Assembly: GCA_038087875.1 (NCBI GenBank)
Contig: CM075989.1
Location: forward strand, 15,564,001 to 15,628,000
Origin: Malacoraja senta
Taxonomy: Eukaryota
DNA length: 64,000 bases
Direction of reading: 5' to 3'
In this document: piece after piece, positions 1 to 64,000 of the stretch
Layout: each line of letters opens with the position of its first letter
Numbering within the stretch: position 1 is the stretch's first letter
Translations under genes and position numbers: made by a program
The notes under the pieces: generated by a model
The model's database searches: none
Told to the model about the DNA's origin: nothing
What the model saw: only the letters and a program-made list of their open reading frames with translations

Positions 1-1919
1 AAGCGGAAGGTACATCAATAAAATAAAAATCAAGTGCTTCAGCTCAAGTTTGGAGCAAAGGCACAAGTTACCAAGGTAACAGTTGCATTTTGTCAATTTG
101 CAGCTGAGTTTAATCAGCATTACATTCAATGGCAGCTGTGGTTGGAATGGAAAGAGCAATTGGGAAGCACAAACATTTTCTGGCTAATTCTTAACAAAAT
201 TTGTTTAGAACAACAATGGAAACAAAGTCTTTTTTGTGAGTTGAGTGGAGTCATATTTTTATTGAATAGCTTGACCTGAAGTTATTTGAATTCTATTAAT
301 TTACAACTAATGAATATCAGAATGAAATATTTTTTGATAAAGATTTGGTTTTGAATTGCATTTCTAAACTTAATTTATCAAGGATGCATTCAATTGTTAA
401 AGAGCACCAATTTCATTATGCCAACAATGAAATATTTGACAACTTGATTTTAATTAGTTTGGACAAATGAGAACATGGAATAATCAATTTAATCATGGGG
501 GTGGCTCTGAAGTGCAGTTTATTCACTATTGTGATTATATATGCAAATGAATGTTTATCTCTTGATATTGCAGTGAATTCCATGAGAGTTTATACAGATG
601 TAGAATCACGAAGATTTTAGCACTGAAAGCTTCTGTCTGACTCGTAAACATGTTAGCTCCATACTTTTATTTGATATTCTTATTTCTTCCCTCTGATACA
701 CTATTTTAGATATATCAATTCTCTTTGTTTAACTGATTCATGGTTTATGTATTTTTGGGCTTCAAGTTATTTATTTGAGAAAGTTGGTTATTTTCTTTCG
801 GTTAAGTGGCACCTTTTCTGTTAGAGTCATAGAGCATGGAAACGGGCTCTATGACCCAGTTCATCTGTGCTGACCAAGGTGTGTCATCTAAGCTAGTCCC
901 ATTTGTCCATGTTTGGTTCATACCCCTCCAAATCTTTCTTAACCATGTGTCGGTCCAAATGTCTTTTAAATGTTGTTATTGTATCTGCCTTCAAGATTTC
1001 CTCTGACAGCTTCTTCCATAAAGATACCACCCTTTGTGTGGAAAAAGTTGCCTCTTGGGTTGTTTCTTACCTGCAATATACACCCGCCTGTCTTGGTTTC
1101 CCCCATAATGGATGAAAAGATTCTGTGAGTTCAACTTATCCATTCCCCTCAAGATTTTATATATCTCTAAAAATCACCAGATCTCTCTCTATTTCTTCCT
1201 ATCCCCATATTTATTGTCCAGTGAAGCCAATCTGTAGTTAGATCTCCAAGGGATGGAGTAAGGAAGTGTGTTTAATAACACTATCTCTTGCACACAAGCT
1301 CCTATTGTGATGAGGCATGTTTTTGATTACTATTGAGAAATTAGCATTTTAGTGTCACCATTTTCAGTTCATTTTGAAATTTCTAATTCAAGAAAATACC
1401 ATATGCCTTTGACTTCTTGTTTAAAAAAACTATAAATATTTGCAGTAATTTTTTCTAACTAGTTTAAACGTTTGATTGAATCTTATTTCGAATAGGGATG
1501 TTGCAATGGATACTGTGTATATATTTTAAATATTTAATATCCAGTTCATTTCAGTTGAGCAAAAAACATTTTTTGTAAGAGGCATGGTCGAGGAAGTGCG
1601 AGACTTGATCGGTATTAAATTAATTGGGGTGTTCTCAATAAAATAAGTACCCCTCCCATAGTCTTGATTGTGAGCTGGCCATATAGCAGTATTTAGGGAT
1701 CAATTAGCACTACATCATTTGTGGTGCTAAACAATTGAATTGTTCGAAACGATCTATTATGGTTGCTTTGCTGACCTTCCTTTCCAACCCTAGGATTTCC
1801 CTCAATGTGAATCATAAGCTGCAGTGTGAGGGAGACCTTAATTAAAGTTAAGCATAACTTTAGTGCTTATGGTGTTTGATCATCTTGAGTTGCTGGACTG
1901 ATAGTTATGAAGTCATGTA

Positions 1920-2773
1920 CAGTGCCCTCCATAATGTTTGGCACAAAGACCCATCATTTATTTATTTGCCTCTGTACTCCACAATTTGAGATTTGTAATA
2001 GAAAAAATCACATGTGATTGTAGTGCACATTGTCAGATTTTAGTAAAGGGTATTTTTTTATACATTTTGGTTTCACCATGTAGAAATTACAGCTGTGTTT
2101 ATACATAGTCTCCCCATTTCAGGGCACCGTGGCTTCACAGGTGTTTGTAATTGCTCGGGTGAGTTTAATTGCCTCCTGAATGCAGGTATAAGAGAACTCC
2201 CAGCACCTAGTCTTTCCTCCAGTCTTTCCATCACCTTTGGAAGCTTTTATTGTTGTTTATCAACGAGGACCAAAGTTGTGCCAATGAAAGTTAAAGAAGC
2301 CATTATGAGACTGAGAAACAAGAATAAAACTGATAGAGACATCAGCCAAACCTTAGGCTTACTAAAATCAACTGTTTGGAACATCATTAAGAAGAAAGAG
2401 AGCACGGATGAGCTTACTAATCGCAAAGGGACTGGCAGCTGATGACAGAATTCATGGAGTGAAGGAATTGCCCAAGATTCAAAGCATACCACCTCATCTG
2501 TGAAACACGGTAGTGGGGGTGTTATGGCCTGGGCATGTATGGCTGCTGAAGGTACTGGCTCACTTATATTCATTGATGATACAACTGCTGATCGTAGTAG
2601 CATAATGAATTCTGAAGTGTATAGACACATCCTACCTGGTCAAGTTCAACCAAATGCCTCAAAATGCATTGGCCGGCGGTTCATTCTACCTGCAAGACAA
2701 TGATCGCAAACATACTGCTAAAGCAACAAAGAAGTCATTGCATGCAAAGGATATACAATAAAATATTAAACAT
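1920..2773 (+). mobile_element. Tc1-like DNA transposon copy A, internally deleted and 3'-truncated
   Basis: TA (1918-1919) followed by TIR CAGTGCCCTCCATAATGTTTGG. Transposase remnants: N-terminal HTH-like MKVKEAIMRLRNKNKTDRDISQTLGLLKSTVWNIIKK, then VKHGSGGVMAWACM and a QDND-KHTA motif near 2693-2720. No right TIR. Confidence 0.9.
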
Positions 2774-3275
2774 TCCTACCATCGAGGAGAAGGTACAGAA
2801 GCCTGAAAACCATGATAACCAAGAATAGCTTCCTACCAATTATTAGGCTTTTAAATACAATACAACACTCATCTCAGCAACTATAACCTTCTGTGGATTG
2901 TAGCTAAGGTTGCACTACAGATTTCTGTTTTGCACTGTTATGACTACCTAGAATTACAGTTGTTAGCTTATTAAATGCTTTATATAATTATACTTTATTG
3001 GCGTTGAGATTTTGGGCCTGTTAAGCTGCTGCAAACAACAATTTCATTATTCCATTGTTGGTACATTCCACAATTAAACACACTTGACTCCTGAATAATG
3101 ATTTACATTCTACATAAGGTATTAACTTCAGAAAATCTATTGAAATTGATCTTGTGCTTTCCTAATTTTTTTCAGAATATTATGTCCATTGTTATGACAA
3201 AAAAAACTGGTATGACAATCCCTCCAATACCCCCCCATACATTTGGAAATCCAAATCAATTATGATATTGATATT

Positions 3276-4923
3276 CAGTGCCCTCCATAATATTTGGAAC
3301 AAAGACCCATCATGTATTTATTTGCCTCTGCACTCCACAATTTGAGATTTGTAATAGAAAAAAATCCCATGTGGTTAAAGTGCACATTGTCAGATTTTAA
3401 AAAAAAAGCAGTTTTTATACATTTTGGTTTCACCATGTAGAAATTACAGCAGTGTTTATACATAGTCGTCGTCCCCCCCCCCCCCCCCCCCCCCCCAATT
3501 TCAGGGCACCATAATGTTTGGGACACAACAATGTTGTAAATGAAAGTAGTCATGTTTAGTATTTTGTTGCATATCCTTTGCATGCAATGACTGCTTGAAG
3601 TCCGCGATTCATGGACATCACCAGTTGCTGGGTGTCTTCTCTGATGATGCTCTGCCAGGCCTGTATTGCAGCTATGTTTAGCTTATGTTTGTTTTGGGGG
3701 TTAGTCCCCTTCAGTTTTCTCTTCAACATATAAAAGGCATGCTCAATTGGGTTAAGATCGGGTGATTGACTTGACCACTCAAGAATTGACCATTTTTTAG
3801 TTTTGAAAAACTCCTTTGTTGCTTTAGCAGTATGTTTGGGATCATTGTCTTGCTATAGAATGAACCGCCGGCTAATGAGTTTTGAGGCATTTGGTTGAAC
3901 CTAAGCAGATAGGATGTGCCTATACACTTCAGAATTCATTATGCTACTGCCATCAGCAGTTGTATCATCAATGAAGGCAAGTGGGCCAGTCCTTTCAGCA
4001 GCCATACATGCCCAGGCCATAACATCCCCACCACCGTGTTTCACAGATGAGGTGGTATGCTTTGGATCTTGGGCAGTTCCTTCCCTCCTCCATACTTTGC
4101 TCTTGCCATCACTCTGATATGTTAATCTTCGTCTCATCTGTCCACAAGACCTTTTTCCGGAACTGTGGTTGCTCTTTTAAGTACTTCTTGTCAATCTGTA
4201 ACCTGGCCATCCTATTTTTTGCAGTCAACCAGTGGTTTGCATCTTGCAGTGTAGCCTCTGTATTTCTGTCCATGAAGTATTCCGTGGATAGTGGTCATTG
4301 ACAAATCCACACCTGACTCCTGAAGAGTGTTTCTGATCTGTTGGACAGGTGTTTGGGGATTTTTGCATTATTATAGAGAGAATTCTTCTGTCATCCTTGG
4401 CCTGCCAGTCTCTTTGTGATTAGTAAGCTCACCAGTGCTCTCTATCTTCTTAATGATGTTCCAAACATGATGTTGATTTTGGTAAGCCTAAGGTTTGGCT
4501 GATGTCTCTTAACAGTTTTATTCTTGTTTCTTAGTCTCATAATGGCTTCTTTGCCTTTCATTGGCACAACTTTGGTCCTCATTGATAAACAGCAATGAAA
4601 GTTTCAAAAGGTGATGGAAAGACTGGAGGAAAGACTAGGTGCTGAGAGCTCTCATAACTGCATTAAGGAGGCAATTAAACACACCTGAACAATTACAAAC
4701 ACCTGTGAAGCCACGGTGCCCTGAAATGGGGGGACTATGTATAAACACAGCTGTAATTTCTACATGGTGAAACCAAATTGTACAAAAATGGCTTATAATA
4801 AGATCTGACAATGTGCACTTTAACCACATGTGATTTTTTTTCTATTACAAAACTCAAATTGTGGAGTACAGAGACAAATAAATAAATGATGGGTCTTTGT
4901 CCCAAACATTATGTAGCGCACTG
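3276..4923 (-). mobile_element. Near full-length Tc1-like (IR/DR type) transposon copy B with decayed transposase
   Basis: 1648 bp with >200-bp inverted termini (CAGTGCCCTCC... / ...GCACTG followed by TA at 4924-4925). The minus strand encodes [40 protein letters not shown] and SPDLNPIEH catalytic motifs, broken by stops and frameshifts. Confidence 0.93.
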
Positions 4924-5263
4924 TACCTAACCATGTCAAAGTAGCGTGTTCCTTATTATTATGTTGTAGATTTGTTGTTTGTAAATCAAAACCCGACAGT
5001 TATGTAAAGGGTAGGTGAAGTTTTAATTTTACTTTGATTATGTGTCTTTAACATGTTTGACTAATACACCTAATCAGTTATCTTTCAAAAAGAAGGGTGT
5101 TTGTGAGCATGTTCTTGTGGTACAAACCAAGCAGTTCCATTCCGATCTAGTGTGGTTTCACGGAAGTCTTCTCTGTCAAATAGGATGGCTGTTAAGCAGG
5201 TTCTACTGTATTATTTGACTGTTCTCATCCAGGGTTGTTACTTGGTGTTTTTTATTTTTATAG

Positions 5264-5405
5264 AACTATCCACCACATTCAGTTTCACCTACAGACATCA
5301 TCCCCAGTCTTCCCCCAATGTCTAGCTTCCATCGAGGAAGTACCAGCTCCCATTATGCTGCAGCCTCACACACACCACCAGTCAATGGATCAGAAAACCT
5401 TTTGG
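5264..5405 (+). CDS. TCF12: TCF12 (HEB, E-protein) internal exon
   Basis: ttttatag|AAC...TTG G|gtatg. 142 nt encoding [47 protein letters not shown]; closely matches recalled human TCF12 [29 protein letters not shown]. Confidence 0.93.
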
Positions 5406-5658
5406 GTATGTTACAAAAAAATGTTCACTTCCACGCCCAAGTGGAAAGTAATAATCAGCTAATTGATTAAAAAAAAAAAAATGATGTTGCATTAATTGCA
5501 ACTGCAAAATTGCAATTTTGTTCCTTAACTTAAAAAAAAATTCCAGCTTATGCAATTAATTGAAGATATATGGAACAAAATTTTCATTCAAGTGCAAAAA
5601 ACAATGTTGATCCTTTGAATAATCCAAGTGTTTTATGCTCCAATTATATTGTATATAG

Positions 5659-5723
5659 GGAACAGAGGAAATGCAGCTTGGGGTGCACAGACAGGTGATG
5701 CACTTGGAAAAGCTTTGGCATCT
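5659..5723 (+). CDS. TCF12: TCF12 internal exon (conserved QTGDALGKALAS motif)
   Basis: atatag|GG AAC...TCT|gtgagt. 65 nt encoding (G)NRGNAAWGAQTGDALGKALAS; phase-compatible with both neighbouring exons. Confidence 0.95.
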
Positions 5724-7859
5724 GTGAGTACTGAATCAAACCTTTTAGCATCTTTAAAAAAAAAACTTAATTACCCAAACTAGTTTTTAAAAATTCTTTG
5801 AGAAGTAGCATAATTTCACAGGGGAGCAAAAAAAAAGACCCTCATGTTTGATTTTTAACCAAAATACTGACCTCAAGGACATTCATCAACAACACTAATG
5901 TGTGCTGATTTAACCCTTTGAGAACAATAATATTTATTTTCATAAATCAGAACCTTCAAAGTAAAACGGCATTTGCAAGAATGATGGAAAATGCACACAT
6001 TTTGAAAGTTGCAAGGGGCGTTCAGTACTCAAAGGGTTAACTAACATTTCCAGTGTAATATTATCCTATGTTTCTTTAATTTTGATTTTATATTTGCACT
6101 AATTTAACAATTTCACATCTTAAAAAGTTGCGTTGGTAGATCACAATTTAGTAAAGTTTTCAATTTATTTTCCAGAGCATCAGCTTTGTTCAAAAGAAGT
6201 AATATTAAAAAAATAAGTACAATAAATTCCTTCTGATTTTTAGGCTGTTGAACCTGCAAGTTCAAATACTAAGCTATAAATAATCCAAAATGCTAGTAAG
6301 TGGAATGCTGAAAGTAGAATTTTCTGATGTCAGTTTTGACGTTTAACCTGCTTCTGTTGTCTGGGAAATCTTCCTATTTGATTATGTACTAAGCTTTGAA
6401 GTTCTCCCGAAAGAATGAAGAGTGACATTTTGAAAGTTATGTCAGAGGCTGGAGACAAGTGGGTTGCCATTTTAGCAAGCTATCGGATATTTGGTTGAAA
6501 TTGTAGTATTCACAAATAATGGATATGCACATCATAAACATAGTGATATTGATAACTACGATATCTATTTTTAGATTTGAACTCCTGAGGTGCTGACAAC
6601 AATTGTGAACATCTTTATGGGGAATTGAGTTATTAAAAATGTTGTATATGAGTAAAGCAATTGAAAATGTTGGCATGGCAGTTTTTCCACTGCACAGTAT
6701 GACATTATTGACTGAATCAAGTTGAAGATTATATCGTTTTTGTGTTTATAGTATTACTTCAATGGAGACAGATTTTCATTTTGGAATATCCCTTCTACTG
6801 AACTTGAGATTTAAATCCTGCTGGATTCAAATTGTCGAATGGTAATAGTTTAGTGATTATCTAGAAGAGTAATGATTTATATTTGTCTTTAACATTGAAA
6901 AAAAAAATCAAATGTATCACAGAAATACCATCAACCAATATTTGATTCTGAGCCACATAAGGGGATTAGGGGATATGGGTTAAAGTTTCATCAAAGATCT
7001 GAAAGGAAAAAGGTGTTAAGAGACGGAAGGCTTTAGCAAAAGAATTCCTGAACTTAGGGATCAATAGCTGAAGGCACAATCAACAGGAGTGGATTAACTA
7101 AAATTGGATTTATACAAAAATAAAGTTCTTTGAGAGCTATAGGCATTTATGGAGTTACATTGAGGTGAGTTCATGGGAGATTTGGTTGAGAATGTTTTAA
7201 ATGAAACATTGTTGAGTGTTGAGTTCCAAAATGACAAATTGCAGCTCTAATTCTACATCATTAAACCTTGTTGTGAGGAGCTGGTTTCTGTAAGTAATAT
7301 TCAAATTTTAAAAGTGAAGAATGGCAAATATTTGAAATTCAGTCATTGAAACCAGAATTAAGTAAGAATGACTATGCAAGTAATCAAGCAAGAAATATTT
7401 GTGAAGCTTCTACATTCTTTGTTAAATGGAAAGAAAGAAAAAGTTAAAATAAGTCCCTTCAAGTTGGAGACAGGATAGAATGATAATCTGGGAATAACTG
7501 ACTCTGGCATTTGGCAAATATTTTGTAAAAGTAGATGACAATAAATTATATATAGAGAACTACAGGTTATATGAATGAGAAACTGATAATTATTATTAAT
7601 GAATGTTTCTGCAGAATTTAATAGGGCCAAAGGCGAACATATTACTTGTACATGAGGTTTATTTACCCAATTTGATTGAGAATGCAATTGAAGTTTTTTT
7701 GCAAAATGTTCTGTATTCACGAGTGACCCAGTAGATTAGAAGTTAACCTATACAGCACAAAAAAAGTCTGAGAAAATGGGAACTTCAGTTTTGTTAGCTT
7801 AACATAATGTGTAGAAAAGGCTGAAATTCATGATGAAAGTGATGAGAAATTCAAACATC

Positions 7860-8770
7860 TAATTAAGAATATACAGATCTGTGGAAAAGAAATAACATTT
7901 TATAAATGTACTTAGGGTTTTGAAGATGTAATTTGGATCAATAAAGAATATATATTGTTCAACAACATTAGTATCTGCAGAATTGGCATGGCCATCAGAA
8001 AATATTGGAATAAGTGGACAATTTTCTGGTTGGTGAATTTGCTGTTGGAGTGCTTCAAGCATCAGTCCTCAGCTTAATTGCATTCTGTGTTAATGATCCA
8101 GATGAAGGAATAGTGTGCAAACTGATGATGTAAAGCTGGTTAAAACGAAAGCTGTATAAAATTCGCAAGGTGTCTTGAAAGCGAGTCTTGAAGCAAACAG
8201 GTTAAAGGAATTGGAACAATTTTTGAATTTAGAGAATTTAAAAATCCTTTTACATATAATTGTGCAACAAGCAATTTTGAGAGCAAATTATATTTTGGTC
8301 TTATGCAAGAGGAATGGAGTGCAAACTTTGCTGCAAATTGTACATGGCTTTGGTGAGACCACACCAAAAGTGTTGAGTGCAGTTTTGTTTTTTGAACCCA
8401 AGAAAGGATATATTTGCTGTAGAACCAGTATGTGCAGATTCCACGGATGGGGGTATTGCCTTATGGGACTGAATAGGATGGGCCTATATAATCAATGGGA
8501 ATATAATGGGAATGGAATGCTGAATCTCATTCTAACTTATGATTCTGAGTGTAATTGGAAGGATGGAATCTGTGGAAAATATTTTCTTCTATTATTTCCA
8601 GATGTTGGAACCCACCGTGCAGTCTCAGAATAAGGGGAGGCTCAAATAGGCATGAATCTACATTTTTGCTGCTCTCGAGGGGTGTGGTTGATTTTTTATT
8701 CAGCACATTCAAGTTTGAGATCAAAAGATTTTGGGCTAAAGTGGGATTGAGTTGGGGGGGGGGGGGGGGG
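7860..8770 (+). mobile_element. Old, heavily decayed CR1-like LINE fragment
   Basis: Degenerate CR1 ORF2-like nucleotide motifs (ggtgagaccacacc; aataaggggaggc). Boundaries approximate. Confidence 0.5.
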
Positions 8771-9588
8771 AGGCTGATACATGGGCAAGTGAATGAGTAA
8801 AGGATATGCAGTAAAACTGCAATAATCCAACATTTTAGTGATGCTAGACTGGCGGAGTTTCTGGAAAATTGTATATTAATCCCATTAATATGCCAACGTG
8901 CTTTTAATTTAATTTGTTTGCACATTGTCCAATTTCATAATAAATATTAGTTTTGGTGAAGCTATTGTGTTTGAACAAAGCATGAGAAATGGTGCATTTA
9001 AAGTCAGCATGGGAAGAGGAGCTCCAGTGAACCAGATGCCGAACAATCAATATTTCCAAACGCTGGTGTGGTCGATTATTGTTTTACTGTTACCTTGTTT
9101 TTATTACATTTGTGAAGCTGACTTGGTGGAGTGGAGGTGGCTGGCCTTAAAGGGTTAGCTCTGCTCCTTCTTGAATTCTTAACTGGAATGTAGTGTAACT
9201 GAGCATAGGTGAATGTGAGTAGATAAAGATGCAAGGTAAAGCACAACGTTTGAAGGGGTTTCTTTAGGGAGGGGAGAACAAGGATACCTGGTCTTTAGTT
9301 TGATGGAATGATGAAGTCTAGAGGCCCACCTCATTATATTACACACTGATTACATTTTCAGGACAAGAAGTAATGGTATGTGAGCATTTCAAGGTGACCA
9401 CTGCAATTGTTTTAAACCTATATTCTATATTTAAAGTTTGGTAAATGGATGAGATTAAGAATCTTGAAACGAGATGCAAAATTGAAAATTGATACTATCC
9501 ATTTCTGTATGGTTGATATACATTTCTCTTCCTGCTGGGTCACTGACTATTATCTAATACCTTACCTGAATGTCTCCCACTGATAGTT

Positions 9589-9680
9589 AAACACAAAATG
9601 CTGGAGTAACTCAGCAGGACAGGCAGTATCTCTGGAGAGAAGGAATGGGTGACGTTTCGGGTCAAGACCCTTCTTCAGAC
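9589..9680 (-). mobile_element. Short non-autonomous element with hammerhead-like core (Penelope-like family)
   Basis: Flanked by an 18-bp imperfect direct repeat, tgtctcccactgatagtt (9571-9588) / tgtcacctactgatagtt (9681-9698). The same sequence recurs at many sites in the window. Confidence 0.8.
9647..9680 (-). ncRNA. Minimal type I hammerhead ribozyme motif (intact core)
   Basis: Minus strand reads GU CUGAAGA A GGGUC-UU-GACCC GAAA C GUC ACCC: conserved core, stem II, palindromic ACGU in place of stem III and a GUC triplet. Stem I is only ~2 bp. Confidence 0.65.
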
Positions 9681-10551
9681 TGTCACCTACTGATAGTTGA
9701 GTGCTGGGTTTTGGGACTTGGGAATGCTACGGGTGACCAAGATTGAATTTCCTAATTGTCGTCTCATGTATGGACTCGAGCATGATGATCAGGAGTGAGA
9801 ACAATAAACAATTTCCCCTTTTTGATTAGGGAGTTGAGAAGTTGATTCTCATTCTCCCAATATTGTCCTTGATTGAAGTGTCATGATTCAATATTGGCTC
9901 AGTTCGTTTATACATAACTCTATCTGTTTTTGCATGTTTTCTGGGAAAAGGGGAAATTAGTATTTATGGATAAAACCAACAGGGTTGTATTTTATTTTAT
10001 TTGTATTTAACATATTAATAATGCTGGAAATTTAATAATTTTCTACACTCTTTTGTCATGCTACAGTTGGACAAATGATAAAGAAATAAAGATTTTCAAT
10101 TGTGCTTCTGAAATAAGTGTTGCTGCCATATATAATAGCGTACCATATATAATATTGTAAACACGGCTTAGTGAATTTTGAGGATTAACTACCTTTCTTC
10201 CTTTCCCAATTCCTTAACTATTCACAGCCCTAGGTTTGAATCTTGTATAACATGGAAGTAACAACAAACGTTTACACAATTTAATGAAACTGATAGAAAT
10301 AATAGGTTGTCAGAAGGTAGTGCAATCTTGAATGGTCTATATTATCCATTGTGCACCATTTGGCAGTGTGACATCAATCTCAACGTCCATTCAGAATAGT
10401 TATCAAATCCTTAGATGAGGTGGAAGTTTTTATCGCAATAAATATCCTAATTTGAACCATCGCAGTATATTTTCGAACGTAGTTACTTGTGGGTCTCTTT
10501 GTCTTGATTGTTCTTTGAGTTGTTTTGCTGTTATCAAAAGTAAAAGAGTTA

Positions 10552-11212
10552 AGGGCCTGTCCCACTTACGTGTCCTTGGCATGCAAATTACGCGACCTCG
10601 TGGTTGCGTTGAGGCGCACCGGCATCGTGTGGCCGTGCGGGGCCGGTCCCACTGAGAAGCGCGGTGGGGTATGTAGTTGTGCGCGACATCGAACTTTTTG
10701 TAGCGAATGAAATCTTCGCGCGCCAACGGCCTGTCGCGTAACTGACGGCCAAAGTGGGACAGGCCCAAGACCCTGGCGCAACGCAACGTCTCACCTTCAA
10801 CAGCAGCAGAAGCAGGCAAACGATCGCCGAGCTCGGCCTGGGACTCACGCCCGTTGCGTTCCGGATCCGCCCCCACTTCTACTCCCAGAGCGGGGCCAAG
10901 AAAATTGAAGATAGACACAAAATGCTGGAGTAACTCAGCGGGACCGGCAGCATCTCTGGAGAGAAGCAATGGGTGACATTTCGGGTCAAGACCCTTCTTT
11001 CAGACTGAAGAAGAGTCTCGACACGAAACATCATCCATTCCTTCTCTCCAGAGATGCTGCCGGTCCTGCTGAGTTACTCCAGCATTTTGTGTCCATCTTC
11101 AAATTACGTCACGCGTCCAGATGGCTGTGCGGGCGAATGAAGTCGCGCGCGACCTTCGCGGGACTGTCGCGCCTCAACGCGACCACGAGGACACGTAAGT
11201 GGGACAGGGTCT
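10552..11212. mobile_element. Non-autonomous PIF/Harbinger-like DNA transposon (GC/CpG-rich)
   Basis: TIRs agggcctgtcccacttacgtgtcc ... ggacacgtaagtgggacagggtct. TTA on both sides (10549-10551, 11213-11215). Extra internal TIR-like copy near 10752-10767. Confidence 0.8.
10907..11100. mobile_element. Palindromic (head-to-head) copy of the hammerhead-bearing element nested in the Harbinger-like element
   Basis: gaagatagacacaaaatgctggagtaactcagc... is inverted against ...gctgagttactccagcattttgtgtccatcttc. Arms ~95 bp; AAATT on both sides. Confidence 0.85.
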
Positions 11213-12295
11213 TTAGCTTTCTATTGTTTTGCGATGGAAACATATCTTATACTTGTGTATTGATTAAAATATTTGTGGAAGATCGAGTTTCGGGTCAGGT
11301 ATGATATACAGATGGATAAGCGGTTAGAACTGGTGCAGCAATACGTTATGCATTTTTTGAATTGAAACTATTCCCTGTTAGTTCCTGGTGAACATTGACT
11401 GTCAATGAGAAGAAACTGTCATCTCAGTAGTCTGGATTACCTTTGAACAGAGATAGAAGGGCAGTGTGCTAACTCAGTACACCAACCAGGCCCTATCACT
11501 TTGCATTTTTTCACCTTATTTTATTAATATATGCTTGCGTGCATTTGAAAGAATGTGAATTATCAAAATAATTTACCTGCTTCAAAACCAAAGTAACTTA
11601 TCACCAGATTGTTGAGTGAATAAATTGAAAATATGTTTTTAAATGCATTGTTTAAGGAGGGAAGGTCAGAACGGAAAAGTAGAACTTCACTGATAGGTGG
11701 ACCTGGGTTGCTACAGTAACTTGATTCTGTCATCCCATTTTACTTGGCAAGAGAAGCCAGGTTATTCCATAAATCATTCCTGTTGTAGCTGATGCTGATG
11801 CATTCCATCTGCTCCATCATTACACACCACACTGCAGACTATAAATCCCTTGTTTCAGTCCATCTGTTCTTCCTGACTTGCAATTGTTTCAACATTAAAT
11901 TTGTAACACTGAAGTTTTCTGTGAAAGAGAAAGCATATGTTTTAAATTACCAACTAAGTCAAACATGTTTTGCATCTAGCTGTAAAACAGAATACTGAAC
12001 AGAATTGATTCGATTTTTATATTGTAAAAATAGTCTAATATATAATTGTTTAGAGGATTTGGGAAATTACTTACACTTTTGTTTTGCTAATTCTGTACAG
12101 CAGGGGCATCGGATAAAGGAGGATAAACTGTTTAAATATTTCATTAATGTCAACCGATAGTGAAATATGATTCCTGTTAATTTTGTACACAATTAGTTTG
12201 TGAACCAAGCTTTAAAATGACTAGAGAAAGTGCATATTGTTTACTTGGCGTCTGAATTTAATATCGAAAATGTTCATTTAAAAATATTTACTTTG

Positions 12296-12600
12296 GGGTG
12301 CAGTGCCTGGTAAAAACCCCTGCCCCACAGCTCCAGTGACCTGAGTACAGTTCTGACCTCCATTGCTGTATGTATGAAGTTTTCTCTTTGTGATGGCATT
12401 GGTTTCCAGAGTGCGATGGTTTCCTGCTACATCCTAAAGGCAAATGCATTGGCAGGTTAATTGGCTACTATAAATTGCCCAGAATGTGAAGGTGAGTGAT
12501 AGGAACTTGGAATGTGGGGAGAATAAAATGGGTTTAGGATAGTGCAAATGGGTACTCGATCACACTCGCGCATACCTCTGTGCTGTATAACTCTTAACTA
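12296..12600 (+). mobile_element. Degenerate tRNA-derived SINE
   Basis: Diverged match to the SINE copies at 34024 and 40553 (ggtttcctgctacatcctaaag, aggttaattggct). Confidence 0.6.
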
Positions 12601-13357
12601 ATCTACCAATGCAAGAAAGCCAATTTATAAGGTTGGCTTTGTGCATTAGGATGCTAGGACGCAATTTTTCAATTTAGTCTCAGACAGATTTGTACATTTC
12701 AGGGGGTTTATTTGCATTACAGGTTGATTTCCAATCCCAACTTTTTTCTACTGAGTTTATAATCACAATCGTCTTTACAGGCAATCCCTTTGTATGTTTG
12801 ATGATTTGCGCATTTCCACCCAATTGCTCTTACCAGTTGTTTCTTGCATTTTACAGGAGACAAGTTTAATATTTTTTCCTCTTAATTTTTTGAGTCATAT
12901 TTAGCATGAGAGTTACGGACATTATACTGGTTTTAGGCTATTTAGGTAAACCAATCCAATTATTTTAGATTAATTAATTTGGAATGTGGGTCTGTTTTAT
13001 AAAAATCATATAAAATTACAATTCATCATCATTGCATAGGGTCTGGATTTAATGATATAATAATAGTTCATGGTTGTACAGTGGTGAAATGGGCCCTTTG
13101 GTCCTCCACAAGATTTAATGTGGGTCAGTGGAGCTGTGAGGCTGAAGCTCAAGTGCACAGGTACTCTTCTCAATCTGCTGTTTTAGTTTAATAATCCAAG
13201 TTCTTGCTTAGTGGACAATATCAAGCATATAATAAAATATGACAAGTACTGATTACATCATCTGCTTGAGAATACTATTAAACTGATTATCCTGAAGAAT
13301 AAAATAATGTAATGAATCAAGTAATGTAGTCTAATGTGCAGTTGCTGTGTGATCTAA

Positions 13358-14188
13358 GGGGGCGCCGTCGAGTGTGGCTGCCCAGCCTGCAGCTGTCTAT
13401 CCTTTCACCCTTTTAATTTTTTTTTTAGTATGTTAAAAGTTCGTTAGGCGGTCTAATCTTTTTTATGTTGGGGGTGGAGGGGGGGGGGGGGGGAAGGGGG
13501 AAACTATTTTTCTCAGTCCCTACCTGGTCGGAGATGCGGCTTTTCTCCGGGCTGTATCTTCGCCCCTTCCTCGCAGCCTACCACCGGGACTGGAGCGGCG
13601 TTTCCTGCCGGGAACGGCCAGAATGTCGGCGGCGGCGCAGCGCTGGGGCGCTATCGCGGAGCGGGCGATGCCTTGTCCGGGTCACCGTGCTGAGACCGCT
13701 GACTCCCAACATCGCGGAGCTGTCGTTGCGGAGCTTCCAGCCGCGGAGGCACTGACTCTGAACACCGCGGAGCCTGGGATCTCTCGCCTAGATCGTCAGT
13801 CGGAGCTCCGACCAGCACGCCCTGTGGACTTCGGGAGCTGCGGTCTCTGGCAGCAAGCGGCCGTTCCAGACGCTCCAAGCTGCTGAAGAGTGTTCTCCCG
13901 ACACCGAAGCCACATCATCCGGCGAGAGGGCCTGAACATCGGGCCACCGTTGCGGCGACTGCGGAGGCCTCAATAGGCTCGACCATGGGTGAACGAAGGG
14001 GAAGAGGACTGGACTTTGTGCCTTCCCTCACAGTGGGAACCACTGTGGGGGGATGTTCTTATGTTTTATGTTCAATTCTTTTTTAATGTGGTGTCTTACT
14101 TTTATTGGTGTGCTGCAAATGGCAACTCAAATTTCACTACACTAGAAATGGTGTATGTGACAATAAATGTCCTTTGTCCTTTGTCCTT
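13358..14188 (+). mobile_element. GC/CpG-rich non-autonomous retroposon-like insert
   Basis: Abrupt GC-rich block in an AT-rich intron, ending in gtgacaataaa plus a (tgtcctt)n tail, a LINE-like 3' end. No recognisable protein. Confidence 0.6.
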
Positions 14189-17100
14189 TAATGAAAGATG
14201 ACTGATTGTTCATATTATTTCATTTTTGTCTGAAAACCTTTAGGGTCAATGATAACTTGCTTCCAAGCCAGTTTTGTAGGTCTGATTAACCTAATGTAAT
14301 TCCCTTGTGAACTTTTGAACAAGAAAATTAGGCAGTAGCCGGTACTTTGCTGTTGTAATGATAAAACTATTGTCATTTTTGTCATTACACTATGTAATAT
14401 ATAAGCAACCTTGGGATTGTCAACCAAGTGAATTAGTGGTGAAATCTGAAGTTGCTCACAATGATATGATCCTTTGTGTTGTTGGCAGCCTTCTTTCTAA
14501 TCAAGCGAGTAGATGAAGATTTCCGGTTTTAACAATTGAGTTTAATTGTAAACCACAAAAAGCTTACAATTTGATGGATGGTGTCAAAATTAGCTTTAAA
14601 AGAGATTCTGTGCTTTCATCGTGTCTATTTTGTAAAGTATGGAAATGTTACATTGTGCCTTTTAAACCTTTGTTTGCTGTTCATTGAGAATTTGTGTTTG
14701 GCTACTTAGCCGTGTGGGTAAATGTTTTTAGGTTGAACTTGGCGTTGAAGCATTTTCCAATAACTAGAAGTAATTTGATGGAAGGAATAATCCATAACTC
14801 AAGGAATCATGTCAGTGAGATAGAAGGCTGGAAGCTAATCTTCATTTGCACCAGAAGATCAGGTTACAGCCTTTAACTTATTACCGGATGTTTCTCATAC
14901 AATAGGCAATGCTGGGAATTTTTAATTAATGATTTCCTGTGAATTCCAGGATATGATGCAAGTACACACATATTGCATTATCTTTCTGCAGAAACAAATG
15001 TTCATAAAAAATGTTGCTTTATTACAGTAAGACACTGATACAGCATATTTGGCTTAAGATTAAGTTTGAGAAAAATTCACTATGTATTATAATTTATGCA
15101 ATTAAAGCAACTATCTTATATGAAAACTAAAGGTGGTATATTTATAAATCGATTGTTGAATGTTCAACCCAAATTGTGCTTCTGATTTTCTTTTTTTTGT
15201 GTTTTTGGAAGGAATTCTGTCCCTGATTTATGTATTGTTCTTTATAACCTATTTTTTTTTAAATTCTGATTATATGTTTTCTATAAATCTCTGTATGGTG
15301 TCCTTGAGACCTCGGTATAAGGCGCCCATAAATAAAATCCATTATTATTATTATTATTATTTATCATCTTGATTTTAATATTTTTGAATGTTGCTTTGGT
15401 AATCATTCAATGGTCTTCATTGTCACGTCTGGAGAGCGCAGTGAAATTCTTTTGCACAACTCACAAATGCACAGTCATCATATTTTTACACAGTTTACAA
15501 AGGAAAAAGAAACAGTCCAAAGTCCAGTTCACTTGTTGCAAGTACTGGAGCACCCCTGACAGGATTTCTAGTACTATCTAGGCAGCTGCAGGTCCGCGAT
15601 CTGACGATCCTGTCAGATCCTCGCCTGTTTGCCTCTGTCCAGGGGGGGCGCCTCCAGCAGCCAACCTTGGAGGCAATGCCCTGGTCTCTCTCCTACTAGC
15701 CCACTCCTCGTCTCCGTCACTGCCAGTGGCTCCTTCCTTGACTCTCTGGTCTTTGGAGCTGCTGAGCTTCCCCCTGCAGGCAGTGGTCTGCCGGGCCTGT
15801 CTTTGCAACGGCAAACCAGGCCCGGGTCTTTGTTCTTGGCCGGCTGCCGGGTCCACTCTTGCGGCACCGCGGCGCTCGCCGGGAACTTCCTGTGGCTACT
15901 CTGGCTATTCTGTCGGGAAAAAAACATTTATTACTTTACAATGCAATTGTCAGAGAATTACCAGCACTTCTCTTATCACATTGTTACTTATGCTATATCC
16001 TTGGGGCCTGTGCTCATGCCTTTCGTTGTGATCTGCATGCTCCCATCTTACCTCCCATAACAACAGCCAAAAACACACACCCTTTTCCTCAATCTATGCT
16101 GATAACTCCAGAGTTTTCCAAATGAATATCAGCAAAACCAAAGTTATGATCGTTAGTAAATATTGTTCCTTCATCTCTTTCCTTGTCAATGTCCAAAATA
16201 GAATCAGATTGTGCAACGCTGGTGCCATTTTTGAGAGATCTATATTTTGAACCATGTATCACTAAGTCTACCTATTTCCACTTCACATCACCCACTTCTG
16301 TCGTACCTTACCTTTGGTCTGCTTTACCTCTGAACTTTAATTCAGATTGACCTCTAACTTCCTCTTCCATACTCTGCCACCATGGAATTGCCATGGATCA
16401 AGAAATAGTTATCAAAACAAAGCAAAGATTGGGAATAAGCAAACCCTTTTGGGTTGGCAGTCAGTGTCCGGTGGGATAGCAAGGAGTGCCTTGGCTATTC
16501 ACATTCTTTATCAACATTTTCACCGGCAGAACTAATATCATATTTCATATTCTAAACTCAGTGAATGAAGATAATAAAGGTTTTAAGGGGACCTCGGAAA
16601 GCTGAAAGGTCTGTTTCCACGCTGCATGACTTTAACTGACTAATTATCCTTTTGGATCTTTGTGGAGGAGGTAAAGGAGGTTTGTTGTGCCTGATAGATC
16701 TCCAAATGAAATGTGGGCAAGGTCCTGCTGAGACTATCCTCATTAACTATGATTTTGCCCTCCACTATAGTTAATGAGACCAGCTCTCATCCCCTCTTCT
16801 CTCACCCAGATCAAGGTTTTGGGTTCTCCTCCCCTTCCCTTAAGCATTTCAACAGGATAATTCCCCGCACCCCCAGATGCTTTGGATCCACGTCAACACA
16901 TACATTCATCCAGTTGCATGTCATTGCCTTGTACAACAGCAGGACATGCAAAACTTCAAGTGCAAGTTCAAGTGAGTTTATTGTCATGTGTTCCTGATAG
17001 GACAATGAAATTCTTGCTTTGCTTCAGCACAACAGAACATAGTAGGCATTGACTTGTCCCTTTGACCTCCTGTTCAATGCAGGCTTGAGAATCAGTATGT

Positions 17101-19349
17101 TATCTTCCAATTTGTCATGCGATAGTTTCCTTGATTCCATATTTAATTCAACCATTTTAGAAATTCAGCCATTCCAGACTGGTAATGCATATTTCCAGTG
17201 TTTAATTTTTCTTTCCTGATAATATTGTCATCTCCGATTTGCACGTCCCGCAGAAACACCATTTTGTTATTTAGGAACCTCTACCACCTTTTAGCCAGCA
17301 CCATCGCCACCACTTGATTTACTGAACCTCCCTTGATCTCTTCTCCGTCTCAGTGGCTTGCCTGTTGTTCTGTCTTTTCCCTTCGACCCTTTCTGTGCAA
17401 CAAATATTTTGTTACTAACTTTTTTAAAATCCTGATGATAAATGGTTAACTAAGAGCATTAGCTTTTTTCATCCATCTGTGGATAAAGTCTGTCCTGAAT
17501 ATTTCCAGAATTTTCTATTTTTATACCTTGATGCTATATATTGAAGAGGAATCCCTGATAGCAAAAATATTCCAGTGGACAATCACCATTCAGCAAGAAA
17601 CACAATATTTTGTAAGCTAAAAACGGTTTTGTGTAAAACATTTTTGGAAAGCAGTCAAATTCTGTGGATTATAGTCAAACCCCAGATTAAAATTTGTGCC
17701 ATTTCTCATGTATTTTCCCGAACATTTGCCAAGAAGTTTTTCTTTCAAGTTTTGCCCACAATATTGCACTGAATCATTCAAAAACATCTGTTTTATTTCA
17801 ACATTCAGTGCTAAATCTAAATACTTGGATTCTTAACAAAAGAGTTTTTCATGTTTTTCACGTATGGAATCTTCATGGTTCTAAAGTAGATTGTATTTAA
17901 AGGTTTCTTACAACTGAAATGAAGAGAAATTTGACCAAAACTTGGGTGGTGAGAATGTGGAGTTCTGTACCACAGAGTCTTGGAGGTTCTGTTGTTGATT
18001 GCCTTCATAAAAGAAGTTGATAGATTTCTGGAAATGAAATTAATTGAGGCTTGTAAGGATAATGCAAGAAAATGGCACTGAGGTGAAAGTTTTGTAGTCT
18101 TGATGAATGGCACAACAGTTTCAAAGAGCTGGCAAGTCTGTTTCTGCTCTTAATTATGTTTAATAGCCTTGGTGCTTTAGATACCATGTTCTATGTTTGT
18201 TTATTAATCCAATATAATAATAATAATGCTCAAATTCAGTTATAATTTCAATAAAATCAGCATTTACATTATGTTCTGTAAAAATTAGACAATATCACTA
18301 CATGTAAACACCAATAGTGGGTTTCAGACAGACCATTGGAGAGATATCATCATTCCTTCCAAATTGTGCACTAATATTTTAATTCTCTTGTGGCAGAATC
18401 ATTACTGATAATATTTTTGCTTGCTAAAGAAATAATGCGTTCTGATGAATATTTTTAGTTTATCTATTGGAATGTATTATTTGAGGTTATTTTTGAAGTT
18501 TCCATTGATTTAAAATTTAGGTTGTGTGTCGGCTTTTAAAATTTGTTCTTGACATGTTTCTGCACTTTGGTCAGGTATTCCTCACCCCCTTCCCTCCTTT
18601 ATGTTGTATTGTGGTACATAAGCATTTGGAATCCTTAATGATTTATTGTGACAAGGCCATTTTTGTTGAGGAATTTGTTTTGGTATAATTCAAGCTACAG
18701 CGTTTCATGTGAGACCAAGTCCTCAGTATAAGGAAGAAAGCAAAGCACATTACTCCAATGATGGAGAGAAAGTATTGAACTCCATTCTCATAGCTTATTG
18801 TGGATTTATTCAACCAAATTAGTGTAGTTCACACTTTCATTTGATATTCTTGGTAATGAGGACAACTTGCTTCTGCTCCATTTGTCTGGATTTGGAGGTG
18901 GCTGAGGCCGATGTTGGAGCTGTCACTCTGCCACAAGTGGGGCAAGGTGTTAATAGGGCAGGTGGGTGCTTTGTGGTACATTTTTTTCGATCATTAATGC
19001 TGATTTTCCGTATGCTGATTTTCATCATGAGCAATCGCGGCCATGAGATTCAATGAAGTCTTCAAGGCTGTTGCATTTTCTACATGAGATATAGGAAGGA
19101 AGCTGGTTGTGGTTGACTAACCCTGCCAGTGGATTTGGAGGAATTTGTGAAAACAACTTTGCAGGCATTTACAGTTATCCGAGATGCCCAGACTGGGTAT
19201 GACTTGTGTATTGGAGGACGGAGATCATTTGCATGCCAGACTCTCATCTTTGTGTAGAAACAAAGAACTGCTGATGCTGGTTTATACCAAAGATAGAGAC
19301 AAAGTGCTGGAGTAACTCAGTTTAATCACCATTTTTGGATCCGAATTAT

Positions 19350-20300
19350 AATATAAAATGGGGATACGTTTGGTCCCAAGGCAGGAAAGTCTAAAAATAG
19401 GGGGCACATTTTTAAGGTGAAAGTGAAAGATTTAAAAGGGACCTGAGGGTCAATTGTTTCACAGGTTGGTGGCTATGTGGAATGAGCTACCAGAGGAGGT
19501 AATGAAGGCAGGTACAATTACAACACTTGGATAGGTACATGAATATGAATGTTTGGGGGAATATGGGCCATTGACCTTCATCAGTCAGTATTGAGTATAG
19601 ACGTCGGGAGGTCATGTTGCAGTTGTATAAGATGTTGGTGAGTCCGTATTTAGAATATTGTGAATATCTGGAGAAGGGTCTCGACCCGAAACGTTACCCA
19701 TTCCTTCTCTCCAGAGATGCTGGCTGACTCGCTGGGTTACTACAGCATTTTGTCTACCTTTAGAATATTGTGTTCAGTTCTGGGCGCCATGTTATAGGAA
19801 AGATATTGTCGAGCTTGAAAGAGTTCAGAAAAGATGTATGGGGTTGTCACCCGGGCTAGAGGATGTGAGGTATAGGGAGAGGGTCAGTAGGCTGGGTCTC
19901 TATTCCTTGGAGCGCAGGAGGATGAGGGGTGATTTTATAGATATGTACAAAATCATGAGAGGAATGCACAGATCAGATGTACAGAGTCTCTTGCCCAGAG
20001 TAGGGGAATCGAGGACCAGAGGACATAGGTTCAAGGTGAAGGGGAAAAGGTTTAATAGGAATCCGAGGGGTAACTTTTTCACACAAAGGGTGGTGGGTGT
20101 ATGGAACAAGCTGCCAGAGGAGGTAGTTGAAGCTGGGACTACCCATCGTTTAAGAAACAGTTAGACAGGTACATGGATAGGACAGGTTTGGAGGGATATG
20201 GACCAAGCGTAGGCAATTGGGACTAGTGTAGCTGAGACATTGTTGGCCGGTGTGGGCAATTTGGGCTGAAGGGCCTGTTTCTACACTGTGTCACTCCATA
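19350..20300 (+). mobile_element. CR1-like LINE 3' fragments (two adjacent)
   Basis: ORF 19838-20164 LGLYSLERRRMRGD...FFTQRVVGVWNKLPEEVVEA is the typical CR1 ORF2 C-terminus, followed by 3' UTR gggctgaagggcctgttt. Confidence 0.9.
19663..19758 (+). mobile_element. Hammerhead-bearing short element inserted in CR1
   Basis: Exact 14-bp TSD tttagaatattgtg (19649-19662 / 19759-19772). Core reads CUGGAGA (one substitution)...GAAACGUU. Confidence 0.85.
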
Positions 20301-23300
20301 ACAATGGGCCAAACATCAACAAATAGGACTAGATCAGGTAGGAAACTCTATTGATATATACGAGTTGGACCAAAGGGTATGTTTCCATGCTGTATGATTG
20401 TCTGTTGCTTCTCAGGTGGTAGTAAGGTTTTGACATCACACATGAAGTCTGAAATGAATAGTGTATTGTGGCATGGAGTCCACTCTGTCAAGTGTCATGA
20501 ATGACAACTTCTTCAGAATGCTCATTTGAATTGATGCTTACTGCCTCTCTGTCCTTATGCTCTTCTCCATTCTTGGCAGTCAGCTGAATAAACAGTTGGA
20601 TGTTTGTGTTGCAGATGAATTTGATGGTGTTGAAGAACCAGTGCATGTGATGTTTAGCACCGTGAGTTGTTAAACGTCCTGTACCATTGGATCAAGACAG
20701 TGTTAAGTAAGATTTCAGCAGTAGTCATTTCAAAGCAGATGCGTGGCTTTTAGAATAGTTGTAAGAGCAATTCAAGATGTTTGTTATTGCAGATCAATCA
20801 CCTCAGTCTAACACGTCAATCTCGCCAATTCTGAATCTCAAGGAACTTGAAGGCGCTTTCAGGATTCTATAGAAATCATGATTTTAAAAAAATCAAGTAT
20901 AATTGATTGCACTTTGTTTTGTAAGCACTATAACATAAAATGAACTTTGTTACCTGATCTGTTGGCAGTGTTATTAATTTATACTCAGTAAGGATTTTGA
21001 AAAGGATACTTGGTCTCTCATTCCACATCATGAATGTTTGATTTTGTTTTCAATGTGCAGTGGCCAGTATTTTCCAAACATACTAATTTTATAACTTTGA
21101 TACAGCAGCAGTATTTCTGAGGTATCAATTTAAGATGCAGCCAGGAACCTTGTTTTTAATGTCATACGCTAGTTATACATTTACCTTTGCAAAATAAATC
21201 TATTATTTTCACCTGGTCATTGTTTAGTAAATTGCAATAAATTTACAATTTATTGTAAGCCTGAGATATTCCATTGCTTCTTGAGGAATAAAAACGTTCT
21301 ACTTGAAGTGTATTAATTCCATTTCCATTAGCTTACCTGGGAATGTTTGCCTTTTTTTCCAGGTTGCTTGTTTACCTTGTAAAGCAAGTGCAGAAGCCGC
21401 AAGATATTATAGCTCATTTCTGAGAGTGATCGACCAGCTAAAAATTCACAATGAAGGAATGGCAGAAAAAGCTTAAAATTACATAATGACAATGAGATGC
21501 TTAAGCAAGTAATCTGCACAATATTTCTGACCAAGAATGCTACATGATTTGTTTGACTAACGACATCTTCCATGCTATGCCTAGTTGGTGACCATTTAAG
21601 AAGGCAGAATTGTCATAATTTTAGATTTAAATCGTATTACGCTGTACCTTTATTGGTACACGTGACAATAAAATACCTTTGAATCTTTTGAACCTTTGAA
21701 ATGATGACCAGTGGAAAAGAAATATTGGAACACGTTTCTTCATCCTTGGTAATCATTTCATTACCATTGAAGTGCTTCAAAAACATTCAGTTTGCAAGCT
21801 TTCAACTGGGAACAAATTTGAGGTGTGACATTGTATACAATTCCTCAGACACCATTAATACGATACGATAGAACTTTATTTATCCAAGGAGGGAAATTGA
21901 TCTGCCAAAAGTCATAAAAAACACAAAATACATGAAACATGAAATTAAAGTGACGAATGGAAAGGATTGGGGAAGTGCAAAAATTGTGTGTGGGGGGTGG
22001 GGGTGGGGGGGGGGGGGTCAGTCTCAGTCTACCCCACTACAGAAGGGGAGGAGTTGTACAGTTTGATAGCCACGGGGAAGAAGGGATCTCCTGTGGTGTT
22101 CTGTCCTGCATCTTGGTGGAACCTGTCTGTTTCCTTTGGTTGACTGAGAAACAAGTGAGCTATGTAGATGAAAATAAAATGTTGCAGTGGTATGCACCAG
22201 AACGACTCTTGCACTTTAGCTTTCAATTGGTGGTCTTGCAGATTGACTGAGATTCCTGTTTTCCTCTGGAATAAAATACATCTAGAAAACAACTTTGTAA
22301 AATGGACCTGGAAAGTTAACTGCTGTAGGAGATATTAAGGTTAATTGAGAAGTTCATAGATTCCTTATAAAAATTCTTTGCTCATCATAATTTTGAAATG
22401 CAATGCAGGAAGTTTACTGAGATGGAAAATATAAAGTTGCAACATATATTGGAATCTTTGAGCCTTTGTGTTTGAAGGTAATTTCTCTTCGGGCTTTCTC
22501 CAAGGCAATTGCCTAGAATCTCTGGAGTTATTTGATGTGGCAATTTGATGTGGTCACTTGAGCATTGTGGTTTTTAGTCTCCAATTGCTATCTCTGTTCC
22601 ACTTGGGTATAACCTTAAGCCTAAGCAGAGATTTAGTGTGGCAATATCATATTGCTTTTTACTGTAAAATTATGTGTAATTATCTTTTAAAATAAAATGA
22701 AACAATTATTTATTTTTACATTTCTCTTTGCTGTTGTCATTTTTCTTTGCCATTGAGATCCCTTGCCCTTGGTCAAAAGAAACATTGTATTCTGGAATTA
22801 AATCTGCATAGAGCACAATAGAGAGGATCATGTAATCAAAGTGACTGAGCAACTGATGGGAATTAGCTGAAGATAATTATAGCTTGCGCAATTCTCTTTC
22901 CACCTTCACTCATAACAATGAATGTTAATTGTATATGACATTTTAATAACAAATAAAAACCTGTACTTCTGTTAGATATTGCAATGTTGTCCTTAAATAT
23001 ATCTTCCATCTTTAACATTTTTGTAAACTTAATTTATTTTCCAACTCTGACCTTGAGGGGGTGGATGTCAGACATCCATTTATTGTTGCTCCCAAATGTA
23101 AACTGCCGATCTGCTGAAAACCGCTAAGTATATTTTCTGTGCTGGAAATGCACTGATTTATGTTTGACAATAATTATGTTTGCCAACAATGCTTACTTCG
23201 AGCAATGTGCTTTGACCATACACACAAAATAGTCTCTATACCGAGGTCTGTGAACTCCAATTATGTTAAACATTAATATGTTTCATGCATGTGTTTAGAA

Positions 23301-23579
23301 CTTAATTTTTCAATGTCTACAGAGGAATTGGTGGTAAATGTCCAGATAAATGTAGGATTATGGTGCAAGGATTCAACTTTGGTATCCTTCAAAAGCAACC
23401 TGAATTGGAAAGGTTAAAAGATTGGATATTTTTCAGTGAATAATGGCTCATTAGCAAATAGATTTTAGAATATTAAATAGTCGAAATCCCATGAGTATTT
23501 TAGCTTCTTGGAAGTTATGCCAGCAAGAATTATGGAGATAATTACTCCAATCATCATTTCAAAGTAGTAACAAAAATAA

Positions 23580-23714
<135 letters not shown>

Positions 23715-25082
23715 TGACTATTTTTGTAATTTTTAAGACAGTCAATGGAGCTGAAGGCTTAACTAGTTCTATGTGTGTTTATGGTCTACAAAATTAATTA
23801 ATTAACCTATTGAACATCAAATTAATCAAAAGGATTTAACGTCTCAGCCCTTTGTGCCTGCTCCATCATTCAACAGGACTGATCTGATTGTGAACTCAGC
23901 TCTGCATTCCCATCTATCTGTTGTATCCTCTCGCCCCTTGCTCAACAGGAATCCATGTTGTTCCATTACGTTTGTTATGTCCAATTGAATAGGCTGGCTT
24001 CTGTGATGATAAGGACCTCTGGCAGAACTTGAAATAAATCACCCATTTCTGCATTGGTGAGAATGCATCAGTCTTTTTAGCAATCATTGGGTAGGCCCTG
24101 CTGTCATTGGGGATTTGAATTTTCTTGAAGCCACCATTTCTGTTTAATTCTCCATCACAATTCATGTAGGACTTCGTGTATATGTGACGATTGCATATCT
24201 GATCTGTTGGTTGCTTACCTCTTATTTCATACTCTTTGTTTAGCTGTCCTGTGTTGCAGCTTCACATTGTCGCCTTCTTTAGGTTTGTTCATTATTTTTC
24301 CCATTTTAACTTTCTGCATTTCTCTTTGAATCAACGGCAGCCCCAGGCTTGGTGGGAGTGGGAGAGTGAGTGATATTGTGGGCAATTCAGTTGTGGTGAT
24401 GAGCATTTCTGATGCTGCTCAGGTACATATTACAACAAAGATACTCGGTTGTAAATGGGCAAATCTGTTTTGAGTCTATATTTAACATGATTACAGTGTT
24501 CACAAAACACAATAGAGTGTGTCCATACAATTAAGCTGGGTCTTTGTCTCCACCAAGGCTGTGCAGACCCATTTCTTGGACAGATGCGTCTCACAGGTAG
24601 ATGGGCAAGAAGTTTCCTTCCATTGGTTCACTCACCAACTGCCACCGAGCTGGTCTGGCAGCTACATTTTTCAGGCTTTGGTTGATTGTTAGTGGAGGTC
24701 ATTCTTGAAGCCCCCCACCCAGGGTACAACCTGTGACATTGATATTCTGTTATTTATTTTAAATGTTATTCCATGTGGAGAACACTGATTCATCAGCTAA
24801 GGGAGGGCACAGGAGGTGATTTCCTTGTTCATGTTTGACCTGATTCCATGGAGCTTTATGGGGGTATGATCAATGCTGAGCATTTCCAGAGCTTTGCATC
24901 CTGCCTGTTTTTTACTGTGGGCCTGTCCTGCTCCAAACCTAGGAATTGTAATAGACATTGAGTGGTATGATTTTGTGAGTACAGCCATATCTGTCTTTTG
25001 CTTGATTATTGTTTGTGCTAAAGCTCTACCAATGTAGTTAGTGGACTGCAGATATTTACAAAGAGGACTTTGTAAGTTCAAG

Positions 25083-25175
25083 GTAGACAAAAGTGCTGGA
25101 GAAACTCAGCGGGTGCGGCAGCATCTATGGAGCGAAGGAAATAGGCAACGTTTCGGCCGAAACCCTTCTTCAGAC
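25083..25175 (-). mobile_element. Hammerhead-bearing short element (second subfamily)
   Basis: 7-bp direct repeat gttcaag (25076-25082 / 25177-25183). Minus strand reads GUCUGAAGAAGGGUUUCGGCCGAAACGUUGCC. Confidence 0.8.
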
Positions 25176-25443
25176 GGTTCAAGTGCAACTGGGCTGGTGT
25201 AACTTTACAATTTGGTGCGTGCGTTGATGGGTAGTTGTCTAGGTGTTTTTTTTCTTTCTCAGTTTCAAAATATTGTTCCTTATGCAAGTTGTTTGATACT
25301 CCAGTTCAGAGGCCATTTTAGAGTAAACCACATTGGCCTGTTTTGGCCAAACTAGGTAAGGATGCTAAACACTTGTTTTTTGTATCTGATTCGCTCAACT
25401 GCATATTAAGTTTAGGTCTTATTTTGGGTCTTAATTTACACAG

Positions 25444-25514
25444 GTGCTAATCAGTGGTCAAGACCAGGAGGAACTCCATCATCTCCGAGTTATGAAAACT
25501 CTCTTCATTCACTG
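25444..25514 (+). CDS. TCF12: TCF12 internal exon
   Basis: acacag|GT GCT...CTG|gtgagg. 71 nt encoding (G)[23 protein letters not shown]; recalled human sequence [25 protein letters not shown]. Confidence 0.95.
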
Positions 25515-26690
25515 GTGAGGCAGACCAGATATTCTAAAATGTTTGGCAATGTTGTATTATGATTGTAACTCGGATGTTCTTGAACTGTTAAATGCATTTT
25601 TTGCTGGGATCTTGCTTGAGGGATATAAAGAGGCTGTAGTAGCTATATTTTTTGTATTCTTCATCAATCCTCAGAGAAGGGAATTCTGAAATCCAATATC
25701 TAAATAACTTTGGGCTTGTTTACTTATCCATCACTAGAAATTGGTCTTTTGACCCCTTTAAAAAAAAAATTTGAACATGTCAGCCTTGACGAACCAATGA
25801 TGGTTTGAGCTTTCTCCGAGAAGAAGGAGGTGCCAGAAGAGTTTTAAGGTGGCTAATATTGTGCCTCTATTTAAAAAGGGCTGCAAGGAAAAGCCTGGGA
25901 AATATAGACTAAATATTAAAATATATTGCATTTGGATAGACAGGATGATTAGGGATAGTCAAACTGAGTTTGTATGTGGGAGATCGTGTGTCTCAGATCT
26001 GATTGAGATTTTTTAAGAAGTAATCAAAAAGGTTGATGAGGGCAAATTTGTAGATGTTGTCTATGTGCTTTTCAGCAATGCATTTGATAAGGTTCCGCAT
26101 GGTAGGTTGGATTACATGGGATCCAAGAAGAGCTAGCTAACTAGATATAGAATTGGCTTCACGTAGGGTGATGTTGGAAGGTTGTTTTTCGGAATGAAGG
26201 TCTGTGATTAGTGCTGTGCCACAAAGATCAGTGCTGGGCCCATTACTGTTTGTGGTTTATATCAATGATTTGAATGAGAGGGTAGAAGGCATGGTTAGCA
26301 AGTTTGCAGATGATAGTAAAGTGGGAGGTATCATGGATGGTGAAGATGGTCATCAAAAATTACAGCAAGATCTTGATTAGTTCAGCAAGTAGGCTGAGGA
26401 ATGGTTAATGGAGTTTAATGCAGATAAGTGTGAGGTGTTGCATTTTGGGAAGTCAATCCAGAACAGGACCTTTGCAGTGAATGGCACGGGTCTGGAGAGT
26501 GATGTAGAGCAGAAGGATCTAGGAGTGCACGTACATAGTTCATTGAAAGTAATGGTCCTTAGTAGATTGGATGCTCAAGAAGGCTTTCAGTACATTGGCC
26601 TTCATCAGTTGGGGGTATTGAGGATAGAAGTTGGGATGTTAATTTAAAGTTGTACAAGATGTTGGTGAGGCCGCATTTGGAGTATTGTGT

Positions 26691-26890
26691 AGGAAAGAAC
26701 TGCAGATGCTGGTTTAAATCAAAGGTAGGCACAAAATGCTGGAGTAACTCAGCGGGACAGGCAGCATCTCTGGAGAGAAGGAATGGGTGACGTTTCGGGT
26801 CAAGACCCTTCTTCAGACTGATGTCAGGGGAGTAGTCGGAGACAGTAGGACTGGTGGGAGGTCAGAGACAGTAAGACTGGTGGGAGGTCA
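26691..26890 (-). mobile_element. Longer hammerhead-bearing element inserted in CR1
   Basis: Exact 11-bp TSD gagtattgtgt (26680-26690 / 26891-26901). Includes a ~26-bp tandem duplication at ~26838-26890. Confidence 0.85.
26785..26818 (-). ncRNA. Minimal type I hammerhead ribozyme motif (intact core)
   Basis: Minus strand GUCUGAAGAAGGGUCUUGACCCGAAACGUCACCC, identical to the 9647-9680 copy. Confidence 0.65.
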
Positions 26891-27957
26891 GAGTATTGTG
26901 TTCAGTTTTGGTCACCCTGCAATATGAAGGATGTCATTAGCTGTAAAGAATTCAGACAACATTTACGAGGATGTTGCCAGGACCAGACGGCCTGAGCTGT
27001 AGGGAGAGGCTGGTCAAGCTAGGACTTTATTCCTTGGAATGCAGGAGACTGAGGGGTGATCCAGGAAACATAGGTTTAAGGTGAGGGGTGGAAAGATTTA
27101 ATAAGAACCTGACAAGCAACTTTTTCACATAGTGGTGGGTATATGAAACAAGCTGCCAAGGTAATATGAAACAAGATGCTTAGGTAATTCTTCAGATAAT
27201 CATACAGCACAAAAACAGGCCCTTTAGCACAACTTGTTCAAAATACTCACCTAAACGAGTCTAATTCGTCCGTATTTGACCCACATTCCTGTACATCTTT
27301 CCTGTCAAATTAGCTATCTAAATGCCGTCTAAAAGTTATTTTACCTGCCTGAATCACTTCCTCTGGCATTCCATATACCACTCTCTTTCCTCCATATGGT
27401 GTAACCCACTCCCTCGAGTTGCCAACATCCTCTTAAATCTTTTCTGCAATCTCTCCAGCTTATCTTTCCTCAAGTAGGGTGATTCTCCATGTACGGCCTC
27501 ACCAACATTTTGTACAATTGCAACCAACTTCTATATTCAATGCGCTGACTGATGAAGGTCAGCGTGCCAAACACCACCTTCATCCCCTGTCCACCAGTGA
27601 TGCCACTTTCAGGGCGCTATGTACTTGTGCTAGTTTGTCCCTTTGTTCCACAACACTCCCCAGGGCCCCACTGTTTACTATGAAGGTTCTGCCCTGGTTT
27701 GACTTCCCAAAATGTATCATCTCGCATTTAACTCCAATTGCTGTTCTTCAGCCCACATACCCAGCTGATCATGATCTCGCTGTAATTCTGGATGAGCTTC
27801 TCTATTCTCTACAATATCACCTATTTTAGTGTCATCTGTTCCTCAGCCACCAGTTTCTCTTTGCTGTTTTATGCATATTGATTAATGTTTGCAGTCAATA
27901 TTCAAAAACAACATGATTCATTATCACATCCTCATTCGTCTCTTGATCTTGCAGTGC

Positions 27958-29035
27958 AGTTGAGTTTAGTTTATTGTCACGTGTACCGAGGTACAGTGAA
28001 AAGCTTTTGTTGTGTGCTAACCAGTCAGCGGAAAGACAATACACGATTACAGTCGAGCCATTTACAGTGTATAGATACATACAAATACAAATATAAAATT
28101 GCCTTTATTGTTATTCAAACAAACAGAGGTTTGAACGAAATTTCGTTCCCTGCAGTCATAACAGTAAAATAAACATAACACACAATTAGCACAGTTTCAC
28201 ACAAACATCCATCACAGTGAATCTCCAAACACCTCCTCACTGTGAAGGAAGGCAAAAGTCTTATCTCTTCCCTGTTCTTTGTTCTTCTCCCGCGTCGAGG
28301 CGATTGAGGCTCTTGATGTTAAAGCCCCCTGACGGGCGATGGTAAGTCCCGCGGCCGGTTAAGCCGCGCCGGGCGATGTAAGGCCTTGCGACGGGCCGAT
28401 TCAAACCCCACGATTAGGGGCGGGCGAAGTTGCCGTTGCGGGAGCTCCCGAAAATCGGTCTCCCAGCAGGGACCTGCGAGCTCCCGATTTTACCGTCCAC
28501 AGGGCCTGCGGCCGAAGCCTCCGAAGCTCCGCAGTCGGGTCGCAGCCTCCGAGTCAGCCAGCTCCGTGATGGTGAGTGAGTCCGATGGTAGGTGAGTAAG
28601 TGAGTCCGCAGGCTCCGCGACTGGAGCCCCAGGTCGATTCCGGCTGGAGGCCGCCAGCTCCACGATGTTAGGCCCCAGCGAAAACGGAGTCACGACAAGG
28701 AAAAGGTTGTGTCTCCGTTCAAGGAAGAGATTAAAAAGTTTAATCTCCCCCCCCCCCCCCCCCCCACATATACACAACTAGAAATAAACCGAAAACATAT
28801 ACCTAACAAGACAGAAAAAAGAAGTAAGAAGACAGAAGACATGATAAGGGAAAAACGTTTTGTGCAAGGTAAAGCCAGTAAAGTCCGATCAAAGATAGTC
28901 CGAGGGTCACCAAAGAGGTAGATAGTAGTTCAGGACTGCTCCCTATTTGTGGTAGGATGATTCAGTTGCCTAATTACAGCTGGGAAGAAACTGTCCCTGA
29001 ATCCGGAGGTGTGCGTTTTCACACTTCTACACCTT
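27958..29035 (-). mobile_element. LINE 3'-UTR fragment interrupted by a GC-rich non-autonomous insert (~28080-28836)
   Basis: Host sequence tttattgtcacgtgtaccgaggtacagtgaaaagc (similar at ~61340) resumes after a CpG-rich block that has its own aataaa/simple-repeat tail on the minus strand. Confidence 0.55.
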
Positions 29036-29469
29036 GTGCAACTGCAGACCATGTGCATTTTCGGGGAGTTGTTACATTGCAGATTTACTCAAACTTTATG
29101 AACGCTGTTCTTGAATTTATGTTATTTAAATTTTCTCAGGCATGTCACCTGATGCCCAGGGTTATTGACTGTGGACAAAATGGGCAGGGTTTTGATACAC
29201 TGAAGAAATTCTGTTTAGTTTCTTCTTCAAAGACACGTGACCGTAATTGCTAGAATCTGGAACAAAAGCAATTTTTAAGGGTGGATTTACTGGATCAAGC
29301 ATTATCTGTGTGGTGGCAGCGGGATAGTCTGAGATGTTGACTATTCCTGTGCCTCCATGGATGCCGCTCAACCTGCTTTATTTTTGGCTTCAGTTTCTTC
29401 TTCCTTTTACACGGGTTTATTTCCCCTGTGCAAACACATTTCTTCCTGTTCTCAGCTCTATCTGATTTG

Positions 29470-29669
29470 NNNNNNNNNNNNNNNNNNNNNNNNNNNNNNN
29501 NNNNNNNNNNNNNNNNNNNNNNNNNNNNNNNNNNNNNNNNNNNNNNNNNNNNNNNNNNNNNNNNNNNNNNNNNNNNNNNNNNNNNNNNNNNNNNNNNNNN
29601 NNNNNNNNNNNNNNNNNNNNNNNNNNNNNNNNNNNNNNNNNNNNNNNNNNNNNNNNNNNNNNNNNNNNN
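29470..29669. other. Assembly gap (200 N)
   Basis: Run of exactly 200 N. Confidence 1.
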
Positions 29670-30643
29670 GAACATGGATAGGTGACATCTCAGGTCGGGA
29701 CCCTTCTTCAGACCTGATCCGAACCGAAAAGTCACCTATGCATGTTCTCCAGAGATGCCTGCCTGACCCGCTGAGTTACTCCAACACTTTGTGTCCTTTT
29801 GTGTAAATCTGCAGTTCCTTGTTTCTACATTTCAGTGAGGAAGTACAGCCGACATTTTGTGTTGTTCATGAACATCATCCTTTCACACAGAGGCTATCTT
29901 TCTGTTCAAAGATTAGGATGAGTGATCTATCGCTACAGAAATATTGGGTGTAGACAGCCGCTGGTAATAATTATGCACATGGTAATTGTACAAACACCTG
30001 AGGGCCATATTGTTCATATGATTCTGATTGATCTCGGTGTCAGAAAGTTCATAATTGGTTAGCAAGGTAAAAGTCCCTGTCACAGTATTGGCATTTGTAG
30101 TTATGTTCTGGGTTAGTTGTTATGCAGAGCTTTAAATAGGCCAAGAGGTATTCTTTACTGAAGTCCATGTATTTGGAATTTCAGAGCTGCTTCAATTGAA
30201 AATGGTGCTCTATATTGACCAGATGTTCATGAAGACTGCCTCCCTCATTAATAATGTGAGAGGAATTCATGACCACACAGGAAACAGACCAACAATTCTA
30301 GTTGCTCATGTCTGTATATTGTGAAGTTGTTTAAATGCACCCACCCAACCCACAGACTGCATTATCAGGCAATGTGGTGGAACAGAGTCTTGCTCAGCCA
30401 TGACTGATAAAAGAGCTATGCGTGTGGGGATCCCAGTGAAAAATACTTATTTATACTGTCCCCTACTTCACTCTGTTCTCCGGAGTTGCTGCCTAACCAG
30501 CTGAGTAAATCCAGCCAGTCAGACACTGTGATCTGGTGTACAATGAGGAGAAAGTCCTTTAATGCAGGTGTCAGAGAGACAAGTAGCAGGAGCACATATA
30601 TCAGAAAATGTTTGTTGAAATATAAGCAGGTTAGTTTGCTAAC

Positions 30644-30866
30644 TAGTTTAGGTTAGAAATGCATTTTGGAAACACGCCCTTCGGCCCACTGGGTCCACGC
30701 CGACCAGCAATCATCCGTACACTAGTTCTAACCTACATGCTAGGGACAATTTACAGAAGCTAATGAACCTACAAACCTACACATCTTTGGAATATGGGAG
30801 GAAACGGGAGCACCTGATGAAAACCCACGGTGTCACAGGGAGAACGTACAGACACACACACACACA

Positions 30867-30906
<40 letters not shown>

Positions 30907-31114
30907 GACACACACACACACACGCACACACACACACACACACACACATGCGCTCAGACACACAGAGAGACACACACACACACACACACCACGCACACAC
31001 GCCCTCATAGACACACACGCACACACACACACACACACACACAAACGCACACACAAACACACACACCCACATGCGCTCAGACACACAGAGAGACACACAC
31101 CACACACACACACA

Positions 31115-31156
<42 letters not shown>

Positions 31157-31196
31157 ACATGCGCTCAGACACACAGAGAGACACACGACACACACA

Positions 31197-31237
<41 letters not shown>

Positions 31238-31273
31238 CACACAGACACACACACACACACACACACACATACA

Positions 31274-31309
<36 letters not shown>

Positions 31310-31357
31310 GCACACACACACATACACAGAGACACACACACACACACACACACACAG

Positions 31358-31412
<55 letters not shown>

Positions 31413-31475
31413 CACCTGATCGTACTTGGGTCTGTGGCGCAGTAAGACCACAGCTCTACTGCTGCACCCACTGTA
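30644..31475 (-). mobile_element. tRNA-derived SINE split by an expanded (CA)n array
   Basis: SINE body at 30644-30850; the SINE head resumes at ~31415-31475 (gggtctgtggcgcagtaagaccacagctctactgctgcacc). Confidence 0.75.
30848..31412. repeat. Compound (CA)n microsatellite with higher-order unit
   Basis: ~565 bp of CA repeats with three copies of acatgcgctcagacacacagagagacacac. Confidence 0.97.
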
Positions 31476-34023
31476 CTGCCCAACTACCTGGATGAAATGT
31501 AGGAAATATAAAGCGGATCAGCCCCGTTGGTGGAGAGAGAGGAATGGCTAACCTTTCAGAAAAACAGTTAACATTATCAGAAGCATGAATAGGGTAGACA
31601 ATCAGAATCTTTTTCCTGTGTTGGAAAGTCAAAGACTGGAGGGGCATAGGTTTGAGGTGATAGAGGAAAGATGAAAGGAGATGTGTGAGGCAAGAGTACA
31701 GAGAGTGGTGGGTACCTGGAACACATTGCCAAGAATGGTCATGGGAGCAGGTATAATAGTGGTATTTAAGAAGCTTTTAGAAAGGCACGGATGTGCAGGG
31801 AATGGAGAGATATACTGTTGATGCTAAACTTTGTTTCTCTTTCCATTTTCGGGTGAATTACTTTTCATCAGAACTGGAAAGAAAATGCAGCTAAACACGT
31901 TTAAAGGTGCAGAGTGAGGGAGCAGCAAGGAGAGGTGGAGGGGTAATGTCCGTGACAAGGTGGATCACACTGCAGCCTTGATGCCGCCCTCCACCTTGTT
32001 GTCCAATGCCGCTTTTTCCCCCCTTGCCTCCAGCTTTTCGTAGGTGCTATGGTTTGCTCCTGATTATTACTATTCTCCTTTCACCTGCGCCTTCCTCTGG
32101 AGCTGCAGTGCCTGCCTGTTCACCATCTCCCTTTGCACCTTCCAGGGCTCCAACTGTTTTCCCACCTCCTCCAGTTGCGTATGCCGTGCTTGTAGCTCAC
32201 TGGGTCACCACTGTGGGAAGGCCTAACGCAGATTGGGTGACAGGTTTTAAGAAGACTTGCACTGAGTCTGCAAGCGAGACTCCAAGTCCTGGTCATCCAA
32301 GTCCTGGTCATCTCCCACTGGTGTTCCCCATCCAATAAACCTCAACCTCAACATGAGGAGCAGCGCCTCCTCCTCTGACTCAGTACTTTACACAAAATTC
32401 CGTGAATTCAAATAATCTCTGTGGCTCCCATTTACACATTTTCTGGCCAAACGATGCTACTTTGTGTCTTGAACAATTGTATCCCTTCTGTCAGTTCATT
32501 CATTTAATATTTCAGATTTCCAGCTTCCACACTTTTGCTATTGCATCACAAAATTAAACGTGTACAGAACTCTTTTCTGGAAAGCAAGTGACAGCAATTG
32601 AGAACCGATTATTCACTGTTTTCTTTGCTTTGAACTGTCGGGTGTGCAAATCATATAACACTGTGCAAATCATATAACACTCAGATAGTTGGGGAAGATG
32701 AACAAGAAGGTGACACCAGAAGTGACATAATTAAGGTGCAGCAATTTCTTAAAAAGGAGCTGCATTCTGTAAAGTCCGTCAAACCGGTCGATCATACATT
32801 CCTAGAGAGCCAGTTTGGTTTCACTGGCGCTGAACTCAATGGTGCGCACTTGTTTCCATGAACTGGAAATACTGCTGTTCATATGTAAAGACATGGTTGG
32901 GATATTTCTTAATAAAATATGTTGCAGATCGGTAAACAGATGTAACAACAATGCACTGAAATCAGTTTCTGTTGAAACAGAAATTCTATTAGGAAGAAAA
33001 GGAAGTACTTGTATTTACATAATGCTTTAAAACATCATCCAGATATGTTGCAGCCCTTTAAATCCAATTAGATACTTGTGTGTACACTGTTAGACAACAT
33101 GATGGTCCCAAAATACTGCAAGTGCCAAGCTGCAAGGAACAACAAACTAACTGAGAGGTAGTCTATTGGTGTACCTTTGAGAGGGGACATGTTGGTTATT
33201 ATCACACAGTTCTTGTTCAAGAGCAGTGTCTCTCTCACTAACAAGGGAGTTTGGAGCAGCTTGAACATTTGGAGAGAGGTTGAAGTCAGGGATTGGTGAT
33301 GGAGCAACATTCCACATTCTTTCTTTAATGCAATTGGTAGCCTAGGTTGGCAGCATTAACAGATATATAAATGTAGTAATAAATAATGCTAATTGGATGG
33401 AATACAGTACCAAATGTATTGAACTAACACTGGGAAACTGCAGGAAAGAGATTTGGAATTATGCCCAGAGTTTACAAGGAGGTTGAAGGAACAAAACTCT
33501 GCTTTCTTCTTTTTTTCTTACGCTGCTTGAACTTGTCAACGTGTTGTGGCAGCAGTTGAGTTTGGATTCTGAAGGGCTGATTCAGTACCCTGGTGCTCAG
33601 TGACCACTTTAAAGTGGTAACATTTCAAACGGGTTGGTTTATTTTCTGTTTTTCTTTTAATTTAAGCACTTTTTATATTTATCAAATGAACGTTGCTGGA
33701 TTTAGTTAGCTTATCTGACTTTCGTCGTGCAGTCAGTGTACACTGTTGGCTCATTCACATTCTCTGGGATATCCAGATGCTGCCCTCCATTCTGGGCCCA
33801 GTCTCCGAATGCCAGCTGCATCTAGATTTAAAGTAACAATCTCCTGCTAAGATAGAACGAGGAAACAGAATGTCTGTGTCCTACATATTCATGGACAGTC
33901 ACAAACTGCATCGCCAGGTTGGACTATAGGAGGTAAGCTAACTATCCAGCAAAGACCATTCAATAAATATAAAAACTGCTTAAATAAAAACAGAAAATAT
34001 ACCAACATTTTTTTAATCAACAC

Positions 34024-34345
34024 GGCGGCAAGGTGGAGCAGCGGTGGAGCTGCTGCCTTACAGCACCAGAGACCCGAGTTCGATCCTGACTACGGATGCT
34101 GTCTGTACCTAGTTTGTACGTTCTCCCTGTGACCGCGTGGGTTTTCTCCGGGTGCTCCAGTTTCCTCCCACACTCCAAAGACGTTCAGGTATGTAGGTTA
34201 ATTGGCTTCTGTAAAAAAGATTGTAAGTTGTCCCTGGTGTGTACGATAATGTTAGTATACGGGGCGATCACTGGTCGGCACGGACTTGGTGGGCTGAAGG
34301 GCACGTTTCCACGCGCTATCTATACAGTCTAAAGGTAAAGTAAAG
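34024..34345 (+). mobile_element. tRNA-derived SINE (V-SINE/HE1-like)
   Basis: A-box-like ggtggagcagcggtgg, B-box gagttcgatcc, central ggtgctccagtttcctcccacactccaaagacg, and CR1-like tail gggctgaaggg... Confidence 0.85.
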
Positions 34346-34832
34346 GGTCTGAAACCCTTTCTGCACCACACACTTGGATGCCTGTGGAATATGCTCATTC
34401 CCTTGGAGAAGATCTTCCCCAATAAAACCCTACCTCTCCCCACTGCAGTTTCTCTTTCTTTCGCTCTCCCCCTCTCCTTCTCTTTTGCCCTTGCCCTCTC
34501 TTTTACTCTCGCTCTCTATCACCCCCTCTCTCTCACGAATGGGAATCCTAGGCTCCATGTCTATCCCGCCTGCCTCTCCTGATAGATTACACTATAGGAT
34601 GGTGCTGGAAAAGCCCCGGGCCACAAAATAATCAAGAAAACTTTCATAGTTGAAGCATGGCATCTGAATTAACCGGCGATCAAAATGACACTGACATTCC
34701 GAAACAATCGAAAACATTTCAAAATAATAAAAAAATTGATGAAGCTTTTTTTAAATTGATAAAATATTAGTAACTTCAAGAAAATTAAATTAAACAATTA
34801 GAAGCATTCAGCCTAAAATAAACAATGAGGGC

Positions 34833-35130
34833 GTTTAGTTTACATGGAAACCGGTCCTTCGGCCCATCGGCCCACCGAGGCAATGCAAACCATCGATCAC
34901 CCATTCACACTAATGCTATGTTATCCCATTTTCGCATCCACTCCCTATACACTTGAGACAATTTATAAAGGCCAATTGACCTACAAACCCACATATCTTT
35001 GGGATATCGGAGGAAACTGAAGCACCCAGGGAAAGCTACAGGGAGAATGTGCAAACTCCACACACAGTCAGGATTGGACCTGGGTCTCTGGTGTTCGAGG
35101 CAGCTGCTTTACCAGCTGTGCCACCGTACC
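34833..35130 (-). mobile_element. tRNA-derived SINE
   Basis: Reverse-complement match to the 34024 copy. Confidence 0.8.
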
Positions 35131-36829
35131 ACACGCATGCTTAATCCATCTGGAGATCAGGGGAGGTGATCTCCCAACACCAGGTCTCAGTGACGTGAGA
35201 CTGTTGCATCTTCACACGTCCCTGCTGAACGCCTGGGTGGATATGCCGATACAGAAATCCCACATTTACTGTGACTCAGACAGGGAAATGCCGTGAGTTG
35301 TGTGTGGAATGACAGGTATTGTTGTGGAGAATACAGCCCACGGACGCAAGTGCTACCTGGTCAATGGATTTAAACAAAACAAATGACTGCAAATGTTGAA
35401 AAACAGAAACATTAATTAACAAAACTAAGTGAGTCACAACCTGAAAGAATGACCAGCTGACGTGTTGGGTTTGTTGATCTGGAGTCGATTATTATCTGCT
35501 AAAAACTTTAAACAAAATATTTGATGCCAAAAACAAAATCTGATGTACATATGTGAAATACCAAATCAATGGTGACTCTAAGAATCAGTTTTAAAAGCTT
35601 GTTCGGTTATCATTCTTTTGTTTAAAATGCAGACTATTTTTCTGGTGAATGGGAGTTCCAGGCGTTCTTTTATCAGTGCCGATTATTATAACTTGGATGG
35701 TTCCAGCATTCCCTTTGGAGAGCTGCCAGAGCTCGATGTCTCTGTGTAATATTCTACACGAGTTTGCTGGGGTATGAGCATGTTACTTTTGGCAACAGCT
35801 TGGGATTGAAATTGTTTTGGTTGTAGAAGGGGGGTTGTGAGTTGGTGGGTGCGAAAGAGATAAGATGTGGAATCTTGGCAAGGGATATTCCTACAAGCGG
35901 TTGTTTCTGTGAAAGTTTGCTTTTGTTGGTTTCTAATCTTCCCAAATGTGATGCTGTGTCTGGCATGGAAGAGGAGAACAAATCGCAGCTGATATCCTAA
36001 TCTCGGAAAGAGTAAAAGCCTACAAGCTCTCTGGTTTTAAACAGAACCCCTCCCACTTGGAGCAGGAGAGTTCATCCATTGTTACTTTCCTCTGTCGGTT
36101 CTCGCCTATAGATTTAACCATTGATTTACCAGTGCCCAAGGATAACTATTTCAACTGTAAAAGTGTGTTGCAGTGCAAATGAACAAAACTCCCATTGAGT
36201 GAGGAAGCCTGACCTTAATTTGAACCACTTGGTGAGGACCAAGTCATTCAGCCTGAAGTTTTTTCCCATGTTACCATTAAACAAAATTACAATAAATTGA
36301 TTGTAGAGATATGGTTTCAGTTTTCATCACTATTTATTATATTCATGCTATTGGCAAACTACTGCTCTCTCCTGCCTTGGGGCCTGCCCTGCTCACACGG
36401 GGTAATTATTTTGATTGTATTTCATGTCCCACCCAAAATCTCCTATATCATCCCAGCCTGTTAAAATGCTACACTCCCTTGCAGAATAAAACCCCACCTC
36501 CCCTCACTGCATTTTTGCTGCTCTAATATCTCTCTCACTCTAATATCTCTCACTAATATCTCCCTCACTCACCCTACCTTGTATTAATTGGACATCACCT
36601 TTGAGATGCTTTTTCTTTGCTTCATTGAAAGCTTCACGACACAGACCCACTATTTCCTTTTCCATTGCAATCTGTCTTTGCCGGCAATTGCAGGTTTAAT
36701 CTGAAGATCAGAGTGCTTGAGGAACTCAGTGGGTCAGACAACATCTGTGGAGAGAAAGACGATGTTTTGGGTCGATCTGAAGCGTCACCTGTCCGTTCCC
36801 TCCACATGCTGCGTGACCCACTGAGTTTA

Positions 36830-37105
36830 GTTAAGAGGTGGGAGAAACAGTCCCCTCGGCCCACTGAGCCCATGCCGACCAGCGATCACCTCTTCATACA
36901 AGTTCTATTCTACACACTAGGGGCAATTTACAGAAGCTAATTAACCTACAAACGTGCACGGATTTGGAATGTGACTGGACACCTGGAGAAAATCCATGTG
37001 GACACAGTGAATGTGCAGACTCCGTACAGACAGCACCCGTAGTCAGAAATGAACCCGGGTCTCTGGTGCTGTTAGGCAGCAACTCTACCATGCGCCACCG
37101 TGCTG
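36830..37105 (-). mobile_element. tRNA-derived SINE
   Basis: Reverse-complement match (gaacccgggtctctggtgctgttaggcagcaactctaccatgcgccaccgtg). Confidence 0.8.
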
Positions 37106-38635
37106 TCATCCAGCCCTTCCTGTGTCTCTCTTCTTTATTCTAAAGCTGTTCTGTTTTCATGGCAATTGCCATCTTTTCTAATGAACTTTGATATTGAAGT
37201 TCAGAATGACTCTGAGTTTTCTTCCATTTAACCTGGTCATACGTGGATTGCTGTCTGCGTCTCACTGGATCACATGGTCCTTGGTGCGTTCAGGCTCAGC
37301 TTCTCCCAAGGCAGGCTCTTCCCTTAATTATGAAGACCACGTTCCTCAGCCCTGAAAACATTGCTTGCATCTTTACGTCGCCCAGCCTCACATTACTGTG
37401 AAGCCATGCTCCCTGTAGTTTAAAGCTGGAAATCCTCATTTGCTCTTTTTTGGGGGGTCCCTGATCATTGTGCAAGCTGTGTTGTGCAAAGCATGTTACA
37501 TCTCGCTTATTGTTGAACAGCAGTGCAGTTTAAAGTAGTGTTTCTACGGGAAAATATTCTGTCTCAAATCTTCTGTGGCCTATTTCTGCAACATCCCCCA
37601 ACCCTGTGCCCTTTCAAGGTCACACTGTTTCTTGGCCATTGACTGCTTCCAGTTTGCCAAATCCTCTCATCTCGTTCCTTTAAAGTACTGTGCATTCAAA
37701 TAAAAACCTTAAGCTTTGATGTTTTTACAATTTTTTTTCACTCCAGTCTTTCTGTTGCACACTTTCACTTATATTGATTGCCATTCTCTCCCTCACTACC
37801 CTGCATCACCTCTCTCTCATTCTTCTTAATCTATGAAACCTATTTTCACTTAAGCCCTACCCATTTCCAATGAGTTTAAAGCCTATCTGCAGCCCTCTTT
37901 ATGCAATTTACCAGGACACTGCTACCTGAACAGTTCAGATGCAGCCCATCTCAACACATCAGCTGCTTCCAACCCATGAATCAAGATCCACCTCTCCCGC
38001 ACCAAGTTTTGATCCACCTCCAATCCGATTCACTTTCTGCAAATGTACATGCGATTATCACTCTTGGGGTGACATGAGTCTGCAGATGCTGAAATCTTGA
38101 GTAGGAGAAGAACTGCTGGAGGAACTCAGTGTGTCAGGAGGCATCTGTGGAAGAAAATGGACAGATGACGCTTTGGGTCGGGTCCCTTCTTCAGAATGAA
38201 CTCGCAGGAGGGTCCTGAGCCAAGTCGTCATCTGTTCTGTTCTCTCTGCAGATGTTGCCTGGTCTTCTGGTTTCCAACAGCAGATTAAAAAAAAAAATCA
38301 CCTTTGTTGTTCTGCTTTTCAATTTTGCCCAGAACTGCACATAATTCCTCAGCAGTGTCCTTCCTGGTTCTGTTCATATTGTTGGTTGCCACATGGATCA
38401 TGGCAACTGTTAAAGATGGAATCTGTGTCTGGTATAGAGCAGAGTGGGGGACTAAGCACCCACAGTCACATTATCATTCTCCAAGTTTCCAAAAATTAAT
38501 CTGACCGGTGTGACTCCCTCCAGGAATAATGTGTCCAGGCAATTCTCCCCCTCCCGATGTGTCTCAGTGTTAGGAGCTCAGATTCCAGTTTGTCAACCCT
38601 GAGCAAAAGTTCCCCAGCAGCCAACACTTGCTGCA

Positions 38636-38768
38636 AGTCTGAAGAAGGGTCTTGACCCAAAACATCGCCTATCCATGCTCTTCAGAGATACTGCTTGACC
38701 CGCTGAGTTATTCCAGCACTTTGTGTCCTGTTGTGTGTTAACCAGTATCTGTAGTTCTTTCTTTCTAT
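38636..38768 (+). mobile_element. Hammerhead-bearing short element (core decayed)
   Basis: Exact 11-bp TSD cacttgctgca (38625-38635 / 38769-38779); gtctgaagaagggtcttgacccaaaacatc. Confidence 0.8.
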
Positions 38769-39154
38769 CACTTGCTGCAGATGTTGTTACTGTTTACCAC
38801 AAGGGGGTTGATAATGTTGCAACTACAACATCTCACCATCTTGGTTCTGATTAATTAGTTGGATTGATTAGTTTAATTGATTTGAATTGGACTTTGCCAC
38901 TTTAAATATGCACTCCTTATCCCCACTGAAGTATCCTGATTTCAATTTCAGAAAGGACAGAGAGAAAAATATAAAATAAAAATATCCAGCAATCTCCTTC
39001 ATGCTGCCCTGTGAGCCAATAGTCTGTCACTCTTAGTCAGAGATTGGGCAATTAGGGATGCCTGATAAACAAAGGCCTTGCCAATGAAGCCCAAGATGAA
39101 TAAACTATGTGTGGCATTCTTACAGCGCAGGTAATCCATGCTACTGTCACCTTT

Positions 39155-39248
39155 GTCTGAAGAAGGGTTTCGGCCCGAAACATTACCTATTTCCTTCGCT
39201 CCATAGATGCTGCTGCACCCGCTGAGTTTCTCCAGCATTTTTGTGTAC
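39155..39248 (+). mobile_element. Hammerhead-bearing short element (second subfamily)
   Basis: Exact 14-bp TSD ctactgtcaccttt (39141-39154 / 39249-39262); gtctgaagaagggtttcggcccgaaacatt. Confidence 0.85.
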
Positions 39249-40552
39249 CTACTGTCACCTTTATTGTTTTGAATGGCAACGTTTATTCAAGGCAAGTGTG
39301 CTTCTATTGTACACCTGTCTGTATTGTGTGGGGACTGAGAGTCCCATTTCTTCCTGTGGTAACTGTTTTCATCTTGATCTTTCTTGGCCTTCAAACAATC
39401 ACAGACTGGAAGCATTTTAGTGCTTCAAAAAAAAATGGTGTCAATTTATTCATTTTCAATGTTGTTCAAACTCGTTCTTCTCCTCTGCATTTCCACGTGC
39501 ATTGACAGAACTCAACTGATGTAAGTGCTAAACGTCAAAAGCCCAACTGTCTTTCCCAGAAGTGCGACTGCCTTGCGGCAGCAGATGACAGCAAGGTATT
39601 TTAAACATTTGGCGTATGTTATAATCAGGTACAGGAAATATAGTGCATGTACTTCTCTCCAAACTCGTGGAGGATTGACAGAGAATGATTACAATTGCAT
39701 GACCCTGATCATTTGTACAGTTCACTATTTCTTCTGTAAATATATTTCATTGTTTCTAAATGTGAAAAGAGCCATGCCATAATATCATTTTACAGCTTAA
39801 CAAGCTACCAGAGCAATCAGATGTTGATCCGATCAAGACCTTTATTGGTAGTTGTCAGTCCTGTGGTAAGGTAAACACCAATGCAAGCTTGTGCTGTCAT
39901 GATGTTGGATGTCATGCATGTTCATTTAGAAGCACTCAGCAGACAATAGACAATAGCGTGGGGATCCTTGGTGATGGTGAGGCCTCTGCGGCAATGGGAT
40001 CCACGGTGGCTGTGGAGCATTGGGGGGGGGGGGGGGGGAGACAATGGGGACCCAGCGTGAGAGGACCGCATGAGGGATGGTGGGAGAACAAAGGTGAACC
40101 CGGGGAGGGGGTGGGGCACTGTAGTTTTAGAATCCTCTGCCCAGGGGATAAGTCTGCGTTTGTTCGTTCCTTCATTCCGGTTTATGCGCTGTGTACACGA
40201 CAGCCAGCCAACAGTCGCTTGGCCTTTTCTTCTTTTTTTCACTTTTAATTTCAAGTATTTTGTGTACCTTGTTGTGTGTTGTGACTGTTGGCAGACTAAC
40301 TTCCCTTCTGTGGATGAATAAAGTTATCGTATTGTATCGTGTCGTATATAGACATTTTACATAGAGTATGGTAACATCTGATGAGTGAATCTGAGTTATA
40401 TAATTTGATGATTGAATTGTTCTTCATCAGTGACATGTATTATGAATCCATTACAACTGCTGGAGGAAGTGTTATTGATGGTGATAGCATGTAATTAATA
40501 GTTTGGGTAATGTTTATAATTCAAACATGTATGGAAAGAGTAGGGGGTGAAT

Positions 40553-40765
40553 GGGCAGTCACGGTGGCACAGCGGTAGAGTTGCTGCCTTACAGCAAATT
40601 GCAGCGCCAGAGACCCGGGTTCGATCCCGACTACGGGTGCTGTCTGTATGGGACTTTGTACATTCTCCCCGTGATCTGCGCGGGTTTTCTCCGAGGTTTC
40701 CTCCCACACTCGAAAGACGTACAGGTTTGTAGGTTAATTGGCTTGATAAAAAATGTAAAATTGTC
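40553..40765 (+). mobile_element. tRNA-derived SINE, 3'-truncated
   Basis: ggtggcacagcggtaga A-box, gggttcgatccc B-box and conserved central domain. Confidence 0.85.
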
Positions 40766-40992
40766 CAAGTTGGCGATATGCAGAGTACTGCCCTGCCGAC
40801 TACAAAATTCAGAAGGTTCAGAAGGAATATTCCATCATCAACTATAAACCAGGCTAGGTCCGTAAAGTTAGAAAAAACATTTAATATTAATTTAATGTTT
40901 TTTGTTTTTGTTTGTCTACATTGTTTTGGACATGGATCTCAGTATTATATTGAAAGTTCACAGGTTTTATTGCTAAATTATTCCCATTATAG

Positions 40993-41199
40993 ACCCAAAG
41001 AAAACTGGAGCAAGAAAACATTGAAACTAAGCAAGCAAAGAAAGCAGCAGAGGATCGTGTGAGGCAGCTTGAGGATGAAAGAGGGACCTTGAAAAATAAA
41101 ATCGACAAACTACAAGCTGAAAGTGGTGAACTCAATCAAGTAATTTACAACGTGAAGGAAGAGGAGAGAAGGCAGAGGGATAAATGTGCGCGTCTGGAG
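40993..41199 (+). CDS. CGNL1: CGNL1 (cingulin-like 1) coiled-coil exon
   Basis: attatag|ACC...GAG|gtaatg. 207 nt, phase 0, TQRKLEQENIETKQAKKAAEDRVRQLEDERGTLKNKIDKLQAESGELNQVIYNVKEEERRQRDKCARLE. Assigned mainly by frame continuity with the better-conserved downstream exons. Confidence 0.82.
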
Positions 41200-42880
41200 G
41201 TAATGCAGCCAGGAAGAGGTGGTTTCACTCACCCCTCTGTCCCCTCATGCTCTTTTTTTCCCAAAGATTTAGTATTTCAGTCATTTTAACATGACTGTAG
41301 TTCTCTTTGAGGCTTGCATCTTGGAAAATCACGGGAATACCTAAGAGACAAAACGCTGGAGTAACTCAGCGGGTTAGACTCTTCCACTCCAACCCAAAAC
41401 GTCACCTATTCCTTTTCTCCAAAGAATTACTCCAGCATTTTGTGTCTATCTTACATTTAAACCAGCATTTGCAGTTCCTTCCTCCACTCTAAACGTTGTG
41501 CCTTGTTGAACCCTTCGTGTGGATGGTTCTCCAAAGCTGAGCTTTGCTGGGGAAGGAATGTGAATCTCCATGGACATGCCATTCATTCACCTACAGCCTC
41601 GTCAGGAAACTCCTAAAACACGTCAGAGACTTGAGGCAACTTGGAGACAATCAGCTGCGGGCTTTCCCACGAATAGCACTAAGTAATCCGTGCATGCACT
41701 GACCACTCAAGCCAATCTCGGGAACTTTTAAAGAGCATTTTTGCATGATTGTGCATGGTTGAACAACCAAAAAATCTGTCAGACCCACACCATTAGAGGA
41801 TCCACAGATTTTTAAATTGCTTAGAAGCTTTGTTTCTGGGGATTAGTCCTTCAATTTGCCTTTTGCAGGCAAAGATGTTTGGTGTTGGAGGCCAGATTGT
41901 TTACTTTACTTGAAGGGTTGAATGTAAAATGATATCTGCGTTAGGGAGTTCTGGTATTTCCTTGTATTTATTTCAGATTTCTAATAATTTGGTTCAACCA
42001 TTTTGTTTGTTTTTTGTTCTACGAGTAAAGGATAGAAAACAAATTTAAGTGTTATTTCAAGAACATGTTGGAACAGTGATATTTTTCTCATTCTAATTTC
42101 AGCGTGTTATGTAGATGTTAAAGGTAAGTTTTGTTAGGATCAGTAGGGCTCATTGTGTGTGTGGTAATAACATCTTCACATTCTACTCTGCTTCCAACGC
42201 CTGGCACCATAAGGAGAATGTATCTTGTACTCCCGTTATGTTATTATGCAATATCTTTCATGGTACAATTGGTATTGTTTTAATTCTTGCCCTGGATTTT
42301 CACTAAATCATTTTTCCCCAATGATGGAATTACCACCCACAACAAACTGGGTCTGGAATTCTGCAATTTGAAATTCTGCAGCCAGGATATGTTATGTCAG
42401 AAGCATGACTTTTCACAATTTTAGTGACTCTTGTGAAAATCAAGAAACGGCTGAGAGAGTTGATTGCGGCAGAGGCCATGGGAACATCAACACCTCAATA
42501 TCTCATCACTCTTACAGAAGACTTGTATTTACGAATAAGCTGTGGCTGAGCCCAAACTGTTCCAAAATAGTTACAACACTAGCATATGAATGTGGAGGAG
42601 TCAACCCCTCAAATCTGCTCGAACATTCAATAACCTCAATTGGACATTCCCACCACCCCCAAATATTTTTTTTATCAAGACTTTATCTACCTCTGCGTTA
42701 AAACTCTTCAAAATATCTCTCTTCCTCAGAAGGCTATGGAAGCAGTTCTAAAGCTCGTGACTCTCTGGAAGACCGGTTAAATCTGTCACTTTGGTTACAA
42801 GAGAGATCAGCAGCTCAATATTCTGCAGCAAGTGGCTCACCTACGGACACTTCAACGCCTTCTCACCATCCACAAGTCGC

Positions 42881-43095
42881 AATAGACAAAAAATGCTGGA
42901 ATAGCTCAGCGGGACAGGCAGCATCTCTGGATAAGAATGGGTGATGTTTGGGTCGAGACCCTTCTACTGAAGAAGGGTCTGCACCCAAAAGCATCACCCA
43001 TTCCTTCCATCCAGAGATTTTGCATGTTCCTGCTGAGTTACTGCAGCATTTTGTGTCCATCTTCGGTTTAACAAGCATCTGCAGTTCATTCCTAC
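42881..43095. mobile_element. Palindromic copy of the hammerhead-bearing element
   Basis: Inverted arms meeting at cccttctactgaagaaggg. Confidence 0.8.
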
Positions 43096-44244
43096 ACTTT
43101 CACTTGCCTGGATTGGTCCAATGTCAACAGCCCTCAAGAAGTTCAGCAACTTCAGGACACAATGCCCACTTGATTAACACTCCAACCACCACCCTAAACC
43201 TTCACTCTGTCCACCTCTGGATGCAGTGTGCACTATGTTCAAAATAGACTACAATTCCATGGCAAGGCTTTTCTGACAGTCCACAATCATCTCTACCATC
43301 GTGTCGACCCAGACCAGCAAGTGTGTGTGTGAACTCAACCATCTGCAAGTTCTCCTCCGAGCTCCACACATCCTGACCTGGAACTGTTTGGCAGTCCTTC
43401 ATTGTTGCTGGGTTGTATCCTTGAACTTCCTATCCAACAGCACGGTGGGAGTACCTTCACCAGGAGGACTACAGGGATTTAAGACAGCAGATCACCTTTC
43501 GTGCAACTAAGGATTAGAAACAGACCCCAGTCTGGCCATTGATGATCTCACCCTGAAAAATAAATTAAATTTAGTGTTGTAAATGTGTGGAAACAGTTCC
43601 CAAATACGATAACAGAATAAAAGACCACTTTGGAGAACTATATATATACTGATTTTTTTGTGTGAAGAAGTATATAGATTGATTCTAAAGATATTTCTTT
43701 ATTTCAAGGGTGTTTAAGCTTAAGGATAATTATGTATCAGTTGAAGTATTAAATCTTTGGAACAGAAACGTACAATGTTTAATTTTGTTTCCACTTTGTT
43801 CTTTTAGGGTATCCTTCTGTCTAGAAGTTTCTTTTCATCACTGGTGTTGTCCCTTATGATTTGTCCACATGGAATTCTGTTAATCTCAAAATATGTTCAT
43901 CTCAGTTTCCTTCTCAGAACTCATTTAGAGAAACATAAGTGTGAGAACCTCCTGAAATCCTGAGATCTGGGATTCAGGGCTATGGGGAGAAAGCAAGATT
44001 TTGGATGATCAGCCATGATCATATTGAATGGCGATGCTGGCTCGAAGGGCTGAATGCCGTATTCCTGCACCTACTTTCTATGTTTCTATATTTCTATGAA
44101 ATTGACTCGGAACTTGTATGTAAAATTGAGAGCGTCAGCAGATCAAACTAAAAACACATTCACTTGATAATAGAGTAATATTTGATGGTGTTAAAGTCGG
44201 ATTCAGTGACAAACATAAAGGCTGTAACCGCAACATTTTTTCAG

Positions 44245-44349
44245 CAAGAGAAGAAGCAACTGGAAGCTGCCTTGAGAGACGTCGGAGATCAGGAACAGGA
44301 TGTTTCACTCGCAAAGAGATCTTTGGAGAGTCGGTTGGACGATGTCCAG
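44245..44349 (+). CDS. CGNL1: CGNL1 coiled-coil exon
   Basis: ttttttcag|CAA...CAG|gtgagt. 105 nt, QEKKQLEAALRDVGDQEQDVSLAKRSLESRLDDVQ. Confidence 0.85.
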
Positions 44350-46884
44350 GTGAGTTCCAAGCACCAACACAGCAGGTTCTAGCGAGACAGCCCTTCACTG
44401 CTAAATTACTCCTCTCCCTAACCCGAGCCTTTAGCTTTGATATTACACTGTGGAAGGATCAATAATCTGTATGCTACTGTAACAATGGTAAAGGGGGGGA
44501 GGGGGGGAATCACATCTATTGTTCCAACATACAAATATCAGCACTTAGAATACAATTTAAATACTCTAATTCAGAAGGATGGAGCATTTTCCCAGTCTGA
44601 GGGCAGTCTATTGAAGACGCAGTGTTTTCACATTTTGAATAAATTATTGCAATTATGATCATGTGGAGTTGGGATTGCGTCTGTCCTGTTTGTGGAAGTG
44701 GACGCCAGTGTTTCTATAAACTACCCTCAGGTCAGGCCTCCTGCATTGTGTCTCTCACTGGGGTTCTGCACTCTGTATTTTCCCCTTTGCTCCATCCACT
44801 GTCGTTGAGTTTGACTTAATTGTATTTAAGTGTAATATATCTGATCTGTTTGAACAGTATGCAAAACAAAGCTTTCACTCTACAGTAAATGACGCCAATA
44901 TATGGCAGCTTGCAAGTGTGATCTATGCAAAAAGAATTTCACTGTGCAGGTCGCATGTGGCAATAAAGCACCGTTGAATCTCAGTACACGTGACAATGGA
45001 TAAGGAGCTGGATCCGTACACTATGATCATTAGGAGAATAGGGCTGATATTATTGAAACAGACAAGTTCCCAAGGAGGCACGGCAGGGTAGATGTTGCGA
45101 TGTTTCCACCAGTGAAAGACTGAAATGAGGGGACATGTAGCAAGATAAAGCGTGTCCATTTAAACCAGAGGGGCAGAGGTATCTCCTGGTATTGATCTCA
45201 CAGAAGATGATAAATGTGATGACTTCTCTGTCCCAGAGGATTGTGGGTTGGATGGGGCATTTATGGAGGAAGTGGTTTCAAAGAAAGATCAGCCAGGACT
45301 ATGGGAACTGACAGTAGAGGAGATAATACCTGGGTCAGAACAGCCACTATTATATTGAAGGATTGTCCAGGTTTGAGTGGACTGGGTGGATTACTTGCTT
45401 CCCTTTTTGTGTGTTGTTGCTCCTTATTTGGCACCAGTAAAGGTGCAAGCAACAGTCTCTTGGTCTGGAAGTTAAAAGCTAGAGGACAGGCCTTCAGCAG
45501 TAGATGCACTGGGGTGGAACAAAGTTGGACAACATCATAAAGCTGAACCTCTTGACATCGTCCAACTTTGCACCTGCTCCAGTGCAGTTATCATAATCCT
45601 CAATGTCCCGATGTTTCTTTAAAAAACGTACCCACATTCTCTATAAATACCTTATCCTGCCTCCACAATCCTCTGGGGCAGAGTATTTCTGATCATGGAC
45701 TCACGGGATTGTGCTGGTGCTGCCCCACTGTTCGCACTTGCTGCCCACAGAGCGCACACAGAGGCTTCTAATGCGGGCGGAGGTGAAACTGATACAACCC
45801 CTCATAGTGGTGGTATCATAGGCCCCACTTCCAAGCCTCACCAGCCAGCAGAGCTGCGAAAGAAAATGATTTTGTAAATGTCGAGGAATGCTCCGCATTC
45901 GCAAATATTGAAAACCAATCAAAGGTAGCGATTGAAAAAACCCAATTATAATATTTTCAAATTAAATACATTTCTGAAAAGGTAAATTAAAGCATCAAAA
46001 ATACCTGTCAATGATTTGAATACAAATATAATTCGGTCGACTGTAAAAGCTTCTGCAAAATTAGCCCTAGTGTGTATGAAATGTTGCAACAGTGGGATAA
46101 CACAGAACTAGTATGAATGGGTGATCAATGGTTGGCGTGGATTGAAGAGCCTATTTCCATGCCATATCACCAACTAAACTAAACTAAATTAAATAAATAA
46201 GAAGGAAACTACCCTGCATTATCATGTTCAGAACCATTTCTTCCAATGAAATTAATGACTTCACAGGACTGTCAGATTAACTTGGCACATGTTCAGTGTA
46301 CAGACTTACCAGACTAACTGCTGGCAAAGCTACAGACGTTTGAGCTCAATCCACTGGATTCCACAAAGAGTTTAATGCAGAGTTGTCTCAGGATCAGCAG
46401 ACAGCTTATCTCCCACCTTTGCTGGGAAATTAAAGAGAGGCTGAATCCTGGTACAGTCCAGAGCAAACTCACTTGATATTTGCAGTCCATTTGTTTTCCC
46501 GTACTGACCTGTGCTGCAGCTCTGCTGGTTTTTAAAAAGCTGCGTTAGAGTCACTGAGCAGATTTGTGCCTTATCTGTGGAGCGTAAAACAAAATTAATG
46601 TTTCAGGTCCCGAACCTTTAATTAGAACTGAAAATCTGAAGAGGGGCAACGGGTTTTAAGCAAGTGGGTGGTCGCTCATGACGTCGTTTTAATCCAAGAC
46701 TAGGGCAGATATTCCTGAGAGGATGAAGTGGATATTCCATATGAAAACACAACTAATTCTCTTGCTCTGTGCGTCTCAGTTCACACATGGGCAGGTGCAT
46801 GACAGGAGCACTTAATTCTCATATGTAATAGCCTCTTGACTTGAGAAGGAGTTTTAGTCATATATAATGTCTTTGATTTCACAG

Positions 46885-47037
46885 AGAAGCCTCAGCAAGA
46901 GATCACAGGAGTATCAGGAAATAAATGAAAGGCTTCAGGCGGAGACAGCTCAGAAAGACCTTCTAAAGAAAACAAAGAATGAAATGGAGGATGAAAGAAG
47001 GCATTTGGAGAAGATGGTTGAAAAGCTTCAGAAGGAG
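46885..47037 (+). CDS. CGNL1: CGNL1 coiled-coil exon
   Basis: ttcacag|AGA...GAG|gtcggt. 153 nt, RSLSKRSQEYQEINERLQAETAQKDLLKKTKNEMEDERRHLEKMVEKLQKE; recalled human KNEMENERWHLGKTIEKLQKE. Confidence 0.9.
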
Positions 47038-47726
47038 GTCGGTCCCTTTGCATCAACACCTCATCACCGTGCAAATTATTTAGTTAGCATTAATATTCCT
47101 TCTTGGAAACTCATGGCTGCAAGGTACCTTCACACTTCTAAGGGTTGCCTCGTGCCTTTCCAGTGGACGGAAACCTGCTGGGAAATGCCACCACTTTTGC
47201 ATCAATCTAACAGCATTTGGTGCAAGTTTGGGATTCTCTCACAGATGCACCATGTCTTGAACTTGTTGCCTGCCCTTTCGCAGCAATCCCCTGACTACCC
47301 TCTGATGTTGGTCATCAACTCTGGGGAGTGAACGGCGCAATTCCCAGCTACAATGGGGAGTCAGCCTGACCCGCTGAGTTACTCCAGCACTTTGTGTCCT
47401 TTCAAATACAATAGTAATGGAAATATGCTGCAGTAGCATTTGACATTCTTGAGAGTTCCCATTTTACTTTACTATAGGAAGTGACATGTATCATGTGCTC
47501 GTTTGTATGGAATAGTTCTCTGAATTTTAAAGAAAATCTGAGTAGCCAGAATAACTTGGTTCTCAGAATTCTGATGGTCTGGATGACATTTCCAATAGTT
47601 ACAACTTCAGTGAAAATTAAGGAATATTGCTTTATTCTTGAGAGGAGTGATCGAAATGTTAACTCTAGACGCTGCTTTTGTTCATCTCCTGCTGTCAAGA
47701 TTGCGGCACCAGCTAAGGCTCCCATT

Positions 47727-47930
47727 TTAGACACAAAAAGCTGGAGTAATTCAGTGGGACAGGCAGTATCTCTGGAGAGAAGGAATGGGGGAGGTTTCAG
47801 GTCGAGACCCTTGAAGACCCGAATCGTCACCCATTCCTTCTCTCCCGAGATGCTGCCTGTCCCGCTGTGTTACTCCAGCTTTCTGTGCCTTATCGTCGGT
47901 TTAAACCGGCATCTGCAGTTCCTTCCTACG
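47727..47930. mobile_element. Palindromic copy of the same short element (core deleted at centre)
   Basis: gacacaaaaagctggagtaattcagtgggacaggcag... inverted against ...ctgcctgtcccgctgtgttactccagc. Confidence 0.8.
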
Positions 47931-48679
47931 CAACGCTACCATTTTGCCTGACTGCCCCTCTTGGCCGGATGCAACGGAGTGTGGAATTACGGGAGAGCCA
48001 CTTTGCTGGTACTGTGAAGATTGCACTGTCATTGAGTCCTACAGCACAGCACCAGGCCCTTCGGCCCACCCCATCCATGCCTGCCGTCATACCTATTTAT
48101 AGTAATCCCATTTAATCTAGGTACTGTTCCAAGCAGTGGAAGGAAGTTAAATCTATGATTGTAGTTTTTACATTTCGCTAGAAACAAGGTACTGCAGATG
48201 CTGGTTTATAGAACGGGTTTACATTTAGTTCCTCCGTTTCAAATCTGAAGAATGAGTGACTGGGAAACTGGGAAGGTTCTCTTTAGAGCAGAGGAGGTTA
48301 GTTAGGAGAAAATTTGAGTGGAATGCTTAAAACTATTTGCAGTTTAAATCAAGAAAGTAAGGAGGTGTTGTTTTTAATGAAACGGGAGTGTCAGTACCTT
48401 GAGGGCACTGGGTGAACAGCTAGAGGGAAGATGAGGGTGATTTGTAATAGTGAGTACCATGATCTGGTATGCGCGGCTTGAAAGAGCAGTGTAACCAGAC
48501 TCGCTCGCGTTTAGAGGAGTATTGCATAATATTTTTAAATTTAAACAATATTACTATGTTCATCAAATTTTTGTGTACATAACACTGACATTTATTTGCA
48601 TATGCTTTTAGTACAAGCCATGTTATTCCATTGATTGTATAGCCAGGATGACATTGGATTTTGTATACATATGTGTTTA

Positions 48680-48977
48680 TGTATTTAGAAATACAATGTG
48701 GAAACAGGCCTTTCAACCCACCGAGTCCACGCCGACCACCGATCTCCTGTTCACACTGGTTCTATGTTATACCACTTTCGCATCCACTCCTTACACACTA
48801 GGGGCAATTTACAGAGGCTGATTAATCTACAAACCCATGATTTTGGGATGTGAGAGGAAACTGGAGCACCCGGAGGAGACGTGTGTGATCACAGGGAGAA
48901 TGTGCAAATTCCACGCAGACAGAACCTGACTCTCAGGCGCTGTGAGGCAGCATCCCTACCAGCTGCGGCACTGTGCT
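48680..48977 (-). mobile_element. tRNA-derived SINE
   Basis: Reverse-complement match to the SINE family. Confidence 0.8.
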
Positions 48978-49306
48978 GCGTCATGCTCCTCTGGCAAGCA
49001 GTCCAAGGGGCTTTAAACATGTTCCATCCCTTCTATGTGCAATGGCCTGGCAACCAGTCTTTAAGCCCGTTGTATAAAAAGCATTGGTTAAACACATAAA
49101 AGGGAAAAAATCCAGGGCTGCAGAGAAAGGGTGGAGAAGTGTAACTGGTGGATAACTGATTCAGAGACTGCTTCAACACATTGCATTGAGTGAAGAAACT
49201 GTGAAGTGATTTCAAATCTTTTCTGTATAATATGGAACTTTTAAAGAAATATTTTCTTTGCTGCTTTACCCTCCCCCTTCCTCCAATCCTGTTTTACCTC
49301 CTGCAG

Positions 49307-49477
49307 ATGGCTGAGATGATTAAGGATTCTCAGAGGTCGAGCCTTGATCTGCGGAAGGAACTTGATGAGTGCAAGGAAAAGGGCCGGAGTCAGCTGACTG
49401 CCCTGCAGCAACAGCTGAAAACCAAAGGCCTGGAGGTGGAGAAATCTTTGCTAATGACCAAGAAACTGCAGGATGAG
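49307..49477 (+). CDS. CGNL1: CGNL1 coiled-coil exon
   Basis: Strong pyrimidine tract plus ctgcag|ATG...GAG|gtaatg. 171 nt, MAEMIKDSQRSSLDLRKELDECKEKGRSQLTALQQQLKTKGLEVEKSLLMTKKLQDE. Confidence 0.9.
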
Positions 49478-50441
49478 GTAATGCAAGATAACACTGTTTA
49501 TTTAACCTTTGACTACTGACCTTTAACCAAAGGATTTCAGCAGAAAGTTGAGCAAATTCTTTCCTTGATGCATCACAGACTGATATTGGTAAAAATAAAT
49601 GAGATTACAGAAAACTTAACTTGCAAAAGCAGCAATACAAGAGGGTATAGCTTTAAGGTGAAGTGTAAAGGCGATATGTGGGGAAAATCTTTGCACAGAG
49701 GGTGGTGAGTGCCTGAAACGCACTGCTGGGGTTGGTGGTTGAAACCGATATGTTAATGGCATTGAAAAGACTTTTAAAAATCCATAACAGAGGATGGAGG
49801 GATATGGATTATGTGCAGGAAGATGAGTGATGGTATTGGCATCATGTTCGGCACATACATTGTGGGTTGAGGAGCCTGTTCTTGTGCTGCACTGTTCTCT
49901 GTTTAATGGCAAAGAGCATACTTTCCACTTATTCTAAACGTTGTAGAAGAACATTAAGAAACTTTGTTTTCTGAAATCTTTCTCAATGGAAACCATTTCC
50001 ACTCTGGCTGGTGTTTTCACGAGAGCTAACTCTAAATACATAGTATTGTTAACCTAATCCTTTGAAATTTTGCTCATTAAAAATCAACTCTTAGATTTGT
50101 TGCATTTCATATGTATTTGGTGATCCATTTGAATAACTGTTTAGAATTCCGGTCACAGTGACCTCACTTGTTTGTGATATACAGGGAGCCTCCTGTTTTC
50201 CACCAGAGCTAGAAAGAAAAAACATTGTGAGTATTCAAAATTTGTATGGACGCAGACAATCCTCTGATCTCTTCAAAAACAAAATACATTTTTGTAAAGA
50301 GCAAATCACAAACTTTAATGGCTTTCTTTGGAAAAAGCCAATGACTGTTACAATTGGCTGGCCAGAGGTTGCAGAGAAAACTGATAGTCAGCTGAGATCT
50401 GATGTTGGTTCGCTCAGGATCTCCACGTCCAAGTATGTATT

Positions 50442-50686
50442 GGGCTGGAGATTACACACTGATGCATCTGACCTCTGGGTCATCATTGAGTCTTGGAAGC
50501 TCTGCAACTCCAGCCTGACTTTTCGTACAGCAGTGAGTGCACTGATGCGGAGATCCAGAACTACAAGTTGGCTGGAGATTGGGCGTCGATGCATCCGACT
50601 TCTGGCTCGCCATTGAGTTTTGGGAGCTCTGCGACTCCAGCCCAATTTCCATGCAGCAGCAAGTGCGACGATGCAGAGGTCAGGCT
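50442..50686. repeat. Diverged tandem duplication, period ~127 bp
   Basis: gatgcatctgacctctgg...gctctgcaactccagcc at 50461 recurs as gatgcatccgacttctgg...gctctgcgactccagcc at 50588. Confidence 0.8.
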
Positions 50687-51619
50687 GGATTCCCTTTTAT
50701 GCGTGTGACCAATGCTTTTTTTAAACAGGTTTGAAGACTACTGTTGTTAACGCATGCAGGGTTAAAATGATTGCAATACATGTTGGCTGGTGCATCACAA
50801 CCTCTAGCTCACCATTGTGTCCTGTATGCTCTGCAGCTGACTGAGCTGAGGGCTGGATGTGCCTTATGTCCATCCTTTCTGCTTTACACCAGTCACCGCT
50901 GATACATCCAGCAACGGCATGGCTAGCATTAAAACAACGTAATTTAATAATAATTACTTCTAATTAAATTGACTTTTAAGTAGAAGTATTGAAGGTTTTA
51001 AAAAGTTCATTTACTTTTTTCAAGGTTTTCAAAATGTCTACGATATAAGTAAGTAAGTAAGTTTATTGTCCAAGTATTCACATACAAGGAATTTGCTTTG
51101 GTGCTCCGCCCACAAGTAACAACATGACATACAGTGACATTTACAAATGACTCAGAAAACACTAAACATGAATAATAATAATAATAATAAGACATTAATG
51201 ATAAAACACCATTGATCAAGCATGTGAACCAACAAAATATTTGGAGACATTTGGAAATGGTGATAATTTGTCTGACGTCCTGAGCTATCAGACGGTCATG
51301 GGGGGTGATCCGATGGTGGGCCTTGGTGTTCACTGTCTGGGCCAAGTTACTGCTCCAACCTGTTGCACCTCATCGCCATAACAGCAATGCCATCATTGTG
51401 GTGAGGCAGCAGAATGTTGGGTAGTCTTGTGCTTATAGAGTCCACTTTATTGTTTTGACATGGAGAGAGACATTCAAAAATGAAGTCTCCCTGTGTTGGA
51501 TGCTCGTGATGGCCTGAAGAACTGGATGGTGGTAGAAAGAATGGTTCAAAGAAGCCAGCCTCAGAATGAGGATCCACTCCCATTTCATGATCCCTTTTTC
51601 TTAAAGCAGACGTTTCTGC

Positions 51620-52037
51620 GCCTCTTTCAGCATTCTGAAGGAAAGGTTCTCTCAGCAGCTCCCTGGTCCTCTCTTCCCGCCCCTCCTCCTTCCCTTGTAA
51701 CTGCAGGAGATGCAACACCTGTGCTTTTAAATCTTTCCTTCCCAAACACTCCTTCCAGGTGAAGCAGTGATTCTCTTGTACTTCATCCAATCCAGTCTGC
51801 TTGGCTCACTGTTCTCACTGTGGTCGCTTCTCAATTAGTGAAACCAAAAATGCAGATTGGGTGCATGGCGCGCCAAGCACCCACAGGACTGGTTCGAAGC
51901 TTCCTGCTACCGGACACTTTAGTTCTCCGTCCCATTCCAACTCTGACTTCTCTATCTTTGACCTCCCAAACTGTTGTAAGGAGGCCCAATGTAAGCATAA
52001 GAAATAGAACCTTACCTTCAGTCTGGGCTTGTTGCAG
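51620..52037 (+). mobile_element. Penelope-like retroelement remnant (Cys-rich linker plus decayed GIY-YIG endonuclease)
   Basis: Translates to PCNCRRCNTC (51693-51722), [35 protein letters not shown] and HFSSPSHS, resembling the recalled pattern FTCxSSNxxYxIxCxxCxxxYIGETK...HFN. Confidence 0.72.
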
Positions 52038-53532
52038 ACAGAAAAGCTGGAAATCAGGACCGGAAAATGTTTCCTCCTCTACCCTCAAGCTCTGTGCAGA
52101 ACAACTGGCATCAGTCTACACAGACATTTTCAATCGGTCCCTGCAAACCTGCACTGTCCCTGCCTGGTTTAAAGACTCCACTATTGTTCCTGTACCCAAA
52201 AAGCCAAGGATTATTGGTCTTAATGACTACAGGCCTGTCGCACTGGCCTCTGTAATCATGAAGACCCTTGAAAGACGTGCTGGCCCACCTGAAAAATATC
52301 ACAAACCCCTACTGGACCCCCTGCAGTTTGCATACCGGGCAAATAGATCAGTGGATGACGCAGTCAACCTTGGCCTGCACTTCATCCTCTGGCACCTAGA
52401 CCGCCAGGGGACCTATGCAAGGATTTTGTTTGTAGATTTTAGCTCTGCATTCAACACCATTGTGCCAGAGCTACTACACTCCAAACTCTCCCAGTTGACT
52501 GTGCCTGAACCCCTTTGTCAGTGGATAATCAACTTCTTGACAGACAGGAAGCACCATGTGAGGCTGGGAAAGCACATCCCGGACCCGCAGACCCTCAGCA
52601 TAGGAGCACCGCAAAGCTGCGTACTCTCCCCCCTCCTTTAATCTCTCTACACCAACGACTATACCTCCACAGACTCCTCTGTCAAGCTTCTCGAGTTAGC
52701 GGACGACGCAACCCTGATTTGACTGATCCAGGATGGGGAGGAATCTGCCTACAGACAGGAGGTAACACAGCTAGCGTCCTGTTGCCATCGCAACAACCTG
52801 GAGCTCAATGCTCTTAAGACAGTGGAATTGATTGTAGACTCCCCCTTCCCTCCTCCCACTCACCCCAACACCACAGTCACATCTGTGGAGTCATTTAAGT
52901 TCCTTGGAACCATCATCTCCAGGGACCTTAAATGGGAGCCACCATCGACTCCACGGTCAAAAAGGCCCAACAGAGGATGTACTTCCTGTGGCAGCTGAGA
53001 AAACACAATCTGCCACAGGCAATGATGGTCCAATTCTATATGGCCATCATAGAGTCCGTCCTCACCTTCTCCATCATGGTCTGGTTTGGCTCAGCCACCA
53101 AGCACGACATCCGGAGGCTGCAGCGAATCGTTCGATCAGCTGAGACTGTTAGTGACTTCAACCTTCCCTCCATTGACGAACTGTACACTGCAAGGGCCAG
53201 GAAGCGAGCGGGCAAGATCATTTCTGACCCCTCTCACCCTGGTCACAAACTCTTTGAATCACTTCCCTCTGGAAGGCCACTCTGGACTGTCAAAGCTGCC
53301 ACAGCCAGACATAGAAACAGCTTTTATCCACAAGTAGTTGCTCTACTCAATAACCAAAAGTCTGTAGCCTCCTTTTGCTCTGGTATTTTATTTCATTCTT
53401 CACATGTTTAAATTATAATGTTTTATTTTTAATTATCTACTGTATATTGTGTTGTTACTTGCGAGCAAAGCACCAAGGCAAATTCCTTGTATGTATACAT
53501 ATTTGGGTAATATAATTTATTCAATTCAATTC
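52038..53532 (+). mobile_element. Rex1/Babar-like non-LTR retrotransposon, 5'-truncated RT
   Basis: [90 protein letters not shown]. Frameshifts present; (attca)n tail. Confidence 0.9.
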
Positions 53533-54359
53533 TTTCTTTAACAAGTTCAGGTAATTTAGATTTTCTCTGTCCAAACTGGTCATTTCTGCTGTACATCATC
53601 CATCTGACCTTGCAGGCCAGGGTTGGCGGAAATGCCCCCACTGTTCCATTGTTGTTTCCTCTTTCTCTCTCTCTCTAAATGATCTCGTTAACCCATAAAC
53701 CAGATGGTTTCATCAGCACCTGATCCCCATACAACCCTGACATCAGCCTATATGCTATAAATCCAGGCTTCCAGCACCTGCAGTTTGTCGGTGTTCTCTT
53801 GCCCCATCTTCTGTGCTTGGCTGGATGTTTTTTGGATGTCATTAGTTAATGATCCCTGGAAGTTTCTAGGTGGCACTCTCTAACCCGACCCTATCATATC
53901 TACTGTTTTATCATGTGAAAAACAAAAGTACCATTCAATCTGAGTGGGAATAATTTGATTAAATAAACGACCCTTCAATTCTGTTAGTCAGTATTTTTGC
54001 AAGGATTTTGAGATCATTGTTTTGAGATCATTGAGTCGTAGCTTCATCCATTTGGACATGGACATGCGTATGACTTTATATATTAGTTAGAAGGTATGGA
54101 TGAAACCTTTTTCCTAATTCTGTTGGTTCACAGCACCCCAAACTGCAGTCGTATCCCTTCCAAGAATTATAATAAAACAAAACTTAGTTATCATTTATCG
54201 TCCACTTTTCCAATGTTGTCAAGCTTTTGATTGTCCTTAAACGCATGCCTGTAATATTTTTAAGGCAAGTTCCAGGAATTATCACATCACTTGATACATG
54301 CTGACTAGGGTATAATGTCTCTTAGAGTTATGGAAACTAGTGTACATTCCCTGAGCAAA

Positions 54360-54660
54360 AAAAAAAGCACAAAGTGTTGGAATGTCTTAGCGGGTCAGGC
54401 AGCATCTCTGGAGATCATAGATAGGCGACGTCTCAAGTTGGGACCCTTTATTGGATTGATTTTAGTAGGGGGTGAGAAAGTTGGATGATAGGTGAAGGCA
54501 GAACAAAGCCAGGAAAGAGATAGGTGGATACAGGTGAGAGGGTTGATTAACAGATGGGTGGATAAAGGCTAGAGATGAACAGGACACAAAAGGCTGTGAG
54601 ATTAGGAGCGAAAGACGTTAACTGTGAGGCAGAGGACGGGATGTAGCTAGAAGGGAACCT
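54360..54660 (-). mobile_element. Longer, older copy of the Penelope-like terminal sequence
   Basis: cacaaagtgttgg...agcgggtcaggcagcatctctggag followed by a purine-rich extension. Confidence 0.6.
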
Positions 54661-54691
54661 GTTGGTTAGGATAGACACTCTGGGAATCACA

Positions 54692-55012
54692 TTTTAGTTT
54701 AGTTTTAGTTTGAGAGATACAGCGTGGAAACAGGCCCTTCGGCCCACCGAGTCCGCGCCGACCAGTGATCCACGCATATTAACACTATCCTACACAGATG
54801 AGGGACAATTTACATTGATACCCAGCCAATTAACCTTCAAACCTGTACGCTTTTGGAGTATGGGACGAAACCAAAGATCTTGGAGAAAACCCACACAGGT
54901 CATGGGGAGAACGTACAAACTCTGTACAGATAAGCCCCGTGGTCGGAATCGAACCTGGGTCTCCGGAGCTGTATGCGTTGTAAGGCAGCAACTCTACTGC
55001 TGCGCCACCGTG
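54692..55012 (-). mobile_element. tRNA-derived SINE, full length
   Basis: (tttag)n tail, gatacagcgtggaaacaggcccttcggccc, and head ggatcgaacctggg-like/gcgccaccgtg on the reverse strand. Confidence 0.88.
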
Positions 55013-56299
55013 TTGCTCCGTGCGCTCGCTTACGCTAGTGTGTAAAACGTTTATTCTCACAATGAATAAAATGTTGTTACTGTTGTACCTGCCCGAGCAG
55101 AGTTGGGTTAGGGTGAGAAAGTGTTAAGCTGAGGCAGAATGCTGTTCGCCCGGCTTCTGTGCACCCATTGTATTAATGTGGAGACAGGAAGCTGGCCATC
55201 CTTCCGTCTAACTGGCTGCTTTGTTTTTGTTCTGGAACAGCAAGTGAAAATCTCGCAGTATTGAATTTCAATGACGGTCTTAATTGCAAAGCACCCACAC
55301 GTGGTTACAGATGAGCAAATTCACTGCAACTAGGTGCTAATTTAAAATCATTTCAGATATATTCTTGAAGTGCAAAGGTTTTGAATTATGCAGGGTATCA
55401 TGTTATTTACTATTCTAAATAATTGGTCAGAAATAATCAATTGTAGAATAGCTTCTGTGGAATAATGTAAAAAGTAAATGTCACTCCTAGATTCAGCAAG
55501 CATTAAATGGGGCATTGTGGTTTGATCGTTTCTTGAAAATCCGGTTTGGAGAACTAGCTGTGTGCGAAACCTTCTTGAGGTTTTCCGTCTGGTATTCCTC
55601 CCACTCACTGCTCTCCTTGTGGGGCTGAGTAAATATTGAGACTGGCAGCACCCCCATTGATTGTCACCCCAATATTTGGTGACGAAAGATCATCACCCTG
55701 AACGGTTGGGTCTAGTTCCTTCCTCACAGATGCTGCATGACCTGCAGTGTGTTCCCAGCACTTTGTGCTTCGCTTTAGATGTTTGAAACACATTTGCATT
55801 TACAAAGGAAGGGACTAGTTTGATGTTATGATGGGCACATGTGCTGAGGTACAGTTAAAAACTTTGTTTCGCACTCTATCCAAACAGATCAGATATCCAT
55901 ACATAGATACAAACTAAAGTACAATTGATAGAGCAAAGAGGAAGGTACAGAGTGCAGGATATGGACCTTAGCAATGTCCTGATAATTTGGATGTTGAATT
56001 GATAAAAAATAATTAACTTCTTTATATTTGATTTTTACGTTTGGAGATTTTGTAAATTTAAAAATCTCCAAAAGGTCACTTGGTTGAATAGTCAGTAATA
56101 CACAGATACAGGCTGATAGGTAGCAGCAAACATTCACCCAGATAAGTGCCTAGGCAGGAGCGCATCCCAACCAAGAGGGAGTCTAACCACGTATTCTTGA
56201 CATTCAAGGGCATGATTTTGCTGACACCCCCCCACCATCAAACTCCGAGGTGATATCCTTAATCCAAACCGTATCTGAACCCAGGCACATGAATACCGT

Positions 56300-56431
56300 G
56301 TGTCGGAAGGATCTTGCAGATGCTTGTTTAACCGAAGATAGACAAAAAAAGCTGGAGTAACTCAGCGGGTCAGACAGCATCTCTGGAGAAAGGAAGAGGT
56401 GATGTTTTGGGTCAAGACCCTTCTTCAGACT
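56300..56431 (-). mobile_element. Hammerhead-bearing short element (core decayed)
   Basis: gctggagtaactcagcgggtcagacagcatctctggag...gggtcaagacccttcttcagac. Confidence 0.8.
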
Positions 56432-56469
56432 GCAGCAGTAGCTCAGAGGCTGGGAACCCTTAAGATGAC

Positions 56470-57045
56470 ATCAGCGCCTCTACTTCCTGAGAAGATTACG
56501 GAGAGTCGGTTTGTCAAGGAGGACTCTCTCTAACTTCTACAGGTGCACAGTAGAGAGCATGCTGACCGGTTGCATCGTGGCTTGGTTCGGCAACTTGAGT
56601 GCCCTGGAGAGGAAAAGACTACAAAAAGTAGTAAACACTGCCCAGTCCATCATCGGCTCTGACCTCCCTTCCATCGAGGGGATCTACCACAGTCGCTGCC
56701 TCAAAAAGGCTGGCAGCATCATCAAGGACCCACACCATCCTGGCCACACACTCATCTCCCTACTACCTTCAGGTAGAAGGTACAGGAGCCTGAAGACTGC
56801 AACGACCAGGTTCAGGAACAGCTACTTCCCCACAGCCATCAGGCTATTAAACCTGGCTCGGACATAACACTGAACTTTATTAGCCAATACTGTTATTTGC
56901 ACTTTATCAGTATATTGACCATTGTGTATATATTTATAGAATGCCTTGTAGTAAATGCCTACTATGTTCTATTGTGCTCAAGCAAAGCAAGAATTTCATT
57001 GTCCTACCAGGGACACATGACAATAAACTCACTTGACTTGACTTG
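56470..57045 (+). mobile_element. Rex1/Babar-like LINE 3' fragment
   Basis: ORF 56511-56867 FYRCTVESMLTGCIVAWFG...IIKDPHHPGHTLISLLPSGRRYRS, then gacaataaa plus (cttga)n tail. Confidence 0.88.
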
Positions 57046-59404
57046 CCTCCTGATTCTCCACAGCTTTATGTGAGGAGGGTTTTGGGAAACTCTCCACTTG
57101 CCTGCATAAGTGAAACATTTAAGCCTGAAGCAATCTGTTTAGTGACAACCTAAACTATCCCTTCCACCCGTTGCCAGTATACTGGTTGTATTGTGTGTCA
57201 TCTTCAAACTCTCTTGCATTTACTTGCCAGTCTATGAAAACAGCACTTCTAAAACTTGTGCCCACCAGGACAAAGGCACCGGGCGCTTCGGATCATTTGT
57301 GAAATAACACAGTGTCCTGATGGAAAAATATCAGTTTCTTCATCACCGCTGGGTCTAGAGACCTTGGATCTTTGGTCTAAAGCAGCCCCTTGAATTCCTC
57401 ACCAGGAAAGATGTCCAACTTCCCAAGGGCAGCTCGGGTTGGGCAGACTATGCTGGCATTGCTAGTGACTTCCATGTCCTATTTTTAAAAAAGAAATAAA
57501 ATCACATTGAATGCTGGCTCGAAGGGGCGAATGACCTACTCCTGCACCTATTGTCTAAAATGTTTTCTTCCCCAAAAAATCTGGGATTGTTTTCAAATTT
57601 TGCATTGCCCTACAACTTAATTTAGTCTCATTGACCAAGGTCACATAAATAACGTGTTGTTATTTCCCCCTTCTGTGTTATCCCAGGATTGGTTTGGATT
57701 TTGTCTTCTCTTCCCTCTCTTCATTGTGGAATCTCAACATGGCAGAGAAGTGATGGGTTGCTTTACATTCTGTTCAGATTTCCAATGAACAAATAAAGGT
57801 TGGATTCTTGTATGTGTTGTTGATGAGGAGTAATTGCTGGGGATCGAGGAGCTGTTGAATGGAGCTTGTTGTGCTGGATGATCAGTGCAAATAAAGTTCC
57901 ACAGAAGGCTTGTCATGTTACTGCCATCTATTGACTGCGACTGGGATTTCTCCATGGGAACAAATTTTTGTTTCTCCATCAGGGACCGAACCTGTTTGTA
58001 TTCTCCACTGTTGTTGCTATTGCTACTCAGTGTCTATTACCAGAGGATCTTCAGAGGGATTGAGGCTTGTGTTCTTGGCATTTCCATTTGCGCCTAAACT
58101 AAAAGAAGCACAAAGTTCAGCGTTGGAATCATTAGACAGTTTTAATATGATATAAAAAAATAAAATATTTCTACTCTGCTCAAATAATTTGAATTCTCAA
58201 CCCGAAAAGTCACCCATTCTTTCTCTCCAGAGATGCTGCCTCTCCCGCTGAGTTACTCCAGCTTTCTGTGTCTATCTTCGGTTTATTTGCAGTTCCTTCC
58301 TACACAGAAATATTTAATTTTTTGATATATTGCTTAAGATTTCCATTGAGTATGGAATTCATTTTACACTTTATACATTTATTTGTGCTGTGTTATGTTT
58401 CCATGTTCAAATCCCCCTTCAGAGACTTGAGCCCAGCAGTCCAGCAGCAGTGAGCGAGTGAGTGCTGCAGTGTTGCAGGTGACTTCCTCTGGATATGATG
58501 TTGAACTGAGGGGCTCACCTACTCTCTAAAGTGATAATGAAAGATTCCTGTTTCCACGAAAAAGAGAGTGTTGTCCACTGTTTATCCTGAATCAGTCTTC
58601 CTACAAGGATTCAATTATGAGAGCTTACTGTGTGAAATTGGCAACAATGTCACCCAAAGCACAATTGAAACTGCCCTGCAAAAGCCCTTCATTATTTCTG
58701 AAACACTTTGGGACTTTCTGAAAGGGATGCACAGGCACTACTCAAACGCAAGTCATTCACTTTCTTTAAGTATGTTGGAAGGTGTCACCTGTGGAATAAA
58801 CAGGCACAATGTTGAATAGTTCTTGAACTGTCTAATGTTGTCAGAAGTAGGGAACATTGGCTGCAAAAGTACTGGGGGCAGATGAGAATTGTTCTGGTAG
58901 GGAGCTGGCACAGACCTGATGGGCCAAACGGCGGCCTTCTGTGCTTTACCCATTCTATGACTGTGATTTTGCTGCCAATACGAGGTTGCACACATTTCAT
59001 CCTGCCGAGCTGAGCTAAATTACCATTTACTTGTTTCACAGCGTCATTTGAGTAAAATGTGTAGACCAGGACACAGGTGCCATCCGATCTTTTAACGTGT
59101 CCTTATGACCTTGGTTAGATGCCTCATTGAAAGATGCTACTTCTGGCAATGTAGCACCCATTACGTTTTGCACAGAGATCTTGTGCGATTTTCACTGGCA
59201 TTAAAAAAAAATCTTACTCTCGTCATTTTTAAATGTTGGCATATATTTATGTCATCATAGTCATCAAAATAAATGAAGGTAAAATAATCTACTCTTAATC
59301 CATAAAAATGGCACCATTGTCATAGAACTCCAACGAGAGAGGAGGTGGTTTAATTGCACGTTCGGTAGTAACCTGCTGATTCTGTCTGGCGTGTTTTGGG
59401 GCAG

Positions 59405-59566
59405 ATACGGCACATGCGGGAGGAGTTGGAGGAGCATCACCATCAGCAAGATGAAGCACTTCTGAAGAACCAGCAGCTGAAGCAGAGCATCAATGAGCTG
59501 GAGCACGACCTTGAAAGCAAAAAGCATTGTGTAGATGATCGAGTGCGGCAGGTCAAGCAAATGGAG
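59405..59566 (+). CDS. CGNL1: CGNL1 coiled-coil exon
   Basis: ggcag|ATA...GAG|gtgaac. 162 nt, IRHMREELEEHHHQQDEALLKNQQLKQSINELEHDLESKKHCVDDRVRQVKQME; recalled human QDEALTKRQLLEQ...DDRSRLVKQME. Confidence 0.9.
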
Positions 59567-59898
59567 GTGAACACAGGCTTGTGAACGAGTTTACTTTATC
59601 TTAACATTTTGCCTTAACTTCCAGATCTGGGAAAAGCTGAAAGTATCACAGGATCACACCTGATCATGTGGCTACTTTTAATCTAAACCACACAACCAAG
59701 GGTTTCATTGACCTTTCAAATAAAGAAATGGACCTTTCAAATAAATCTTAAAGGGGTGACTCAATATTTTTGGATTGTTTTCTAATTTTTTCCCCTTCTC
59801 TTTACTTTTTCTTCTTTTGATGACAAGCCATTTAACCCATCTGCTATAAAGTTGCCCCATCTGTTGATAGAAGGATAACGCATGTGATAGAAGGATAA

Positions 59899-60571
59899 GG
59901 CAGTGAAGAAAGCGAATGGTATGTTAGCTTTCATAGCAAAAGGATTTGAGTATAGGAGCAGGGAGGTTCTACTGCAGTTGTACAGGGTCTTGGTGAGACC
60001 ACACCTGGAGTATTGCGTACAGTTTTGGTCTCCAAATCTGAGGAAGGACATTATTGCCATAGAGGGAGTGCAGAGAAGGTTCACCAGACTGATTCCTGGG
60101 ATGTCAGGACTGTCTTATGAAGAAAGACTGGATAGACTTGGTTTATACTCTCTAGAATTTAGGAGATTGAGAGGGGATCTTATAGAAACTTACAAAATTC
60201 TTAAGGGGTTGGACAGGCTAGATGCAGGAAGATTGCTCCCGATGTTGGGGAAGTCCAGGACAAGGGGTCACAGCTTAAGGATAAGGGGGAAATCCTTTAA
60301 AACCGAGATGAGAAGAACTTTTTTCACACAGAGAGTGGTGAATCTCTGGAACTCTCTGCCACAGAGGGTAGTCGAGGCCAGTTCATTGGCTATATTTAAG
60401 AGGGAGCTAGATGTGGCCCTTGTGGCTAAAGGGATCAGAGGGTGTGGAGAGAAGGCAGGTACGGGATACTGAGTTGGATGATCAGCCATGATCATATTGA
60501 ATGGCGGTGCAGGCTCGAAGGGCTGAATGGCCTACTCCTGCACCTAATTTCTATGTTTCTATGTTTCTATG
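59899..60571 (+). mobile_element. Young CR1-like LINE, 5'-truncated, intact ORF2 C-terminus
   Basis: Uninterrupted 189-codon ORF (RPHLEYCVQFWSP, LGLYSLEFRRLRGDLIETYKI, FFTQRVVNLWNSLP), 3' UTR and (tttctatg)3 tail. Confidence 0.95.
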
Positions 60572-60839
60572 TACAAGTATTGACATTGAAATCCTGAAAT
60601 ACTGATGATGATCAAACATTAATTTGTTTTAACCTTCTAAAAATATATCAAAAATGAAATTAGTTAGGAATGTTAATATAATGTAGGATGTTATTGGAAT
60701 AAAATCATTACTTTTTCAGTAGAATGTTATGTGAAAGGATTTTGGTAACACCTTTTGCATATTTTTGGAAAGTAAATGCACTCTAATGCATTATTTGTTC
60801 AATTTGTTGCAAAGACTTTTCAATCTACTGGATTTGAAC

Positions 60840-61240
60840 ACATGTAGTGGAAGTGGCTGAGAGCTTCAAGTGCCTTGGCATTAATATTACCAGTGCTTTG
60901 TCGTGGAGCGACCACATTAATGTGACAGACAAGTAGGCACACTAACACCTCTACTTCATGAGGAGACTGAGGAGATGTGGCATGTTTCCAATGACTCTTA
61001 CAAACGTTTACTGAAGCACCATAGAGAACATACTGTCGGGTTGATCACAGCTTGGTTTGGGATCCGCTCTGCCCAAGACCGCAGGAAATTGCTGAGAGTA
61101 GTAGATGTAGCCTAGTCCATCACATAGACCATTGACTCCATCTACACTTCATGCTGCTTTGGGAAAGTAATCAGCATATTCAAAGATTTGTCCCTCCCTG
61201 GTCATTCCTCCTCCTCCCTAGTCCTGTCCAGCAGTATTCA
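60840..61240 (+). mobile_element. Decayed Rex1/Babar-like LINE fragment
   Basis: Diverged similarity to 56470-56860 (cctctacttcatgaggagactgaggag). Confidence 0.65.
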
Positions 61241-62111
61241 CCTCTACCCCATTGTGGGCATGGGACCTTTCAAAGCTACTGAGAACTCTGTTCTGCACTC
61301 TGTATCCTCCCCTTTGATCCATCTATGGTAAGTTTAGGTTTATTATTGTCACAGTACTGAGGTACAGTGAAAAGCTTTGTTTTGCATGCTAGCCAAACAG
61401 ATCAGATAATACTATATATAAATAAAATCACTTCAAATTCAAATACAATACTTAGAGCAAAGGGCAAAGAAATTTACCTTGTAGCATACCAGTTGCATAG
61501 ACAAAATCCAATGTCCACAATGAGGTAGAGGCGAATTGGACTGTACCCTAGCTTATGTAAGGACTGTTCAGAAGCCTGATAACAGAGGGGAACAAGCTGT
61601 TCCTGAGTCTGGAGGTGTATGCTTTCAGGCTTCTGTATCTTCTGCCAGTCAGGAGCAGGGAGAAGGAATGACCTGGGTGGGACAAGTCTTTTATTATGCT
61701 GACTGCTTTTCCGAGGCAGCGTGAAATGTAGATGGAGGCAATAAGTGGGAAGTCAGGTCTTTATGATGGACTAGCCTACTTTTAAAACTCACTGCAATTT
61801 CTTGCAGTCTGAGGCAAAATTGTTCACAAACCAAGCTGTGATGCAGCCTGACAGTATGCGTTCTATGGTGCATCTTGTACTTGAGTTTGATGATTATATT
61901 TATATATATGGTATTAACTGATCTGATGGATAGCATGTAAAGCAAAGCTTTTCACTGTCTCTCAGTACATGTGACAACAATTAACCTAAACCTAAGAACC
62001 AATATTGAAACATAATGCGTCACTTGTATATAATAGTCCGAGGCTGCTTTATGGGAAAAGTGGTTGCTATTTCCATGTTTCATTCCACTTCAACCTGATT
62101 TATGTTTGCAG

Positions 62112-62201
62112 GATAAACTGGCAGATTTGGAGATGGAGTTTGATGAGGAGAGAAATAATTCAGACCTTCTGACAGAACGCATGAATAGAGACCGAGAGCA
62201 G
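62112..62201 (+). CDS. CGNL1: CGNL1 coiled-coil exon
   Basis: tttgcag|GAT...CAG|gtaact. 90 nt, DKLADLEMEFDEERNNSDLLTERMNRDREQ; recalled human DKVSQLEMELEEERNNSDLLSERISRSREQ. Confidence 0.93.
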
Positions 62202-64000
62202 GTAACTAAGCCAGTTGAGATAATAGATTGAACGTGTTGCAATTGATTAGCGATGGAAATGGCTGTCTTGTCTATGGTATAAGAATCTGCCTCATAAAGC
62301 TGCCGCTAAAAGGGCAGACAATATAAATAAGTTGACAAAGTAACTGATAAGATTCCAGGCATTAATATCGTCTAAGTCAGTATTGATTTTCCTCCCCCTG
62401 TGAACAACATGGAACAACCGGCTGTTGTATTATTCAGGTGCATTGTGTTTGGAATAATGTGTTGACGTGACCATAAAAATACATTGGTTGGGTTGGCTGA
62501 TATATTCCACACCAGGCGATGACAATGGGTAAGTTGTTCAATAAATATTTCTTGACTAACGTGCTGTAAAGTTGCAGATCTGCAGCTGATTGCCTCACTC
62601 GTAAATATACACGTCAACACATACAATGTCTGATAAGTTTGCTTATTGATTTTGTGAACTGCCACAAGATTCATTAGCTCTATTCCTCTCCAAAAAAAAC
62701 GTGTGGAAAAAATTGAAAGGTGCCCATTAAAACATTCCTGTGAATCCAGAGGTTTCTTGGCAATTCAGTTGGATCGTCTTGACCCATTCCCTACGACCAG
62801 CTTCCTGCCTTGCTCCACAGCCCTCAATAGCAGAGTGGCAGCTTTAAGACGAATTATTATGCTGCAATATGAGAAGATAAAATGTGCTCTATTCTCAGCT
62901 TGCTCATTGTGTGTGATACCATTGTGGCACGCAGCATAATTGGGGGGTACAGTACAGGTCGCAGTCACCTTGAACTTTACTTTTATTTGCAGCAAAGTAA
63001 AATAGTTTGAACTGCAAAGTGAAATTGCTCAGATTTAGATTCAATAGCCATTAAATGATATGTTGAATCATATATCACTTTCGCCTTTACCAAGCTAACT
63101 TGGTTTGAGTTTTAAGTCCTTCGATAATAATAGGTTATATGTGTGCTTAAATAAAGATGGTGCAACCAGTATGAATGGTGAAGGCAATAATTGTCATTAA
63201 CACCGTATCGGTTTCAGTTTGGACAGGCTACCAGTGATGTAACATAGTTAAGCGGGGAACACTCAGCTCTGTTACTGATCACCAGCGATCTCCATTTTCA
63301 CCAAATACTCTTGTGTGTAAAGTTTCAACACACTAGGTCTTACAGCCAAAAGTTCTATCCATATCCACCCATCTAATCTGGTTTAAGACTGAATCAATGC
63401 TTAGCCCACAACATTAAAGGATTATTGTTCCTGCATAATATTGTTTTGAAATATTATATTTCAAAGGGAAAACAATTTCTTCATTCGTATGGAATGATCA
63501 AGCAGGCTGGGACGTTTAATATATCTAAACAGTGAAGCCAGCATCTCTCCAGCTGATTTCATGCCTCATTTAAGAGCTGCTTATTTCCCTTGATTAGTTG
63601 CCAAATCATAGACTAAACCATTCACGAGCTACAGAATTTTACATAGTGTTTCTGTCATTTGATCTTCTGGCATGTAATTAAAGGAGTCCTTTTAACCTCC
63701 AGCGCAAATAGGTTTTGAATCGGGGGATTATGGAAAGGGGTTTTATTCCTCCTGACTTTGCATGTTGAGAGATTTGAATTTCTTGCTCCATAAAATTAAT
63801 CCCTTTAAAATTGGATTGTACTTAATTTCCATTAGTTCGTAAAATGAAGATTATGTTGCATCTTGGCTTGTGTGGAGATTCTTATTTGACTTGCCTTTGA
63901 CTTGACGTGTTTTTTCCTGATATGTACGTCTGTTCAAAGCAACTACTTGTTCATTTTTGATATTCATAATCTGGTTGCATATTGAATGATATAATTAGAA

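Follow-up and report, generated by a model that had tools for sequence, protein, structure and literature searches.

Is the short repeat at positions 9589..9680 of this skate DNA a mobile unit in its own right, a ribozyme RNA that became dispersed, or the end of something larger? The stretch analysed here (64,000 nucleotides of Malacoraja senta, hereafter the window) had been predicted from its letters to hold an abundant family of retrozyme-like elements with a minimal hammerhead core. Minimal hammerheads were described in 2014 by Cervera and de la Pena (PMC4209133) in the terminal repeats (pLTRs) of metazoan Penelope-like elements (PLEs), so the kind is already published, and cartilaginous fish are not named in those sections of that paper on which we draw. 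The results below make it probable, in our judgement, that the repeat is the 3′ terminal repeat (pLTR) at the end of a Penelope-like retroelement, present as numerous short insertions that are probably inactive.

Results

A profile built from 19 arms and run over the whole window finds the repeat as 27 arms at E<1e-3, spread over 20 loci (Table 1) and covering 2,379 bp (3.7%), i.e., about one locus per 3 kb; the reversed window, used as a control, gave no hit. The copies are dispersed, 90-133 bp long, and carry a minimal hammerhead motif. All 11 positions named in the original prediction hold the repeat, the one placed at 19663 having its true start at 19667, and the forms of ~200 bp each consist of two head-to-head arms and are not a longer unit. 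Two weaker profile hits are perhaps older relatives. Two hammerhead patterns had no match in viral and metagenome contigs, and the second had none in prokaryote genome contigs either.

Table 1. The repeat and related features in the window (numbering of the 64,000-nucleotide stretch)
Feature	Position	Strand	Remarks
Short-form copy, ~92 bp, without tail	9589..9680	-	starts at hammerhead 5′ edge
Minimal type I hammerhead motif of the 9589 copy	9649..9680	-	predicted cut between 9651 and 9650
Target-site duplication of the 9589 copy	9571..9588 (left), 9681..9698 (right)		18 bp, 16/18 match
Head-to-head inverted pair, both cores damaged	10906..11100		arms 90% complementary, private variant in common
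3′ half and tail, no hammerhead	19251..19320	-	
Short form, mutated core	19667..19758	+	14-bp target duplication; within LINE fragment
Second subfamily (UUCG loop)	25083..25175	-	all core letters kept; stem II lacks one base; weak duplication of 7 bp
Long form with tail, intact core 26789-26816	26686..26890	-	11-bp target duplication; ~70 bp of pyrimidine-rich sequence upstream
Optional 3′ tail, 40-44 nt, between two alternative 3′ ends	26686..26729	-	
Weak profile hit	29329-29377	+	E 0.01
Inverted pair	29670..29829		left arm interrupted by assembly gap
Fragments	30472..30515, 47361-47401, 55681-55790	+	
Old inverted pair	36709..36827		
Old inverted pair	38080..38283		
Long form, third subfamily	38636..38768	+	G12 and G16.2 mutated; 11-bp target duplication
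Second subfamily, short form	39155..39248	+	stem III palindrome lost; 14-bp target duplication
Inverted pair	41343..41487		left arm short, right arm tailed
Inverted pair	42883..43097		left arm short, right arm tailed
Weak profile hit	46535-46618	-	E 0.004
Inverted pair	47728..47932		left arm short, right arm tailed; imperfect duplication
Decayed copy, then ~240 bp upstream of 70% pyrimidine	54359..54690	-	upstream stretch likely more of the parent element
Long form, mutated core	56299..56432	-	no target duplication found in the flanks
Long form truncated inside stem II	58195..58306	+	

The motif at 9649..9680 is made of a 2-bp stem I, CUGAAGA, an extra A, a 4-bp stem II, GAAA, the palindromic ACGU and C17. 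Searching the window for the pattern CUGANGA-N10-22-GAAACGUH gives three matches (9651-9678, 25147-25173 and 26789-26816), where shuffled sequences give a mean of 0.01 and never three in 100 shuffles; a descriptor that requires pairing as well finds the copies at 9651 and 26789, plus one unrelated loose match, and its strict form has a mean of 0.03 in 100 shuffles. These three intact cores come from 12 arms that span the core, arm 10907L not being counted as intact given its extra A in the core and a U at 15.2, and all three lie on the minus strand. A strand bias (3/7 minus arms and 0/5 plus arms) was considered and dropped, the numbers being too small to interpret. The cores at 9651-9678 and 26789-26816 are identical and intact, just as predicted, the prediction having left out that both are on the minus strand.

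One extra base follows A9, and over the 12 rows the 10.1-11.1 pair is GC in 11 and GU in one, whilst the palindromic 15.2-16.2 segment, which has no loop 3, reads ACGU in the three intact copies; 15.2-16.2 is CG in five of the 12 rows and the others differ mostly by CpG-type changes. Core, extra base and palindrome are all present, which agrees with the proposed layout of the minimal type I hammerhead of PLEs. As stem III has no loop, it could form only between two molecules. The motif pairs in 85% of the cells against 10-43% in slid controls (12 rows), and 406 of 500 shuffles pair as well as the real alignment; no two-sided change occurs in the 12 rows, all changes that keep pairing being to G-U. 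The second subfamily, which was said to change stem II and keep pairing, does keep it, only through one-sided G-U changes and with no two-sided ones, and neither of its copies is a clean example: 25083 is without one base of stem II and 39155 without the palindromic stem III. Rfam (Hammerhead_1), searched at E up to 1, lent no support, the only match being a chance one to a miRNA hairpin below threshold; a model of the canonical hammerhead would not be expected to catch minimal ones.

The non-CpG positions of the core differ in 5/152 cells, compared to 127/1013 in the 3′ body, a contrast that the trimming of mismatched 5′ ends in local alignment may exaggerate, whereas the catalytic G12 differs in 6/19, like other CpGs (25/91 and 7/36). 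Such a pattern would fit constraint in the source elements followed by decay after insertion, and most copies are probably mutated and inactive. The best fold of the monomer pairs CUGAAGA with downstream sequence; in the two best copies the hammerhead-like fold is less stable than this by 7.7 and 8.3 kcal/mol. Folding z-scores from -0.56 to 0.95 indicate no unusual stability.

If numbering starts at the first G of the motif (+1), the 3′ ends of 28 arms fall at +88 to +104 (11 arms), at +125 to +133 (10) or elsewhere (7). The two alternative ends, 40-44 nt apart, bound the optional tail. Single arms make up 13 of the 20 loci and head-to-head inverted pairs the other seven, three of which (41343, 42883 and 47728) are tailed on the right arm only. 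Target duplications of 11-18 bp with a score of at least 11 flank 5 of the 17 loci tested, against 1/272 mismatched-flank controls; among the other 12, two are weak and ten are at chance level. The target duplications, the optional 3′ tail and the inverted pairs together support the view, drawn from the sequence, that the copies were retrotransposed.

The 5′ ends are more peculiar. Nine solo copies extend as far as the ribozyme, and six of them begin no more than 2 nt from +1; one of the remaining three is cut inside stem II, and two (26686 and 54359) continue upstream into sequence of 70% pyrimidine. No more than 2 of the 20 loci reach beyond the ribozyme on its 5′ side, and three copies (9589, 38636 and 39155) have their target duplication no further than 1 nt from this edge. 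Random 5′ truncation of a 3-kb RNA does not predict such a fixed edge, which counts against simple truncation of a PLE. Many copies thus begin where the ribozyme begins and not where it would be cut, which suggests that short, uncut RNAs were copied.

The same edges appear outside the window. Contigs from four runs were aligned to 26680-26900 at 82% likeness, with 310,965 matching in X1 (possibly the window's own source), 187,791 in X23, 355,197 in X2 and 34 in X24, figures of contig depth that are not copy numbers; the kind of data in X24 is uncertain and this run is not taken as evidence of expression. Among the 24 of 850 rows listed, loose ends concentrate at the two 3′ ends, 26726-26731 in three runs and 26686 in X23 and X24; further rows, of ~1,100-1,400 contigs each, stop at 26818 or 26819, where the flanks are unrelated (agreement 0.31-0.32), and none of the 24 shows a loose end at the predicted cut site 26789/26788. 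Behind 26821, also among the rows listed, each of the three deep runs has 941-1,820 contigs with a common upstream consensus that is rich in pyrimidines. Head-to-tail joints occur, among the 15 of 520 joint rows listed, in 27, 26 and 32 contigs (26818 to 26730) and in 27, 15 and 15 contigs (26818 to 26686) of X1, X23 and X2, respectively. The commonest joint among those 15 rows is a tail-to-tail one, 26686/26730, which brings a long and a short end together on opposite strands, with 39-52 contigs per deep run; this form is absent from the window. The change at G12 takes 14-15% of the depth in the three deep runs, against 12% and 10% at a CpG outside the core in X1, and no variant is among the rows listed for the CUGAAGA bases, where coverage is thinner.

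None of the copies in the window has a reverse transcriptase or GIY-YIG frame joined to it. A Pfam scan of 290 of the 316 frames in the window, each at least 61 amino acids long, yielded hits of LINE and Tc1 type and no PLE-type domain, so that a link to Penelope-like termini through an attached open reading frame was not found among the window's frames. An ATG is absent from the core, and following the frame that stays open across the repeat led to no reverse transcriptase protein. A peptide read through the repeat matched 24 proteins of 54-216 amino acids, none with a Pfam family. In one of them (P0017) the repeat is followed by a stretch that matches window positions 51907-52050 (E 6e-5), and an Atlas look-up with part of this protein gave only hits under 0.9. 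The same region shows, in another frame, CX4CxxC, a later CxxC and histidines. A decayed frame runs on the plus strand from 51639 to 52030 and possibly resumes at 53537-53555, a LINE interrupting it at ~52050-53530. By the zinc-finger-like spacing of its cysteines and histidines, a layout given for Neptune-type endonucleases, this frame may resemble the end of a Neptune-type PLE endonuclease; Pfam and homolog searches gave it no support, and the possible continuation of the relic aligns to the repeat no better than chance, with a score of 28, the shuffle maximum being 40 and 54 of 364 window segments scoring as high. Attachment of the repeat to a Penelope-like element is what we infer.

Discussion

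By its anatomy, and in the way it works, the repeat is most likely a PLE end with a minimal hammerhead. It shares with the minimal hammerheads of PMC4209133, as far as the relevant sections of that paper describe them, a type I core with an extra base after A9, the G10.1-C11.1 pair, a palindromic 15.2-16.2 without helix III, and an existence as several subfamilies of mostly solo, dispersed motifs. Its stems are shorter than those of the S. mansoni families (2 and 4 bp, as opposed to a stem I of 4-5 bp and a stem II of 7-8 bp), though a helix I of 2 bp, as here, is described for D. virilis, and no counterpart of the compensatory changes reported between families in that paper was found among the 12 rows of the skate repeat.

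PLE insertions, in the parts of Craig et al. 2021 (PMC8557442) and Arkhipova et al. 2013 (PMC3846280) that treat them, are 5′-truncated, often have an adjacent inverted copy and carry an optional 30-40 bp tail; rotifer examples have duplications of 8-10 bp, and an initiator-like word stands in a rotifer pLTR. The skate copies are alike in their 5′ truncation, adjacent inverted copies, tail on one end and duplications of variable length, and differ in that most insertions comprise no more than the final 90-133 bp and in their clustered 5′ ends. A guide to mechanism is Poseidon of Anolis carolinensis, studied by Frangieh et al. 2024 (PMC11167929). According to the portions of that study used here, its enzyme both nicks the two strands and extends them; the template is uncut RNA, within which synthesis begins at either of two sites, one on each side of the tail; the hammerhead cuts only with protein, and its cleavage is not needed for insertion in vitro. 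In Poseidon, too, the hammerhead lies ~80-120 nt upstream of two alternative ends with the tail between them, and there is no sign of the cut site defining ends, but its open reading frame starts at stem II, whereas the skate core has no ATG.

The skate copies could then have arisen as follows. A PLE endonuclease would nick the target, and its reverse transcriptase would start inside the RNA at one of two sites, near +90 or near +133, so that the tail would be optional; copying would pass through the uncut hammerhead and usually stop at its 5′ edge, with priming from both DNA strands, or fold-back, giving the head-to-head pairs. The hammerhead would be under selection in source elements only, where it is predicted to cut solely as a dimer or with help from protein, and solo copies would decay without constraint. 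The properties of PLE insertions and of the anole enzyme account for the two 3′ ends, for inverted pairs with unequal arms and for the scarcity of ends where the ribozyme would cut. What such properties do not account for is the stop at the 5′ edge of the motif. Transcription may begin there, at TCAGTC; the cDNA may fold back where the alternative hairpin has its base; or the source elements may themselves be short.

The first of these deserves some elaboration, tentative as it is. Where the hammerhead begins, the longer form has the letters TCAGTC, which are initiator-like by the general initiator consensus. Transcription may start at this very edge, and internal priming 90 or 133 nt downstream may give a short, defined cDNA that is inserted en masse, comparable, by analogy, to the strong-stop DNA of LTR elements; we find this conceivable but rather doubtful. 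The ribozyme would stay uncut in the alternative hairpin. The consensus base next to the end at 26819, on its outer side, would be a sense-strand G in all three deep runs, as if from a copied cap, which is a weak hint in the same direction. If true, skate genomes would have been filled by a by-product, or a SINE-like parasite, of internal initiation in PLEs, and a fixed edge of this sort would explain the many solo hammerheads of PLE-rich genomes. A start at the hammerhead border isn't the known arrangement, since in D. virilis the start precedes by 46 bp an intron whose end is at helix I (in the portion of the literature on which we rely). A 3′ splice site at the 5′ border, as in D. virilis, was also considered; it fits the upstream pyrimidine tract, yet on its own it would create no free 5′ end, and it was rejected.

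The fixed edge also invites another reading of the short form, as a self-standing, non-autonomous element that came from a PLE end, is transcribed from the 5′ edge of its ribozyme and is mobilised in trans by PLE protein. Its origin would be the same as for the PLE-end reading and only the template differs. The clustered starts of the solo copies (6/9), the three target duplications that abut them, the ~1,100-1,400 contigs per listed row that end at 26818/26819 with unrelated flanks, and the fact that both window copies of the second subfamily are short forms all speak for it; however, longer forms with shared upstream sequence are about equally frequent (the 941-1,820 contigs behind 26821, among the rows listed), and short copies lose the bases upstream of the putative start. 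An independent non-autonomous family, as originally predicted, is possible though on the whole unlikely, truncated ends of a longer PLE explaining most of the anatomy.

A retrozyme is much harder to reconcile with the data. Non-LTR retrozymes, as treated in the relevant parts of Cervera and de la Pena 2020 (PMC7229834) and of a 2026 preprint by Li et al. (10.64898/2026.07.22.740005), are likewise non-coding, pLTR-related and equipped with a type I hammerhead, and the preprint derives those of vertebrates from pLTRs and counts many monomers; but they are tandem, with circular RNA and canonical hammerheads (PMC7229834), whereas the skate repeat is dispersed, minimal and often inverted. Were the dispersed copies monomers reverse transcribed from tandem units that the hammerhead had cut and that were then circularised, ends should lie at the cut site, or more than one unit should be present; the ends lie instead at the 5′ edge of the motif. 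In the window, 11 rows were examined and none is a tandem array of the unit, and the head-to-tail joints, 15-32 contigs per run for the two main rows, are few compared to thousands of unique-flank ends, among the rows listed. The label ‘retrozyme-like’ is accordingly given up, and we consider this origin quite improbable. More improbable still is a polymerase III SINE on the opposite strand, with the hammerhead as a passenger. Words resembling the A box and B box, judged by their usual consensuses, stand there 41-42 nt apart with two mismatches in total in 4 of 16 arms, and 38 nt apart with one mismatch in a further arm; this was found after the fact, 42/2000 shuffles match such words as well, and the mismatches rise to four in both copies of the second subfamily, though these keep the letters of CUGAAGA and GAAA. 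Nor is there a tRNA match, an Rfam match at threshold or a repeat tail. Hairpins at 7/20 loci could finally recall a MITE whose likeness to a hammerhead is due to chance, but 13/20 loci are single arms, the arms of the hairpins are unequal, and the motif is far above chance; variable, long duplications (11-18 bp) and single-arm copies contradict this idea, which we hold to be barely credible.

No description of this skate repeat family was found in the papers searched, Repbase and Dfam lying outside the comparison, and the 2026 preprint covers one chondrichthyan in the part used here. What the repeat adds to the terminal repeats of PLEs already published is mainly lineage and scale (188,000-355,000 contigs in each of three runs); an abundant family with such sharp ends is in addition a natural record of the points at which reverse transcription starts and stops.

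Surroundings of the copies

The copies at 19667 and 26686 lie at a near-identical position in two related LINE fragments, as independent insertions; the sequences of their target duplications overlap, a hint that certain targets are preferred. A 26-bp tandem duplication (26835-26893) is found within the upstream extension of the latter copy. The inverted pair at 10906 is inserted into a GC-rich, MITE-like element (10536-11228) with inverted ends, its 41-nt arms being 78% complementary, and the flanks of the copy at 58195..58306 (58129-58172 and 58306-58349) are inverted copies of each other over 44 nt (73%), with no direct duplication.

The probable host gene is cingulin-like 1, six exons of which lie on the plus strand between 40987 and 62204, the one at 46882-47007 being 98% identical to its counterpart in Amblyraja radiata and Leucoraja erinacea. 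No earlier exon of this gene was found in 1-40986, implying that one intron is very long or else that the sequence is broken at the gap 29470-29669. Fragments of a Tc1/mariner-type transposase occupy 1905-4926 (HTH and DDE_3 Pfam hits under the curated cut-offs).
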